From Leptogorgia sarmentosa (taxonomy: Eukaryota): a stretch of 64,000 nt of DNA. Location: contig OZ210885.1 in the NCBI GenBank assembly GCA_964658305.1, positions 4,030,001 to 4,094,000 on the forward strand. The letters are read 5' to 3'. Below, piece by piece: positions 1-64,000 of this stretch. Positions within the stretch are counted from its first letter, which is position 1. Every line of letters starts with the position of its first letter. A program made the position numbers and the translations under genes. Below the pieces are notes generated by a model. It was not told the origin of the DNA and searched no databases. It was given only the letters and a program-made list of their open reading frames with translations.

Positions 1-360
1 TGTATGAGTGAAATTCCTCAACAAGTTCTACCAATGTCTGCTAGCTTACAACATGCCACATAAAGTCAAAAGGTAGGTTGTTGCACGCCCCAAAGACTCG
101 GAAAAGACGTCATGGTGCAACATCTTCTACCGCCTCATCCCCAAAAATGCCATCGCCTCCATTACCAAGGAACGACAGTTTTCTGCAGCAATGATCAACA
201 ACCAAACCCAACTGGTCATCATGGACGAATGGTCGGCGACGAGAATGGACTCGGACCTTGCCAAATGCATCCTGCAAGGAGGTTGGATGGTCAGCGCGGT
301 CAAGTACGACCTTCCACGGACTGTCATGAACAATAGTCCCTACTACATCACCATCAATCA
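1..360 (+). pseudogene. SF3 (D5-like) helicase fragment, copy A of the YR-helicase element
   Basis: Degenerate Walker A (RPKDS-GKTSW across a frameshift, ~86-116), Walker B LVIMDEW, motif C PYYITIN; clearly homologous to 3720-4520 and 52318-52770. Confidence 0.75.
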
Positions 361-539
361 CTCCTCACTCTCCATCACCATCATCATTCGCGTTTCAAAA
401 AAATGTTTTTTAAGAATTTTTATGACCCCCCGTCACCACCACCGCCTCCGGAAATCCTGGTGCCGGACTGGGACCCAGACACTGATGATGATCAATCGCA
501 GTTAATGCCAAATGTGTGTGTCTGTAATTCTTCCCAGTC

Positions 540-792
540 AATTCAACCAGGAGTTATATGAACACTAACTTTAAACTAACCCAAAGTTATATCAACGCTA
601 ACTTTAAACTAACCCCAACCCGGCACGTAAATCTGACCTTAACCAAGCCTTGCTAACACTGTTGAAATTGTTTTAAATCTGTTGTGATTCAATTCAACCA
701 GAAGTTATATCAATGCTAACTTTAAACTAACCCCAACCCAGCACGTAAATCTGCCCTAACCAAGCCTTGCTAACACTCTTGAAATTGTTGTA
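540..792 (+). repeat. Local direct duplication with AACTTTAAACTAACCCCAACC units between the helicase and recombinase 3' ends
   Basis: 540-670 and 691-792 are near-identical; AACCCCAACCCAGCAC(G/A)TAAA recurs at 51279-51320. Confidence 0.7.
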
Positions 793-974
793 CATTTTTT
801 CTAACATTCTTACAATTTTTTAACACTTTCTTGCAATCTTTTGCAAAAATTTACTCAGAAAAGACTTTCGCCCTAATATTACTATACTTTAAAGGACAGT
901 TAGAGCACAACTGCAAATACGGGCTACTTGCATGCGTAGCCCGTGATTAGCAGCTGTAGCCCGAGCGTAGCCTT

Positions 975-1993
975 AGCACTTCACAGGATCTTTTCTTCTG
1001 ATAATGTACCCGGGCAACGTTAGAGCTATGCTTTTGGTCTTCAGATATCCACTGCTGTTCGTTTGGCAGGAGAACGTGCACACTTTCTGTTTCGATAATC
1101 TGTATGTACCTAGTTGGATGAATGTATTTTCCTATTGCTTCAAACACCAATACACTCAAAAGATTAGAAAGTTTTTGGAACTGTTTACCGTTTCGATTCA
1201 CTAACACATAGTCGCAAGTGGGTGTAAGAAGGGGCCTTAAATACGCTATATACTTTTCCAGTAACTGGATCCTGCATTCGTCAAAGTAAACACTGTCAAA
1301 CCCATACGTTTTAGCCGTCTTGAACACTTTTTGATCCACTATTCCTTCGTTTCTTTTCGCACATTCAAACATTCGCAAGGTCAGATGTTGGTAGGTCATT
1401 GGGCGGCAACCTTTCACTTTGAGGAACATGTAAGCTGCAACGAATCTGGTGGCAAATTTCACGTCCCCTGTTTTGACTGTAGAAGGTGATATCATACAAT
1501 TTTCTAATACAGATTTATAACAGTCCTCATGAAATGGAATGACAGATTGTACTTCGGAAAGAGTTGCCCAACTTCTACAGGATGCAAAGTTTTGAAGCAC
1601 TGTTGCAGGGGGACGATTGAATCTGCAAAAACCTAGTAAATCAGAAATACTTGTGACATACCCAATTTGTCCTGATTCTCCAATACACCACTTCTCTTTG
1701 AGAGCGTCCACAAACTTTGTTAATAGTTGTGGAGACCCTAAGGCGTAATCGATGAGATTAGGTGCATTGAGCATGTCTTCTTCGCCCTCGCCATTCTCGT
1801 TACAACAAAACTTTATGAACTTTAATGCTCGCTTAACTGAAACATCCGATTGTGTGGAAGATTTGCCGCCGCCACAGCTGCTTTGAAGCCATTTTGAAAA
1901 CGATCTAGCAAAGTCATTATCTGTAGAACAGCCCGGGACTGCTTTACCACATCTTCGCTGCCTTTCGGTGATTGCAAGCGACGAAAGGCACAC
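975..1993 (-). pseudogene. Tyrosine recombinase/integrase, copy A (N-terminus deleted, C-terminus replaced)
   Basis: Catalytic set R (GCRPMTY), K (VFKTAKTYG), HxxR (HPTR), H..Y (QKHSSNVARVHY); near-identical to 50221-50830 on the opposite strand. Confidence 0.85.
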
Positions 1994-2380
1994 TTCGGAA
2001 CCTAAGCGGTGCGGAACAACTTAAATTGAAAAGGAACAGCTATTTAAACGGAACACATTGTAGAATTAATCAATGATTAATCACCTCACCAAAAGGGGAA
2101 CAACCCCTTTATTTACATGTGTTCCTAATATGATGTTTTAATATATTCATACATGATAGTGAAAGATTTTCACTTCTCTTACCACGTATATTTGCAAATT
2201 TAAATTATTTTTTTGCTTCATTGACCATGCGTATGTTGTGGTTTGGCCCAATAACGGTTATTTGCGCAGCAGACCGTAAATCATGCGAAATTGGCCTTTA
2301 AATTTCATTGTTAAAGGAACAATATTTAGGGATATGTATGATAATCAAAGTACTAAATGTTGTTCCTTTGATGTTCAGAT
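1994..2380. promoter_or_regulatory. Divergent intergenic/control region of the YR-helicase element
   Basis: 2095-2296 is the reverse complement of ~49402-49603; 2340-2375 reverse complement matches ~54092-54122; GGAACA/TGTTCC-rich. Confidence 0.6.
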
Positions 2381-2508
2381 GCACATTTCGTACATGAAAA
2401 CGCTTAAAAAGCCAACACGATTTACACTTTGCCCATAAACATTGCACCGTTCGAGTGACACTGGAAAAACCGTTAGAAAGTAAAGTAAAGTAAAGTAAAG
2501 GGCAAAAC

Positions 2509-3708
2509 TAGGAATCCAAGGATAGTGCAAAGTTTCTACGAAGATATCGAGCTAAAGCTGATGTCGCTTGGCAGCCTGTTTGGCCCTGTTGTGATCCGAA
2601 TTGCCGTTAAAAAATCATTCCATGTAACATCAGCTCAAAGAAAAGCTTGATGTAGTATAATAAAATAATTTAAAAGATTTTATAGCCAAAAAAGGAAATA
2701 CGCACGTTCAAATTTCGCGTTCTCGACATTATTTTGTTGATTCTCTGACCTCTAACCTTCAAGCGTTATAATAATAAAACGGAGTGTAACAACGAACAGG
2801 TGATTATGCAGTACTCAACAAATGTACAACCTGTAGGCTACCTCTGAGTAGTAATGGAAATTCAGTCTACTCACAATTTTAGGCCAACTTTAAATTTACT
2901 TTTCTTCGCCTACATATATAGTTAATTCTACTTGCTGCGAAATTGAAGAATCCCTGAGTCGCTGCCACTAATCATGTAAACAATCTAGACAAGCAACCCA
3001 AGCTTACTGAAGCTGTTGTCCTGTTGACTATTTTCTATCAGTATGATCATGAATCGTGTCGTCTATTTAGTCGACTAAAATATATTACAAGGCAAAAGCG
3101 AGCAACTGGCTGAATTTGATTGTAGTAAATTATTCTTTTACATTGGGAGTACATGGATGGGAATATTTCCATAACAGCTAGGCCGCGACTATGGCGAGAA
3201 CAAATGGAAACAAACACGTTCAAATAAATGCGTGAAGCGAATATATCGACCATTATATATCAATCGTATGAACTAAATAAGATTTAAAATTATGGTTTTC
3301 TTGTTGCGACGAGTTTACTGTGTTACTGCATCAAGTGTACCCTCAAGGCAAAGACGGCAAACTAAAAATGTATGCAGATTTATAATATCCACGGCAGCAG
3401 TTGATAGTATGAGCTATGGCTATTTTTGTTCATGACAACCCATACTTGTTTTCTAGATTCATCACAGATATTAAAATAACATTTTAACCGCTTTGGCAAC
3501 ACGCTCAAAGCTTCAAACATTGTTGAAACTTGGCCACATTACTGATTCAATGTCGCACTCCTTAGCGTCTGCCATATTGTATTACACAAATATTTCATCC
3601 AAAGAACACATGCTGAGTTGCAATTTTCGCAAAAATCCAAATTCGGGAGGGGCTTTGCGGCATTGTGTACTATAACTCGAGGCATCTTAAATTACATTAC
3701 TTCCCTAG
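2509..3708. mobile_element. Non-coding dispersed repeat (putative non-autonomous DNA transposon)
   Basis: Starts CTAGGAATCCAAGGATAGTGCAAAGTTTCTA as at 12033; collinear internal similarity to 12033-12740; ends TTCCCTAG followed by TTAA. Confidence 0.55.
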
Positions 3709-3719
3709 TTAAATTTCTT

Positions 3720-4521
3720 ATCCATACGAATAGCTGCATACTACTGGTTCTCTTTGGACCAAGAGATTCCTGGAAGTCATCCTGGGCAAATATATTTCAT
3801 CGAACAATTCCAGCAAGTGCGATAGCCTCCCTCACGAACGAGGCAATTTTCCAGCGGGATGATCACCAACGACACCCAGCTCGTGATTGTGAACGAGTGG
3901 TCATCCACCAACATGCATGCCGACGTGACCAAATGCATCCTCCAAGGTGGGTGGATGGTGACTGCCGTGAAACACGGTATGCCAAAGACGGTGATGAACA
4001 ACAGCCCCTAATAAATTACCACCAACCATCTACCAACATTTGGCGCTGAGGAAGACGAGAATGTGAGGTGAAGAATCCAGGTGTATGAAACCACATCGTT
4101 GCCGCAATGCATTCCGGAAATAGACCACTGGATCTATGACAACGCCATGGATCGTATCGCGTGGATTGCACAGGAAAATCACCACCACATCGATGCAAAC
4201 GAACTTCGGTACGAGGCCAACAATTTCGCCCCCACAACCATTGGAATGAACGAAGGTGAGCGGCTGTTCAACGAAGCCCAGGTACGTGCCATCTCTGCTG
4301 CTGATCTCCACGAGGAGGAGGACGACATCCAGACCGTCGAGTCTACGGGTGCAACCATTCATCCACGGTTCGCTGCTGAGGTCCGTGCACAACGACTCTT
4401 GGGAAAGAGGAGGAAGAATACTCAGCGGCTTCTCTCATACACCTCAGGAGAAGAGGAAGAACCGGCCATGCCAGATACCCTCCCTTCTACACGTACAGTA
4501 GAGGATAATACCTCTCCTTCC
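3720..4521 (+). pseudogene. SF3 (D5-like) helicase C-terminal half, copy B (frameshifted)
   Basis: LFGPRDSWKSSW (mutated Walker A), LVIVNEW (Walker B), ITTN-like motif C, then YETTSLPQCIPEIDHWI..WIA homologous to 52380-52100. Confidence 0.75.
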
Positions 4522-5486
4522 GTTTTTGCGAATATTGCGAATTTTAGAAGGTGAAGGGGTAGAAATTTCCCGAGTGGGTTTGTGGAAGTTTCTGGAGCGG
4601 TTCAAACAAAACCAGACGCTGTCAACGGCACCACCACAGCGAAAGCAGAGCGTTCCAACGGACGTTTTAAATTTTATCGACAGGCAGATGGAAAGCAACG
4701 ACGAGTTAACTTCCCCAAGACTAAAACAACTGATTGAAGCGAACTTTGGTTTGAAGTTTTCGTGCTCGAAAATTAAGACACTCAGAAGAAAGTTAGGCTG
4801 GTTGGCCACGGAGTCAAAATATTGCCAACTCGTGAAAGAGCCTAATCAACCCAAGCGTCTAGAATTTGCTCAAAGATGTTTGAATAACAAAGATGACTTC
4901 AACGACGTGATTTTCACAGACGAAAGTTCTATCCAAATGGATGGCATGGAAAAATTACTTTTCATCGCTCGTGGGAACCACCGAGACAAAAGGGAGTACC
5001 AAAGCATCCCTATAAAGTCCACGTTTGGGCTGGCATTTCAAAGCGTGGAGCAACGGGGATAGCCATATTCACTGGATGCATGGATGCAGAATTTTATGTA
5101 GAGACTATTTTGAGAAATACATTGCTTCCATTTATTTCAACGTATTTCCCGGACGGCCATCGTTTCCAACAAGACAATGATCCGAAGCATACAAGCAAGT
5201 TAGCGAAATCTTTCTTCGAGGACGAAGGTGTAAATTGGTGGGAAACACCACCAGAGAGTCCAGACCTCAACCCGATTGAACTGGTGTGGTTCACTTTAGT
5301 GAACATGAACTAAAGCATCATCTGAGAACAATTGTGAAACCAAGAACGAAGGAAGCTTTAGTTGGCGGCATTACCCAATTTTGGGCTCAAGCGATGACTG
5401 TTGCAAAATGCAAAAGATACATTAATCATGTAAAAAAAGTTTTGCCAATTGTAGTTGAACATGAAGGGCGGGCATCGGGTTGTTAA
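4522..5486 (+). mobile_element. Tc1/mariner DD34E transposase, frameshifted, 5' truncated
   Basis: [27 protein letters not shown]; 34 residues between the second D and E. Confidence 0.92.
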
Positions 5487-6563
5487 ATTAGCTCTTAGTC
5501 TCTTATATTAAATAATTTGATAGTAAATAATTAATGTAAATATTGCAATATTCAAGAACTCATTTTAACAGTAATAATACGTACACTAATATCTATATAG
5601 ATATTATTGATCTCTTGTTTGTCTTTTAATTTATTGTAAGTTTTATAACATTTTGCCGTTTACAATTGTTCCAAATCTACATCTTGTATTCTTTACTTAG
5701 CAAGTAAAGAATACAAGTTTTAAAGAATTTCAAATTCAAACAGTAAATATAGCCTTCAACCTTTTGACTAAAATTTTAGTCAAACTTATATTTATAACTA
5801 CATAATTATATACATGAACTTATATAATACGATTATTAGGTTTTTGTATAATATTCATTTTGAAGCAGATGTTTTGAATATAGAAAAAACCCCAAATTCT
5901 GAATTAGCTGGATACCCTATAGTTACTTAGCCATATTTCCTTTTTAGGAATGAGGCATAGTGTTATTAATATTATAAAGTTTCCAAAACATCAATAGAAA
6001 TAGATCTATTGTCCAAGCATATCTTTGTCAGTTAATTATAATCCTGTTGTGACTGTTGTTTGCATTAATTGCCTTGAAAAAAACAACATAAATAGTTTGA
6101 AGCATAAATTTATGCTTCAGTATCAAGCACGGAAATCCATATATATTCCTTTAAGAATTTACACGTTTTGAGCGGTGAACGAAGAAGCATCCTAAATTTA
6201 GTAATATTGGAAAATTTGCGAAAAAATGCCCATTTGAAAAAGTGTGATATAAGCTACTGTATAATGGGCTTGGGTTCGTTTGCATCAGACAGAAGTCGAA
6301 AACAAAAACAATAACCAATTAAGACAAAGTGCCCTCTTTACATCCGCGTGTTTTGTCAATAAACAATACTTATAACACAAATCATTTCTGGTTCATTGTT
6401 CTATTTTTGACAAACAACCGATGAGTCATCGACTCCAGAAGAGTATAAATATGTTGGAAATTTTTATGCAGCGTCATTCTGTACATCACAGCTGCAACTG
6501 CGAAATCACTTCTCTGCGAGATATTTACAAAACAACTAAAAAGTCTAAAGTTAAAATTTCAAA

Positions 6564-8065
6564 ATGCTTCGTCGACTGACTAAAAATTTGAAGTATGCAG
6601 TGGTGTATTTTCCTGTGGACGATTCTGTCTCGCGAATTGCGACAAAGGATGTTGTCATGGTCGAAGGTGGCGGAGAAATAAAGGAAAAATCGAAAGTTTT
6701 CGTCCTGGTCAAATGTGAGAGATATCTGGCTTACATCTTATATCTTTCTGGTAAATATAAATATTAAATGTAATGTAATTTCTTCTGATTAAACAATAGT
6801 TGTAGCAATTAAAAATTTATAAAAAATATATTTATTTATATAGATGATTATTCTTCTGTGAATCAAGCCGAGGAGAAATTTTTAAGGTTGACGAAGGAAG
6901 AGTTGCAGTACGCACTCCAGATAGAACTGGACGAATTTTACGAGGATGAAGATGAAAACACCGAATCCATCCTAACTAAAGGCCCAGAACCAGAGGGAAA
7001 ACGACCAAAGTTGTCTATTGCTAAAGGAAAGACGCAAAAGAAAAAGGTTAAAAAGAGGAAGAACGACGAAGCTGACAAAGAAAACGCATTACCAAATGCT
7101 AAAAAGACAAAGAAAGCAGAGAAGCTGAAACGAAAACAAAAGGTATACCTGATTGCAATTACTGTAAATTCGACAACTTATATGAGGTTTATAGTGCCTG
7201 CTTTATACTCTAGTGTGAGGTCACTATAGTTACAACTTATAGCTACGTAATTTGCCAGCAGAATTGAAACTTATTTGACATCTTTTCTGTAACTTATACG
7301 TTAATAGAATCCCGCAGTTCTGATTGAAATCGGTAACGCCCCTAAATGCCTAACACCTGTCGAGCCAATGGAAACTGACAAGGCGGCTGATACAGAATCG
7401 GAACTTTCCATGGAATCATCCGAATATGGTTCAGAAACTGACGGCGATGACAATCGAATACAACCAGCAGTTACGGTCATCAACACGGAAGAAAGCGAGT
7501 CACCACGCAGCCTATCGCGAGAGGAGTTGGACGGTATGAGCAACCAGTCAATACTTTTCGGCAGTCCTGGCCCAATAGAAAAGGTTACTTGCTTCAGATT
7601 AATAGAAACGCCTGACAAGACAAAGCCAGTCCCGTCATTTCATATTCCTGCGTCTGTTGCAAAGTCGACCCAGACCCACTCCGAACAAAAAGACATAAAC
7701 ACAGAAATTATGGAGAAACTCGATCAAATTCTTGAACATCAAGTTGTCATTTTATCAACTTCAAATTCGCAGCCAAACTGATGCAGTCGAAAACCCCACC
7801 TTCAATGAAATTGCGCCGACAGAGCTTATCCCGACGCCAGCGATAACTGCCACCAATATCAACCCGGTAGTTAATGATGCTATGCTGGCAGAGACACTCA
7901 GACTCAAACCAAAAAGTTCAAGTGCTGGAAATTTAGCAGCTAAATTAGTAAGAATTATATTTAATCCAGACGAACTAATTAATAGAAATTGCTCTGGCTC
8001 ACATGGTAAGGAAAAACTGGATGAAGAAAAACCTAAAAAATTGACAAATTATGTGTGTAAAGCTT
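6564..8065 (+). pseudogene. Intron-containing BEN-domain-like protein (transposon accessory type)
   Basis: Exons ~6564-6749, 6844-7142, ~7309-8065 with GT-AG boundaries; N-terminal YAVVYF, Lys-rich linker, C-terminal SAGNLAAKLVRIIFNPDELINRNCSG..KEKLD BEN-like; one frameshift near 7750. Confidence 0.6.
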
Positions 8066-8120
8066 AAGCAATCCCGCGGGATGGGATTCCCGTCCCGCGG
8101 GACGGGATACGGGATTGTTA
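8060..8120. repeat. GC-rich palindromic CCCGCGGGA cluster, probable MITE end truncating the BEN gene
   Basis: ATCCCGCGGGATGGGATTCCCGTCCCGCGGGACGGGATACGGGATT. Confidence 0.45.
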
Positions 8121-8634
8121 ACTTTCCCGTGGTCGGTACTGTACGCTTTCCAAATCTCTCCAAAAACTTAATAAAGCCGGAATGGAAATTAGAGAGAAGC
8201 AATACGATATTTATTTATAACTTTAATTACTTTCTTATTACTTCAATGATAGTATACATTTTATACTGTGTGAGTGTGTATTTTGATATATAAATTATAC
8301 AGATAATATGCTGAATATTTTAATGTTGTATCCAAAGTCTGCCAACTAGCTATACATTACATTATTTATAACCAGGATTTATATTGATTATTGGTAATAC
8401 TATGGTGTTACCCCTCATTTTTCGAATGTTTATATATTTCTATTTCACTTTGCATTCAAGCGACCAATGCAATCACTTCCGCCTTGGTTTGCACAAGGGC
8501 TAATGTGCCGAGAAGCCAATAAGCCCTGGGTACGAAGTTGCATTGCTTCTGTCTTCCCTCGATTTGTAGTTAGCTTGTTTTTACTACACCATTCTTGTAT
8601 TTTGCGTCATTTGAGTTAGTCTATCAACCACAAA

Positions 8635-8940
8635 TATTTGCAAGGCAGAACAATCCCAACACTTAATGCCTATGAACATTACTAGTACCTTGGGGTTCCT
8701 ATCGGAATGATCAAAGTCTTATCAATTCAGCAACTTGCCGACGACCTATGCGTAGACCTACTGATCGAAGTGATTCGTAACATCTGCGACCTTCCACTAT
8801 GTGCAATATCCCACTTCATATCCGCCCCAGCAAAAGCTGGTGGCCCTGGCTTCCAAGATCCAACAGCTGAAGTCGACGTTCAGACCATCACTCAGGCAAT
8901 CAAAATGCTGTCCTCTTCCGACCCATTTGTTTCCCTTGGG
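8635..8940 (+). mobile_element. R2/NeSL-like non-LTR retrotransposon fragment (end of RT/thumb)
   Basis: Y*YLGVPIG motif followed by FISAPAKAGGPGFQD..AIKMLSSSDP. Confidence 0.5.
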
Positions 8941-9249
8941 TAGCTCGCTGGCTATCTGGCTCGCTCGCTAACTAAGCAGCATCTTTATTCATGAGATTTA
9001 CATTGATTGATTTTTTCGCAAACTTATAATGAATATGGTCGAGAATTCGAAAGGTGGAAACACGTTATCGTCTCATCAACCGACCAAACGGCGGCGACAA
9101 ACTCATCCCCATGTATTTCTTCCACAATCGTAGCTCGCGGTTGCCGCGTATAAAAGGTAAGCGTATGCAACCTAAAACTCATACATACCTGACGCAAGAG
9201 GCACCTTGATCTAGTGTACTCGTGGTCACATTGCTTGTGGGAGTTCTTA

Positions 9250-11130
9250 TGAAGCAAGCAAGGCAAAAGGGCAGGAGCCCAAAGTCTCAGTAAGGTGAGT
9301 GTGCAGGTTGGCAAGGACAGCTAGCATGAGGCAAGGATAAAGGGGGAAATCCAAGCAACCCTCCCGAACGCCGAATCCCAAGCCAGCTGCCGCCGCACGG
9401 GAAGTTCCACACCCATGGCTAGAAGGCCACAATCCTTACGAATCGACACAAGACCGGTCTTCAAAGGAAACGAATCGAAAACACCGAATACTTAACGCGA
9501 GAAGAGATTTTAACATCCTTACATGAAAACGGAATCAAAAAAGAGGACTTGCAAGGGATTGAAATCCAAGGTCGTCATACCGTGTAGGCAGTGTTCCACA
9601 ACTATGGCACAAGGAACCGCTTTATGAACAAGTGAATAACCGTGCGGGAAAAAACCCTGTACAGAAAAAGAATCACCCAGGTACACATATACAATTTCCC
9701 CATTAGCCGGCAAGATTCAAGACCTTGAAATGGTCATAAGGCATTACGTCAGCAACCCAGAACGCAATGGAAATAGAAACCACAGACAGGAAACCGCGAT
9801 CAACCCAAACAACCTCAAGTACCACCGAAACGATGGAAACCATGGAAACAACCGAAGCAACAGCCGGCGATCCACCCGGTGCGAGCAAATCAAGAGGGGC
9901 AGCCAACACGGACAGCGACTCAGAGTTCACCATCAAAGATGGCGACCAGACAAGTGAATACGACCAGAACCAGATTTTCTTTACTCAAGTAACACAAACA
10001 AAGCGCAACCGAAAGAATTCGCCGAAACAATCAAATAAACAAACGCACAAAAAAGCACGTAAAGATAAGGACTATGACAAACATTATAAACATTTACGCA
10101 CCCACAGAAGACCACAAACGGGACACTTTTTTCGAGGCACCAAAGAAACTCGCGATATCCACGCAATATACCATGGAGATTTTAATTGTATTGACAATAT
10201 ACCAAGGGACAAAAGATGCGGCCACGCTAAAAAGATGCACGGAAAGTGAAAACACTTTTGACTTATGGAGAAATATACACCCAGGAACAAAGCAACACAC
10301 CTGGTCGAAGGCAGACAAGAGCATACAAACACGCATAGACAGGATATATATTTCAAAACACCGGGAAACGGAATCGACAGCCAAAATCGTAGCATGCCCA
10401 ATATTGGACCACGACTTGGTACAAGCGACCATTGTATTCCAACAGGAAAACCCAAGAGGATCCGGTACGTGGAAACTGAATAACAAACTCCTAAAAGACT
10501 GAATGGTGGGACGAACAAAAAGAACGTAGCCGAGCAGTGTGGCAAGAACATGGGGAGAAGCCAACACGGTATTTCTTCGGCCTAGAAAAAAAAACCAACA
10601 ACAACATACGATCACAGCACTACAAACACCCGAAGAACAAGTCGCCAATGATATAGACATCCTGAATGAAGTGCAAAAGTTCTATAAAGAAGTCTGTATA
10701 CGAAAGAACAAAAAAAAACTGGCGGATCACAAACAAATAGAGTGCGATCATGAGTTAGCTATATAAGAACTCACAGAGGCCCTGCAAACGATGCCAAACA
10801 ACAAATCAACAGGCAAAGGTGGTCTCACAAAGGAGTTCTATAAAACATTCTGGAAACACATAGCTGAACTTTTGACAATGGTAGCAAACTGGAACCACAC
10901 GATCGAAAGCATGAGCCCAAGCCAACAAGAAGCCCTTTTAAAGCTCCTCTATAAAAAGAACACAAAAGATCTGGAGACTGATCTCTCTGCTGAACATTGA
11001 TTACAAGATCATCGCAATAGCCTTTTCATTACAACTAGGTAAGGTACTACCATCTTTGGTCAGCACAGACATGCACCATCCCAAATGGAACAATACAGGA
11101 GAATTTAGCGACTATCGGAGACGTAAAACA
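9250..11130 (+). mobile_element. Degraded Tx1/L1-clade LINE (ORF1 remnant, APE endonuclease, start of RT)
   Basis: INIYAP, GDFNC, DLWR..HP, TRIDRIYI, DHDLV, GSGTWKLN; MPNNKSTGKGGLTKEFYKTFW; SLLNIDYKII. Confidence 0.85.
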
Positions 11131-11229
11131 TTACACCAAGGGTAAAGAACCAGTACAGTTGTCGATCTATAATTTCACAAAATTTATCAATCAAGAATGT
11201 CATGATCAAGTTCTAGCAGCTCTTCAGAT

Positions 11230-11923
11230 GTAGATGAACATTTTGTACAGTGTGAACAGCCTGACATCAAGATTGAAGGTGATGAGGCACAATATTCGCT
11301 GCAGCCATATTTATTTGAACCAATGCGAAAGCTGTCCAGTTCGGATGAAAAAAGCGAAGAGGAAAGAGTGGCAGCGAGGTGGAATCAGAGGGAGGTTCTT
11401 CTGGTGACGAAAATCGCCTGAACAATTTAGAATGGTAGGTTTCAATTTGTTTTTGTGTTTCACTACGTATTTTCCAAATAAGTTTACTCGCTTACTTGTG
11501 TCAGGTGTAAATCTGGTCATTGTCAAATTATGGACAGAGCAGATGAATGTGTTTGCTGTCAGGAAATCCCTGAAACGTTGCATCTAAATGAAGAAGTCAT
11601 GACCATTAGGAAATTAAAAGAGCCCCTGACATGTGGATAATCCAGCATTTGCTTCTGTGTGTCTCGATTACTTTGTACTTAGAACAGCATGGTTTCAGTA
11701 CAAGCAGCAGTATGACAACCCATTTGAAGGTCCTGATCATAAAAAATACAGACATGTTGCTTATCGGCAACTTGCACGACTAGGTTGGGAGGTCCTTGGA
11801 AGGCATACTAGGGTGGTACTTCCATCTGTTGGTGTAAGTTGTATCTGAGCCTATTAGCCACCACCTGGAGATGAAGATGATCATTCCTATGTTGGTTATA
11901 GACCACCTCAGGAAGAGAACTAA
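11230..11923 (+). pseudogene. P2X7 C-terminal (ballast)/Nanor-like Cys-rich protein, spliced
   Basis: QPYLFEP, GHCQIM..ECVCCQEIP, FASVCL, KKYRHVAYRQLA..W..LG...RVVLPS..VSCI; intron ~11435-11505; stops and frameshifts. Confidence 0.75.
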
Positions 11924-12032
11924 ATAGTTTTGTAGTCAACCAAATCAAAACCCTTATATACATATAGTTGTGAATAGTCTAGTGTTAGACTGTGTAAAGT
12001 ATTCAACATTGGCACCCTCCACTCAAGATTAA

Positions 12033-12740
12033 CTAGGGATCCAAGGATAGTGCAAAGTTTCTAAGGCCCGTTTCATACGTCGAATTTTGGTCATAAAAAT
12101 CATATTTGGAAAATAATCACTATCTTATTATTGGAAAGCAACTGGCAGTCGCAGAAGCGCACGTGTTAAAAGCAAATCAGATAAATCTCTGACCTCTGAC
12201 TGTTTTAAATTACATACACATCGTACTCGTACTGATACTTCTGCGTCATAATAAAATATCCAGTTAATTCACAGTATCAGGCCAATGTTAAATTTACTTT
12301 TGTATGCCTGTATATGGTTTAGTTCTTTTAGTATAGAAAATTCTGAAAATCCTCGGTATTTCTGGTAATAACAAACAACCGCGAGGCCAGAAGACGGGAA
12401 GAGTCGAAGACGGCGAAAACAAACACGAAAGCTATAAATGCGAAAGCTCGCAAGTAAGTTGGCTATCATCAACCATATTAACTAAATACGATTTAAAATT
12501 ATGGCTATCTTGTTGTGACAAGTTCTACTGTGTTACACATCTGAGTTTGCCCGCTATTTGCGAATTGCGATGGCAATGTCGGCCAACTAAATGTTTTAAT
12601 ATAATACGCACGGTGGCAGTTAACAGTAGCTATTTTAAATTGTGCACGACGAGCCAAATACAAGTTTTCTACCAATAATGATAATAAATTCAAATCTCTA
12701 GATTCATTGCTGATATATAAACATCATTACAACTGCTTTA
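12033..12740. mobile_element. Second copy of the 2509-3708 repeat family
   Basis: Shared 5' end and internal blocks (AGGCCAA..TAAATTTACTTT; AACTAAATA.GATTTAAAATTATGG); preceded by TTAA. Confidence 0.55.
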
Positions 12741-12979
12741 TCATGATGAACATGATTGTGACCGGATGATGACAAATAAGTTTTGCATAGTCAGGTTGTG
12801 ATAATTTACTTTTTTAGACCCAAATGGATAATTCAAAGAATTCACTTGTATCTATTACGAACGTGGCTGTGTATCAACCATCTTGCATATTATCCCTAAG
12901 AATTTATATCACCAAAGTAATAAACCCTATTCAAAATCTTCAATTGAATGACTCAAATTTATTTCATTTCAAACAAATT

Positions 12980-14400
12980 CTTTTTTATAAAGAACTGGGT
13001 GAGACTTATGGTGTGGGTGGCTTTTGTTTGGTACTGTGTACAAGTTTGTGGCTGTTTATATCACGATTCTCCTTTGTGTTTTCATGGAACAAATTATCAT
13101 CCATTTCAGAGTGAACGAAAAATATGTGATGTGCAGGAGACGGTTAGGTGTGAAACGGTTGAGGGCTCTTGGTTTCACAATGAAAACAATTTGGGAAAAC
13201 GAAATTAATTGTCGAAATTAAACTTTTCCTTGACACGTTTAACATTATTACTGACCTAGACCCTGGTGACTGTTTCTTCGGTGGAAGGGTCGGTGGGTAT
13301 AAACTATTTTGAGAGTTGGATATTTCTGAGAAAATTTTCAACCTATTTCAAAATATTTTTCGCTGGTTCTTCTTGTCCGTGCTAAAGGTAAACTTTTCTT
13401 CCTTTGGGCAAGCAATGTGTCATGGATAACTCTTCAAAATGCCAGCATTCTTAGGAGGAACGATCTTTTTGTGGCACGTTTACTACAATCTGAGTTCAAA
13501 AAGCTGTCGAAAAAGGATATTGTGTGCTTCAAATTCACGACGTCTGGCACTTCAAGAATACATCAACCGATTTATTCACTAAAATATGTGAATTACTGGG
13601 TTCATACACCCGACAACTAAGCAAGATATATAGCAAAATACTTTGAGCATGAGGGTATACTATTACGTAAAGATAGAATTGTAAAGAATCCGGGGTTGCA
13701 TGCATTTGGTAAACTTTACCTCAACTCTCTGCGGTCACTTTGTTATGCGTATGGACAGAGTAATAATAGAATTCATTACTGATCCTTTACAGTTTCACAA
13801 AGGTATTAATGGGGCGAATATCGATATGCATGATATTTCTATTATAAGTGATGACTTAGTAGAAATTGTTTTCAAATGAAAACATGAATACGAAGTAGAA
13901 AGTAAAGTCACTAATCTTTCTATTGGAATATTCACAACTGCATGGGCCAGATTGGAGTTGTATAATTTATTAGATTTAATGGGAGAAAATGTTTTGTATG
14001 CAGATACAGATAGTTGTGTTTATGTTTCTGGAGAGCTCAAGCCAACGTTAGAGGATTTTCTTGGCGGCCTTACAGATGAGAAAGCCCATGGGCTTTCATT
14101 ACACAATTTGTGTATGGGGGTGCAAAAAATTTTACATATAAAGTTAGTAATGGTAAAGCACATTGCAAGAAATGAGGTTTCACTTTGAACTACAAGAACA
14201 GTTTAGTTTTAAATCTTAATTCATTAAAACACATTTGTAAATATGTAAATAGCCCAGCTAATATAAAAAATGTAAAAATAGTGCACAAGTGCAAAATAAC
14301 CAGAGAGAAATGAACCTGTGGGATTGTGGGCAGATGCGAGAAGTTAAAGAATAACAAGTGGTAATTTATAATAGGATTGTTTTTTCTCAGCAACTAAACA
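12980..14400 (+). mobile_element. Maverick/Polinton-type protein-primed DNA polymerase B relic
   Basis: LRALGFTMKTIWENE, DCFFGGR, NPGLHAFGKLYLNSL, GIFTTAWARLELY..VLYADTDSCVY; many stops. Confidence 0.8.
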
Positions 14401-17099
14401 TGTTGGGTAGCTTAAACTAGCAAATTAAGTATTCCATAGGTCTATCAATATATAGAATAAAAATTTTGGTAATGTCCTAAAGGAAATTGAATTTTATTGA
14501 AAGACCGCTTTTACTTGTCATATGAGCTGGTTCAAAAAATGTTGTACCCAACACACTGTAGACCCTGTTCCCACAGTTTGAAAACAGAACGAAATTTGTT
14601 CGTTGTTTAATTACGGTTTGACGAATCATGTTTACTGTGATAAATGATCTTGGTAGAGTTCAGATAAGTATAATATCAAACTCGAAAAAGACATTGTGGC
14701 ATTGTGTGTTCACTCAGGTATGGCTGTTGCGGAAACGTTAAGGGCAAACATTAAAATTAACTGCCTAAAAACCCAGTTCAATTGTGCATGTTATATGTGG
14801 TTGCGAAAACCTATCATGTGTGATTTTGTCTTTTTTTTAGTATTGTGTGTACATGGAGGATTCAAGTTTGATTTTGACATTTTCCTACGCAATGTGAAGC
14901 GCTATGTTGGTACTAAAACTAGACACTCCAGTCTAGTGTCTTTATTAGGGGTGATCTAAAGTGACATTGCGGCTTTTTAAATACTCGAAAGGTGCCATCA
15001 TTTGTGATATTATATTACCTGGTTGCTGTGTTTACTGTTTTTATTGTACTATTTATATCTCATTTTGTTTTTAATAGTTTTGGGCTTTATTATGAAAACT
15101 AATACCCCCTTCTGGACAGGTATAGGGATGGTGTGCACCCCCCCCCCACACCCCCACAGCAAATCCATCCCTGTTGAAAACGTAGGAGTGCCAAAACCAA
15201 AACATTTAACTACTACAGCCACCCCTACTCCCCACCCCTAAATTAAACAATATGTTTACAATAAATTAAAATGTCATTCCTTAAACTTCCCTTATGAAGA
15301 TAGAAAAAAGACTTTACATTGTTTATTAAATACCAAAAGATCTCACACAAACACTAATCAATCATGGAATATGGCCCATACATCGGATACGACCAATTTC
15401 ACAGCTAATTGCTATTTAGTATAAAGATTTTCTTAAAAATGGTGAGAGAGTTTGGTATTCTATGATAAAATTGCAATGGGTCATCGATTCCAGTGGTCGA
15501 TTTACTTTCTGCTTTCAAACAATGCCATTTAATATTTTATTGACAGGCTGCGGACACAGCTGACAGAACACTGGGTTAAATTGATTACCATTACCCAGCT
15601 CAAAAACCATCGTGTATAATTGCACTTTTAATGTTGTAATAAAATATTCACTGCGAGTTTCATTGCATGGAATGTACATGCAAAGCAACAGGTCAAAGAG
15701 ATCTAATAAATCCAACTTGTTAACAAAATTGGCTGCATTTTATACTGAATGCAACATATCCCATTCACACAGGTGTTTGTTGAAAATAAAGCATGAAGTT
15801 ATGTTAAAATGGACAATGTATTTTAGTTGAGGAAGTCTGTCATGAAATTAAAGTTGGACACAAAGCACACCAATTCATGTTAAAACTTATGTTCTTACTG
15901 GTATTAAAAATCTCCTTACCTGGGTAAGTTTGTTTGCCCAATGAGAAACGTATCAAAAGCTAAAAATTTAAACTCTAAGTTTTTTAATGGTACAAGTTAA
16001 AATAACCAACATCAAATCATGATGACAGAAAGGCATGCATCATCCAAAGGTTTGATAACAAAGTCAGTGTTCAATTGTTATTGTCCCAATTTATCCTCAA
16101 CGTTTGGGTATTATGTGCGACAAACAGCTTAGAGTCTACGCTCAGCAGAAATTTCTCCTTGGATCATTTCGTCCCCAGTTATGCACATGTAAGGTAAAGC
16201 TTGAATTATTTACAACTAAATTAAATGTTACAAACACAGCTAATGATGGGTTTGCAACCCAATTTAAATAAAATTTGCATATTTGCTTGTACAGTGACTC
16301 GGTCAAGCGAGGTCAATATTGAAAATTGAGCCATTGATTTAGATATCTCACAAGTTTGTATTAAACAATATAAACCTGGAGTATTATAGAGAATTTTAGC
16401 TGGCTTGTGCCCCTTCCGCATGGTTAATTTAACTTTCAAACATGAATCTAAATGTATATCTTCATAAGTTTGTGCTCTTTAATATTATATAAATATGTGT
16501 TAGACTGTTAGTAACACTATACCAACGCAATGTTTCTACAGTACTTCTTGCTGTTTGTATTTTTAAATTAACCTAAATACATATGGTTGTACTTGTAGCC
16601 ATAGGTGTATTCCATATTTTTTAATGGTTTAAATTACATGTATAATTCGGTCACTCAAAGATTCAATGCATTTAATATAGTTATGATGTTGTAATACTTC
16701 TTTATTTTCTTAGATCTGAGTAATTGCTTGGCAGAGAGTCTTAAAGGTTCTTACATCTTGGGAACAGTTTAACTTTCACTATTAGCCCAACCAACATCCA
16801 TGCTTTTTATGTCTTGTAAGTGAAAATGGTCAGTACTTTGAAAATATTAATGATCAAAAGCCTCTAATGAGACATTTTTCTCTGCTGCAGCCCTTAAGGC
16901 TAGCATTAAGCCTACTGTGAACCCTCCACCTGCTGTAGTTGCAGATTTAAAAGATATGACAAAAGGCAAACTAATGGCAAAAGTTTTGGCTTGGATTATA
17001 TCCATGAGTGGGTTGATCGTGTTCAAGGCTTGGATACGTACGAGGATGTTCCTGCCCTTGCTGCTGAAGCACCTTCTTGTTCAGGAAATGTCTCAAAAT

Positions 17100-17760
17100 T
17101 TGATTTCATCACAACATTAGTTATTACCAGACATTTTTTTAGATTCCACTCATTCAGTAACCCAGCTGATGCAAGGTAAATCTATTGAAATAAGGATGAA
17201 ATCGATCTTATTACTAGTCTAAAGAACACTGGGTGAATATGAGAAACTCAATCAGATGCGTGATGGCAATGCTTTGTATGATGTAGCATTACAGCTGGCG
17301 AATGAAGTTGGTGTTGAGGAGTCAAAACTTTATCCAATCCCAATGAACAAACCCTCCAAAACTGTTTCATATTATTACAAAATTTATGTAACAATTCCAC
17401 TATTGGCCATCTCCAATCTTCTCTACATACAAGACTCAATCTTGAGAGTGTCAATGTGTACAAAGGTTTGAGCATTGTTCCAGGAAAGATGGTGTCTTTG
17501 ACTGACAACAATTGATTGGAGGGAGCAGTTTAAGACTGCTTGAAACGTTTATCATGGTGATTTGCTAAATCCTTTAGCATTAGATTCTGAACTGCACCAC
17601 TGACAAACATATTGGGAGACTTTTTTGGGGCCTCGCCTTGACAACATAGTCAGGTATTTCTTTTAAAGGTTTCGAAAATATCAAAGTACTTCTCCATATT
17701 TTAGGAACATTTCACTACGGTTGAGGAACATTTGAATGGCCTTGCTTTTCTTTCACAAAT
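17100..17760 (+). mobile_element. hAT transposase remnant (PRKRIR/THAP12-like)
   Basis: LYDVALQLANEVGVEES, YYY.I.VTIPLL, GLSIVPGKM, terminal LNGLAFL of the hAT dimerisation region. Confidence 0.5.
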
Positions 17761-18361
17761 GGCATTTTCCTTCCATTTCCACAATATAATATATATTCTA
17801 TGTCATTCTATCCACCACTAAAATAGAGGTGGTTAGGACTTTCTGGCATTATATCTACAATAAAATTTTTACCATTATTTCTACAGTATCCTTTAATTTC
17901 TGCAGACACACCGTTTACAAGTGGCACTAATTATAACATAGCCCAGGAAATATGTATGCAGCAGATACATTATTTATAATGTATATATATATATGCCAGA
18001 CATCTGGCATCTCACACATGATGACAAGAAATTTTTCCTCAAAATATAAAATGTGTTTAAACTTTGCAGCTATCAGAAGACATTGAAATACAAAATTCAT
18101 TAAACATGTATAGTAAATTTATCGGACATTAATATATTACAGTTTATTACTTACTATAAATTTCATGAGCGATGCATTTTGTGGTTAGATAAAGGTGTAT
18201 GTTTTGTCCCAAATATAGTTATATTTATATATTATATAGTTATATTCTGACAATATAAAATTTGTTTACGTATCTGCAAACTTAAAGATAACATACTCCA
18301 AAATAAAAATGTTGGGATCCAAGCAAAACACAACCACATACCATGTCCTAGCAATTCTAAA

Positions 18362-18925
18362 GTATAATAAACAATTATTGAATGAGGCCGAGTAGGATAT
18401 GAGGAATTATTCAGGCCGAGGTTTGTGTTATCTGCCTCAGCCTTCGGCTTCCGAGGCCTGAATAATTCCCATATCCTACGAGAACCGAATTCAATAATTG
18501 TTTTATTATTTATTTGTATATAGCGCTTGCAAAAACACACAATTGCAAGGTGCTGGAAATAGAACAATAATATAGTGTTCGCAAGACTGAATAAGCCAAT
18601 CAGACTACAAGAGAAAATGTTGTGATAGCTGTTGTACATTTCAAGGTCGCAGTCAGAGCAATTCAACATAGCTAAACAAAAATTAAATCAAACAAATTTG
18701 TTTCAACTCAATATAAACGTTTGGAAGAACCTTTCCTTTGAGGAAGCCATTTGTATTTTCCACAATTTTCCCGCTTTTGGCATATGCAGAATAAATTAGT
18801 CGACGTCATAATGTCGTATAATTTTCAATATACGACATAATTACGTCATAATGTCGAATATGAGGATTTATTGCACTGCTCTTAACCAATCAAAACTCTT
18901 GAATTATTTGAAATAAATAATAAAG
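18362..18925. mobile_element. Non-autonomous repeat with a ~150 bp terminal hairpin and a distal AACCAATCA..ATAATAA end
   Basis: ATAAACAATTATTGAAT...ATTCAATAATTGTTTTAT palindrome 18365-18508; same architecture at 40312-41000. Confidence 0.65.
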
Positions 18926-19029
18926 TTTGTTTATAGATCTGCAACTTTTTCAGGAAATTTACTTCATCCTTCTTAGGTGCTATTAAACTGATCACTTCAA
19001 TAACAATCTCAAATCTGTTCTGCTAGGAA

Positions 19030-19590
19030 GCAAAATACATTCACATGATTCATTGTAACTTCAGAAGTATATATCCTATAAACATCTATTCGTCTATATT
19101 ATACTCGACATATCTTAGCGCGATTTTAACGATATATAACTTGATTCTGCATCTACAAATTTAAATAAAATGTACTCCAGCATTTTTGGTGTACTAAAAA
19201 TATTTTAGCTGACAAATATCAAATCTGCTGAGACGTGCACAACCACATACATAACTTCGAAAGTATTCATCCTATGAATACCATTCAACTAAATTTATAC
19301 TCGTCATATCCTAGCGATTCTAACGATACAAAATTTGTTCATATATCTTGAAGCATTTCATGAAATTTACTCCAGCGTTCCTAGTGTACTTAACTTTACT
19401 GATCATCTATCATTTCAATAACAAATATTATTGAGACAGAAGCAAAAATCATCACATAATTGCGTGTAAGTTCCAAACGTATACATTCTATGAATATCAT
19501 TGAACTATATTTATACTCGCCATGTCCTAGCGATTCTAACGATACCTAATTTTTGTTAATATATCTGCAAATTTTGGGCAAATTTAATCA
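19030..19590 (+). repeat. Diverged tandem repeat, ~200-215 bp unit, 3 copies
   Basis: TATACTCG.CAT.TC.TAGCG..TAACGATA at ~19100, 19296, 19512. Confidence 0.7.
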
Positions 19591-19636
19591 TCTGTTGCCC
19601 ACATCGTACGTGGCAAGAAATGAACGCTTTGTAAGT

Positions 19637-19923
19637 CAGTGCTTCCATTTCCGAACTTGGTAATTTCCTTATTTTTTCCTTTTTTTCGACCGGAATTTCC
19701 TTCAAAAATATCAAAAATTCCTACAAATTTCCTTCTCAAAATCAGTGTTAAAGAAATTCTCATCGAAGAAAATGTGTAATTTACTATAAATTGTAAGATA
19801 TTTTTGTATTTTCCTTTAACTTTCCTTTATTTTTCTAGAATTTCTTTCAAAATTTATTCCTTTTTATTTCCTTCATTTTGCCAAAAAATTCAAAAGGAGA
19901 TTTCCTTCAAAATGGAAGCACTG
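19637..19923. mobile_element. hAT-like MITE
   Basis: TIR CAGTGCTTCCATTT / AAATGGAAGCACTG; TTTGTAA present on both flanks; internal ATTTCCTT repeats. Confidence 0.7.
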
Positions 19924-21039
19924 TTTGTAATATTGATCAGGCCCAGACCTCCGTTGGCGCGGACATGCAGGACAATTGCCAATATGGCCGCCACTTTAGC
20001 ATTAGCAGCACAGAAGTAACGCATGTTTTCTACCTCAATTAATCAATTTTATGCATAATATTTCTTCTATACATGGTCAATTTTATAATATATAATTACC
20101 TATATCTTGGTTCTATATATATATACAATCGCGTATATCCTGCATGCATATTATTTTTGTATAATCTTTTGTAATTGTATAGTTTTCTCAGGGACCATCT
20201 GAAAAACACAACTTGTGATGTTGGTTTTCCTGAATAAATACTATTATCAATCAATCAATTATTTGTCGCGCGATACCATCTTGCTCGACGCTCGCGTGAT
20301 CATATCAAACTTAACTAACAGTGATTGTGTTTTGTGGTTTCAATGTGTTGAATTCAATTGCCACAATACATATATTTCTTTGCGAAATTCAGCCAAAGTT
20401 TAACCGAAATTTGATATTAGAGTGAAATGAAATCAAGATTAGAAGACAAAACGCAAACTATTTTAAATATTTACTCTTACAGGTCACCATAGTGATCCAC
20501 TGTTTTTTGCCTTCTGAGCAATTTTTATACTTCAAAATGCTGCCCATATAAGCGATAAGTTAAATAACACACCATTCATTGCACAGTGCATTCTAATTGC
20601 ATGTATAGGTATAGCTATAATAGTGGTAAAAGTAACACTGTAATTATAATAATATAATAGTAATATGCGTTTATTCAGTCAGATATTTACAGACAAATGC
20701 TATTGTGTTGTGAACAAATGCTGACATGGTCTGTAATTCAGGGTCGAAACGCCCTTCAGAATATGGTCACTCTGCCCATATAAACAAATTTAGCGATCTC
20801 ATTAATATAATCAAATGGGATTATGGGCGTGCAAAACTTGCATTGTGTATAATATTGTACATCATACGAGCTATATCAACAAACCAATTCAGGCAGAATT
20901 GTGTGTTCATCACTTTCGCCGTCTAAACATTTTTTAGTGTTTAATATCAATCCGCATATATTTTGGAAAGTGGTGTCACATTTTCTGCATTTTTTCGTCA
21001 AAAAATGCAAAATTAGCCGCCTCTGGATAAAATTATGAT

Positions 21040-22680
21040 TATTATTAAATAATCTTTATACAGGATAAAAACATCAGTATTTACAAATATATACAAAATA
21101 TAAAATGCAAAACTGCTATCCTTGTTTGTCCTGTGTATAGACTATGACAGTAAACTACTTTAACTTATTATAATATAAATAACTATATAAAAATGTAAAA
21201 ACTACATGTATACCTAGAAATTTGAACCTCTCTGCAAGCTAAAAATTAAGATTCAAAATGGTCAAAAATAAGTGACCTAAACTCTGTAAGATCTTTTGTC
21301 AACCTAACTTTCATTGGTAGACTGTTAAAAATTTTTGCTCCAGCAAAATAGAAGCTTTGCTTTGCGACTTCAGGTCTTACTCGTGGTATTTCAATCAAAG
21401 CATTGTTGTTCCTTGTTGACTTCTCATGACTTAACATCTTGAAATAGTTATCGAAAATTAAGCTGTTCGTTTGTTTTTCGAGACGTTTCTTAACAAGTAG
21501 ACAATTCTGATGTTGAATTTCGTTGGCAATAGAATTGAGATGACTATTTCCAGTAATGGCCTTGGCTCTGTGATGGAGGAATGCTAATCGATCTGTCTGA
21601 GTTTTGGTATGAGTAAGCTTGACTGGACCAGCATAGGTTAAAATTGGGAGTATCATCATGGTATAGATCTTTGTCGCTGCATGACTATTCAGATAGTTTC
21701 TAACATTCTGTAGTAGTCTCATACGACTGCTTGCTCGTTTATAGGCTCGTTCAAAATTACTGTTCAGAGTGAGTGTACTGTCCAGGACATTTCCAAGGTA
21801 CACATATTCTTTAACAAAAGAAATAAGTGTGCCGTTGTAATAGATTTTAAGTTCTCTTCCATTTTGACTCAATCTCTTAGCCGTCCCGAAAAGCATGCAT
21901 TCGGTTTTTCCCTTCTTCAAGTTTAGCAAAAGTTCATTTTCGCTACAATACGATCCTATGATCTTCATTTCAGAATTCAGCACATTCTCGAGGACGTCAA
22001 CATCGTTATTTGCACAATAAATAACCGTATCATCAGCGTACTTTATTACTTTAGAGTTCAAGGAGTCTACAAGATCGTTAAAGAAAGTAATAAAGAGTAA
22101 AGGCCCCAAAATGGAGCCCTGTGGCACACCACAGTAAATTGGTTCTGGTTCTGAGTTTATGTTCCCAAGTGCTACCACTTGCGTCCTGTTAAATAGATAA
22201 CTTGTAAACCACTGCAATTCCTTACCACCCACACTGTAAGCAGAAAGTTTATTGAGTAGAAGGGCGTGTCCGATAGTGTCAAAAGCTTTTGACAAATCTA
22301 AGTAAACTACTCCAACAAGGTTACCTTTGTTCATTTCGCTTCGTATATCATCACATAGAAGAGCTGCTGCCAGTTTTGTAGAACGGTGTTTTCAAAATCC
22401 AAATTGCGATTCAGATAACAGACTATTGCTTTTGAGGAAGTCCATAAATTGGCGGTGAACAGCTTTTTCTAGGATTTTCGAAAGAACCGGGAGCACGGAT
22501 ATTGGTCGATAATTCTCAGGACGTTCATGGTTTCCAGACTTATAAATCGGTGTCACTTTTGCAGCCTTCCAGATATTCGGCACAGTGCCACTTTCGATGG
22601 AAAGATTGAGTATGTGGCATAACGGTCCAGATATATGAGCAGCACAGTCCTTTAAAAGTCCTGGGGGTAGCTCGTGCTGG
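21040..22680 (-). mobile_element. CR1/L2-group LINE, 5' truncated (RT, C-terminus, 3' UTR)
   Basis: ENYRPISVLP, QFGF*, DLSKAFDT, GVPQGSILGP, YADD, YLG; ORF 21246-22334. Confidence 0.93.
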
Positions 22681-22710
22681 CTTATCGGAGTAGGAGATCA
22701 ACAGGGATGA

Positions 22711-23025
22711 TAATTATTACATTAAACGAGACTTACCTGTAAGTTGAAGTTTGATGGGGATTCTACTGACTTGTCATACCGGAACAAGGGGTCACATGAG
22801 AGATCACCTGATGTACCCAACCTTCAGTCTTTAACAGTCACACAAACACTGCACCACAAGGGTGGGTTTCACAGTTTGAGACTATAGGGTAGGGTGTGAC
22901 CCCTTGTTCCGGTATGACAAGTCGGTAGAATCCCCATCAAACTTCAACTTACAGGTAATTCTCGTTTAATGTAATAATTCTACCTCCTTGTCATACCTGT
23001 CACAAGGAGTCACATGAGACTTTAA
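22711..23025. repeat. DIRS 3' terminal inverted repeat / internal complementary region
   Basis: 22711-22796 is the reverse complement of 22895-22979; TTGTCATACC..ACAAGG.GTCACATGAGA repeated at ~22771 and ~22988. Confidence 0.85.
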
Positions 23026-23120
23026 AGCTCAGTGTTTGGGTGTAAAGGAATAGCAGTCTACAACGCTAACAACCTCAAATCCCTTTAATATCAACCAATA
23101 GTCACATGCAGATAGATAGA

Positions 23121-23990
23121 CTAGTTTAAGTGGTCTAGAATAGCTTGTCCAAATTGTCCTGGCTGTACAACAGGTTTGTTATAAAACCGTGCAAATGTTG
23201 CCTCTCTTGTCCAGCCAGCTGCTGCCATAATGGTGTCAATTGGCACACAGGCCGACTTTGCAGCAGACACAGCTGCTGCTCGTCCACTGTATGGCTTGAA
23301 CCTGCTAACATCAATTCCAGTGTCCTTCAAAGTACCTTTAATCCATCTACTTAAGGTGTCAACAGTAACTGATTTAAATGGTTTTTGAAAACTTATTAGC
23401 AACTGTGTGTCTTGTCCACGCTTGTCTTTGTTTTTTTCCAAATATTGGCTTAAGACTGTCTTTATACATATATTGGCATCCTGTGGATATGCTGGTATCT
23501 CCAGTGGAGCTTGGTGAACACCTGGTCTGGTCTGTTTAACAGATTCTTTGATCTTAAAAATACAACATGTATCTGTGACGGTGATGTGATTTATATCCAA
23601 CAAGGTTAATGTTTGGATTCTTTGCCCTGACAGCAGAATAAGCATCATTGTTAGTTTCTGGGTTAGTTGCTTTAGAGATATGTCAATGTTTGATATTGTC
23701 TGTAGATATTGCAACACCACACCAACATCCCAGGTTTCAACATATCGAGGTAGGGCTGGTTTCAGCTGGAAAATCTCTTTTAGCAACCGGCACACCATTA
23801 GGTGTTTACCAAATCAAATCTGACCAGGGAGCGTGACAATAGTTGATAATGCTGACCTGGCAGTGTTTATAGCACTGTATTGCTTACCTTCATCAAACAG
23901 CACAGTCAGAAAATCCAGTGCCTGGCCTAGAGGTAGTGTAATTGGATCAATTTTCCGTGTACGACATTAGTCTCTCCATCATCTGAGATA
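23121..23990 (-). pseudogene. DIRS tyrosine recombinase
   Basis: SAINTARSALS, LLSGQRIQTL, KQTRPG, FKPYSGRAAA, AAGW..TFARFY. Confidence 0.9.
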
Positions 23991-24623
23991 CACCCTATAT
24001 TGTTTCTGTGTCCCCTCGCGCCACGCATTGATGAGGATGTCGGTTGACCGTGTAGAAAAGCCTCGGTTTTGGTAGGATTGCCGGATAAGTGGCAAGCCAT
24101 CAGGTTCATCTTCCCCTGTAGTGGATGTTGTTGTTTGGGATTGAATGGGAGGAATATAACTCCCTCCCTTTTTGGCAGTAATCGGGGGTTGGCAACCAGC
24201 ATTCTCATTGCTTGAGGGAACCAAGCTTGTGTGGTCCAACATGGAACTACCAAGAATCCCTTCTGCCAACTCCTCCTCCATTTTGTGTAGTATGTGTCCG
24301 ATCAAACTAAATGGAGGAAAGGCATGAAACTTCATGTCAGCCCAGTTTTGAGTAAAGGCATCAACAGCATAGGCTTGGGGATCAGGCTTCCATGATATAT
24401 ATTTTTCTACTTTGTGGTTAAGTCTTGATGCAAACAAGTCAACCTCTGGTAGAAAGAATGTTTGGGAAATCTGGCCAAACACTTCATGGTGAAGCGCCCA
24501 TTCTGTTGTATCATTGAATTCTCGAGACACCTTATCAGCCACTGCATTGGCTACCCCAGCGACATGCGCAGCAGTTACCCAAATGTTTCTCTCAATGCAC
24601 CATAACCAAACTTGCCTTGCCAA
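23979..24623 (-). pseudogene. DIRS RNase H C-terminus and Dam-like methyltransferase domain
   Basis: AHVAGVANAVADKVSR; DLFASRLN, DAF, AFPPFSLI. Confidence 0.85.
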
Positions 24624-25920
24624 GTCATTACAAGCTTTGGAGTGACTCCCCCCATGTTGTTAAGGTAGGTGACTGCTGTAACATTGTCAATTTTTAAGCA
24701 GACATGCGCATTATGGAAGTTGGCATAAAATGTTTTCAAAGCAAAAAACGCAGCCAACATTTCCAGTTGATTGATATGAAGCTGTGCCTCAATTGTGTTC
24801 CATCTGCCACCTGTTGTTTGGGTATTATAGTGAGCACCCCAGCCTGCCAAAGAGGCATCAGGGTTCCCTTGGGAGATAGGTTTTTGGCTTCCCTGTATTG
24901 AACTTGCCCACCAATACAAATCTTGTTTAGCTTGGCATGAAAGGGTCATACTTGCATCAAAATTACCCTGATTGTGCTTAAGAGCATCACATTTGTCAAG
25001 CTCAAGGGCTCGATAGTACAAAGGAGCATAAGGCACTGCTAAAAAAACTAGCAACAATCAACCCCACGACATGGGCCACCTCATGAATCGATGGCCGTTG
25101 TTCATTATATAAATGCTCACAAGCTGCCCTTAGTTTTCCAGACCATTCTGGTGTCAAGCTCACGGTCATATTCACAGAATTCAGAACATAGCCAAGCAAC
25201 ACTAACTGTTGTGTTGGTTCTCTGACCGACTTCTCATCATGAAGAATAAACCCTAACTTCTGAAACAAGGCAGATGAATCACTGACATTGCGGGCACAAT
25301 CCTGGTAGCTGTCGCCTTGCAGATAGGAGTCATCAATGTAACCAAATATCAGATGGCCGTGCCTCCTCAATGTGGAGTAAACTGGCTTAAGTAGTTTTGT
25401 AAAAATTCGTGGTGCACATGCTAGCCCATTTGGCAGACACGTAAACTGGTAAAGCTGGCCATGCCAGCCAAATTTTAAGTACTTCTGATGTGGTTGTGAT
25501 ATTGGGATTGAATAGTAAGCATCACGCAGATCTATTGATGCCATAAAACAATTTTTCTTCATCATGTGCAGTGCTGTGTGCACAGAATCCATTTTAAAAT
25601 GATGATAAGTGACAAATTTGTTCAGCTCTTTAAGATTCAAAATTAGTCTAAGTACCATTCTTTTTTGGTCTGACAAAAATAGTTGAAAGAAATTCTCCTT
25701 GTTCATGACAAGATGGGGTGATCATCCCTTTGGCTAATAACTGTTGTATTTCTGCCTCTATGGCCTTGTTCTCAATGTCACTCAAACTAAACTGTTTAGG
25801 TACCACTTTTTGTACCGGGGTAACATCAAACTCAATGTGAACCCCTTGTATAGTATGTAGCAGCCAATTGTCATTAGTAAGCTGACTCCAACACTCAGCG
25901 TAGTTTGCTACCCGACCCGC
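24575..25920 (-). pseudogene. DIRS reverse transcriptase and RNase H
   Basis: RLILNLK, SIDLRDAYY, LPNGLACAPRIFTK, GYIDD; DASLAGWGA, HINQLE, IDNVTAV. Confidence 0.92.
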
Positions 25921-25972
25921 AATATCACAACCCGAGCCAGAATTTGTTACTGCAGAAGGACGAGCCGAAGGG

Positions 25973-26706
25973 CTATGATTCACCTGAATTGTGTGAGCAT
26001 TGGTGGTTGTTATTGCGTTGGCTGAAACCGTTTTCCCCCTCTTCGCTTTCTTTGGAAGCTCTGGGGGTGAAACTTCCTGCTCTCGTTTTTTGACTTCTGA
26101 TATGGAAAATCTGAGATGGTTGCCCTTTGTATGACTGGCTGCCATAATGGCGTTGGCTTTTCCCTGCCAATTTCTGGCCAACTCGGTTTGTAGTTGATAT
26201 ATCCTGAAGGGTTTTCGGCAAATCGTCCCCAAACAATTCTGTGGTGCATGGGACATGTTCGGCACACAACTGGCGGTACTGCTCGTTCAAGTCTGGTCGA
26301 ATGAGCTCACACCTCCGCTGGTTTAGTTCGTGATTTGCTTGTGCAGCAAAAGCAATGGCGTCAATGGCCTGAACAATAGCGGCGTTGCTTTGAACGGTCA
26401 TGACCTCGGGTTTCGCTTCCTTCAGCTTTAGGAGGCTTGCTGTCACCTGTGTCTGGGCCACTATGGCTTTAAGTAATAAGCACTGTACTCTTGGTATTTT
26501 AATACCCCAGAGCGTGTATCACTCTGCAATCGCGCCCAAATTGCCACGTTCACTCTCGTGGGAATCATTTTTTCACAGTTCTTTGGGCGAAGATAGTTAT
26601 TTTGCTTTTCTTTTAACTTCTCTTCTCTCATTTTGGTCTGTATGAGTTTTTCAATCAAGGAGGCAAGCTGTTCGGGGAGGTCAAAGTCGTTAGCAATGCC
26701 CGCCAA
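25973..26706 (-). pseudogene. DIRS gag-like ORF
   Basis: RPKNCE..PTRVN..IW, ELNQRR.ELIRPDLN..Y..LC, ELFGDDL; position upstream of RT. Confidence 0.75.
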
Positions 26707-27849
26707 AATGGCGTTGGAAGCTCCAGTTGGAGCAGCGTATCAGCCATTGTACTTTTTATTCCACGAATGGCTTTCAGAGTCACCTCAGACTTGGTAGTTG
26801 GTTGTTCATTGTAATGGCTTCCGCCTTTGAAATTAACAATATGGGTTAATATTAAACTTGAGATTAAAATAGGGCGTGATCGCGAAAGACAAAAAGTACT
26901 TTTCGTTGGCTTTGTATAAAGTTCGTGAGATTGTTCGTAAAATATGAGCCCACTATGATTTCCACACCCCCCTGTTTTTACATCTATCTGAAAATTTATA
27001 TATTAGCAATTTTGAAAATCAGTTTGATTTACAAACATTTTGTGAGTCGTACAAGTTGTTGATTAGTAAGGAACGTGGAAAAGTTTTAACAAGTCGAAAT
27101 AAACAGGTGTGAATTTTTATTTTATATTTGTGTATTATATTTGTACGGTCGTACATAAATAATGTGCACTCATGGTCGAGCTTGATCTCATGCCATTCAT
27201 GTTTCTTCACTCTTGTGTGCATGTTGAGACTGCATTACAAAGACTGTGATCAGCTAGGATATATGACATGACTAAGGCTTTCTTTATATTCTTCAAAAAG
27301 TTTGATCAAAAGAGCCATCTCGAGTAAGACGATGACTGTTGATACTTGAAAACTCAGGATACAATAATCACAGTATTCAGCCACCAGGCCCACCACGAGG
27401 AAAACACTACCACTGACTGTTATTTTTATTTTTTCAGATATATGATGAACAAACTACAGCAGTCTTCCAATCATCCAATGTACAACTCATATAAGAACAT
27501 ACATAAAGAACATATAGCTTCAAAGTAAATTGTGGCAAGGTAAAATTTTGTTATTGACAAAATTATAAAAATCCCTAATCGAAAATATTTTCGTGGTTTG
27601 TATGAGCACAAATATACTCGCACAGCATGGCTGAGTTGAAATTTATTCCCTGATGATAACATTGATGATTGATTAAATATTTACATAAAAAATTATGAAC
27701 AAAATTTCAATTATAAAAAAGATTATGAAACAGTATTTATAACAATATTGTGAAAATTTGAAAGGCTCAATACTTTAAAATACTTAACAACTGGTATGAA
27801 ATTTGTGTTCAAGTATTGAACCTTTCAAATTTACAATTTTCGAAGTGCA

Positions 27850-28770
27850 AAACTTGTCCCCCTTTCTGGGGGCATGCTGTTGATGTGTGGCCACGTTGGC
27901 CACAGGTCCAGCACTTTGATCATGTTGGGGAAAAAATTAGTGGTTAACATTAAATTAATGACAAGACACGTACAGTTACAGTGTACAAGCACACTACTAC
28001 CTGTACAACATTTAAAAGATACATACGTGTATGGCAGTTATTTGCGCGGTAGCCCCTGTGTCCACACGTGTAACACTGGCCTAAAGATTAAATATTGTGA
28101 GATTTAATTTATTGCTTTTTTGTCATGTGGCACACTATGAATGTTATAGACATTTAACATACCACGGAATGCATGAACCCGGCCACCACCTCTGCCAGGA
28201 ACACCTCTGCCACCTTGGCCACAACCCCTTCCCTGGCCACGACCCCTTCCCTGCCCATTTTCATCATGTTGTACCTCTGGAAAAAATACCTGAATGCTTT
28301 TTTAAGGTCTCTATGCAACAGTAGCATAACTGAGAAGAATTGTACAAGTATACTGGTGAGAAATAGGTTATTCATTAGCTACAATGATCTAATTGCTTAA
28401 TTGCATTTTACAAATATGCATGGTACCTTGCTCATGGATGATATCATCCATATCTTGCTGATTCCGCTCTGAAAGAAATATATGTTATCTACAGGTAACT
28501 GATATTTAATTTCCAAGAATGATTAATAAATTGTATAAAATATGTATATTTTATAGACTGCATACTGAGTTGGTGGTTTATTAGTACATGATATGCATAC
28601 CATTCTCAAGATGGTCTTCATGATCAGCTAGTTCTTCATCTGGAGGCGAGTAGTACAAAGATGAAATTAAATGAACTTGGCTGTAGATCATTTCAATCAT
28701 GAGTAGTAATTGTAAAAACTTACGTTCCAGCTCCACATCTGCCCACCCACCATTATCTAAAGTGAAAGGT
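27850..28770 (-). CDS. Multi-exon RGG + two zinc-knuckle RNA-binding protein (partial or pseudogene)
   Basis: Micro-exons with GT-AG: 28163-28277 (GQGRGRGQGRGCGQGGRGVPGRGGGR), 28027-28080 (CYTCGHRGYRANNC), ~27855-27925 (CWTCGQRGHTSTAC). Confidence 0.6.
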
Positions 28771-29088
28771 GAGATTGGGGAAATCAATGGAAAATGTTTT
28801 AATTTGATCATTCAATCCGAAGCTGCTTAATACGACCATTTCGGACATGAAGACATCTGGTATTAAAATAATGGAAAGCTACATACCGATTAAAGCTTCT
28901 TCTTCATTTTCCACTAAGTAAACATGTACGGGTTAATGTAATGACACATTGGGGTACAGTGTAATGGTCTACCATGTACGTATGATGTATCAGTCATAAA
29001 GGAGAACTATAATACTGTATTTCACTCACGTAGGGTTATTTAAAAGATATGGGGCCTTTAATTCGAACAATTTACATAGAACAACTTC

Positions 29089-29260
29089 TAAAAAAAATGA
29101 ATTGAGAGAAGTAATAGTTCACAGAGAGAAGACGAACAGCAGATACAGAGTTGTGCGAGATTTCAGAGCTGTAATATCCTTAATATCAAACTATTTCCCA
29201 ACAAGGAATGACAGATGCTGCACGCGTAGTGTGACTTTTGTAAACAGATGTATACCTGCA
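29089..29260 (+). mobile_element. Fragment of the 3' end of the novel-element recombinase
   Basis: AATTGAGAGAAGTAATAGTTCACAGAGAGAAGA..GAACAGCAG shared with 50854-50902; right boundary uncertain. Confidence 0.6.
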
Positions 29261-29264
29261 ACTG

Positions 29265-30130
29265 TCATAAAATTCCTGATCCATTGAGAAATGGTCTCGC
29301 GCGAGACTGCCTTGTGAGGTCGTATACAACCGGTAAATCACTGTTTTTCATCATTCGTAAAGACTTTGTCTTGTCAAGGTATGCTTTCAAATGAGTGACA
29401 ATACATAGTTTTTGATCAATCAGAAAAGCTAAGAATTCCAATGGTGGTTGGTGTCTACCTGCTCGAGTATGCTTCAGTTTTTCAGTTATAACAAACGTGA
29501 CTTTACTATCTTCAATGGACATATTGTCCAATGAGAAATTATAAATTGTCTGACATCTTTGACCACTAAGCAGACACAATAAGAATGCAAACCTATGACA
29601 CAGAATCGCTCAGGGAAAGCAAATTGACAGGCTCTTGCTTCCTAATTTAAGAGAACACAACATTCACATCCGAAGTTGAACTATATCTAGGTAATGCTGG
29701 TCGTTTCTCAAATGGGCGGCAGTAGTAACAGATTCTGAGCTGGTGAAAGGACAACTGGTGGTTGCTCCAGTATTGGTAAGAGCATAGGTTTACGAGACGG
29801 GGGAAATGGGGGCAGTTGGCAAGGGCAAGGAAGCCGAAAGTGAGGAAGAAAGTAGCAAGGAATCTACTTCAAGTGAGATTAATGACAACACAACCAAGAT
29901 AGGTTCAACTCAACAACGAAACGAAAACGTGCTGCCAACGACGTTTCTGGCAATCCAGCGGTTGTAAAAGTTAAAAAATTTCTTGCTTGGCGCCAACCAT
30001 GGTGGCACCTCGTGACATTCGCTACCCTCAAATTCGGGCAAAGATCTTTCTGCCCCCCCCCCTGCTTGTGGGTAAGAGCATGGGGTACCATTGGCCATTG
30101 TGGTACTACTAGAACTCCCCTGGCCTTGTC
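29265..30130 (-). mobile_element. Second DIRS family fragments (YR, MT)
   Basis: LLSGQRCQTI, KLKHTRAG, RPALPRY; KARGVLVVPQWP. Confidence 0.75.
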
Positions 30131-30229
30131 GCATATGATGTTGCTAGCAAATGGATCTGGCTGAAAATTAGATTGTAACATAGTTAATGTGTTCAATAAC
30201 ATACATTTCTGTCCAGGTTGAGTCATTCA

Positions 30230-30500
30230 GCAATGTCAGGGAACATTGCAAAACAATTTTTCGCTCGTTACATCACAAAAACACCTTACACATTCAACAA
30301 ATATATTTGCTGTGTGGTCTGAATTGAACTTCATTTCTTTGCCACACCTCACATCGACCACATTTCTTGTCGTAGGTAACCCAGTGAACACCTCGATTCT
30401 CCTAACTTCTTTAGGTATGGAGTGTCCACTTTTCCGCCGTTTAGCTGGTATAGGTGTAGAAGCTACTGATCTTGGACGTCCAACTTTTGCATGAGTAGCA
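30230..30500 (-). mobile_element. Possible piggyBac-like transposase C-terminal Cys-rich fragment
   Basis: KVGRPRS..KRRK..IPKEVR followed by C..C..C..CF at the C-terminus. Confidence 0.4.
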
Positions 30501-30699
30501 CCAGTAATAGACCTTACCGATTATTAATTACGTCATTCTGGCCGATGCATGAAAACAAGGTCTTTGGGTAAACACAAGTTGTAAACATACAAGATGGCGG
30601 CGGCGCCGACAAGTTTGCCGAAGCCACCGCATTCCTTTCCTTTAAACAGATTTAGTGGTAATTTCGCACGAGTTTCAACTCAGTCATGATGACATTTTT

Positions 30700-31700
30700 G
30701 CTTATTCAAACACCAGATGCGGCCATAAGGAAAGAGAGCTATTGTCACTCGCTGCTTTTTTATGTTTGTAGCATTATACTACAAGCATAATACTGCTGGA
30801 AAAACTGTTGCCCTTAAACATGCCTGTTGTTCTTGCGTTGCTGGACAACAAGGATCATGCAACTGCTGCTCTTTATTAAATAGTAAGTCACTGTTCTCTT
30901 TGTGGTATCAAAGCTGTTCCTGAGTATTGCCGCACATTCCTAGAAGTAAATGCAATCTGCTAGACTGGACCCTTTTAAAGACCGATCTAAACCTGGGAAA
31001 AGAGAGGCAGCAATAACATGTACTTTGTATGAAGCATGAAGAAATAAAAGTCCTATCCATCCGGCTACCATCAGCAATGTTCAGCAGCGCTTGGCTATCA
31101 TCAATAGAAAAATTCCATTTGTTCACCTACTGCAGACTACTCAGCTTGGTGCCTTTCCAGAGGGCTCTGTTTGTTCTTATTTGTTCTCACTCAACATGAT
31201 GTAGACCAGTGTAGTTTTCCTCCATTTCCTTCAGTGACATTAGATCAGGCAGTCATTTCACCTGAAATAACTACTAAATAAAATAGTCAATAAAAAATTA
31301 TTCTTGATGAGGTCACTATTGCATCTGAAACTGCAGATGTTATTGAAGCTCAAACAAGAGAGCAAAGGCAGTGTGAGGACTGGGAAAAATCACAAAGAAA
31401 TTTTGTGTTGAGCTGAATAAACCAATTCATCCTACCAGGGAAATCCAACATGGTATCAACAACGAAGATATAGGAAAATATTATTACTCGAGAGCCACTG
31501 GCAATACTGTTCACTTCTGATATGGGAGGTCTGCGCATTTGTGCCCATGGTTTGTTCCCAAATGTTGACCAGTTGGGAAATTATGAAGCCAAAATTAGCC
31601 ACATACTGTTTATACATAAAATACTGGGCATCAATCAAAGCTGATAACAGACTTGTTATTACACAGGCACACAGGCAAAACAGGCAAATAATGCCTGAAT
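30700..31700 (+). mobile_element. SWIM + YqaJ-like exonuclease ORF relic (ISL2EU/Kolobok-type accessory)
   Basis: HACCSCVAGQQGSCN, IEAQTREQRQCEDW; heavily decayed. Confidence 0.55.
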
Positions 31701-31784
31701 CTTCTAAATATTCTTTTAAAATGAGCGTAAAACTGTGAGAAACGAGCTTTGGTGCGGCGATGTCGTCCTGAAGCATTTCACGCC

Positions 31785-33813
31785 CACTGAGCTATACTTA
31801 TTTATCTGGAGATCGGGCTCTCCTAAAACTTCATATAAAAAATGACAAAAAAGTGTCCGCAAAAACATGGCGGATTTTGACCAAATTTACGTCATTTTGA
31901 CGTCATAATTATGCATATTTTCATGATAAAGCCACTGACAAGCAAAAATGCGGTGAATGAATGAGAAATTAAAGTATTTTCACCCCCCTTGAAATTAAAA
32001 ATCCGTATTAAATTGTTGTACAATTTGCATGCAAAGATATATTTCTGTCTAAAAATTGTCGAAAAGTGTTAATCAGCTGAATTTTCGCTCATTCATACTG
32101 CTGGAACTTGTGGAGAAGAAAGGATGTATCCCTTTAGCGGTAAGAAATTTATATTAATGCTCTAGGCTCGATACTTTTTGGTTGTAAACATTTAAGAAAT
32201 GTTGGACGATTTTTTAATGCATGTGTTTCAACAAAAACACAGCATCTAAGCACTTATTGTTTGTGTAGATCTTGCTTTAGTTTTTATTTATCTGGGAACA
32301 TGTTGTTTTATGTTTCACACAAGCAATAACAAGAGTATTTATTGTGTTCATTTTTGAATTTCCAGTTTTAGTCAAAAGTCCCAGGTTGTTCAGAGGTGGA
32401 TTATTTAACCTAGTTTGTTCCTGTGAGGGATAGACATATATAAAGAGCATTTTTGTCCTGATATGTTTGGAAAGGATCAAAATGAGAAGGCCAAATTGAC
32501 TACTCAAGACTAGAAGCCATATCCTGTATTTTTCTTCAAAAAGATTGCCTCAACATCACAAACAAGGCTGCATACTTGAATTATAGAAAAAACTGGAATT
32601 ATTAGTCAGGAATAATTTGTTGGTATTGCAAGAAACATTGCCTTACATGGAGGCATACAATTGGTTATTGGTGTCCCTCAAAGGAATTATAGATCCAGTG
32701 AGGCAACCCACCACTATGAACCTAACATACTTTGACAAATTCTCATTGTGAAAAATAGTTTTTGAATAAAATCAGATTATATACATGTACATATGTTGAT
32801 TTTATATTGTCTGCACACAGTCACCCATGAGGTGTAAATTGCATATTACCAATGCATCAAATGCAGATATCAGATCTGGCAACATAATTTATGAAGTCTC
32901 ACTTGCAGAGTTGAGGGCTTAGGTATTTGGATTGGCATCAGGTTTGATTGGGCTATGGTTAAAATTGTCCATTATGAATTACCCTGCTCTCAGTATAGGT
33001 TGATAATCAAATACAGGTTTTTCTACCTGGATTTTATACAATAAATTGCATGAATCTAGAATATGGGAGTACCTAATTCTTCCTCAAAAGCTGAAATATA
33101 TTTTGCACACAGATTGAAATCACTGTCAGCAGGCTAAAAATTAAAATATTTCTGATGTATTGACTAGAAGAGTAAAATGGTACTGTATATCACAACATGA
33201 AAATTTTTTTCTGAAAATGATGTGTATTTGTACTAAAAAACAATACAAAATGTTGTTGTGGCAGAGATGTCAGTGTGGTGCAAGTACACAATAAGTCATG
33301 TTCTGAAAATCGGCAATGATTAGATTATATAAATACATTTCAAATGCCATGCAATATATAAAAGCAGCTCGTATCTGCCTGCCTGGTGAATTTGCCAAAT
33401 AATGCTAGGGAAATATCCAATCGTAATTATCGTATATTTCATATTGATTTCATATTCGTAGTATTTCATCACATCGTCTTTATTCAATAGCGCTCGTTTT
33501 AAATTTATATTTCCAGTTTGAACTCTTGGTACATTAAATTCTTTCATTTCAAGCGAAGATATTATAAGTTTACGACTTTGTGAAGTCCGCAAACGTAAAA
33601 AAACACAGTGAATCCTATAATATAAAAAAAGCAAAATCTTGAAATCCAGGGGGGGTTGAACCATGTCGCCCGCAGTGCAACGAGCTCTGGTCAGTGGACA
33701 TTCCCATGAGCGGTGTCCGCCAGCTGTCCGCCAGTGACGTCACATCCGCCATGTTTTTCCGGACACTTCAAAGTTGAGAGCCCGATCTCCAGATAATTAA
33801 GTATAGCTCAGTG
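31785..33813. mobile_element. Non-autonomous TIR DNA transposon with an 8-bp TSD (P/hAT-like)
   Basis: TIR CACTGAGCTATACTTA.TTATCTGGAGATCGGGCTCTC at both ends; subterminal inverted AAAGTGTCCG.AAAAACATGGCGGA; TSD TTCACGCC at 31777-31784 and 33814-33821. Confidence 0.92.
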
Positions 33814-35519
33814 TTCACGCCATTTTGACCAACAATGAATTGCCTATGATCAGTTTAGTGCGAATGATCTCAAAAACTGCTGGGGGATCTCGGGGATTGT
33901 TCCAGCAGATTTTAAGTTTAGACATTTGTCTTGACCTTTTTGCAAAAATTACAAAAATCGAACCAGGCGAACTCCAAATTGTTTAAAAAAGAGAAACAGA
34001 CTTTTGCCATTACGACGAGACGACATGGCCAACTTTAATCACCAAAATAATATTGAAAAATAGCATTTACTTGAGAAATTCTTCCATAGGTCGCTAGTTC
34101 ATTCATAATACTTCGACCAGGCTTGCATTTTTAGTGCAAAGTTTAACTTTGCAGTATTGTGATGAGGGGAACAGCTGGGAAATTTGTCGGCGCTGACCAA
34201 AAAATTGCGGGCACATTGTGTTTACATTCCAAAACATGGCAGAAAGTTAGCAAACAACTGTTTTAGCTGACAAATTTTTGCTTTTTATTCAAATGATGTC
34301 TAACTCAGTGCTTATTCTTTTAAAATCGATCATGAATTCCTTGTTTTGCAGTGGTTTTTTTTGCAATCGAGTGGGTGGAAGAAGTAATTATGGAGAGGTT
34401 AAAATAGGAGCAAATGAGTGCCAAATACCGTAAATGTTCTGTCACCCTGAGCGATGGCATCCTGCGCCTCCTCACATATGGGTTTTTGGGGGGAACACAT
34501 GTTTGTTTTTGTCACATTGCACATTGTCTATTGTTCGTTGCGTTCATTACTCTCTTTTTACCGCATTTATTCAATAAAGTTATCCAAAATAAAAAACTGT
34601 GGTTATCTGTGCTGATGAAAGGATCCAGTACGGGCCCAGAAGGATCAGAATAGTAAATGTCGAGATGTGCCTTGCTTAAACCGTAATCAACGAGGAAAAC
34701 GTGCTATGAGAATGAAATGAAAGTTGAAATTATTCTTTTTATTTCTCAAATTTCTCATCATTTGTTTGTTAGTGTAAATTGTGCGATTTATACTTGAAGT
34801 ACTAGCTCGCGAAATTTGACGAATTTTGAAAATTTGTGAAAATAGCTTGACTTTGAACTGTATTTTGTAAAAATTGCCTGTGGCCTCAATTTCAAATATA
34901 GCTAAATGAAAACAAACACTTCTTTGGCGTTTAGTGGTATCAAACCTATCAACAGGAAAATAGGGCCTTGTGATGCTTTAGTTAATTGTTTGAGACCCAC
35001 TTGCTTCACACGTGTTGTCGTCAAATTCTGGTCAAGAATCAAAGACCCAAAAGTTGGTTTACATCATCAAATCTGCTTCGAGAAACGTCTAGTGTAAAAA
35101 TATAGCTTCTAATTTAGATTTCGTGAGCATAATTTGGTTAGAAATGAAATATGTTTGTATTTGATGAGATTCAAAATTTGTTGTATATCCAAGCCAGGCT
35201 TCAGTGTGATTGTAATGATAACCGGCAATGAAATGAAGATATTTCAAAAACTGGCCGTGGCCTCACGAGAAAACATTCCAAAAATACTCTCCACTTCATG
35301 TATTTTCTTGTGATACTTTAATTGTAAGCATCAAAATAGGGCCTTGAACAGGCCCGGGGTTTGTATTTAGCCTTTGGTAGAAGTGAAATCTCACACCTCA
35401 TCACAAGTTATTTTGCTCCGCCGTGATTTGTGCTCTGTCGCTGATATTTAAACCTTTACGACATAAATCTTGTCATCCTCGTTACGATACGAACATATAC
35501 AGAAAATTCTAATTATTGC

Positions 35520-38500
35520 AGATTAACTTGTGACTGTAAACAGTAGGTAGAAGTATGCCATTCAGAATCGACACAAGATTTGTTTTGATTGTTTGTGAAA
35601 TGTACATTTCTTCTTCCCGCAAACTTACGGAAGTCAGACAATTAAACCAAAAGGACAGATAACCCTTTGTTGTGAGAAGGATGGAAAGATACATCTAGTT
35701 GATTTCCTTGTATTAGATGTGCCCTCAGACAAGCCACCGCTACTATGTGGATGAGATGCACAAACATTTGATTATTTGAAAATATATGCAGACGAGGTAT
35801 ATACGGTGGAGAAGACGAATGAACCAGCAAACCTTCCACCACCTGGAAATCTAATGAAAGAGGCTGTCTTACTACATTATAAGGACGTTTTTAAACCCGG
35901 AAGAGATAAATCGCTTGGAGAACCTTTACATATAGGAATGGATCCGAACGTCAAACCTGTACATGCGCCCACCAGACGAGTCCCAGTCGCCAAATTAGAC
36001 AAGGTGAATAAAGAATTGAAAAGACTCTGTGATGAAGGAACAATAACGCTGGTAACCCAACCAACGGACTGGCTTTCAAACATGCTAGTAAAAGAAAAAC
36101 CAGATGGCAGAATCAGAATTTGCATTGATCCCAGTCAGACCATCAATAAAGCGATTAAGAGACCAATTTATACCATACCGACCATTGAAGAGAAACTCCC
36201 ATTACTCACAAACGCGAAAGTTTTCACAACTGTTGATGTCTGCGAAGCTTTTCACACCATCGAATTAGAAGAGGACTCTTCATTTCTGACGACATTTCAA
36301 GGCCCGAATGGTCGATATCGCTATACGCGCATGCCATTTGGCATCTCGTCGGGGCCAGAGGAGTATCAGCGGCGTCAATACGAGTTTCAAGAGGATCTAA
36401 AAGGGGTTATAAACATAGCTGATGACATATGCATATTTGGTTGTGGAAACACTAAAGAGGAAGCCGACCAAGATCATGATAAGAGTAATAGCTTTATTAG
36501 ACAAATGCAGCAAGTTTGGCTTGCGATTGTCATCAAAGAAAATTCAATTCAAGTCCAAATCGGTGACTTTTATGGGACATAAATTAACGGATAAAGGAAT
36601 CGTTCCTAATCCATCTAAAGTAACGGCCATAAAGGAAATGCCAAGGCTAATCGATAAAGGAGGAGTACAGCGGTTTCTCGGAATGTGTCAGTATCTTTCC
36701 AAGTTTGTTCCGAATCTCAGTGAAACTGCCCTTCCCCTGAGAGAATTAACAAAACAAGATATGGAATTTATGTGGACCGAGACCCAAGAAGATGCTTTTC
36801 AGAGAGCTAAGGATCCTATTTCTAATGATATGGTTCTTCGGTATTAAGACGTGAGCAAACCTGCAACTTTGCAAGTTGATGCATCGGAAGAAGCAATAGG
36901 TGGGGCATTACTGCAGGACGTGATGATGATGATGATCTTTATTGAGATAACTTTTTCACATAATGTGATTTTCAAAAAGGATCTCAGTCAAAGATACAAG
37001 AAAAAAAATTATGTTACATAAGTAGCTAAAATAACAATTTAGATGAAATCTATTACATATGTTTACAATCGAAACTAGTATAATTTTAAAATCTCGCGTT
37101 TAAAAATGTTAAGATTCGACGATCGCTTGATGTCCCGATTCAATAAATTGAAATCTTTAACGGCATGATATGCAGTCCTTTGTTGACCCTATTGCCTCTT
37201 TGTACTGGGAAGTCTCAGCTTGTCCTTATTTCTAGTACTATACGTCTGTTGATCTTCATGTTTTGACAAGTTCATATTATGATGTATAAGTCCATTTAGA
37301 CATTTATACACATATACACATCTCCTTTGGTAGCGTCTTTTTTCTAGCGACAAGTCAACCGGTGTGCTTTACATCACATAGGTTGGATTCCACTGAAAAG
37401 AACTATGCTCAAATTGAGAAAGAGTGTCTAGCAATTGTAACGTGCATGAACAAATGTTACAAAAGATTCGTCGTGCACACCAAGGACCAGAGAGCAGTAT
37501 CCGACGAGCAAGAGAAGCGATGTTTTGGCCAGGTATGCAAGCGGCCATTCGAGAAACATGTCAAGCCCGTGGAACATGCGCTCAGTATTTGACTCAGAGA
37601 CCGGTAGAGCCAATGCAGTCCCATGATATTCCAATGCTCCCATGGAGCAAAGTAAGTGTTGACATATTGAGTCTGGATGGAAAACAATATCTTGTGACTG
37701 TAGCTCATTACAGTGACTTTTTTGAGATAGACTCACTACAGACTACCCACACAAGTACTGTTATTCGAGCAATGAAGAAAAACTTTGCAAGATTTGGCAT
37801 ACCTCATGAATGTTTGAGTGATAATGGACCTCATGACCACGGTCATGTGTCGTACAAACAGCGAAAGGTGAAGTCCGCCGAAACCACAGACAGATAAGAA
37901 CAGGTATGGTGGAACCGGAGCCAATGAATCAAACGGAACCAACCGTCCACAATGACGAAATATTTTATCCATATGTCTCAAGTAAAAGGATCCCGGAAAC
38001 TGAACCCCAACCTCACATACAGAAGGAATTACCAAGCTCAGACACGGTACAGCAATCACAAGGATCAGAAGCGCCAGTTATTGAGACCTCAGGCGGAGAA
38101 CAGCATCTCTTCTGTCGTTCAAGAAGAAATCGAAAAATGCTAGCTAAGTTCAAGGACTTTATAGTTAATACATAATACCTTTGTGGTCGCAGATTCCTTG
38201 GACGTTAAGACAAACAATGAATAACATTAATAGAACATTTCTTTATAAGATTATATTATTGTTTTGGGTAGGATGGGTTGGGAAAAGAACGGTGTTTCTA
38301 TACTACTAGAACAAGGAGGGTGTTATAGGTACATGTTAATTATGTATGTAATTATATTAATTAGGATTTAGGATAGGTTATATATTGCTTTGTGTAAGCT
38401 AGATTGGAGTTAGTTATTAAATGTTTAACAAATGTTGTAAACTGTAAAAGATTGGTCGGCATAGTACAGTACAGTACAGTACAGACAATAAAGCTCACTT

Positions 38501-38680
38501 AGCTCAGCACTTTTTAGCATAGAAATAAAATAACACCCAAAGGATCAAAGATGGAAATTTCTCAGTTCCTTGCAAACGTTTAGTGATACCAAATTAAACA
38601 GGAAGAAGCTACCTTCTTGGTTAGGTGTCATGACTGAACAAACTAGAACGAACATATCAATATCAATGTCTACATAACAA
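35520..38680 (+). mobile_element. Gypsy-type LTR retrotransposon, decayed (protease end, RT, RNase H, integrase, PPT, 3' LTR)
   Basis: RICIDP, RMPFGISSGPE, IADDI, LQVDAS, NYAQIEKE, H..H..C..C zinc motif, SDNGP; AAGGAGGG followed by TGTTA at 38341. Confidence 0.9.
36919..37350 (-). mobile_element. CR1/L2 3' fragment inserted in the Gypsy RNase H
   Basis: (ATC)n tail with AATAAA; KRRYQRRCVYVYKCLNG..YSTRNKDKLRLP on the minus strand; the Gypsy frame resumes after it. Confidence 0.75.
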
Positions 38681-38701
38681 TATCAACATCATGCTATGTC
38701 A

Positions 38702-38872
38702 AATTTCAGCGTTTTACTCCAATTTCAGCGTTTTATCCCCATTTCAGCGTTTTATCCCCATTTCAGCGTTTTATCCCCATTTCAGTTCCCGCTTTCAGTT
38801 TCCGCGTTTCAGTTTCAGCGTTTTATCCCTACTCCTGTTTCGGTTTCAGCGTTTTATCGCTACCCCTGTTTC
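38702..38872 (+). repeat. Minisatellite, 19-bp unit ATTTCAGCGTTTTATCCCC
   Basis: Four adjacent copies plus degenerate ones. Confidence 0.85.
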
Positions 38873-39071
38873 GGTCGCATCCAGATAGAATTTTCTGATG
38901 ATGTTGCCCATATTAAAGTGGAACGATTCTTTGCCGATCAAATTTAGTCTTTTCGATATATAGAAAGATTGTTTTCCTATACTGGAGTCTGGTAGTTGGT
39001 TGATGTGGTTAATGTAAGTGAATAGTCGTTTGAATATTGGAATAATTAGAGGGAATTTGCCTAGTTCGCCT

Positions 39072-39215
39072 CTGGGGCCGGTTGTTCAAAAGGTGGATAA
39101 CTTATCCAGTGGATAAGTCTTATCCTTCGGATAAATCTGCTATCCATTGGATAAAAACACGTTGCTCAAAGCATATATAGTGGGGTGAATAGCTATCCAC
39201 CGGATAAAGGCATTT
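39072..39215. mobile_element. GGCCGGTTGTTCAAA / GGATAA-TTATCC MITE end
   Basis: Repeated GGATAA/TTATCC palindromes; related ends near 32380 and 63245. Confidence 0.55.
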
Positions 39216-39299
39216 AATTATATTTTCACGTAATTTAATAAATTATCATATTTAATATCCCATTCTCGAACGCTGTTCAAATGTGGCTTGGACCACTTG

Positions 39300-39850
39300 G
39301 TAATAATGTGACTGCCTCGCTTTGAGCTGGGTGTTCCAGGTCATTGGTGCCGGTGTGAATGATGATGGTTTTTAATGAGGTAAATTTAGTTTTTTCTGTG
39401 ATTTCATTTGCCTCTGATAGGGTAGGACATCTGACATATTTAGTTTGGGCATTTGGGCACAATAGTTTTGGGTTTAGGTGACGGCCATTGCTATCGCATA
39501 GAATAACATTGTCAGCTTGGATCTCTTCAAGGTCATTGCTTGTGGGCGGAGGTGTATTTTCAGGGTGTTGTTTTTCAGGGTCATCCGAGTTGAGTTTTGG
39601 TTGGTCTTTAAGTTGTTGGAATCTGTTCTGGGTGGGGATGTTGGTAACTGGTGGGGTGCTGGGTTCAGGTTCTTTTGTCAATGTATTTTCTTGAAAGTTG
39701 GCAACTCTTTCCTTCAGTGATGTTGTTTTCATTAATAGATCTGAATACTTGTTTTCCAGGGCTTTGTGTTTGTTTGTGATATGTTTTAGTTCCTGTTTTA
39801 TGGATTCTTGTTCCATTAGGATGTCACCGAGTTGTTGATTGTGTTGTTCC
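39300..39850 (-). mobile_element. LINE (CR1/L2) ORF1 fragment with coiled coil and SGNH esterase
   Basis: TQNRFQQL, ILCDSNGRHL, IIIHTGTNDL; an ORF2-like C-terminal fragment GELGKFPL lies at 38880-39070. Confidence 0.7.
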
Positions 39851-40311
39851 TTATGCACTGCATATATACTATTTCCATAATATATATACACTATAGTATG
39901 TTTTTCAATGTCAAGTATAGCTTCCACTAATTGCTCTTTAGCATACCTGTCACAACAGAGTGAAATGGAAACTGTACATGTTTAATTATTCGTGCTAAGT
40001 TTTGTACAAACAGACTTTAACTGAAGGAATGACCTAAATTTAGCCAAATCGTAGAATATAAAAGCTTTTCAACGCATGGTAGCAAAATGAAATACTGAAA
40101 ATTGAAGCACAAAATTGTTAAACAAATCAAATAAATCGAATGAATATAGGTCCAGGGTTAGGGTTAGGTCCATGAATATAGTAAACTACAAAACATATGT
40201 AGTTTTCTAGATCGATGGCAATGTAACATTGAAAAGTTGATACTTGGTTACTATAAGTAAGGTAGTCAAGGTAGTTTTCCACACAAAACTAAATGAGTAA
40301 TGTTTTAAATA

Positions 40312-41000
40312 TTTAACAGTTATTCTGCGAACTCGAGTCGTATATGCACTGATAGTCGACGAGGCGCGTAGCGCCGAGTCGACTATCAGTCATATACGAC
40401 GAGAGTGAGCAGAATAACTGTTTTATTATGTACACAAGCACTGGACAAAAACAACTTCCAAATTTATTTGTATTTTACTTAATAACTGAATATAATTTCA
40501 AAGTGTTCTATCGCTTTGAAATCGACATATTTACAAAAACAGTTTTACTTGATAAATACACGCCAAAAAGCACGGAAAAAACAACAGTTACGGAATTAAA
40601 ATAGTCGACGTTTCGTTTAAACTATTGCTAGTTTTAAATTTCAGCAGTTTTCATCTGTATTTTTCTGCATTTGAAAGTGCAACACAAATTTTACCGTTGT
40701 AAAATGTCAACAAACAGCAACAAGCGATCCAACTCAATCAAGCGATGAATTTTACAGCGTTGAGTCCGGTTTTCCAGATTCAAAACTGCACAATAAACAT
40801 TTACAACTAAACTTCTTGAATTTTATTCTTTTAATCGGTCGCAAAGACGTTTTTAACTGTTGAAAACTTCAATTCCGGCTTCGCTCATTCAGCCATTTTG
40901 TTTACATTTCTGTACTAGCAGGATATGAGCTAATATCCTGCTAGTAGAGAACCAATCAGATTGCAGGATAGCTCATATCCAGCGCTTGTGTATATAATAA
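40312..41000. mobile_element. Hairpin-headed non-autonomous repeat (same architecture as 18362-18925)
   Basis: AACAGTTATTCTGC...GCAGAATAACTGTT palindrome 40315-40422; AACCAATCAGA..ATAATAA end. Confidence 0.65.
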
Positions 41001-41007
41001 TGTATAA

Positions 41008-41108
41008 TATACCAATAATAATTTATCCACGCAACCCTGAATTACCTTTGAAGTAAGATATACCAATAATAATTTATCCACGCAACCCTGAATTACCTTT
41101 GAAGTAAG
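41008..41108 (+). repeat. Perfect ~51-bp tandem duplication
   Basis: TATACCAATAATAATTTATCCACGCAACCCTGAATTACCTTTGAAGTAAG x2. Confidence 0.9.
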
Positions 41109-41695
41109 TTTTTAAGGCATCCAATAGCTTAAGTGCTTCACATCCTGGTAAATTCAACTTTTCAATAAAATATGGGTATTTCACCAACATCTTTAGGTCA
41201 TCAAGGGAAGTAAACTGTTTGTGTGGAATAATTAACTATTCGATATAATGTATTACAGTCCTATATAGTTTTTCATTCTACTGTGTAATATATGGAATAA
41301 TGAACTTTTCTCTATCCAATGGCTCCAGCAAATTTTATCCAACCCTCTCTGAGACAAAAAGCTTTTTAAGCACTCCATTCTAGATTAACAAAGGCTGTAA
41401 AATAATCAGAAGTGAGAAATTTTCTGCTGGCGATGCAAACAAAACAAAAAAACGTTTTAATTTTTATTCAAATGAATCTTAAACAGAGATAAAATAGCAA
41501 AAAGTAACTTACTTGTCTTCCCTGCGTTAGAATTAAAACTCTTTCGACAAATGGCAACGAAAAATGTACTGCCATAGCCTACTGGCGTAAAACAAAGTTT
41601 TGTGGAAAAAAGACAAGAAAATAAAAGAAATTTTCTAGCGCAAACTTTTATATGAACACTTGAAATATTGGTCTGCGATTTCCATAATGTTTAAT

Positions 41696-44600
41696 ACACT
41701 GTAAATCTGGAAGTGTTACCACAACACCAAAATCGGTGTAAATTCTTGCAACGCTATGGACACCGATTAGGTGTTATCTAACACTGATTTTGGTGTTAAT
41801 TCACACCTTCGCAGTGTTAAATATGTTCGACGTATTTGGTGTAACATTACACTGTTGGTGTAAACATACACTTTTGAGGGTCATTTTACACTGGTTTTGT
41901 GTATATAGACACCAATTGGGTGTTAAACTACACTACAGGAGTAAACTTACACTTTTGAAGGTCATTTTACACTGGTTCCGTGTAGTTACGGTTGCAACGC
42001 TATGAACACCAATTGGGTGTTAAACTACGCTACGTGAGTAAAATTACACTTTGAAGGTCATTTTACACTGGTTCCGTGTAAATAGGCACGCTAGACAGTT
42101 GACACCACTTGGGTGCTAGTTTACACTATTCAAGGTATTAGTACGCTGTCTGGTGTAAATCAGATTTGGATGAAAGGACACCAAATCAATAATGTATTTG
42201 GGTAAAACAAGACATTTATTTACGATTACCGTATTTAATAACTAGATTACATATACAAACATACATAGATATACAAATATTACGATTTATACAGTTCAAT
42301 GCAGTTCATTTAGAAATAATAATAATTTGGTAGGGACTTTTACACGATCAAACACCTTCAGGACAGCATGTTGTAAAAACAAATAAGTATTAAAACAGTC
42401 TTTAGGATATTCCATCTAGAGTAAATAAAGGTAAATTGATATTTGCATAATAATTAAACTGACATGGCTCAAAATTATTCTACCTTGCACACCTTCTTTC
42501 AATAATGTGTGAAAATCAATTTCATTTACAAATAAGTGGTCAAAAACTAAGCTAAGAACTTTAATTTGCAATTGATGTAACCTTAAATTATAAAATACTA
42601 TGCTGTACTGTGAATATACAAATGCAACACTTAACATATGACAATTTTTCTCCCTCATCAAGATCTTGCTCTTCATTGCAGGCATCGAGGAGCCCATCCA
42701 TTTTAGGCACCCCTTTTTTGGATGCCACTTTAAGTATCTTTGGAACTAAACTTTCCAAATTACTCGAAATATTGTTCATCACATCCTGCTCTGAGAGCTC
42801 TGAGAACTTGAGTAAATCATTCTAGAGTTCGTTTCAGATACATCTATGCAAAAATCGAAATGTTTGCAATTGCAACAAAAATGCCAACAAGCAGTATCTT
42901 TAAATAAATCTTTCCCGAGCATTTTGATATCAATCTTGTAGAAAATTTCGAACGAGAAGTTTGTGAATTTTACGTTCAAAGTTGGGCTATAAGACATTTT
43001 ACCTGATGATGGACTGATACCGAAAATCCCGGCCTTGTGACGTATGCAGTGTGACACACCGTAGTAAGACATATAATAAATAACAACAAAATTCACCAAT
43101 CACAAGACATTAGCTTGTATATTTCTTCTTCTAAATTCGAAACCTGTTCAGTACTGGAAGATTTTAATCTCAGAGAGATACAGAACAAGCAACAAATAAC
43201 AAGGACGTTGTTAAACCATCGTGTGTTGTACATACAATATACAGGTAGAGACAGTTGCGGTATTAAAACTATAAGGTAGACAAAACCACAACAAAACCGA
43301 CGGGATTGGTGGTCTATATTTTGCGGAATAACCTTTGAAGTGAGAAAGTAATGCTATAGAGAGACTTTGTAAAGAGATTCTTGATTTTCGAATGCATGGC
43401 CAAAAATTATACGCACTGGGTATAGCATTTCATGATGCACCCAGCAGATACAAACAAGGTATGAAATACAGCTGACTGCAGTCAATGCAAGGCCAAAGGC
43501 TTTATACCTGATAAGACTGGGGAAATTATCATAAACCAAAAAGCAAAACGTGCGATTCCAAGACTTGTATTCTATCAGGGTTGTATTCTATTGTTCAGAT
43601 TATTCTTCTATTACATGTATTCTGAATTTTAATAAAGATAGACAATGTACCAGCTTGGTTAATCGTTTTGCGGACCGGCCGTGTTCCATTGGCAACTGCC
43701 CTTTTGGTGTTCCAGTGGCAAAGCAATAAATTGCGCGCATTAAACAGGATATATACGGCACGTTTCAGCAACCGCAAATGGATGAAATCATAACACAAAT
43801 GAAAGCTAAACTGAAGCATTTAAACTATTTTAATATGTCGTGCGGCAAACTGAGGTACTCATATTTCCTAGGTGTATATGTGGTATGTTGCAGTCCGGTA
43901 TACTTTTCGTTTACTTTGATTTTGTTTTGGCTCTTCAGTCTAGTACATGGACTGTATAAATCTTAATTGTATCCAGTTGTCTAGAATAACCTTTTTTTTA
44001 ACAAAAATATTTACCATACGCCACAAGTAAGATGTCAACAACGTAAATTATGTTGATCTGTATAAGCAAAATCTACGATTGCGTTCGTATTTATGCAGCC
44101 ATTTACATGACTTGTCGTATTCTTATCGTTATTTGAGCCATAGAATCGGATATACTGAACACAGATATGTCTGAATTTTCCTCAACTATAAGAAAATTCA
44201 AGTTTAACACAGTTGAGGCAGCATTGTTTATAGTATTTACATATAGGAAAAGCGCACTGTGTCACACTGCATACGTCATAACGACCTTTTGGCCACGCAG
44301 GAATTTCATCAGGTAACATGTCTTGCAGCCCAACTTTGAACGTAAAAATTCACAAACTTCTGGTTCGAAGTTTTCAACAAGATTGGTATTAATATGCTTG
44401 CAAAAGATGAAATTTCCAGATTATGTAAGAAAAAAAATTTTGAAATTTTCATTTCATATACACTTTAAAGCTAGGATCAAGACCCTGGGTGCGAGGTTGA
44501 GCCTTAAAAACTCTGTTCTTTCTGTTCATGAAATAAAATGCTCTTTTACATACCTGGTCACAATGAAACAGGAAAGGATATTTCCCCTCTATATCCTTGA

Positions 44601-45175
44601 GGGAATGCTTTCCTTCATTGACCATTTTTCGTCTGAAAGAAAACGTTAGTTTCATTTTCTGAGAAATGACACCCATGTTTGGTGATCTTTTCTTAAACTC
44701 TTTCTGCATCCACATTTGATGCGACCTGCATGAATGCTCATCTTCCCCATCCACATCATACGGTTCCCAATTTATGATCTCCCTACGACTTGCTGGGATT
44801 TTTGGAGAATTGCCATCTGCTGAATTGCTATCAACTGGTTTTCTCTTACAAGACAGGACCACAGGATCACTTCTCTCATCTCTAAGTGCATTTTTTACTT
44901 TATCCCCGAGCTGACGATACCAGGTTTTTAAAGAGAAAAAAAGAACTTTAATAGATATGATGCACTAGGCACACTCAATTTATGAGATTTCAGTATTTGA
45001 AATAACGTTAAATCAATGTGATTTTATTCCAGTTTTATTGAACAAAATAAATAGTTATAAGATATACGTGTTTTCGACTTACATAGCCACCTCCAGCATC
45101 TGCGAGGAAAGGAAATGTTGTGATAATTGAACGGCAAACATCTCTTCGTTGGTCTGGTGTTGGTGAGCTTGAAAT
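41696..45175 (-). mobile_element. EnSpm/CACTA-like element end with subterminal repeats and a spliced SAMD3-like accessory gene
   Basis: CACTGTAAA terminus, ACAC/GTGT-rich subterminal repeats 41700-42185; exons PDQRRDVCRSIITTFPFLAD, KMKLTFSFRR..KYPFLF, YPKDCFNTYLFLQHAVLKV. Confidence 0.6.
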
Positions 45176-45338
45176 AGAATTCCAATGTTATTTATGAAGT
45201 AAATGATAATGAATACATTGACTCACATTGTATGTGACTAGACACTTGGACAAATAACTATAAGCTAACAAGAAATGCCTATGATCAAGGTGGTCCTGAT
45301 AAATTAAACAAGTTTCAGTAGCAATATTTTTCTTTTAA

Positions 45339-46555
45339 TTCTCTTTTAACAAATAGGAACGGCATTTGGGCATTTGAGACAGGTGTCTGCAGGGTTCTGG
45401 GAACATGCCAATGGCAATTCGTTTTCCTTAATAGTTATATATTATTATCATAATTAACCCATATTAAGCGGACTCCTCTTTTAAACGAACAGATATGAGT
45501 GGTCTCGAAGGTGTCCGCTTGATAGGTTCAACTGTGTTTCAAGCCTAATAATTACGGTCAATGTATCTTCTTACCCAGGCGAAAGCGTCGCCACTTTCGT
45601 CCTCGCTCAATTGGTCTTTGGTATGTTGAGCGAGGGTGTACGTCGTGAAGACGACGCCTCCACCACGCTGGATTCTTCTCAGGTTTCGCATTCGAATTTA
45701 CAAATCGTGGTGACCTGTCTCGTAAATAAACAGGGACAGTTTGATTGTACTGCCGATATGCACTGCTAAACATCAGGTTACTTTGCATGTATTGTTGATA
45801 TGAGTCAGGAATGAAACTTTCCACAATTGTGGTTTCAATACCATACACAGATTTATCTACTGACCGTGGTAAATATTCATATTTGAATAACTTGTTCATT
45901 GCCCCCGCCTCATTGTTAGTATTAACAACGTTGACCACCTTGCTGCCGAAAAGCTTGCGCCCAGCACAACGAACATGAAAACCAAGTGTTTTCAACTTAC
46001 ATTTAAATTATTTTGAATCGGCGTAGCTGTAACAGCTATCTTGTGCCAGGCTGTGATGGCTCTCACGGCCTGGTTAGTTTTGGTTTTTGGGTTTTTATGG
46101 CTTGCGCCTCTTCCAGAATGATGTAGTGATGTATATAATGAGAGAATATACTGCGTTCATTTTTTTGCTTACATTACATCTGACCGAATGTCTATTGGCG
46201 CTACATTCTCTTTCAACAAATAGGAATGGCATTTGGGCATTTGAGACAGGTGTCTGGAGGATACTGGGAACATGCCAATTGCCCTTCGTTTTCCTTAATA
46301 GTTAAATATTATTATCATAATTAACCCGTATTAAGCGGACTCCTCTTTTAAATGAACAGATATGAGTGGTCTCAAAGGTGTCCGCTTGATAGGTTCAACT
46401 GTGTTTCAAACATAATAATTGCCGTCAGTATATCTCTTACCCAGGTGAAAGCGTCGCCACTTTCATCCTTGCTCAATTGGTCTTTGGTATGTTGAGCGAG
46501 GGTGTACGTCGTTAGGACGACGCTTCTGCCTTGCTGGATTCTTGTCAGGTTTCGT
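45339..46555 (+). repeat. Pair of diverged ~350-bp direct repeats (45339-45690; 46206-46555)
   Basis: Both run from TTCTCTTT.AACAAATAGGAA.GGCATTTGGG to GGATTCTT.TCAGGTTTCG. Confidence 0.85.
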
Positions 46556-48505
46556 GTTCTCCTAATTTTATTCTTTCCGTGAAAGGAGACATTTTCTATT
46601 TCAGGCACCCAGAAATTTTTTATAAAAAATTATATACCGAGTGGCCCAAAAAAAGTACTCATCTCTGATTCATTGTAACTTAAAAAGTAAAAGAGTTCTG
46701 ACACTTAAACAATAGGCATTGTATTCAGTAATGTCTAACTTAAATTTTCGTATATACCATTTGCATTTTAATACTGTATTGACTGAGATAACTGCGTTTA
46801 AATTTGAGTTAACGTTTCGGGAAATGTAGGAAATGAGCAAAAATTCATTAAAGTATTTTGTCAACGACAGTTTATAATACGTATAAGTATTCGTTTCATA
46901 AATTGAAGTTTAAAAATGTTTACTGAACAGATATGTTCATTATATGAACTTTTGGAATGTGCCATAAAATTTGGAATGTGCCACATGATGAACAATCACA
47001 TAATTTGAGAGTGCTTTGTGAGGCAATTGTAACAGCATGCCGCAACCTGGATGCCCAGATGATCCGAAATTCATTCGACTGCATGCTCACACAGGCAAGA
47101 AAGTGCATTCTTGCTGCGGGGCATACATTTACTAGTTTGAACTTCCTTAATAATTCGGCTTTGAACACGCTCTCCTCGGTTGCATACGATATTCTTTGCA
47201 TTTGGTTCAAGAACATTTCTTGTTCTTCCGGAGCTTCATTCAGTTTCTTTAGAATGGCTTGTTTGGCTGTTTTTATGCTGTTACTGGATTTGCATTTGTC
47301 TTTGTCCAGAAAATATTCCTCAAAAATCTCAATGCAGCGAATTTGCAAGGTGGCAGGACACTCGAGTTTGCGACTGTTCTGCAGTCTAACATGTTGTTTC
47401 TTTGCATAATTGTGGGGTCCCACTGGCTGTGGACGATACCCTCCTCTTCCGTCCTAAATTAAGGCAAGAGGACAGCACAGCGTAAAATAGTGCTGTGTTT
47501 CATATGTGATACGAACAGTAGATAGGTGTTGAATGTAAACGTATATATTTATTCCTTGCTTTTCTAGACTCCATCAGAGCATTTTTCACCATAGCGACCT
47601 TGGGTACAGGGTAAAAATCACATTCTTGTGTTGTAAAACAGAATCAAGAACATAGCACTAAACTGACTATGCAACGTTGAAAGTTGTAGAGTATTTTTAT
47701 AAATAATTAAATAATGAAAATTAAAATATAAAACATACCGAACATAAATCTATGCACATAAAACATGTTTGAGATAAATTTGTTATGACAAGCATTTAGT
47801 ATTTGCATACGTATAACTATTTCAAATGTAGTCGGTAGTTTGCTGTGAAGATCTTAAACTCTCTAAAAATCTCATTGTCTCCTACTGTTAGTCATCACAT
47901 GTCAATCATGAGAGGGGTGGGGGCAATAGTACCCCCTGTTAATACTGAAAATTGATATGTTGCTTTTAATTTGTTAATATCGACGACGTGAAATTTTGAC
48001 TTAAAATTATCCTACCTACCAAAAGCTTTTCTCTCTTATACAAATGTGATTAGAACATTGTCACTAAATCGTCTCGTATGACATTTACAACATTGTTGCG
48101 GTATCAAATTACTGTCGCATATTGCATGTAGTATTAAACTATAATTTCTCCTTCAAAACAATCTTCAGAATATTCCTTAGATAGAACCTAATATTGCTTC
48201 ATACAAAGTACATAGGAATTAAAAATATTTAGTGCGAGTTGAAACGCTGGCTGATAGTCAAGTTTATGAATTATGTGCGACTCATAACTACCAATTTATA
48301 AAATTAAAATTAACCCACCTGCTTGCGTGAATCGTTTATTCTTCTTGTCTTTCGAATTAATCGCCAGAAATCTTCGTAAAATCGCTTCCAATTCTTTATC
48401 ACTTCCATCAAAGAATACCGAACAACAATCGTTTTCAAAACTTACGCCATCAAAGTGTTCATTGATGAAGGAAACCTCAATGTCTCTCAGTGACTTCTCT
48501 GCCAT
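45700..48505 (-). mobile_element. Fragments of a spliced MULE/CaRF-like transposase
   Basis: SRKLECPATLQIR (WRKY/GCM1-like), FKYEYLPRS..YQQYMQSN..SSAYRQYN..VPVYL; putative first exon 48320-48505. Confidence 0.45.
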
Positions 48506-48626
48506 GACACAAAGGGAAAAGCCAGGGAAAACCCTTTTTTAAATATGGCGCAAACATATTGGGGATTTTCAGGGTATTGGGGGGATCATGTGTTAATTAA
48601 TTCAAAAGATTGCCACTGACCATTAG

Positions 48627-49210
48627 TTACTGCACGCGCACCCTCTCTCCGCCCGGGATGTAACGTTTCCTGATTTTTTTTATGACACTGGCCACATCAC
48701 TCGCAGAAGAAAAGGAGGGAGGGTGTACGTTCAAAGCGTGTGTGTTGGCAATGTTTACAACAAGCCCGTCTGATTTCAATCTCTCCACTGCTGCTGATAA
48801 TCTGTCTGCGTATTCGCCTTCATTCACCACCATTACCACACAAGGATGAGAAGGGAAATGGGTTGAAGTTAACTCTGCTTCGCTGTCCACTTCATCATCC
48901 GTACACGAATCAGTGGCGTTGTGGTAACAGTAAGGGTTGGACACATCAAGCATTTTTTGGATCGAAGTGTTGTTGTGATCTTTTACAACTTGAAAAAGCT
49001 GTCGAGCTTAAACGATACTGCTTTACGATTTTCAGTTACCTGGACAAGTGAAGTGATGCGAATAATAGTTAAAAATTGCATAACAATTGCGTGCAATAAT
49101 TATGTGTTATGCAATTGAAATGCTTCAATACTTACCAAAGGCAATATGTTTGCTCGCAGTGAATTTTGTATCCTTTTCGAGTTTAGCTCTTTGCGAGGTC
49201 GCGGTGGCAT
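48627..49210 (-). pseudogene. 5' part of the helicase gene, copy D (exon 1 + truncated exon 2)
   Basis: MPPRPRKELNSKRIQNSLRANILPL|GTAAGT (49210-49136); QLFQVVKDHN..MLDVSNPYCY..AVERLKSDGLV homologous to 53983-53270. Confidence 0.75.
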
Positions 49211-49900
49211 GTTTCGGCTGTGCACTTTTACCTCCACCGGGTTTCACTTGTTGAGTTTCACTTGAGTCTCACAGACAACACTATTTCGGCTTTTGCAGCG
49301 TTTAAATACTAAACGTTTTGCATGCATGCATGTGAAGCGGAACTGAATAACTGACTTTGGTTATCATGCATATAATTTTTTCTTTTACAATGAAGTGAAA
49401 AGACCAATTTCGCATGATTTACGGTCTGCTGTGCATATCATTGTGATTGGGCCAAACCACAACATTATACACATGCTCAATCAAGCGAAAAAATAATTTC
49501 AATTTGCAAATACCTGGTAGGAGAAGTGAAAATCTTTCACTATCATGTATGAATATATTAAAACATCATATTAGGAACACATGTAAATGAAGGGGTCGTT
49601 CCCATTTTGAAAAGGAACAGCTATTTAAACGGAACAAATTGTTCCTCCTTGACTTCAGTTGTTGTTGCACCACTTATGTTCCAAAATTCGGAACGCTTTA
49701 ACAAATATTGATCAAGGAACAACAATAATTGTTGTTCCTTTATTTAGGAACAAAATGTTCCACACTTGCACATATAATAGCTATTGAAGTGGAACGATTT
49801 GTTCCCTTTGCACATTGGCTGTTGTTGTTCCCTTTTATTATTCCCTTTTATTGTTCCCTTGTGAAGGAAGCATTGTAATGAACAATACATTTCTCACAAT
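49211..49900. promoter_or_regulatory. Divergent helicase/recombinase intergenic region with a dense GGAAC/GTTCC array
   Basis: More than a dozen GGAAC or GTTCC occurrences in 49570-49870, several as short palindromes (GGAACAAATTGTTCC, GGAACAAAATGTTCC). Confidence 0.65.
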
Positions 49901-49942
49901 GGAGTGCCTTAGGCTGTTAATAAGAAACTCTATTTATGCAGT

Positions 49943-50902
49943 TTGCATTTGCAAGTGTTTATTATAAAAGGCAAGGAACTTTTGCTTGCAAACCATTTTG
50001 TCCTTTACATGTTTGCATGTGGAAAAGGTCAAATAGATTGGAAGTCTGTAGACCTTGTCACAAAACCGAGGCAATTGCATTTGGTGAAAGACACCGATGG
50101 CTTAGATCATTGTCCAGCAATAGGTTGTGAACATTCAGGATTTGGCAGTCAAAGAGGCTGTTGTAAACATGTTAAAACGAAACATGGCTGGTATTACTAT
50201 TTTGATGTGAAGCCTGATGTGTGCCTTTCGCTGCTTGCAATCACAGAAACGCAGCGAAGATGTTGTAAAGCAGTCCCAGCCTGTTCTACAGATAATGACT
50301 TTGCTAGATCGTTTTCAAAATGGCTTCAAAGCAGCTGTGCTGGCGGCAAATCTGCTAAACAATCAGACGTTTCAGTTAACCGAGCATTAAAGTTCATCAA
50401 GTTTTGTTGTGACAAGAATGGCGAGGGCGAGGAAGACGCGCTCAATTCACCTAATCTGATCGATTACGCCTTGGGGTCTCCACAACTATTAACCAGGTTT
50501 GTGGACGCTCTCAAAGATAAGTGGTGTATTGGACAATCAGGACAATTATGTGGCAAGTATTTCTGATTTACTAGATTTTCGCAAATTCAATCGTCCCCCT
50601 GCAACAGTGCTTCAAAACTTCGCCAATCATCCCCCTGCAACAGTGCTTCAAAACTTTGCAGTTACCGAAGTGTATGTAAAGAGAGCACGAAAGTATTTAG
50701 CCAAAGACATGAAATCAAATCGATCAAATCTGCGATCGAACAGCAGTGGATATCTGAAGACCAAAAGCATAGCTCTAACGTTGCCCGTGTACATTATCAG
50801 AAGAAAGGATCTCGTGAAGTGGCCATGAGAGGACGTGAGTGCATGAAAAAATTAATTGAGAGAAGTAATAGTTCACAGAGAGAAGATGAGAATGAACAGC
50901 AG
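49943..50902 (+). pseudogene. Tyrosine recombinase copy B: C2H2 finger + core-binding region, catalytic middle deleted
   Basis: CPAIGC..KHVKTKH finger; near-identical to 1993-1585; jumps at ~50730 to EQQWISEDQKHSSNVARVHY; 33-bp duplication at ~50591-50658. Confidence 0.85.
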
Positions 50903-51640
50903 TCCTCGTCTGCGCCCACACATGTGTGCAACACACGCCCATCATTTCCACCCGGAAAATAGCCAAATGTACTCGAGGCCCTTGCTTCACATGTGAGGAA
51001 GATAATGTCATACGCTTGGACATTGCAAAGTTCGGTTTTCGTTGGACAATGATATTACGCCATCCAGAATATAACTTTAATGCATGTTGTGTGGCAAATA
51101 CTTTAAGAAAGAGGGCGGAAGCCTTGAACTTAGTTTAATAGTTAAGCGTACACCTTAAATGATTTTTGTATTAAAAGTGTGAATGAAATGAAAGAAATTG
51201 TGTTAAAATGAATACATGCTTAATTTGTTTTTGCAACAGTTGTTCTACTCAATTCACATGGCAAACGTTTTTAGAAACAAACCCCAACCCAGCACATAAA
51301 CCCCAACCCAGCACATAAACTGACCCTACAGTAACTGTGTTAATACACTGCCATTTTCAGAATAACAACTTTATTAAAGTCACGTGATCCCTGAGTACAG
51401 GGATCCCAAGCACATATTGTAACATCTTCCCCCTTAAAGATTTCTTATAGTTATATTAGAGTACTTAATGTTAATATCCAACATAATATAAATGATTGTT
51501 CGCTTTGAGTTGAGCTTTCAGACAGTTGTGAGGTGTCATAGTCCTTGAGGTAACTTGGTGGCTTTCTTTGACGGTGCCTTTCTTTGACGGTGCCTTTTTT
51601 CTATTTGGCAAGGTGAGCGGAGTATATATATATATGTATA

Positions 51641-53983
51641 TCAACGCCACCAATTTTTAATTGTGCTCCAAAACGTCTGTGGAGGGTGTGTGATACCTGT
51701 AGAGGTGGATGGCTCATTATTCCAGGGTAATGCGCCTGCTTCAGGAGTGTCGACTCCGTCTTCATAAGGTGTGTGCGATCCGTCTGCTTCTAGTGTTTGG
51801 GGTGCGTATTCTTCAGGTGTGTGCAAACCGTCTTCTTCAGGTGTGTGTGATCCGTGTTCTTCTGGTGTGTGCGATCCGTCTTCTTCTGGTGTGTGTGATT
51901 CGTCTTCTTCAGGTGTGTGGGATCCGTCTTCTTCAGGTGTGTGGGATCTGTCTTCTTCAGGTGTGTGCGATCCGTCTTCTTCTGGCGTCTTTGATCGGGG
52001 CGGCTCAGTTGGGTGTGATGTGGACATGTCCATTTCCTCTGCAACGTTTTCGCTGGGATTTTCTGGCGAGGAACTGTCGCTTAACTGCCGTCCATGGCAA
52101 CGCTTTCTGGCGAGACGTCTTGACCTGCCTTCTTCAACAAACCCACAATGTATGGTTACGTCCCTCCCTGCCCTATTAACATGCTCTCGTTCCGGTTCCA
52201 GATCTGCCTCGCTAATCTGTACAATGTTGGTTCTCATCCACTGCGCAGCAATGTTGTGGGATGGAACCATGTCCCTGACAGTGTCCTCGTCTTCATACCA
52301 CAGCTCCGCAGGTGGGATCAATTCATGATGTCTGTTGATTTCTTCTGCCATCCACGCGATGCATTGACGAACAGCCACTGGTCGATCCCAGAGTTGGCAG
52401 GGATTGAGATTGTTGGAGTTGGCAGGGATTGCGTGGGGAAAATCTGAATACGACGTTCCACATTCTCGTTTTCAGTACCGAAGTCAGGAACGTTGTTGGT
52501 GGTAATGTAGAAGGGGCTGTGTGAGTTCACACGTCTGGGCTGACAGTGCTTCACGGCAGTGACCATCCAGCCACCTTGCAGAACCGTCTTCGCCAGATCT
52601 GCGTTCATTGTGTTGGCTGACCATTCGTCGATAAAGACGAGTTGCGTCCCGTTGGTGATCGTGGATGCAGAAAATTGGCGTTCGTTGGTGATTGAAGCAA
52701 TGTATTCTTCGGGGATTATGCGCCGGAAGATACTTGCCCAAGATGTCTTCCCAGAATCATGAACATCTTCTTCGGGGAACGAGTTGCGGATGCCATCGCG
52801 AAAGTGGTTAGGTTGAGGGGGTGATGAACAGTCATACGGGACGTAGCCTCGCCGTGACAACTTGCCAATCATGGAGTCGTTGATGGGATTAAGGTACGAA
52901 GGCTCTGTCGGAGATCGAGAAGCAGAAGCCGTTGGACACTTCGATCAGATTCACGTCAAAGCACATTTGTTCCACAATCTCACAGGCTGGATGGGAGAGG
53001 AATCTTTCGATGCTGCTGACGTTTTTGGCAAGGCTGTCGTTCAGGGCATCATTCGCAAGCAGCTTGTTGAGGTAGCTGGACACATCCATCAACCGTACGT
53101 ACGTGATTCTGGCTTCATCGGGTCTGCCGTAGATGTCACCTCGGTACAAGGCGTGATTACATAAACATAATTCCATAACGCGTTGAATTTTGCGTATCGT
53201 CAATATGGTGTGTCGCATCGTGTATTTGATGGGCCTTTATCACATTCTGCGCAAACTCTGGTGTCCAGCACTAGCCCGTCAGATTGCAATTTTTTTACAG
53301 CGTCCTGGAATTGTTCGACGTATCCACAATGGCTCACAACGACGAGACAACAAGGACGTGTAGGACAGTGAGTTGGATGCAATTCCTCGGCCTCCCCTTC
53401 ATCTTTGTTCTCGCTTTCACTTGACGAATGTGGCGCATTCTCATAGCAATACCAGTTGGATGCGTCCACCATATCCTGCATTGATCCATTGTTGTGGTCC
53501 TTCACGGTTTGGAATAGTTGGCGAGCCACACTTTCCATGTCATGATTACTGCGGTTTCTTACATGAATCGGTCGAATTTCCAGTTCCACATCCTTGTCAT
53601 GCAACGCAGCAAAAAATGTGTCGTCGTCACATTGCTCGTTCGGCTGGTACACAATAAAAAAGGACACACAAGAATAGGTGTTTTCTCCAGCATTCGCGTT
53701 GCTCTGTTCAGCTTTCGTGGTGTTGGGATTGGAACAGACGCTCGAAATGCAGGAAAAGAAACAGATCACACCTTCGATTGAAGTAAAATACATGCAACTG
53801 CTCGATGTTTGGGTCTAATCTAATGCACGTAAAATAGGGAAGTTTATTTGAAGCTACAGTATGTGCATTTATTTGCAGAAAGACAAGGGAATACTTGCAT
53901 GTACTTACCAAGCTCAAAATGTTGGCTCGAAGCGAGTTTTGTAGGTGCTTCGAATCTAACTCCTCTTGTGGTTTTGCTGCCAT
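51641..53983 (-). pseudogene. D5/SF3-like helicase gene, copy C (most complete; spliced, frameshifted)
   Basis: Exon 1 53983-53909, phase-0 GT-AG intron, exon 2 from 53643; NLIEVSNGFCF (D5_N-like), DSGKTSW, LVFIDEW, FYITTN, ERRI; acidic tail. Confidence 0.8.
51755..51990 (-). repeat. 24-bp coding minisatellite (TPEEDGSH)n in the helicase tail
   Basis: About 9-10 in-frame units of GTGTGTGCGATCCGTCTTCTTCAG. Confidence 0.9.
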
Positions 53984-55004
53984 TTTGTGATGTGCTTGCT
54001 CGATGCACTGTACAGGCTAGGCAGGTCACAGGAGTTTACTGCCTTTTTATTCTAATGTTTACTATAGTGTTTTTACTGTTTTTTTCTTGAATCGTAAAGG
54101 AACAATATTTAGCACTTTGATTGGATTGCTAGTTATATTTTTTAGTATGATGGTATTTACATAGGGAACAATATTTGGTCCTCAAGGCATGATCCTCCAC
54201 CAATATCACCAATATTAAATGTTATATTTATTGCCTGAAACTAATTCAAGACGTAAAATGAACACAAAAACGTTCGAAAAAATTTAGTCAATCAGCGCTA
54301 AGTAATTTCCACCCCAGGAAGAAATGCCTTCCTCATTAGCCAATCAGGTTTTAGTAATTTCGACAGCAAACGAAGCAATCTGATTGGCTAAGAAAAGGCA
54401 TGGATGCACCAGACGGGAAAAATAAAGTAGTGCAACGGCGGGATTTGCGGGTAATCCGGACTAATTGATAACAATGCCATACTAGTTTATTATACCCCAC
54501 CGTTAATGTTCAAATTAAATCAGTCGGAATTTAAAGGGCACTATTTGTCATATCATCAGGACCGACTGACTTTAACAAGCATACATTTCAAAGCATATAC
54601 GTAATCAGATGTGTATGTATATGGGGGCATATCAGGGGCGTCGCGAAACGTGTTTGAATGGGGGGGATGGTGTAAGGTTACATTTTGCCGAGTGGTCAAA
54701 AGGTCTCTACAAATTATACCTATATACCCTTATTACTCTAGTGTATAGACACGAAATCATACAGCTACCATGCCACCAACTCTCGCATAAGTAGTGTACG
54801 TAATCGACTGATATGACTTCTAAACGTGTAGAGTTGAAGGTTTAGGGTTTATAGTACGCAAAGGACATGTTATCTATATATATCTATATATATATATATC
54901 ATACTACCACTGTTTGTAAACAAAAATTTGCAAAGCCATATAGCTTGCTGAGCTGTATTTTAATTGATCTGAAAAATGCGTATAAATTATATTTGGCTAC
55001 CCTC

Positions 55005-55190
55005 TTAGGGCCTGATTACATGGAGTGTTTTCAGCTCGGGCTGAGTTTCAGCCCGGCTGTAATTTCAACTCGATCTTGAGATTGAATCCTAGTTAAATGC
55101 TGCGTGCAATTATATGATTTGAGCTACCCGAGTTGAAATTCCAGCCCGGGCTGAAATTTTTGTCATATAATCGCTTCAGCCTGGGCTGTA
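55005..55190. mobile_element. GGGCCTGATTACATG-type MITE fragment
   Basis: Terminus resembles the 56460 element; repeated TTCAGCCCGGGCTGAA palindromes. Confidence 0.5.
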
Positions 55191-55439
55191 ACTTATAAGT
55201 GCATGCATTGTAAGCTTATAAAAAAAAGTATAAAAAAACACATGAATTCCAACATGGCGAATGTTAAAGTCTCCCACTAGTAGCTATCGCCTGTTTTTTT
55301 ATAAGATGTGACAGCATTTTCTTTGGTCCTGAAAAAAATTATCAATTTAGAAGATGAATGTATGAATCGTTCTACATGTGGTTACAGCACTGTCTACATG
55401 CTTTAATGACCAAGCATTTAGGCTAACTTACCAGGTCGA

Positions 55440-56300
55440 ACAGATGAAATTTGCATTTTTTCGGACAACTTTCGTAGCACGGTATGTAAAATATATACAC
55501 GTGTGGCAAGTGGAATGCCGAATATTCTTATTTTAGAGGTTGTATTCGAAGTATTTTGGAATGCAGAAATATATTTAAGTTGGTAGAGTTTTACCTAATG
55601 CTTGGAAGATGTCTGAAACTGAGCCTAGTGAAAACAAAATAAAAACATTGTCGAACATGACTGTCGCTGAACTGAGGAAGTATTTGCAAATGCACGGCGT
55701 TACGGCTATCTTAACCTACTTTGCTTGAAATCGCTCAAGCAGTTGAAACAATTATGCTGCCTGTTGAACCGAGTAATGAATATTCAAACGATGGATGCTC
55801 AGAAGATACCCTCATTATTAACGATTTGATAATACAGCAACCATTGTCTCACTTTGTGAATGACTTCCTTCACTGATTCGCCTCAGTTTGGTTTGTATGA
55901 CATTTTCAACTACCTCATTCACTATTCGACCGAATATGATAAACAAGGACTGCTGCTTATAAATCATATGACGATTACCAGCATTTTGACGAGGGTTATG
56001 TTGAGTCGCTGTTGAAAGCGACTTTAGAAAGAAGCGTGCATTTGAATGTTTATTGATTGATAAAATGCGAGCGCACCGCTCGTGTCTATTATAAATGATA
56101 ATATGAAAATGTCCTCAGCTGTAATCACCAGATACCGTCCCCTTTACAACATATCAATATATTACAATATATCTCCGCACTCCAAAATACTTCGAATACA
56201 GCCTCTAAATAAGAATATTCTGCGTTCTACTTGCCCCATGTGTATATATTTTACATACCGCGCTACGAAAGTTGTACGAAAAAATGCAAAATTGGTCACG
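55440..56300 (+). mobile_element. SAP-domain/YqaJ-associated ORF relic bracketed by ~130-bp inverted repeats
   Basis: 55448-55577 vs reverse complement of 56166-56293; MTVAELRKYL (SAP), FGLYDIFNYLI..AYKSYDDY..FDEGYV. Confidence 0.55.
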
Positions 56301-56339
56301 TGACAGTATCCTACTGCGCATCGCAGTAAACGTGGATTG

Positions 56340-57620
56340 TTTGAAATGTATTCTTTGGTGCTGTCAATTGTGAATAAAGCTGTTGAAGCCCATTCATGTC
56401 AGTTGATTGTTTCACTACTGTTAACAGTGTAGAAAGACATTGTTCTGTCTTGGCTTTTAGGGCCTGTTTATATGGAGGCGAGTTACCCGGTTGACCGAGT
56501 TACTTGCTTTGCCGGGTAACTCGCCTTCAATAGAAAATTATAGGCTTCCCGGTGAAGTGTTTACATGGCACAAGTGGGAAACTCGCCTTGGCAAGTTCGT
56601 GGTGGAAAGAGGCGGGATCTCGCCCAGGCGAGAGGAATATTTTACCATGTAAACGCTTTGACCGGGAAACTCGGCTTGCCAGGACGAACTTTTGCAAACA
56701 GCGCATGCGTAGTACATTCTAATGTACTACCAGGTTAGGGTACTTCATGTAACTACAGTGTGTTGAACAGATGAATGCCGAGTAACTCGGTCAACCGGTT
56801 AACTCGTCTCCATATAAACAGGCCCTAAGTGCTTTGGTCCCTGACTGTGCTTTCTTGTCTTGCACTAGTAAAGCAAGTCTGTCAAGCTCATCACTTGTTG
56901 TATCAAGCTCATCATTTGTTGTAGGGGTTTCACATTCTTGATTGATGTTATTTTCTTTATCTTGATCTAGCCACCACTTTAAAAAGTGTACATGTTTGCA
57001 TATTGTTGTGTTGAATAGACTATCTGGACAGGTACATTCAAATTGATGGATGCAAATACAGCATCTTTTGCATGTCAACTGGCAGTCTTCATTCAGGTTG
57101 CAGATTTCTGAATTTCTGCTGACTGTGTAGCATTTGCTATTATCAGTCAATTTCATTGTCCATGTGTTTTCACTTTCCCTCACAGGTTTCCGCGTTTCAC
57201 GTAGCAAAATGTTTTTGTTGTGTTGAGTTGTGATTGACTGTTGCCTCTTAGACCGTTTTCCTTTAGTGAGTTTGATCACCCTGTCGAATGCTTTGTCTTA
57301 GGGTATTTAATTAGGTTAACCAAACAATTATCAACCCTTTTGTTCACTTTCCCATCTAAGTACTTGTACTTGAACACTTTGTGGAAGCATTCCAAAAACA
57401 TGTTTGTATTAATACCAAGACCCACTCGTAGCAATATGCCCATTCATTTGTCTTTTGAACCCATTCACTTTGGAAGTGTGTAAGAAATTCAGCTGACTGA
57501 TTTGTTTTTTCCAACCGATTTTGTAAATGTCACATTGCATTTCTTGGTCCTTGATTTTCTCTTTCAAAGCTTTTTTCCAAGCTCTATCCACATGCCATGT
57601 GCATAACAACTTTTTTGGTG
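56340..57620 (-). mobile_element. MULE transposase C-terminal fragment with a SWIM finger
   Basis: LCTWHVDRAWK, NTNMFLECFHKVFKYKYL, CTCPD...ICKHVH. Confidence 0.75.
56460..56825. mobile_element. Intact MITE inserted in the MULE ORF
   Basis: ~45-bp TIR GGGCCTGTTTATATGGAG.CGAGTTA.CCGGTTGACCGAGTTACT; TA duplicated at a TTAA site. Confidence 0.88.
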
Positions 57621-57749
57621 CTTGCCCATGTATTCCAACCCAAAAAACACATGCATTCCAACATGGCGAATGTTGAAGAAATAAACAACAAGGAGGTCGG
57701 CAAAGAAGACACGGAAAATTGGAAGAATGTCATTCAGAGAATGACTCAA

Positions 57750-58800
57750 ACTTTATTCCATCTTCTCTTCTGAAAGGCCTTAAAGCCCTCAGATCAGTGC
57801 TAATAATCTTTTCATCATCAGATGACGATCTGTGAGAATGTGCTGATGATTTCTTAAACATACCAACCTGGCCCTCACGCTTCAACAACTTTACTCACTC
57901 CTCCTGATGCTTTGCTTGCTCTGGTGATTGCCTTCTCTGTTTTATTGGCTCCCATTGACTTTCTTCAATGAGTTTCTTCATTTCTGCATTCCTGTTTTCC
58001 TGGAACAAATCAATTTCAATGTTCTTTCCTGCGCCGCTTTTCCAGTTCACAGTAGCTGCCCACTTGCAACGAAACGCTTCAGCTTCTGAGAGCAAAACGT
58101 TACATCGCCGGATATTAATGAGCATTTCAATAGAAAATTCGTTAAATCATGGATTGGAGAAGAAATGCAACAGCATCTGCTTCCTCAAGGTGGATATGTG
58201 CTCACCATTACCAGTAGCAACGGCATCCTTCATATCTGCCAGAAGTAGAAAGGTAGGAATGATATTAACACCATAGCACCAAATACCATCCTCAGATTCA
58301 TCTTTCTCATCGCCACTTTCAACAAAGACATATTCATCCAACAACTTGTCGAGAATGTTGTTGATGCGACTCTGTAAGTCTTCGGTGTCACCATGGACAC
58401 TATGAGGACTGTTCACTGTTGGTTTCTGTTTTGTATCTTCCATTTGGAAAAATTCCAAAAGGGCTTCGATAAAAAACAAAAACCAACACTGTAAAACAGC
58501 TGTTCACAGTCCTCATAGTGCTTCACATCAACTGTGGCGTTCCTCCGATTCAACTTCTCCCTAAAGAGAGTCGCCTTCTCTCTACCAGAGTTCTTGTATA
58601 GCCGCTTGAATGCCGTCTAAACAAAAGTAAAGTACATGTAAAACATGAAAGAGAATAATCTAACGATTACGCACCAACCTGAAATTATATACATAGAAAT
58701 TACAATGTACCTTTTAAAAACTTCTTTTTGTATGCCAATCGACTATACAAAATGGATACAAATGATCCAACCTCTGTTTTGCTGAATGACAACCAGCACG
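57750..58800 (-). pseudogene. DUF6589-like transposon-associated protein relic
   Basis: LLADMKDAVATGNG, WAATVNW..G.GKNIEIDLFQENRN, DWHTK. Confidence 0.55.
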
Positions 58801-59551
58801 CAGGTCTTACTCAACCCTTACTCTAACCCTAACATGACTGGGAATGAAGCAATCTTACTAGATGATTTTGAAGTTCATTTGACATATTTAGCCTAATTAA
58901 CATAAAATGGCCAAGTATTCTATAATTGTACCTGTAATTGTTTTGATAGTTTTTATACCGAGTTTGTTCCCCGGTCCACTTTATGTTGTATTTTAAATGC
59001 TCTTAAAGCTTTTAGAAGTCTTAAAGTAAGTGGTACATTATGTAGAAGGCTTTGGTAGCATTTTTCAACTAGTGATATACAATGTCATATTACATCAAGG
59101 CATTGGAACATGTTTTGCAGCATAAAATTCTAGGAATGGTATTGGATGGGTAATATGGTTAAATATTAACTTATAAAAGCGGACACCTTTCGTAAGATCA
59201 GGTCCCGAAGGTGTCCGCTTACGAGAGGTTCGACTGTATTTATATATTAACATGGTCTATTACCACAAGAGTGATTTGATAACAACAAAGAAGCCAAATA
59301 AATAAGCAAAATGTTTTCGAAAGCATTATTTATGTGGACATGCAAAAATATATATAATCTGTACAATAAAATTAATGTTCAAGGCCGTATTAATTTACAA
59401 CATTATACAACATAATTATATATCTGTACTCCGCTTTGCAGTTGAGCTTACAGACTGAAGTGCCAAGTTGTGTCACATAGTTTGATGATTGATATTTAAT
59501 GACTCATCTGTCAATTTCATTAAATTGCAACTGCAAAGCACAGTACCAATT

Positions 59552-62500
59552 TCATTTGCATGCGTCATCTCTACATTGGACATGTAAGGTAAGAGCACCT
59601 TGAAAGTAGCTTTTTAGCTGACAAATCTCCAGCAATGTACATAGCCCAGTTAGTTTACCTTCTACCTGCCGATATTTCTTTCTTTGCCTTCTCTTCAGTT
59701 TCTCTTCCGACACTAATCGAACTTGCATATCCACCAGTTCCGCTTGTTCATGGAGAAGTCGCACCATCAGATAATAATTGAGGTTCCCACGCTTTGCATG
59801 TCTGTTCAACATACCATGCCAACCTTCGACATCATTGTTGGTTCTTACAGCTTGGCAAAAAACACTCCACGTTTCTGGTTTCCACAATTCACCTTCAATA
59901 ACGATAAATTGAATATATTATTATTTTATGAGTATCACATACTTCGTCCTACAAGTGATGAAGAACTTGGGCAGAAGAGAGAGGGGGGCTGGTGATTTTT
60001 TTTCCCACCACAAACGGTAAAAATTTTCCCTTATCGTCTACCAATATACTGCACACAATCTCTTACCTTCTATCCAGTTCGCACGAATATACTCCACCAG
60101 TTCTGCCAGGGTTGGTGTTGTAGCCTTTGCAGCAAGTTTCTCAAACACAGCTGGTATGTGTTCCTTCGGTAAATATGGAAGTGCCAGGAACTTTCTGCAC
60201 AGTTTATGGGTCGCGTCGTCGTCTTTATAGGCAGGGGCCAGACCTATGTCCTGGATCTTCCTCCAGATGCACTGTGCCCAGTGAAATGAGCAGCCACGAA
60301 TTAACACATCTGGGAAAACATGTGGGATTGCTCGCCATAACACACACTCGAAATCCAAAACAATTTTTTCGAGTTTTCTTCCTCTCGTTAAGCCTTCAAT
60401 GGCACGTAGAACTTTTCTGTAGTCTTGTTTTCGTTTCCCCGACATCAACACAAAGGCAAGTGGTACTTGTTTCACACATTCTCCGCTTCGCACAAATGAA
60501 TGAATTGTGAACAACTGGGTGAAAGGCTCTTTGACTACTTTAAATGTTCCATCAACATACCATGTCTTAGATTTTGACAGCAAATCAAGCATGTTTTGAG
60601 TTGCAAATGCCAGGTGTCGCCTTCCATCTATCTTCACGTCAGATTTCAGAAAATCTTCTGGTATATGGTCTTCGTTGACTTCAAACTCTAGGTCTGTTGG
60701 CTCAGCTGGTCGCATTTTCTGCTGGTGGTGGTTAGCAGCTCTCGCAAGCTACTTGGGGGTTTCTCAAAGCTGACAAAGGTTCATTGGAAGTAGCTACACC
60801 CAGTTCCAACATAACCTAATTAAAGAATAAAGAATATAGGGACAAAATTCTTTTCCAATGCGAAATATGCAATGGTAGACGTACACCTTCAGTACCTTAT
60901 TAACAATTTCAGCTGCAGATGTAAAGATTTCCGTTGCTGCCATTCTCTTGACTGACGCTGCGACGTTTGTGGCAGTTGCCGCTCCAAGTTGGGCTGGATG
61001 TGTGTGGAGTTGTGATCCTTGTGTGAACCCATTAGTTTTCTGCAGCACTGTTGCTTTGCACCACATAGACTTATTTCGCTCACTGTACCTCCAAACTTTA
61101 TTGCCATTCGCCCTGCGCACTTTGACTATGTATGTGTAGCCCTGGCTGTCCGCCAGTTTTTCCTTCCCTTTCTGCGAGCCATCTTGAATCACCTGATAAG
61201 TTATCACTGTTGGTACGCCTGCACGATCACATTGCCTTGGAGTGTCGTCATCAATTGAAGATTCCACTAACTGCTCAGGAACTTCAAAACTGGGCATGCT
61301 ATCGTATGAATCTTCCTCCATAGCGGTGTTACCTGCCTCAACAGTTGTTTCCGGCAAACTTTCAGTTGCTGAAGAGAAAGGTGCAGGTTTTTAATATAAG
61401 AAGAGCCTATATATGCACTCATATAACTCCATGCTATGCATAACATAACTTCATATACTTATATAACTTCATGCAATCATATAAGTCCGTACAGTCATAT
61501 AAGTTCACGTAACTTATCATGCACTAACATAACTTCATATACTCATATAAGGTCCATATACTCACGTAACTTATCATGCACTAACATAACTTCATATACT
61601 CATATAACTTATCATGCACTAACATAACTTCATATACTTATATAACTTCATGCAATCATATAAGTCCGTACACTCATATAAGTTCACGTAACTTATCATG
61701 CACTAACATAACTTCATATACTCATATAAGTCCATATACTCACGTAACTTATCATGCACTAACATAACTTCATATACTCACGTAACTTATCATGCACTAA
61801 CATAACTTCATATACTCATGTAACTTATCATGCACTAACATAACTTCATATACTCAAGTATTGAACATGAGCCAATAGTCATTGGCTACTAATAGTTGTG
61901 AAATCAATCATAGACAATTGTGAAATGGTTGTGATTGGTTTGTCACTGAAATGGCATCAGCCGTGCATCTGTGGGATGCGTGATCAAACTGTAGAACTGG
62001 TTTTATGGGTGTTTCCTTATGATTATGGAGAGATAAAATGCCTGAAATAACCATTAAAACAAAAAGGGGAAATAATGAAAAAAAGATTGGTGAATGCAAT
62101 TGATACCTTGAGGGCCGCAGTCCATTTCTCCAGGTGCGTCAGTTTCGGAATTGCTGGCTGCCATGTCGACCAACATCATCACCAAATCTTCATCTACTTC
62201 ATCTACTTCTTGTCTGGCTGCAAGTAATCAAGTTATTAACAGTTTTGATATCATCTGGGTGTTTATTGAAAGCTGTTTCAACTATTTTTGTATGGCTATA
62301 TGAATTAGAATACTCACATTCTTCAACCAGCCTCGTGCTCTCTGCGGCAGGCAACAAGAATCCCACGCTCAAATTAAGGCAGTCTACGCAACGCCAGTCA
62401 ATTTCTTCACCGCATCTAACAGCGGTTCGATACGCGATTAGCGAGATCCCACCGTTGCAGGTCCGATGTTGCCATCTTTCGCAGCAATCACATAACAGCC

Positions 62501-62570
62501 CCTGTTGCCGAGCTCTTACAGGCTCCTTGCAGCGAATGCAGTTATCTTCAGCAGACATCTTCAGTAAAAT
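59552..62570 (-). mobile_element. Spliced Mutator-like transposase: PHD - FLYWCH - MULE DDE
   Basis: CIRC..LCDCCERWQHRTC..WRCVDC; VWRY..CKATV..HTH; WYVDGTFK, VLDFE, GCSFHWAQ, RTNNDVEGWH; frameshifts present. Confidence 0.88.
61410..61857 (+). repeat. Intronic minisatellite, ~38-bp unit CACGTAACTTATCATGCACTAACATAACTTCATATACT with higher-order duplication
   Basis: Direct inspection; a ~180-bp block is repeated at ~61436 and ~61616. Confidence 0.9.
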
Positions 62571-63484
62571 GGTGAATAGAACTTCTGACTGTAGCGCAGC
62601 GGTGGTGAATGTTCGAGTGAAGATACTGTATACTTGTAACGCATTTTATACGATTGTGTTTGGCCATTGATGACAATGACTGCGCAAGAACAATGGCATG
62701 GTATCATCATTGTATCACAATAACTTATTGTGATACAGTCAATAACATCCGGATGACTACATGCTTCTGTTCAAGTTTTGTTTTTAATATTTTTAAATGT
62801 TTTGTCCCAAAAATATAGTAGGTTAGCAATATATCTCAAGGCAATATATCTCATACACGTGTATTTGATTGGGTAATGAATGGAAGTTGCCTATCAATCG
62901 CAAGTTTATATCTGGAAATTATGTGTAACCGCTATAGTCTTCATATTTTGATTTTTAATTTTTTTGATTTTTAAAAACATTTATTCCTTCCTGTATTAAA
63001 CAATTCTCTTGTGCGTAATCTTCATTATGTTTTAGCTTTGTAAATATAAATTTTATATGACTTATATACTTTAAAATATTTGTAATTCCTTTTTATATGC
63101 TCTTTTAAATGAACCTTATTTTCATAACTTTCATTGTTGTAAAGTAACACGCATTCCAGCTGTATTTAGCTGCAATGTGTTTTCTCAAAATCTATCTATC
63201 TTATGGCTTTTTGAAGATTTTTACAACAGCAAAATCACTTCGAGCAGATAAAGTTATCCGACTTTCGAACAACCGAACTTGCATGACGACATGATGACGC
63301 TGCATGCTACATGGAAGTTGTAGGATGTTTCGCATTTCCTGCGTGATGGACAATCATGTGAGGAATGATGACACGCTTACTTAAAAAAGCCCATTCAATT
63401 TGGATTTTATTCTTCTGTTAATTTTTAGTGCAAAGTTTCAAAGAAACTTTGCAGTATTGTGATGAGTGGGGAAGATTCACATCA

Positions 63485-63529
63485 GTCATTGAGTCATTGA
63501 GTCATCGAGTCATTGAGTCATTGAGTCAT
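63485..63529 (+). repeat. (GTCATTGA)n microsatellite
   Basis: 5-6 copies of an 8-mer. Confidence 0.85.
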
Positions 63530-64000
63530 AGTGTAAACTCCGGGGGGAGCGTTCCAAATTCTCCTGATGTGCTAAACTCCGTAGTTGACTGATATCCTTG
63601 AAATGTTTGAACAAAAATGATTCGATTGCAGTTATATATCATTGCTCATCATTATTTGCAGTTGTTCTCATTGATATGAAAGCTTGTTAGATGTGAAATG
63701 TGATCAAAGAAGCGCAGAAATACAGTACACAATGGCGGAGCCCCTCCGGAATTTCAGTTTTTGCAAAAATTGCAACTCAGCACTTCTGGGGAATGAAATT
63801 ACACAATATGGCGGACGCTAAGAGTGGGGCCGTGAATCAGTAATTCAGTAATTCAGTATGATGATGATATAATGTGGCCAACATGTCTGAATACGTTGAT
63901 AAAGCAGTTAAAATGTTCTTTATATATCAGCAATGAATCTAGAGATTTGAATTTATTATCATTATCAGTAGAAAACTTGTATTTGTCATGGACAATTTAA

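What the first reader, a model, noticed from the sequence alone, without database searches (positions are those of the whole stretch)
48627..54180. Candidate undescribed eukaryotic DNA element: tyrosine recombinase + intron-containing D5/SF3 helicase
Seen: a tyrosine recombinase with an N-terminal C2H2 finger (49943-50902 +) faces a helicase gene (53983-51641 -) with Walker A/B and motif C. The same gene pair recurs at 1-1993, so the linkage is a unit rather than chance nesting. No RT, DDE transposase, pPolB or capsid ORF lies inside the unit. Known: Cryptons encode a YR alone, DIRS pair a YR with RT, and Helitrons use HUH + SF1 helicase. YR + SF3 helicase is typical of phage satellites, integrative plasmids and Polinton-like viruses. 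Inference: a ~5-kb capsid-less integrative element adapted to an animal nucleus, excising via the YR and replicating with the helicase.
Basis: partly seen in the sequence, partly recalled or inferred. Interest (0 to 1): 0.9.

Follow-up and report, generated by a model that had tools for sequence, protein, structure and literature searches.

The report
Coral transposon with virus-type replication helicase
This is a broken copy of a 7-8 kb jumping gene common in corals and their relatives, which pairs a Cre-like recombinase with a virus-type DNA helicase and likely cuts itself out as a circle, copies that circle with the host's replication machinery and re-inserts, a life style known from bacterial integrating elements but not found described for animal transposons in the papers searched.

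Summary
The gene pair is real; both window copies are dead. The recombinase at 50009-51138 (+) has lost its catalytic core; the helicase at 53983-51641 (-) has an intron, frameshifts and deletions. Relatives are abundant in cnidarians (893 and 267 proteins). In metagenome loci a convergent helicase follows the recombinase in 27 of 27 loci with at least 1.4 kb downstream; the 24 longest fall into 11 clusters. Whole elements are 7.8-8.2 kb, carry only these two conserved genes, and have defined ends. Two right-left junctions form a lox-like site, 11-bp arms around an 8-bp spacer. Ends often sit in simple repeats. Predicted folds are Xer/Cre-like (weak scores) and D5-type SF3 helicase. One helicase subfamily ends in a PCNA-box-like motif (69 of 85). 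No capsid gene or viral-contig match was found. It works like a Crypton, most like CryptonV (cnidarian, microsatellite-targeting), which I saw only as a citation and could not compare, so it may already be in Repbase. Circles, replication and expression are inferred, not shown. The two genes do not co-diverge.

The parts
48594..49210 (-). 5' part of a second, diverged helicase gene (exon 1 49210-49136, donor 49135, N-terminal domain); likely the right part of a neighbouring element lying head to tail
   Evidence: tblastn and splice check; tblastx to 53983-53263
49288..49900 (+). Non-coding region upstream of the recombinase, homologous to 2026-2413 of copy 1; holds 15 GGAAC/GTTCC sites (49574-49857) with three GGAAC-N5-GTTCC palindromes
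   Evidence: 3 palindromes against 0.10 expected, 0 of 100 shuffles
50009..51138 (+). Tyrosine recombinase pseudogene: C2H2-type finger, helical core-binding domain, catalytic core deleted, last His and Tyr kept, C-terminal single Myb
   Evidence: family alignment; fold of relative P0001; Myb
51139..51640 (.). Gap between the convergent genes (about 500 nt; 64-547 nt in 31 related loci)
51641..53983 (-). Helicase pseudogene: exon 1 53983-53909, intron 53908 to about 53820 (acceptor read by eye), N-terminal ferredoxin-like domain, D5-type collar and SF3 ATPase, 24-nt repeat tail (51739-51982); frameshifted and partly deleted
   Evidence: fold of relative P0122
54096..54122 (+). 27-bp GGAAC motif, 25 of 27 identical to the motif upstream of the copy-1 recombinase, 112 nt upstream of the helicase ATG; start of a further left-end remnant or a subterminal site. 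The true ends in the window were not found
   Evidence: 0 of 300 shuffles; lox scans negative
8..361 (+). Copy 1 helicase piece (Walker A to motif C), cut by the window start
977..1993 (-). Copy 1 recombinase, catalytic motifs present, finger and Myb missing
2013..2413 (-). Copy 1 upstream region with seven GGAAC/GTTCC sites
3534..4467 (+). Further broken helicase piece, divergent from copy 1

Best explanation
The window holds dead copies of a 7-8 kb, two-gene DNA transposon of cnidarians that likely excises as a circle through its tyrosine recombinase, is likely amplified by its D5-type helicase with host replication proteins, and likely re-integrates into simple repeats or next to a resident copy. 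Shown: two conserved convergent genes, fixed ends, near-identical copies in different flanks, an 11-8-11 inverted junction where right and left ends meet, intact catalytic residues in the family. Inferred: the junction is the recombination site of the circle; the helicase's N-terminal domain binds an origin as in papillomavirus E1 or SV40 T antigen (known proteins recalled); the C-terminal box recruits PCNA; no primase or polymerase is encoded, so synthesis would be by the host; the Myb domain may steer targeting.
For: Linkage: 27 of 27 loci with at least 1.4 kb downstream, 30 of 33 with at least 1 kb; the 24 longest form 11 clusters at 95%. Mobility: eight copies 99% identical over 7.1-8.2 kb with different left flanks. 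Ends: left motif 16 hits in 15 of 85 loci, right motif 7 credible hits of 8; elements with both ends are 8,160 (L006) and 7,810 bp (L016); junctions in L017 and L081 with 10 of 11 arm positions paired and an 8-bp spacer. L081 has two elements head to tail inside one (CTTTCTCT)n tract, the same layout as the window. YR residues R299, K327 52 of 52; H394 49; R397 52; H424 51; Y433 51; top fold hits XerA, integrase, XerH, Cre. Helicase fold hits: ASFV PrimPol, poxvirus D5/E5, SaPI5 primase-helicase. PIP-like tail in 69 of 85 full-length proteins against 0.6% background. Only two conserved coding blocks in 20 representative loci.
Against: No circle, replication or transcript was observed; the read-level test was not available. 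Junctions could be tandem integrations or assembly products, and metagenome assemblies of repeats can be chimeric. YR and helicase distances are uncorrelated across 11 clusters (Spearman -0.02, 2525 of 5000 permutations), so partners are swapped and not strictly co-adapted. L001 and L054 have the recombinase and apparent ends but no helicase, so the helicase may be dispensable or supplied in trans. YR fold E-values are weak (best 2.6e-3). The helicase N-terminal domain is ambiguous: metal-binding ferredoxin folds score Z 8.4, Rep/HUH domains Z 6.4-7.0. The window's own subfamily lacks the PIP-like tail (0 of 79), and its ends were not found.
Confidence: 0.6

Rival explanations
1. It is an ordinary cut-out-and-paste Crypton (possibly CryptonV as already curated in Repbase) in which the helicase is an accessory, helping strand exchange or repair rather than copying the circle.
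For: Ends, 11-8-11 site and short shared core fit the Crypton description in PMC3212892 (passages read). CryptonV is cited as cnidarian and microsatellite-targeting in PMC8869645 (passages). A helicase relative is annotated in Nematostella (P0525). Recombinase-only copies exist; no co-divergence.
Against: The helicase is kept in one position and orientation across two subfamilies only 20-26% identical, is of the replicative D5 type and often ends in a PCNA-box-like motif.
Confidence: 0.25
2. It is a satellite or reduced Polinton-like virus that depends on a helper virus for replication or packaging, or a remnant of a larger viral genome.
For: YR plus helicase is the usual PLV module, and 52 of 4,862 coral polintovirus elements carry a YR (PMC11131425, passage). 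The helicase fold is viral/phage D5.
Against: Elements with both ends are 7.8-8.2 kb with no third conserved gene; no relative in IMG/VR in three protein scans or among GenBank phages; spliceosomal-type intron in the helicase.
Confidence: 0.12
3. The two genes belong to separate elements that are nested by chance or by target preference.
For: Partner swapping; helicase-only pieces in the window; the window is rich in transposon debris.
Against: Fixed orientation and 64-547 nt spacing in 31 loci, inside shared ends.
Confidence: 0.03

Closest known systems
CryptonV (Kapitonov and Jurka 2012, Repbase Reports; seen only as a citation and one sentence in PMC8869645, and as a name in PMC4455052 and PMC5753468)
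   Same: YR DNA transposon of cnidarians; insertion into microsatellites
   Different: No helicase is mentioned in the text seen; sequences and the original report could not be compared, so identity with CryptonV is neither shown nor excluded
Cryptons A, F, I, S (Kojima and Jurka 2011, PMC3212892; passages read)
   Same: YR with R-H-R-Y, no RT, no long terminal repeats, short shared core at the ends, proposed circular intermediate, 11-13 bp arms with 6-8 bp spacer
   Different: Second gene is a D5/SF3 helicase (the word helicase occurs 0 times in that paper); C2H2 plus Myb architecture; no DUF3504 or GCR1_C hit in 52 members. A RepeatMasker label Crypton-H exists (listing); what it denotes was not found
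Polinton-like viruses and coral polintoviruses (PMC11131425 passage; 10.64898/2026.10.13.758929 passages)
   Same: YR paired with a helicase-type replicase
   Different: No capsid, penton, packaging ATPase, PolB or primase-polymerase domain detected; 8 kb, two genes, intron
SaPI/P4-type phage satellites and integrative plasmids of prokaryotes (recalled; SaPI5 helicase is a fold hit)
   Same: Integrase plus D5-type helicase, lox/att-like site, tandem accretion
   Different: Animal nuclear element, intron, Myb and zinc finger, no conserved primase motif seen
Telomere-repeat-targeting nimaviral YRs (PMC10871703; passages read)
   Same: C2H2-bearing YR that integrates into simple repeats in animal genomes
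   Different: Those belong to 280-400 kb viruses; sequence relationship not tested

Membership tests
Crypton | Tyrosine recombinase with R-H-R-Y catalytic residues | tested here: met
   49-52 of 52 aligned members keep each residue; fold hits XerA/Cre, weak E-values
Crypton | No reverse transcriptase or DDE transposase inside the element | tested here: met
   ORFs of L006, L016 and conserved blocks in 20 loci
Crypton | Short direct repeat core at the ends, no long TIR/LTR, lox-like recombination site | tested here: met
   11-8-11 junction in L017 and L081; a 1-4 bp CCT-type core at both ends read by eye. Shown in stony-coral-type loci, not in the window
Crypton | YR falls within a named Crypton clade | not testable with these tools
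   No Repbase or Dfam sequences available; no tree with Crypton YRs was built
CryptonV | Insertion into microsatellites in cnidarians | tested here: inconclusive
   8 of 12 distinct left flanks and 3 of 5 right flanks are simple or tandem repeats by eye, no shuffled control; L081 lies inside one tract
CryptonV | Sequence match to Repbase CryptonV consensus proteins | not testable with these tools
   Repbase Reports not held
Polinton-like virus / Maverick | Major and minor capsid proteins, packaging ATPase | tested here: not met
   No third conserved ORF in elements with both ends; no IMG/VR relative
DIRS-type YR retrotransposon | Reverse transcriptase/RNase H | tested here: not met
D5-type SF3 helicase | D5 collar plus AAA+ domain with Walker A, B, motif C | tested here: met
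   Foldseek E 4e-5 (PDB) and 4e-8 (BFVD), VIA Z 8.4 over residues 220-555; Walker A 181 of 199; motif C Asn is Gln in 99 of 120 of the stony-coral set
HUH Rep / Helitron / Replitron | Active HUH nuclease with His-u-His and catalytic Tyr | tested here: inconclusive
   Rep domains align over residues 1-187 at Z 6.4-7.0, within the range of common folds; no conserved HUH seen in the alignment

The most novel reading that the evidence does not exclude
Cnidarian genomes carry a widespread, still active class of integrative, self-amplifying DNA element, the animal counterpart of phage satellites and integrative plasmids: a Cre-like recombinase with its own lox site plus a D5 helicase fused to a dead Rep-like origin-binding domain, which replicates as a nuclear episome by recruiting host PCNA, swaps helicase modules between families and piles up in head-to-tail arrays.
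Probability: 0.4. Interest if true: 0.87.

Novelty: new variant of a known kind. Interest (0 to 1): 0.67.

Why it matters
How Cryptons gain copies is open, since excision and re-insertion alone do not raise copy number; a linked replicative helicase gives a testable answer. The work also yields a defined lox-like site and intact recombinases from an animal element, so Crypton-type transposition can be assayed directly, and it offers a minimal link between Polinton-like viruses and transposons. Recent, 99%-identical insertions in corals would be a source of genome variation and a possible tool.

Tried and rejected
No whole genome is held, so copy number and empty sites in this host were not tested; no read data were obtained, so expression and circles are untested. 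IMG/VR scans with three alignments and one DNA motif found nothing; phage tblastn no match; helicase scan of prokaryote genomes nothing; the YR scan gave five contigs in MAGs, which I read as host contamination (L081 is rich in microsatellites). PDB sequence search found only the Myb domain. The ESM Atlas gave nothing for the helicase N-terminal domain (best 0.77). I first read (TAC)n and (TAA)n tracts as right ends and weighed hairpin-ended, protelomerase-type replicons; L081 showed such a tract is the loop of an internal inverted repeat with the true end further on, so that was dropped. The CTGTAAGT motif is at chance level in the window. Similarity of the L009 flank to the right end was not significant (33 of 300 shuffles). 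GGAAC arrays as a helicase origin are unproven: L001, without helicase, has the array downstream of YR, and 14 or so of 34 loci lack it upstream. Codon-position differences between the window's YR copies (8, 7, 14 in 110 codons) show mostly decay. Eight paper searches (listings and abstract starts) showed no description of a two-gene YR plus SF3 element; one Kojima review was not held; no supplements were read, and those of PMC3212892 may bear on family identity.
Full report
Observation. The window is animal DNA full of transposon debris (DIRS-, Gypsy-, LINE-, MULE- and Tc1-like ORFs recognised by eye; MULE confirmed). No whole genome is held. The closest named relatives of both genes are octocoral proteins (Paramuricea clavata, Dendronephthya gigantea). 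Mapping full-length relatives on the window gives a recombinase at 50009-51138 (+) in four pieces that lacks residues about 229-413, and a helicase at 53983-51641 (-) with a 25-codon first exon, a phase-0 donor at 53908 and four further pieces in alternating frames. The pair recurs at 8-361 (+) and 1993-977 (-). Two more helicase pieces lie at 3534-4467 (+) and 49210-48594 (-). All are broken.

The proteins. The recombinase family has 893 members in the first search and 379 clusters at 50% identity with E up to 1e-30; Atlas clusters are all eukaryotic, commonest Cnidaria, one Chordata on few records. Members are about 550 aa: C2H2-type finger, helical domain, catalytic domain, single Myb (41 of 52 hit Pfam Myb at E up to 0.05; TRF1/TRF2 and Myb among PDB sequence hits). 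The model of P0001 (pLDDT 79) matches XerA, a staphylococcal integrase, XerH and Cre at the top, with weak E-values, and the six catalytic positions are kept in 49-52 of 52. The helicase has 79 and 267 relatives in two searches, named from Oculina, Acropora, Montipora, Porites, Actinostola, Nematostella and octocorals. The model of P0122 (pLDDT 65) matches ASFV PrimPol, poxvirus D5/E5 and SaPI5 helicase. Its N-terminal 186 residues form a ferredoxin-like fold; Rep/HUH domains align over the whole of it (Z 6.4-7.0) but small metal-binding domains score higher over part (Z 8.4), and no HUH or primase motif is conserved: inconclusive, best read as a non-catalytic DNA-binding domain. There are two subfamilies, 20-26% identical. 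The stony-coral type ends in a PIP-box-like motif (69 of 85 proteins of 700 aa or more; 0.6% background); the window's type ends in a YWxxIKxW tail, 15 of 79 exactly in WRPW (the PIP and WRPW labels are recalled).

Linkage. The one metagenome scan kept the best 80 of 196 YR loci. A helicase lies downstream on the opposite strand in 27 of 27 loci with at least 1.4 kb of downstream DNA, 30 of 33 with 1 kb and 31 of 42 with 0.5 kb; none of 18 with 1.5 kb upstream has one there. The 24 longest linked loci are 11 clusters at 95%. All linked loci carry the stony-coral type; for the window's type the linkage rests on the two window copies. Across 20 representative loci only the two genes are conserved. 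YR and helicase distances do not correlate over the 11 clusters (two helicase stretches include extra DNA), so modules are exchanged. L001 and L054 lack the helicase.

Ends and mobility. Eight copies of one family are 99% identical over 7.1-8.2 kb and four of another 99.9%, with different left flanks. A left-end motif and a right-end motif, both derived from these same loci, mark 16 and 7 credible places in 85 loci. L006 (8,160 bp) and L016 (7,810 bp) have both ends. In L017 and L081 a right end joins a left end to give 11-bp inverted arms around an asymmetric 8-bp spacer, the form that PMC3212892 gives for YR sites (passages read). L081 holds two internally deleted elements head to tail inside one (CTTTCTCT)n tract: a helicase 5' piece, then a GGAAC array and a recombinase, the window's layout. 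By eye 8 of 12 distinct left flanks and 3 of 5 right flanks are simple or tandem repeats (no control). GGAAC/GTTCC sites are 13.5 per kb upstream of YR against 1.5 elsewhere over 34 loci, though absent in many; the window has the same array. These ends come from metagenome assemblies, which can be chimeric, and the corresponding ends were not found in the window.

Mechanism. Most likely the recombinase joins the two ends to release a circle, the helicase loads through its N-terminal domain and lets host polymerases copy it, and the recombinase inserts circles at pyrimidine-rich repeats or at the end of a resident element. The anatomy is shown; circles, replication and the role of each domain are inferred. 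Rivals: helicase as accessory to a plain Crypton (0.25), helper-dependent viral satellite (0.12), chance nesting (0.03).

Comparison. It meets the structural Crypton features that could be tested and fails those of Polinton-like viruses and DIRS. CryptonV is described as cnidarian and microsatellite-targeting in one sentence and a citation in PMC8869645; PMC4455052, PMC5753468 and PMC13465017 only name it (passages). I could not compare sequences, and a family this common, present in Nematostella, may well be curated in Repbase. PMC11131425, PMC10871703, PMC11071296 and 10.64898/2026.10.13.758929 (passages only) describe YR or SF3 genes in larger or capsid-bearing viruses, not this unit. Eight searches listed no paper on it. 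Earlier notes of this scan report Crypton-like YRs paired with other helicases or nucleases in other genomes; these are unchecked leads. Verdict: a real, widespread, recently mobile element; new variant of the Crypton kind; interest 0.67.

Noticed in passing
window 45558-46007 (-), part repeated at 46205-46559: 149-aa ORF with no Pfam hit; weak match (26% over 98 aa, E 0.003 in a single comparison) to helicase residues 242-337, the stretch that would follow the piece ending at 48594. Unresolved.
   Followed up: partly
proteins P0121-P0199, C-termini: 15 of 79 helicases of the window's subfamily end exactly in WRPW, recalled as the Groucho/TLE co-repressor motif; the helicase may also repress transcription.
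   Followed up: partly
L081 6563-7141; L015 14096-14221: Long internal inverted repeat with a (TAC)n or (TAA)n loop between the helicase start and the right end; a candidate origin or promoter structure where assemblies often break.
   Followed up: partly
L001 43-3822: 3.7-kb recombinase-only copy between (TACA)n and (CAACAG)n tracts, with the GGAAC array downstream of the gene.
   Followed up: partly
window 54192-54200: ATCCTCCAC, the same letters as the L017 junction spacer, 210 nt upstream of the helicase ATG but without inverted arms; may be chance.
   Followed up: partly
window 23121-26518 (-): Broken DIRS-type retrotransposon (gag-like, RT, RNase H, YR pieces, by eye), bounded by an 85-bp inverted pair at 22712-22979; its YR did not match this family.
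   Followed up: no
window 4502-5313 (+); 35755-37897 (+); 21246-22391 (-); 60038-62645 (-); 46920-47453 (-): Tc1-like, Gypsy-like and LINE-like remnants by eye; MULE (Pfam 3e-9) with a PHD-like ORF; ALS2CR8-domain ORF (Pfam 1.5e-8).
   Followed up: no
L081-L085: Family members sit in contigs of bacterial MAGs in the prokaryote collection, most likely animal host DNA binned by mistake.
   Followed up: partly
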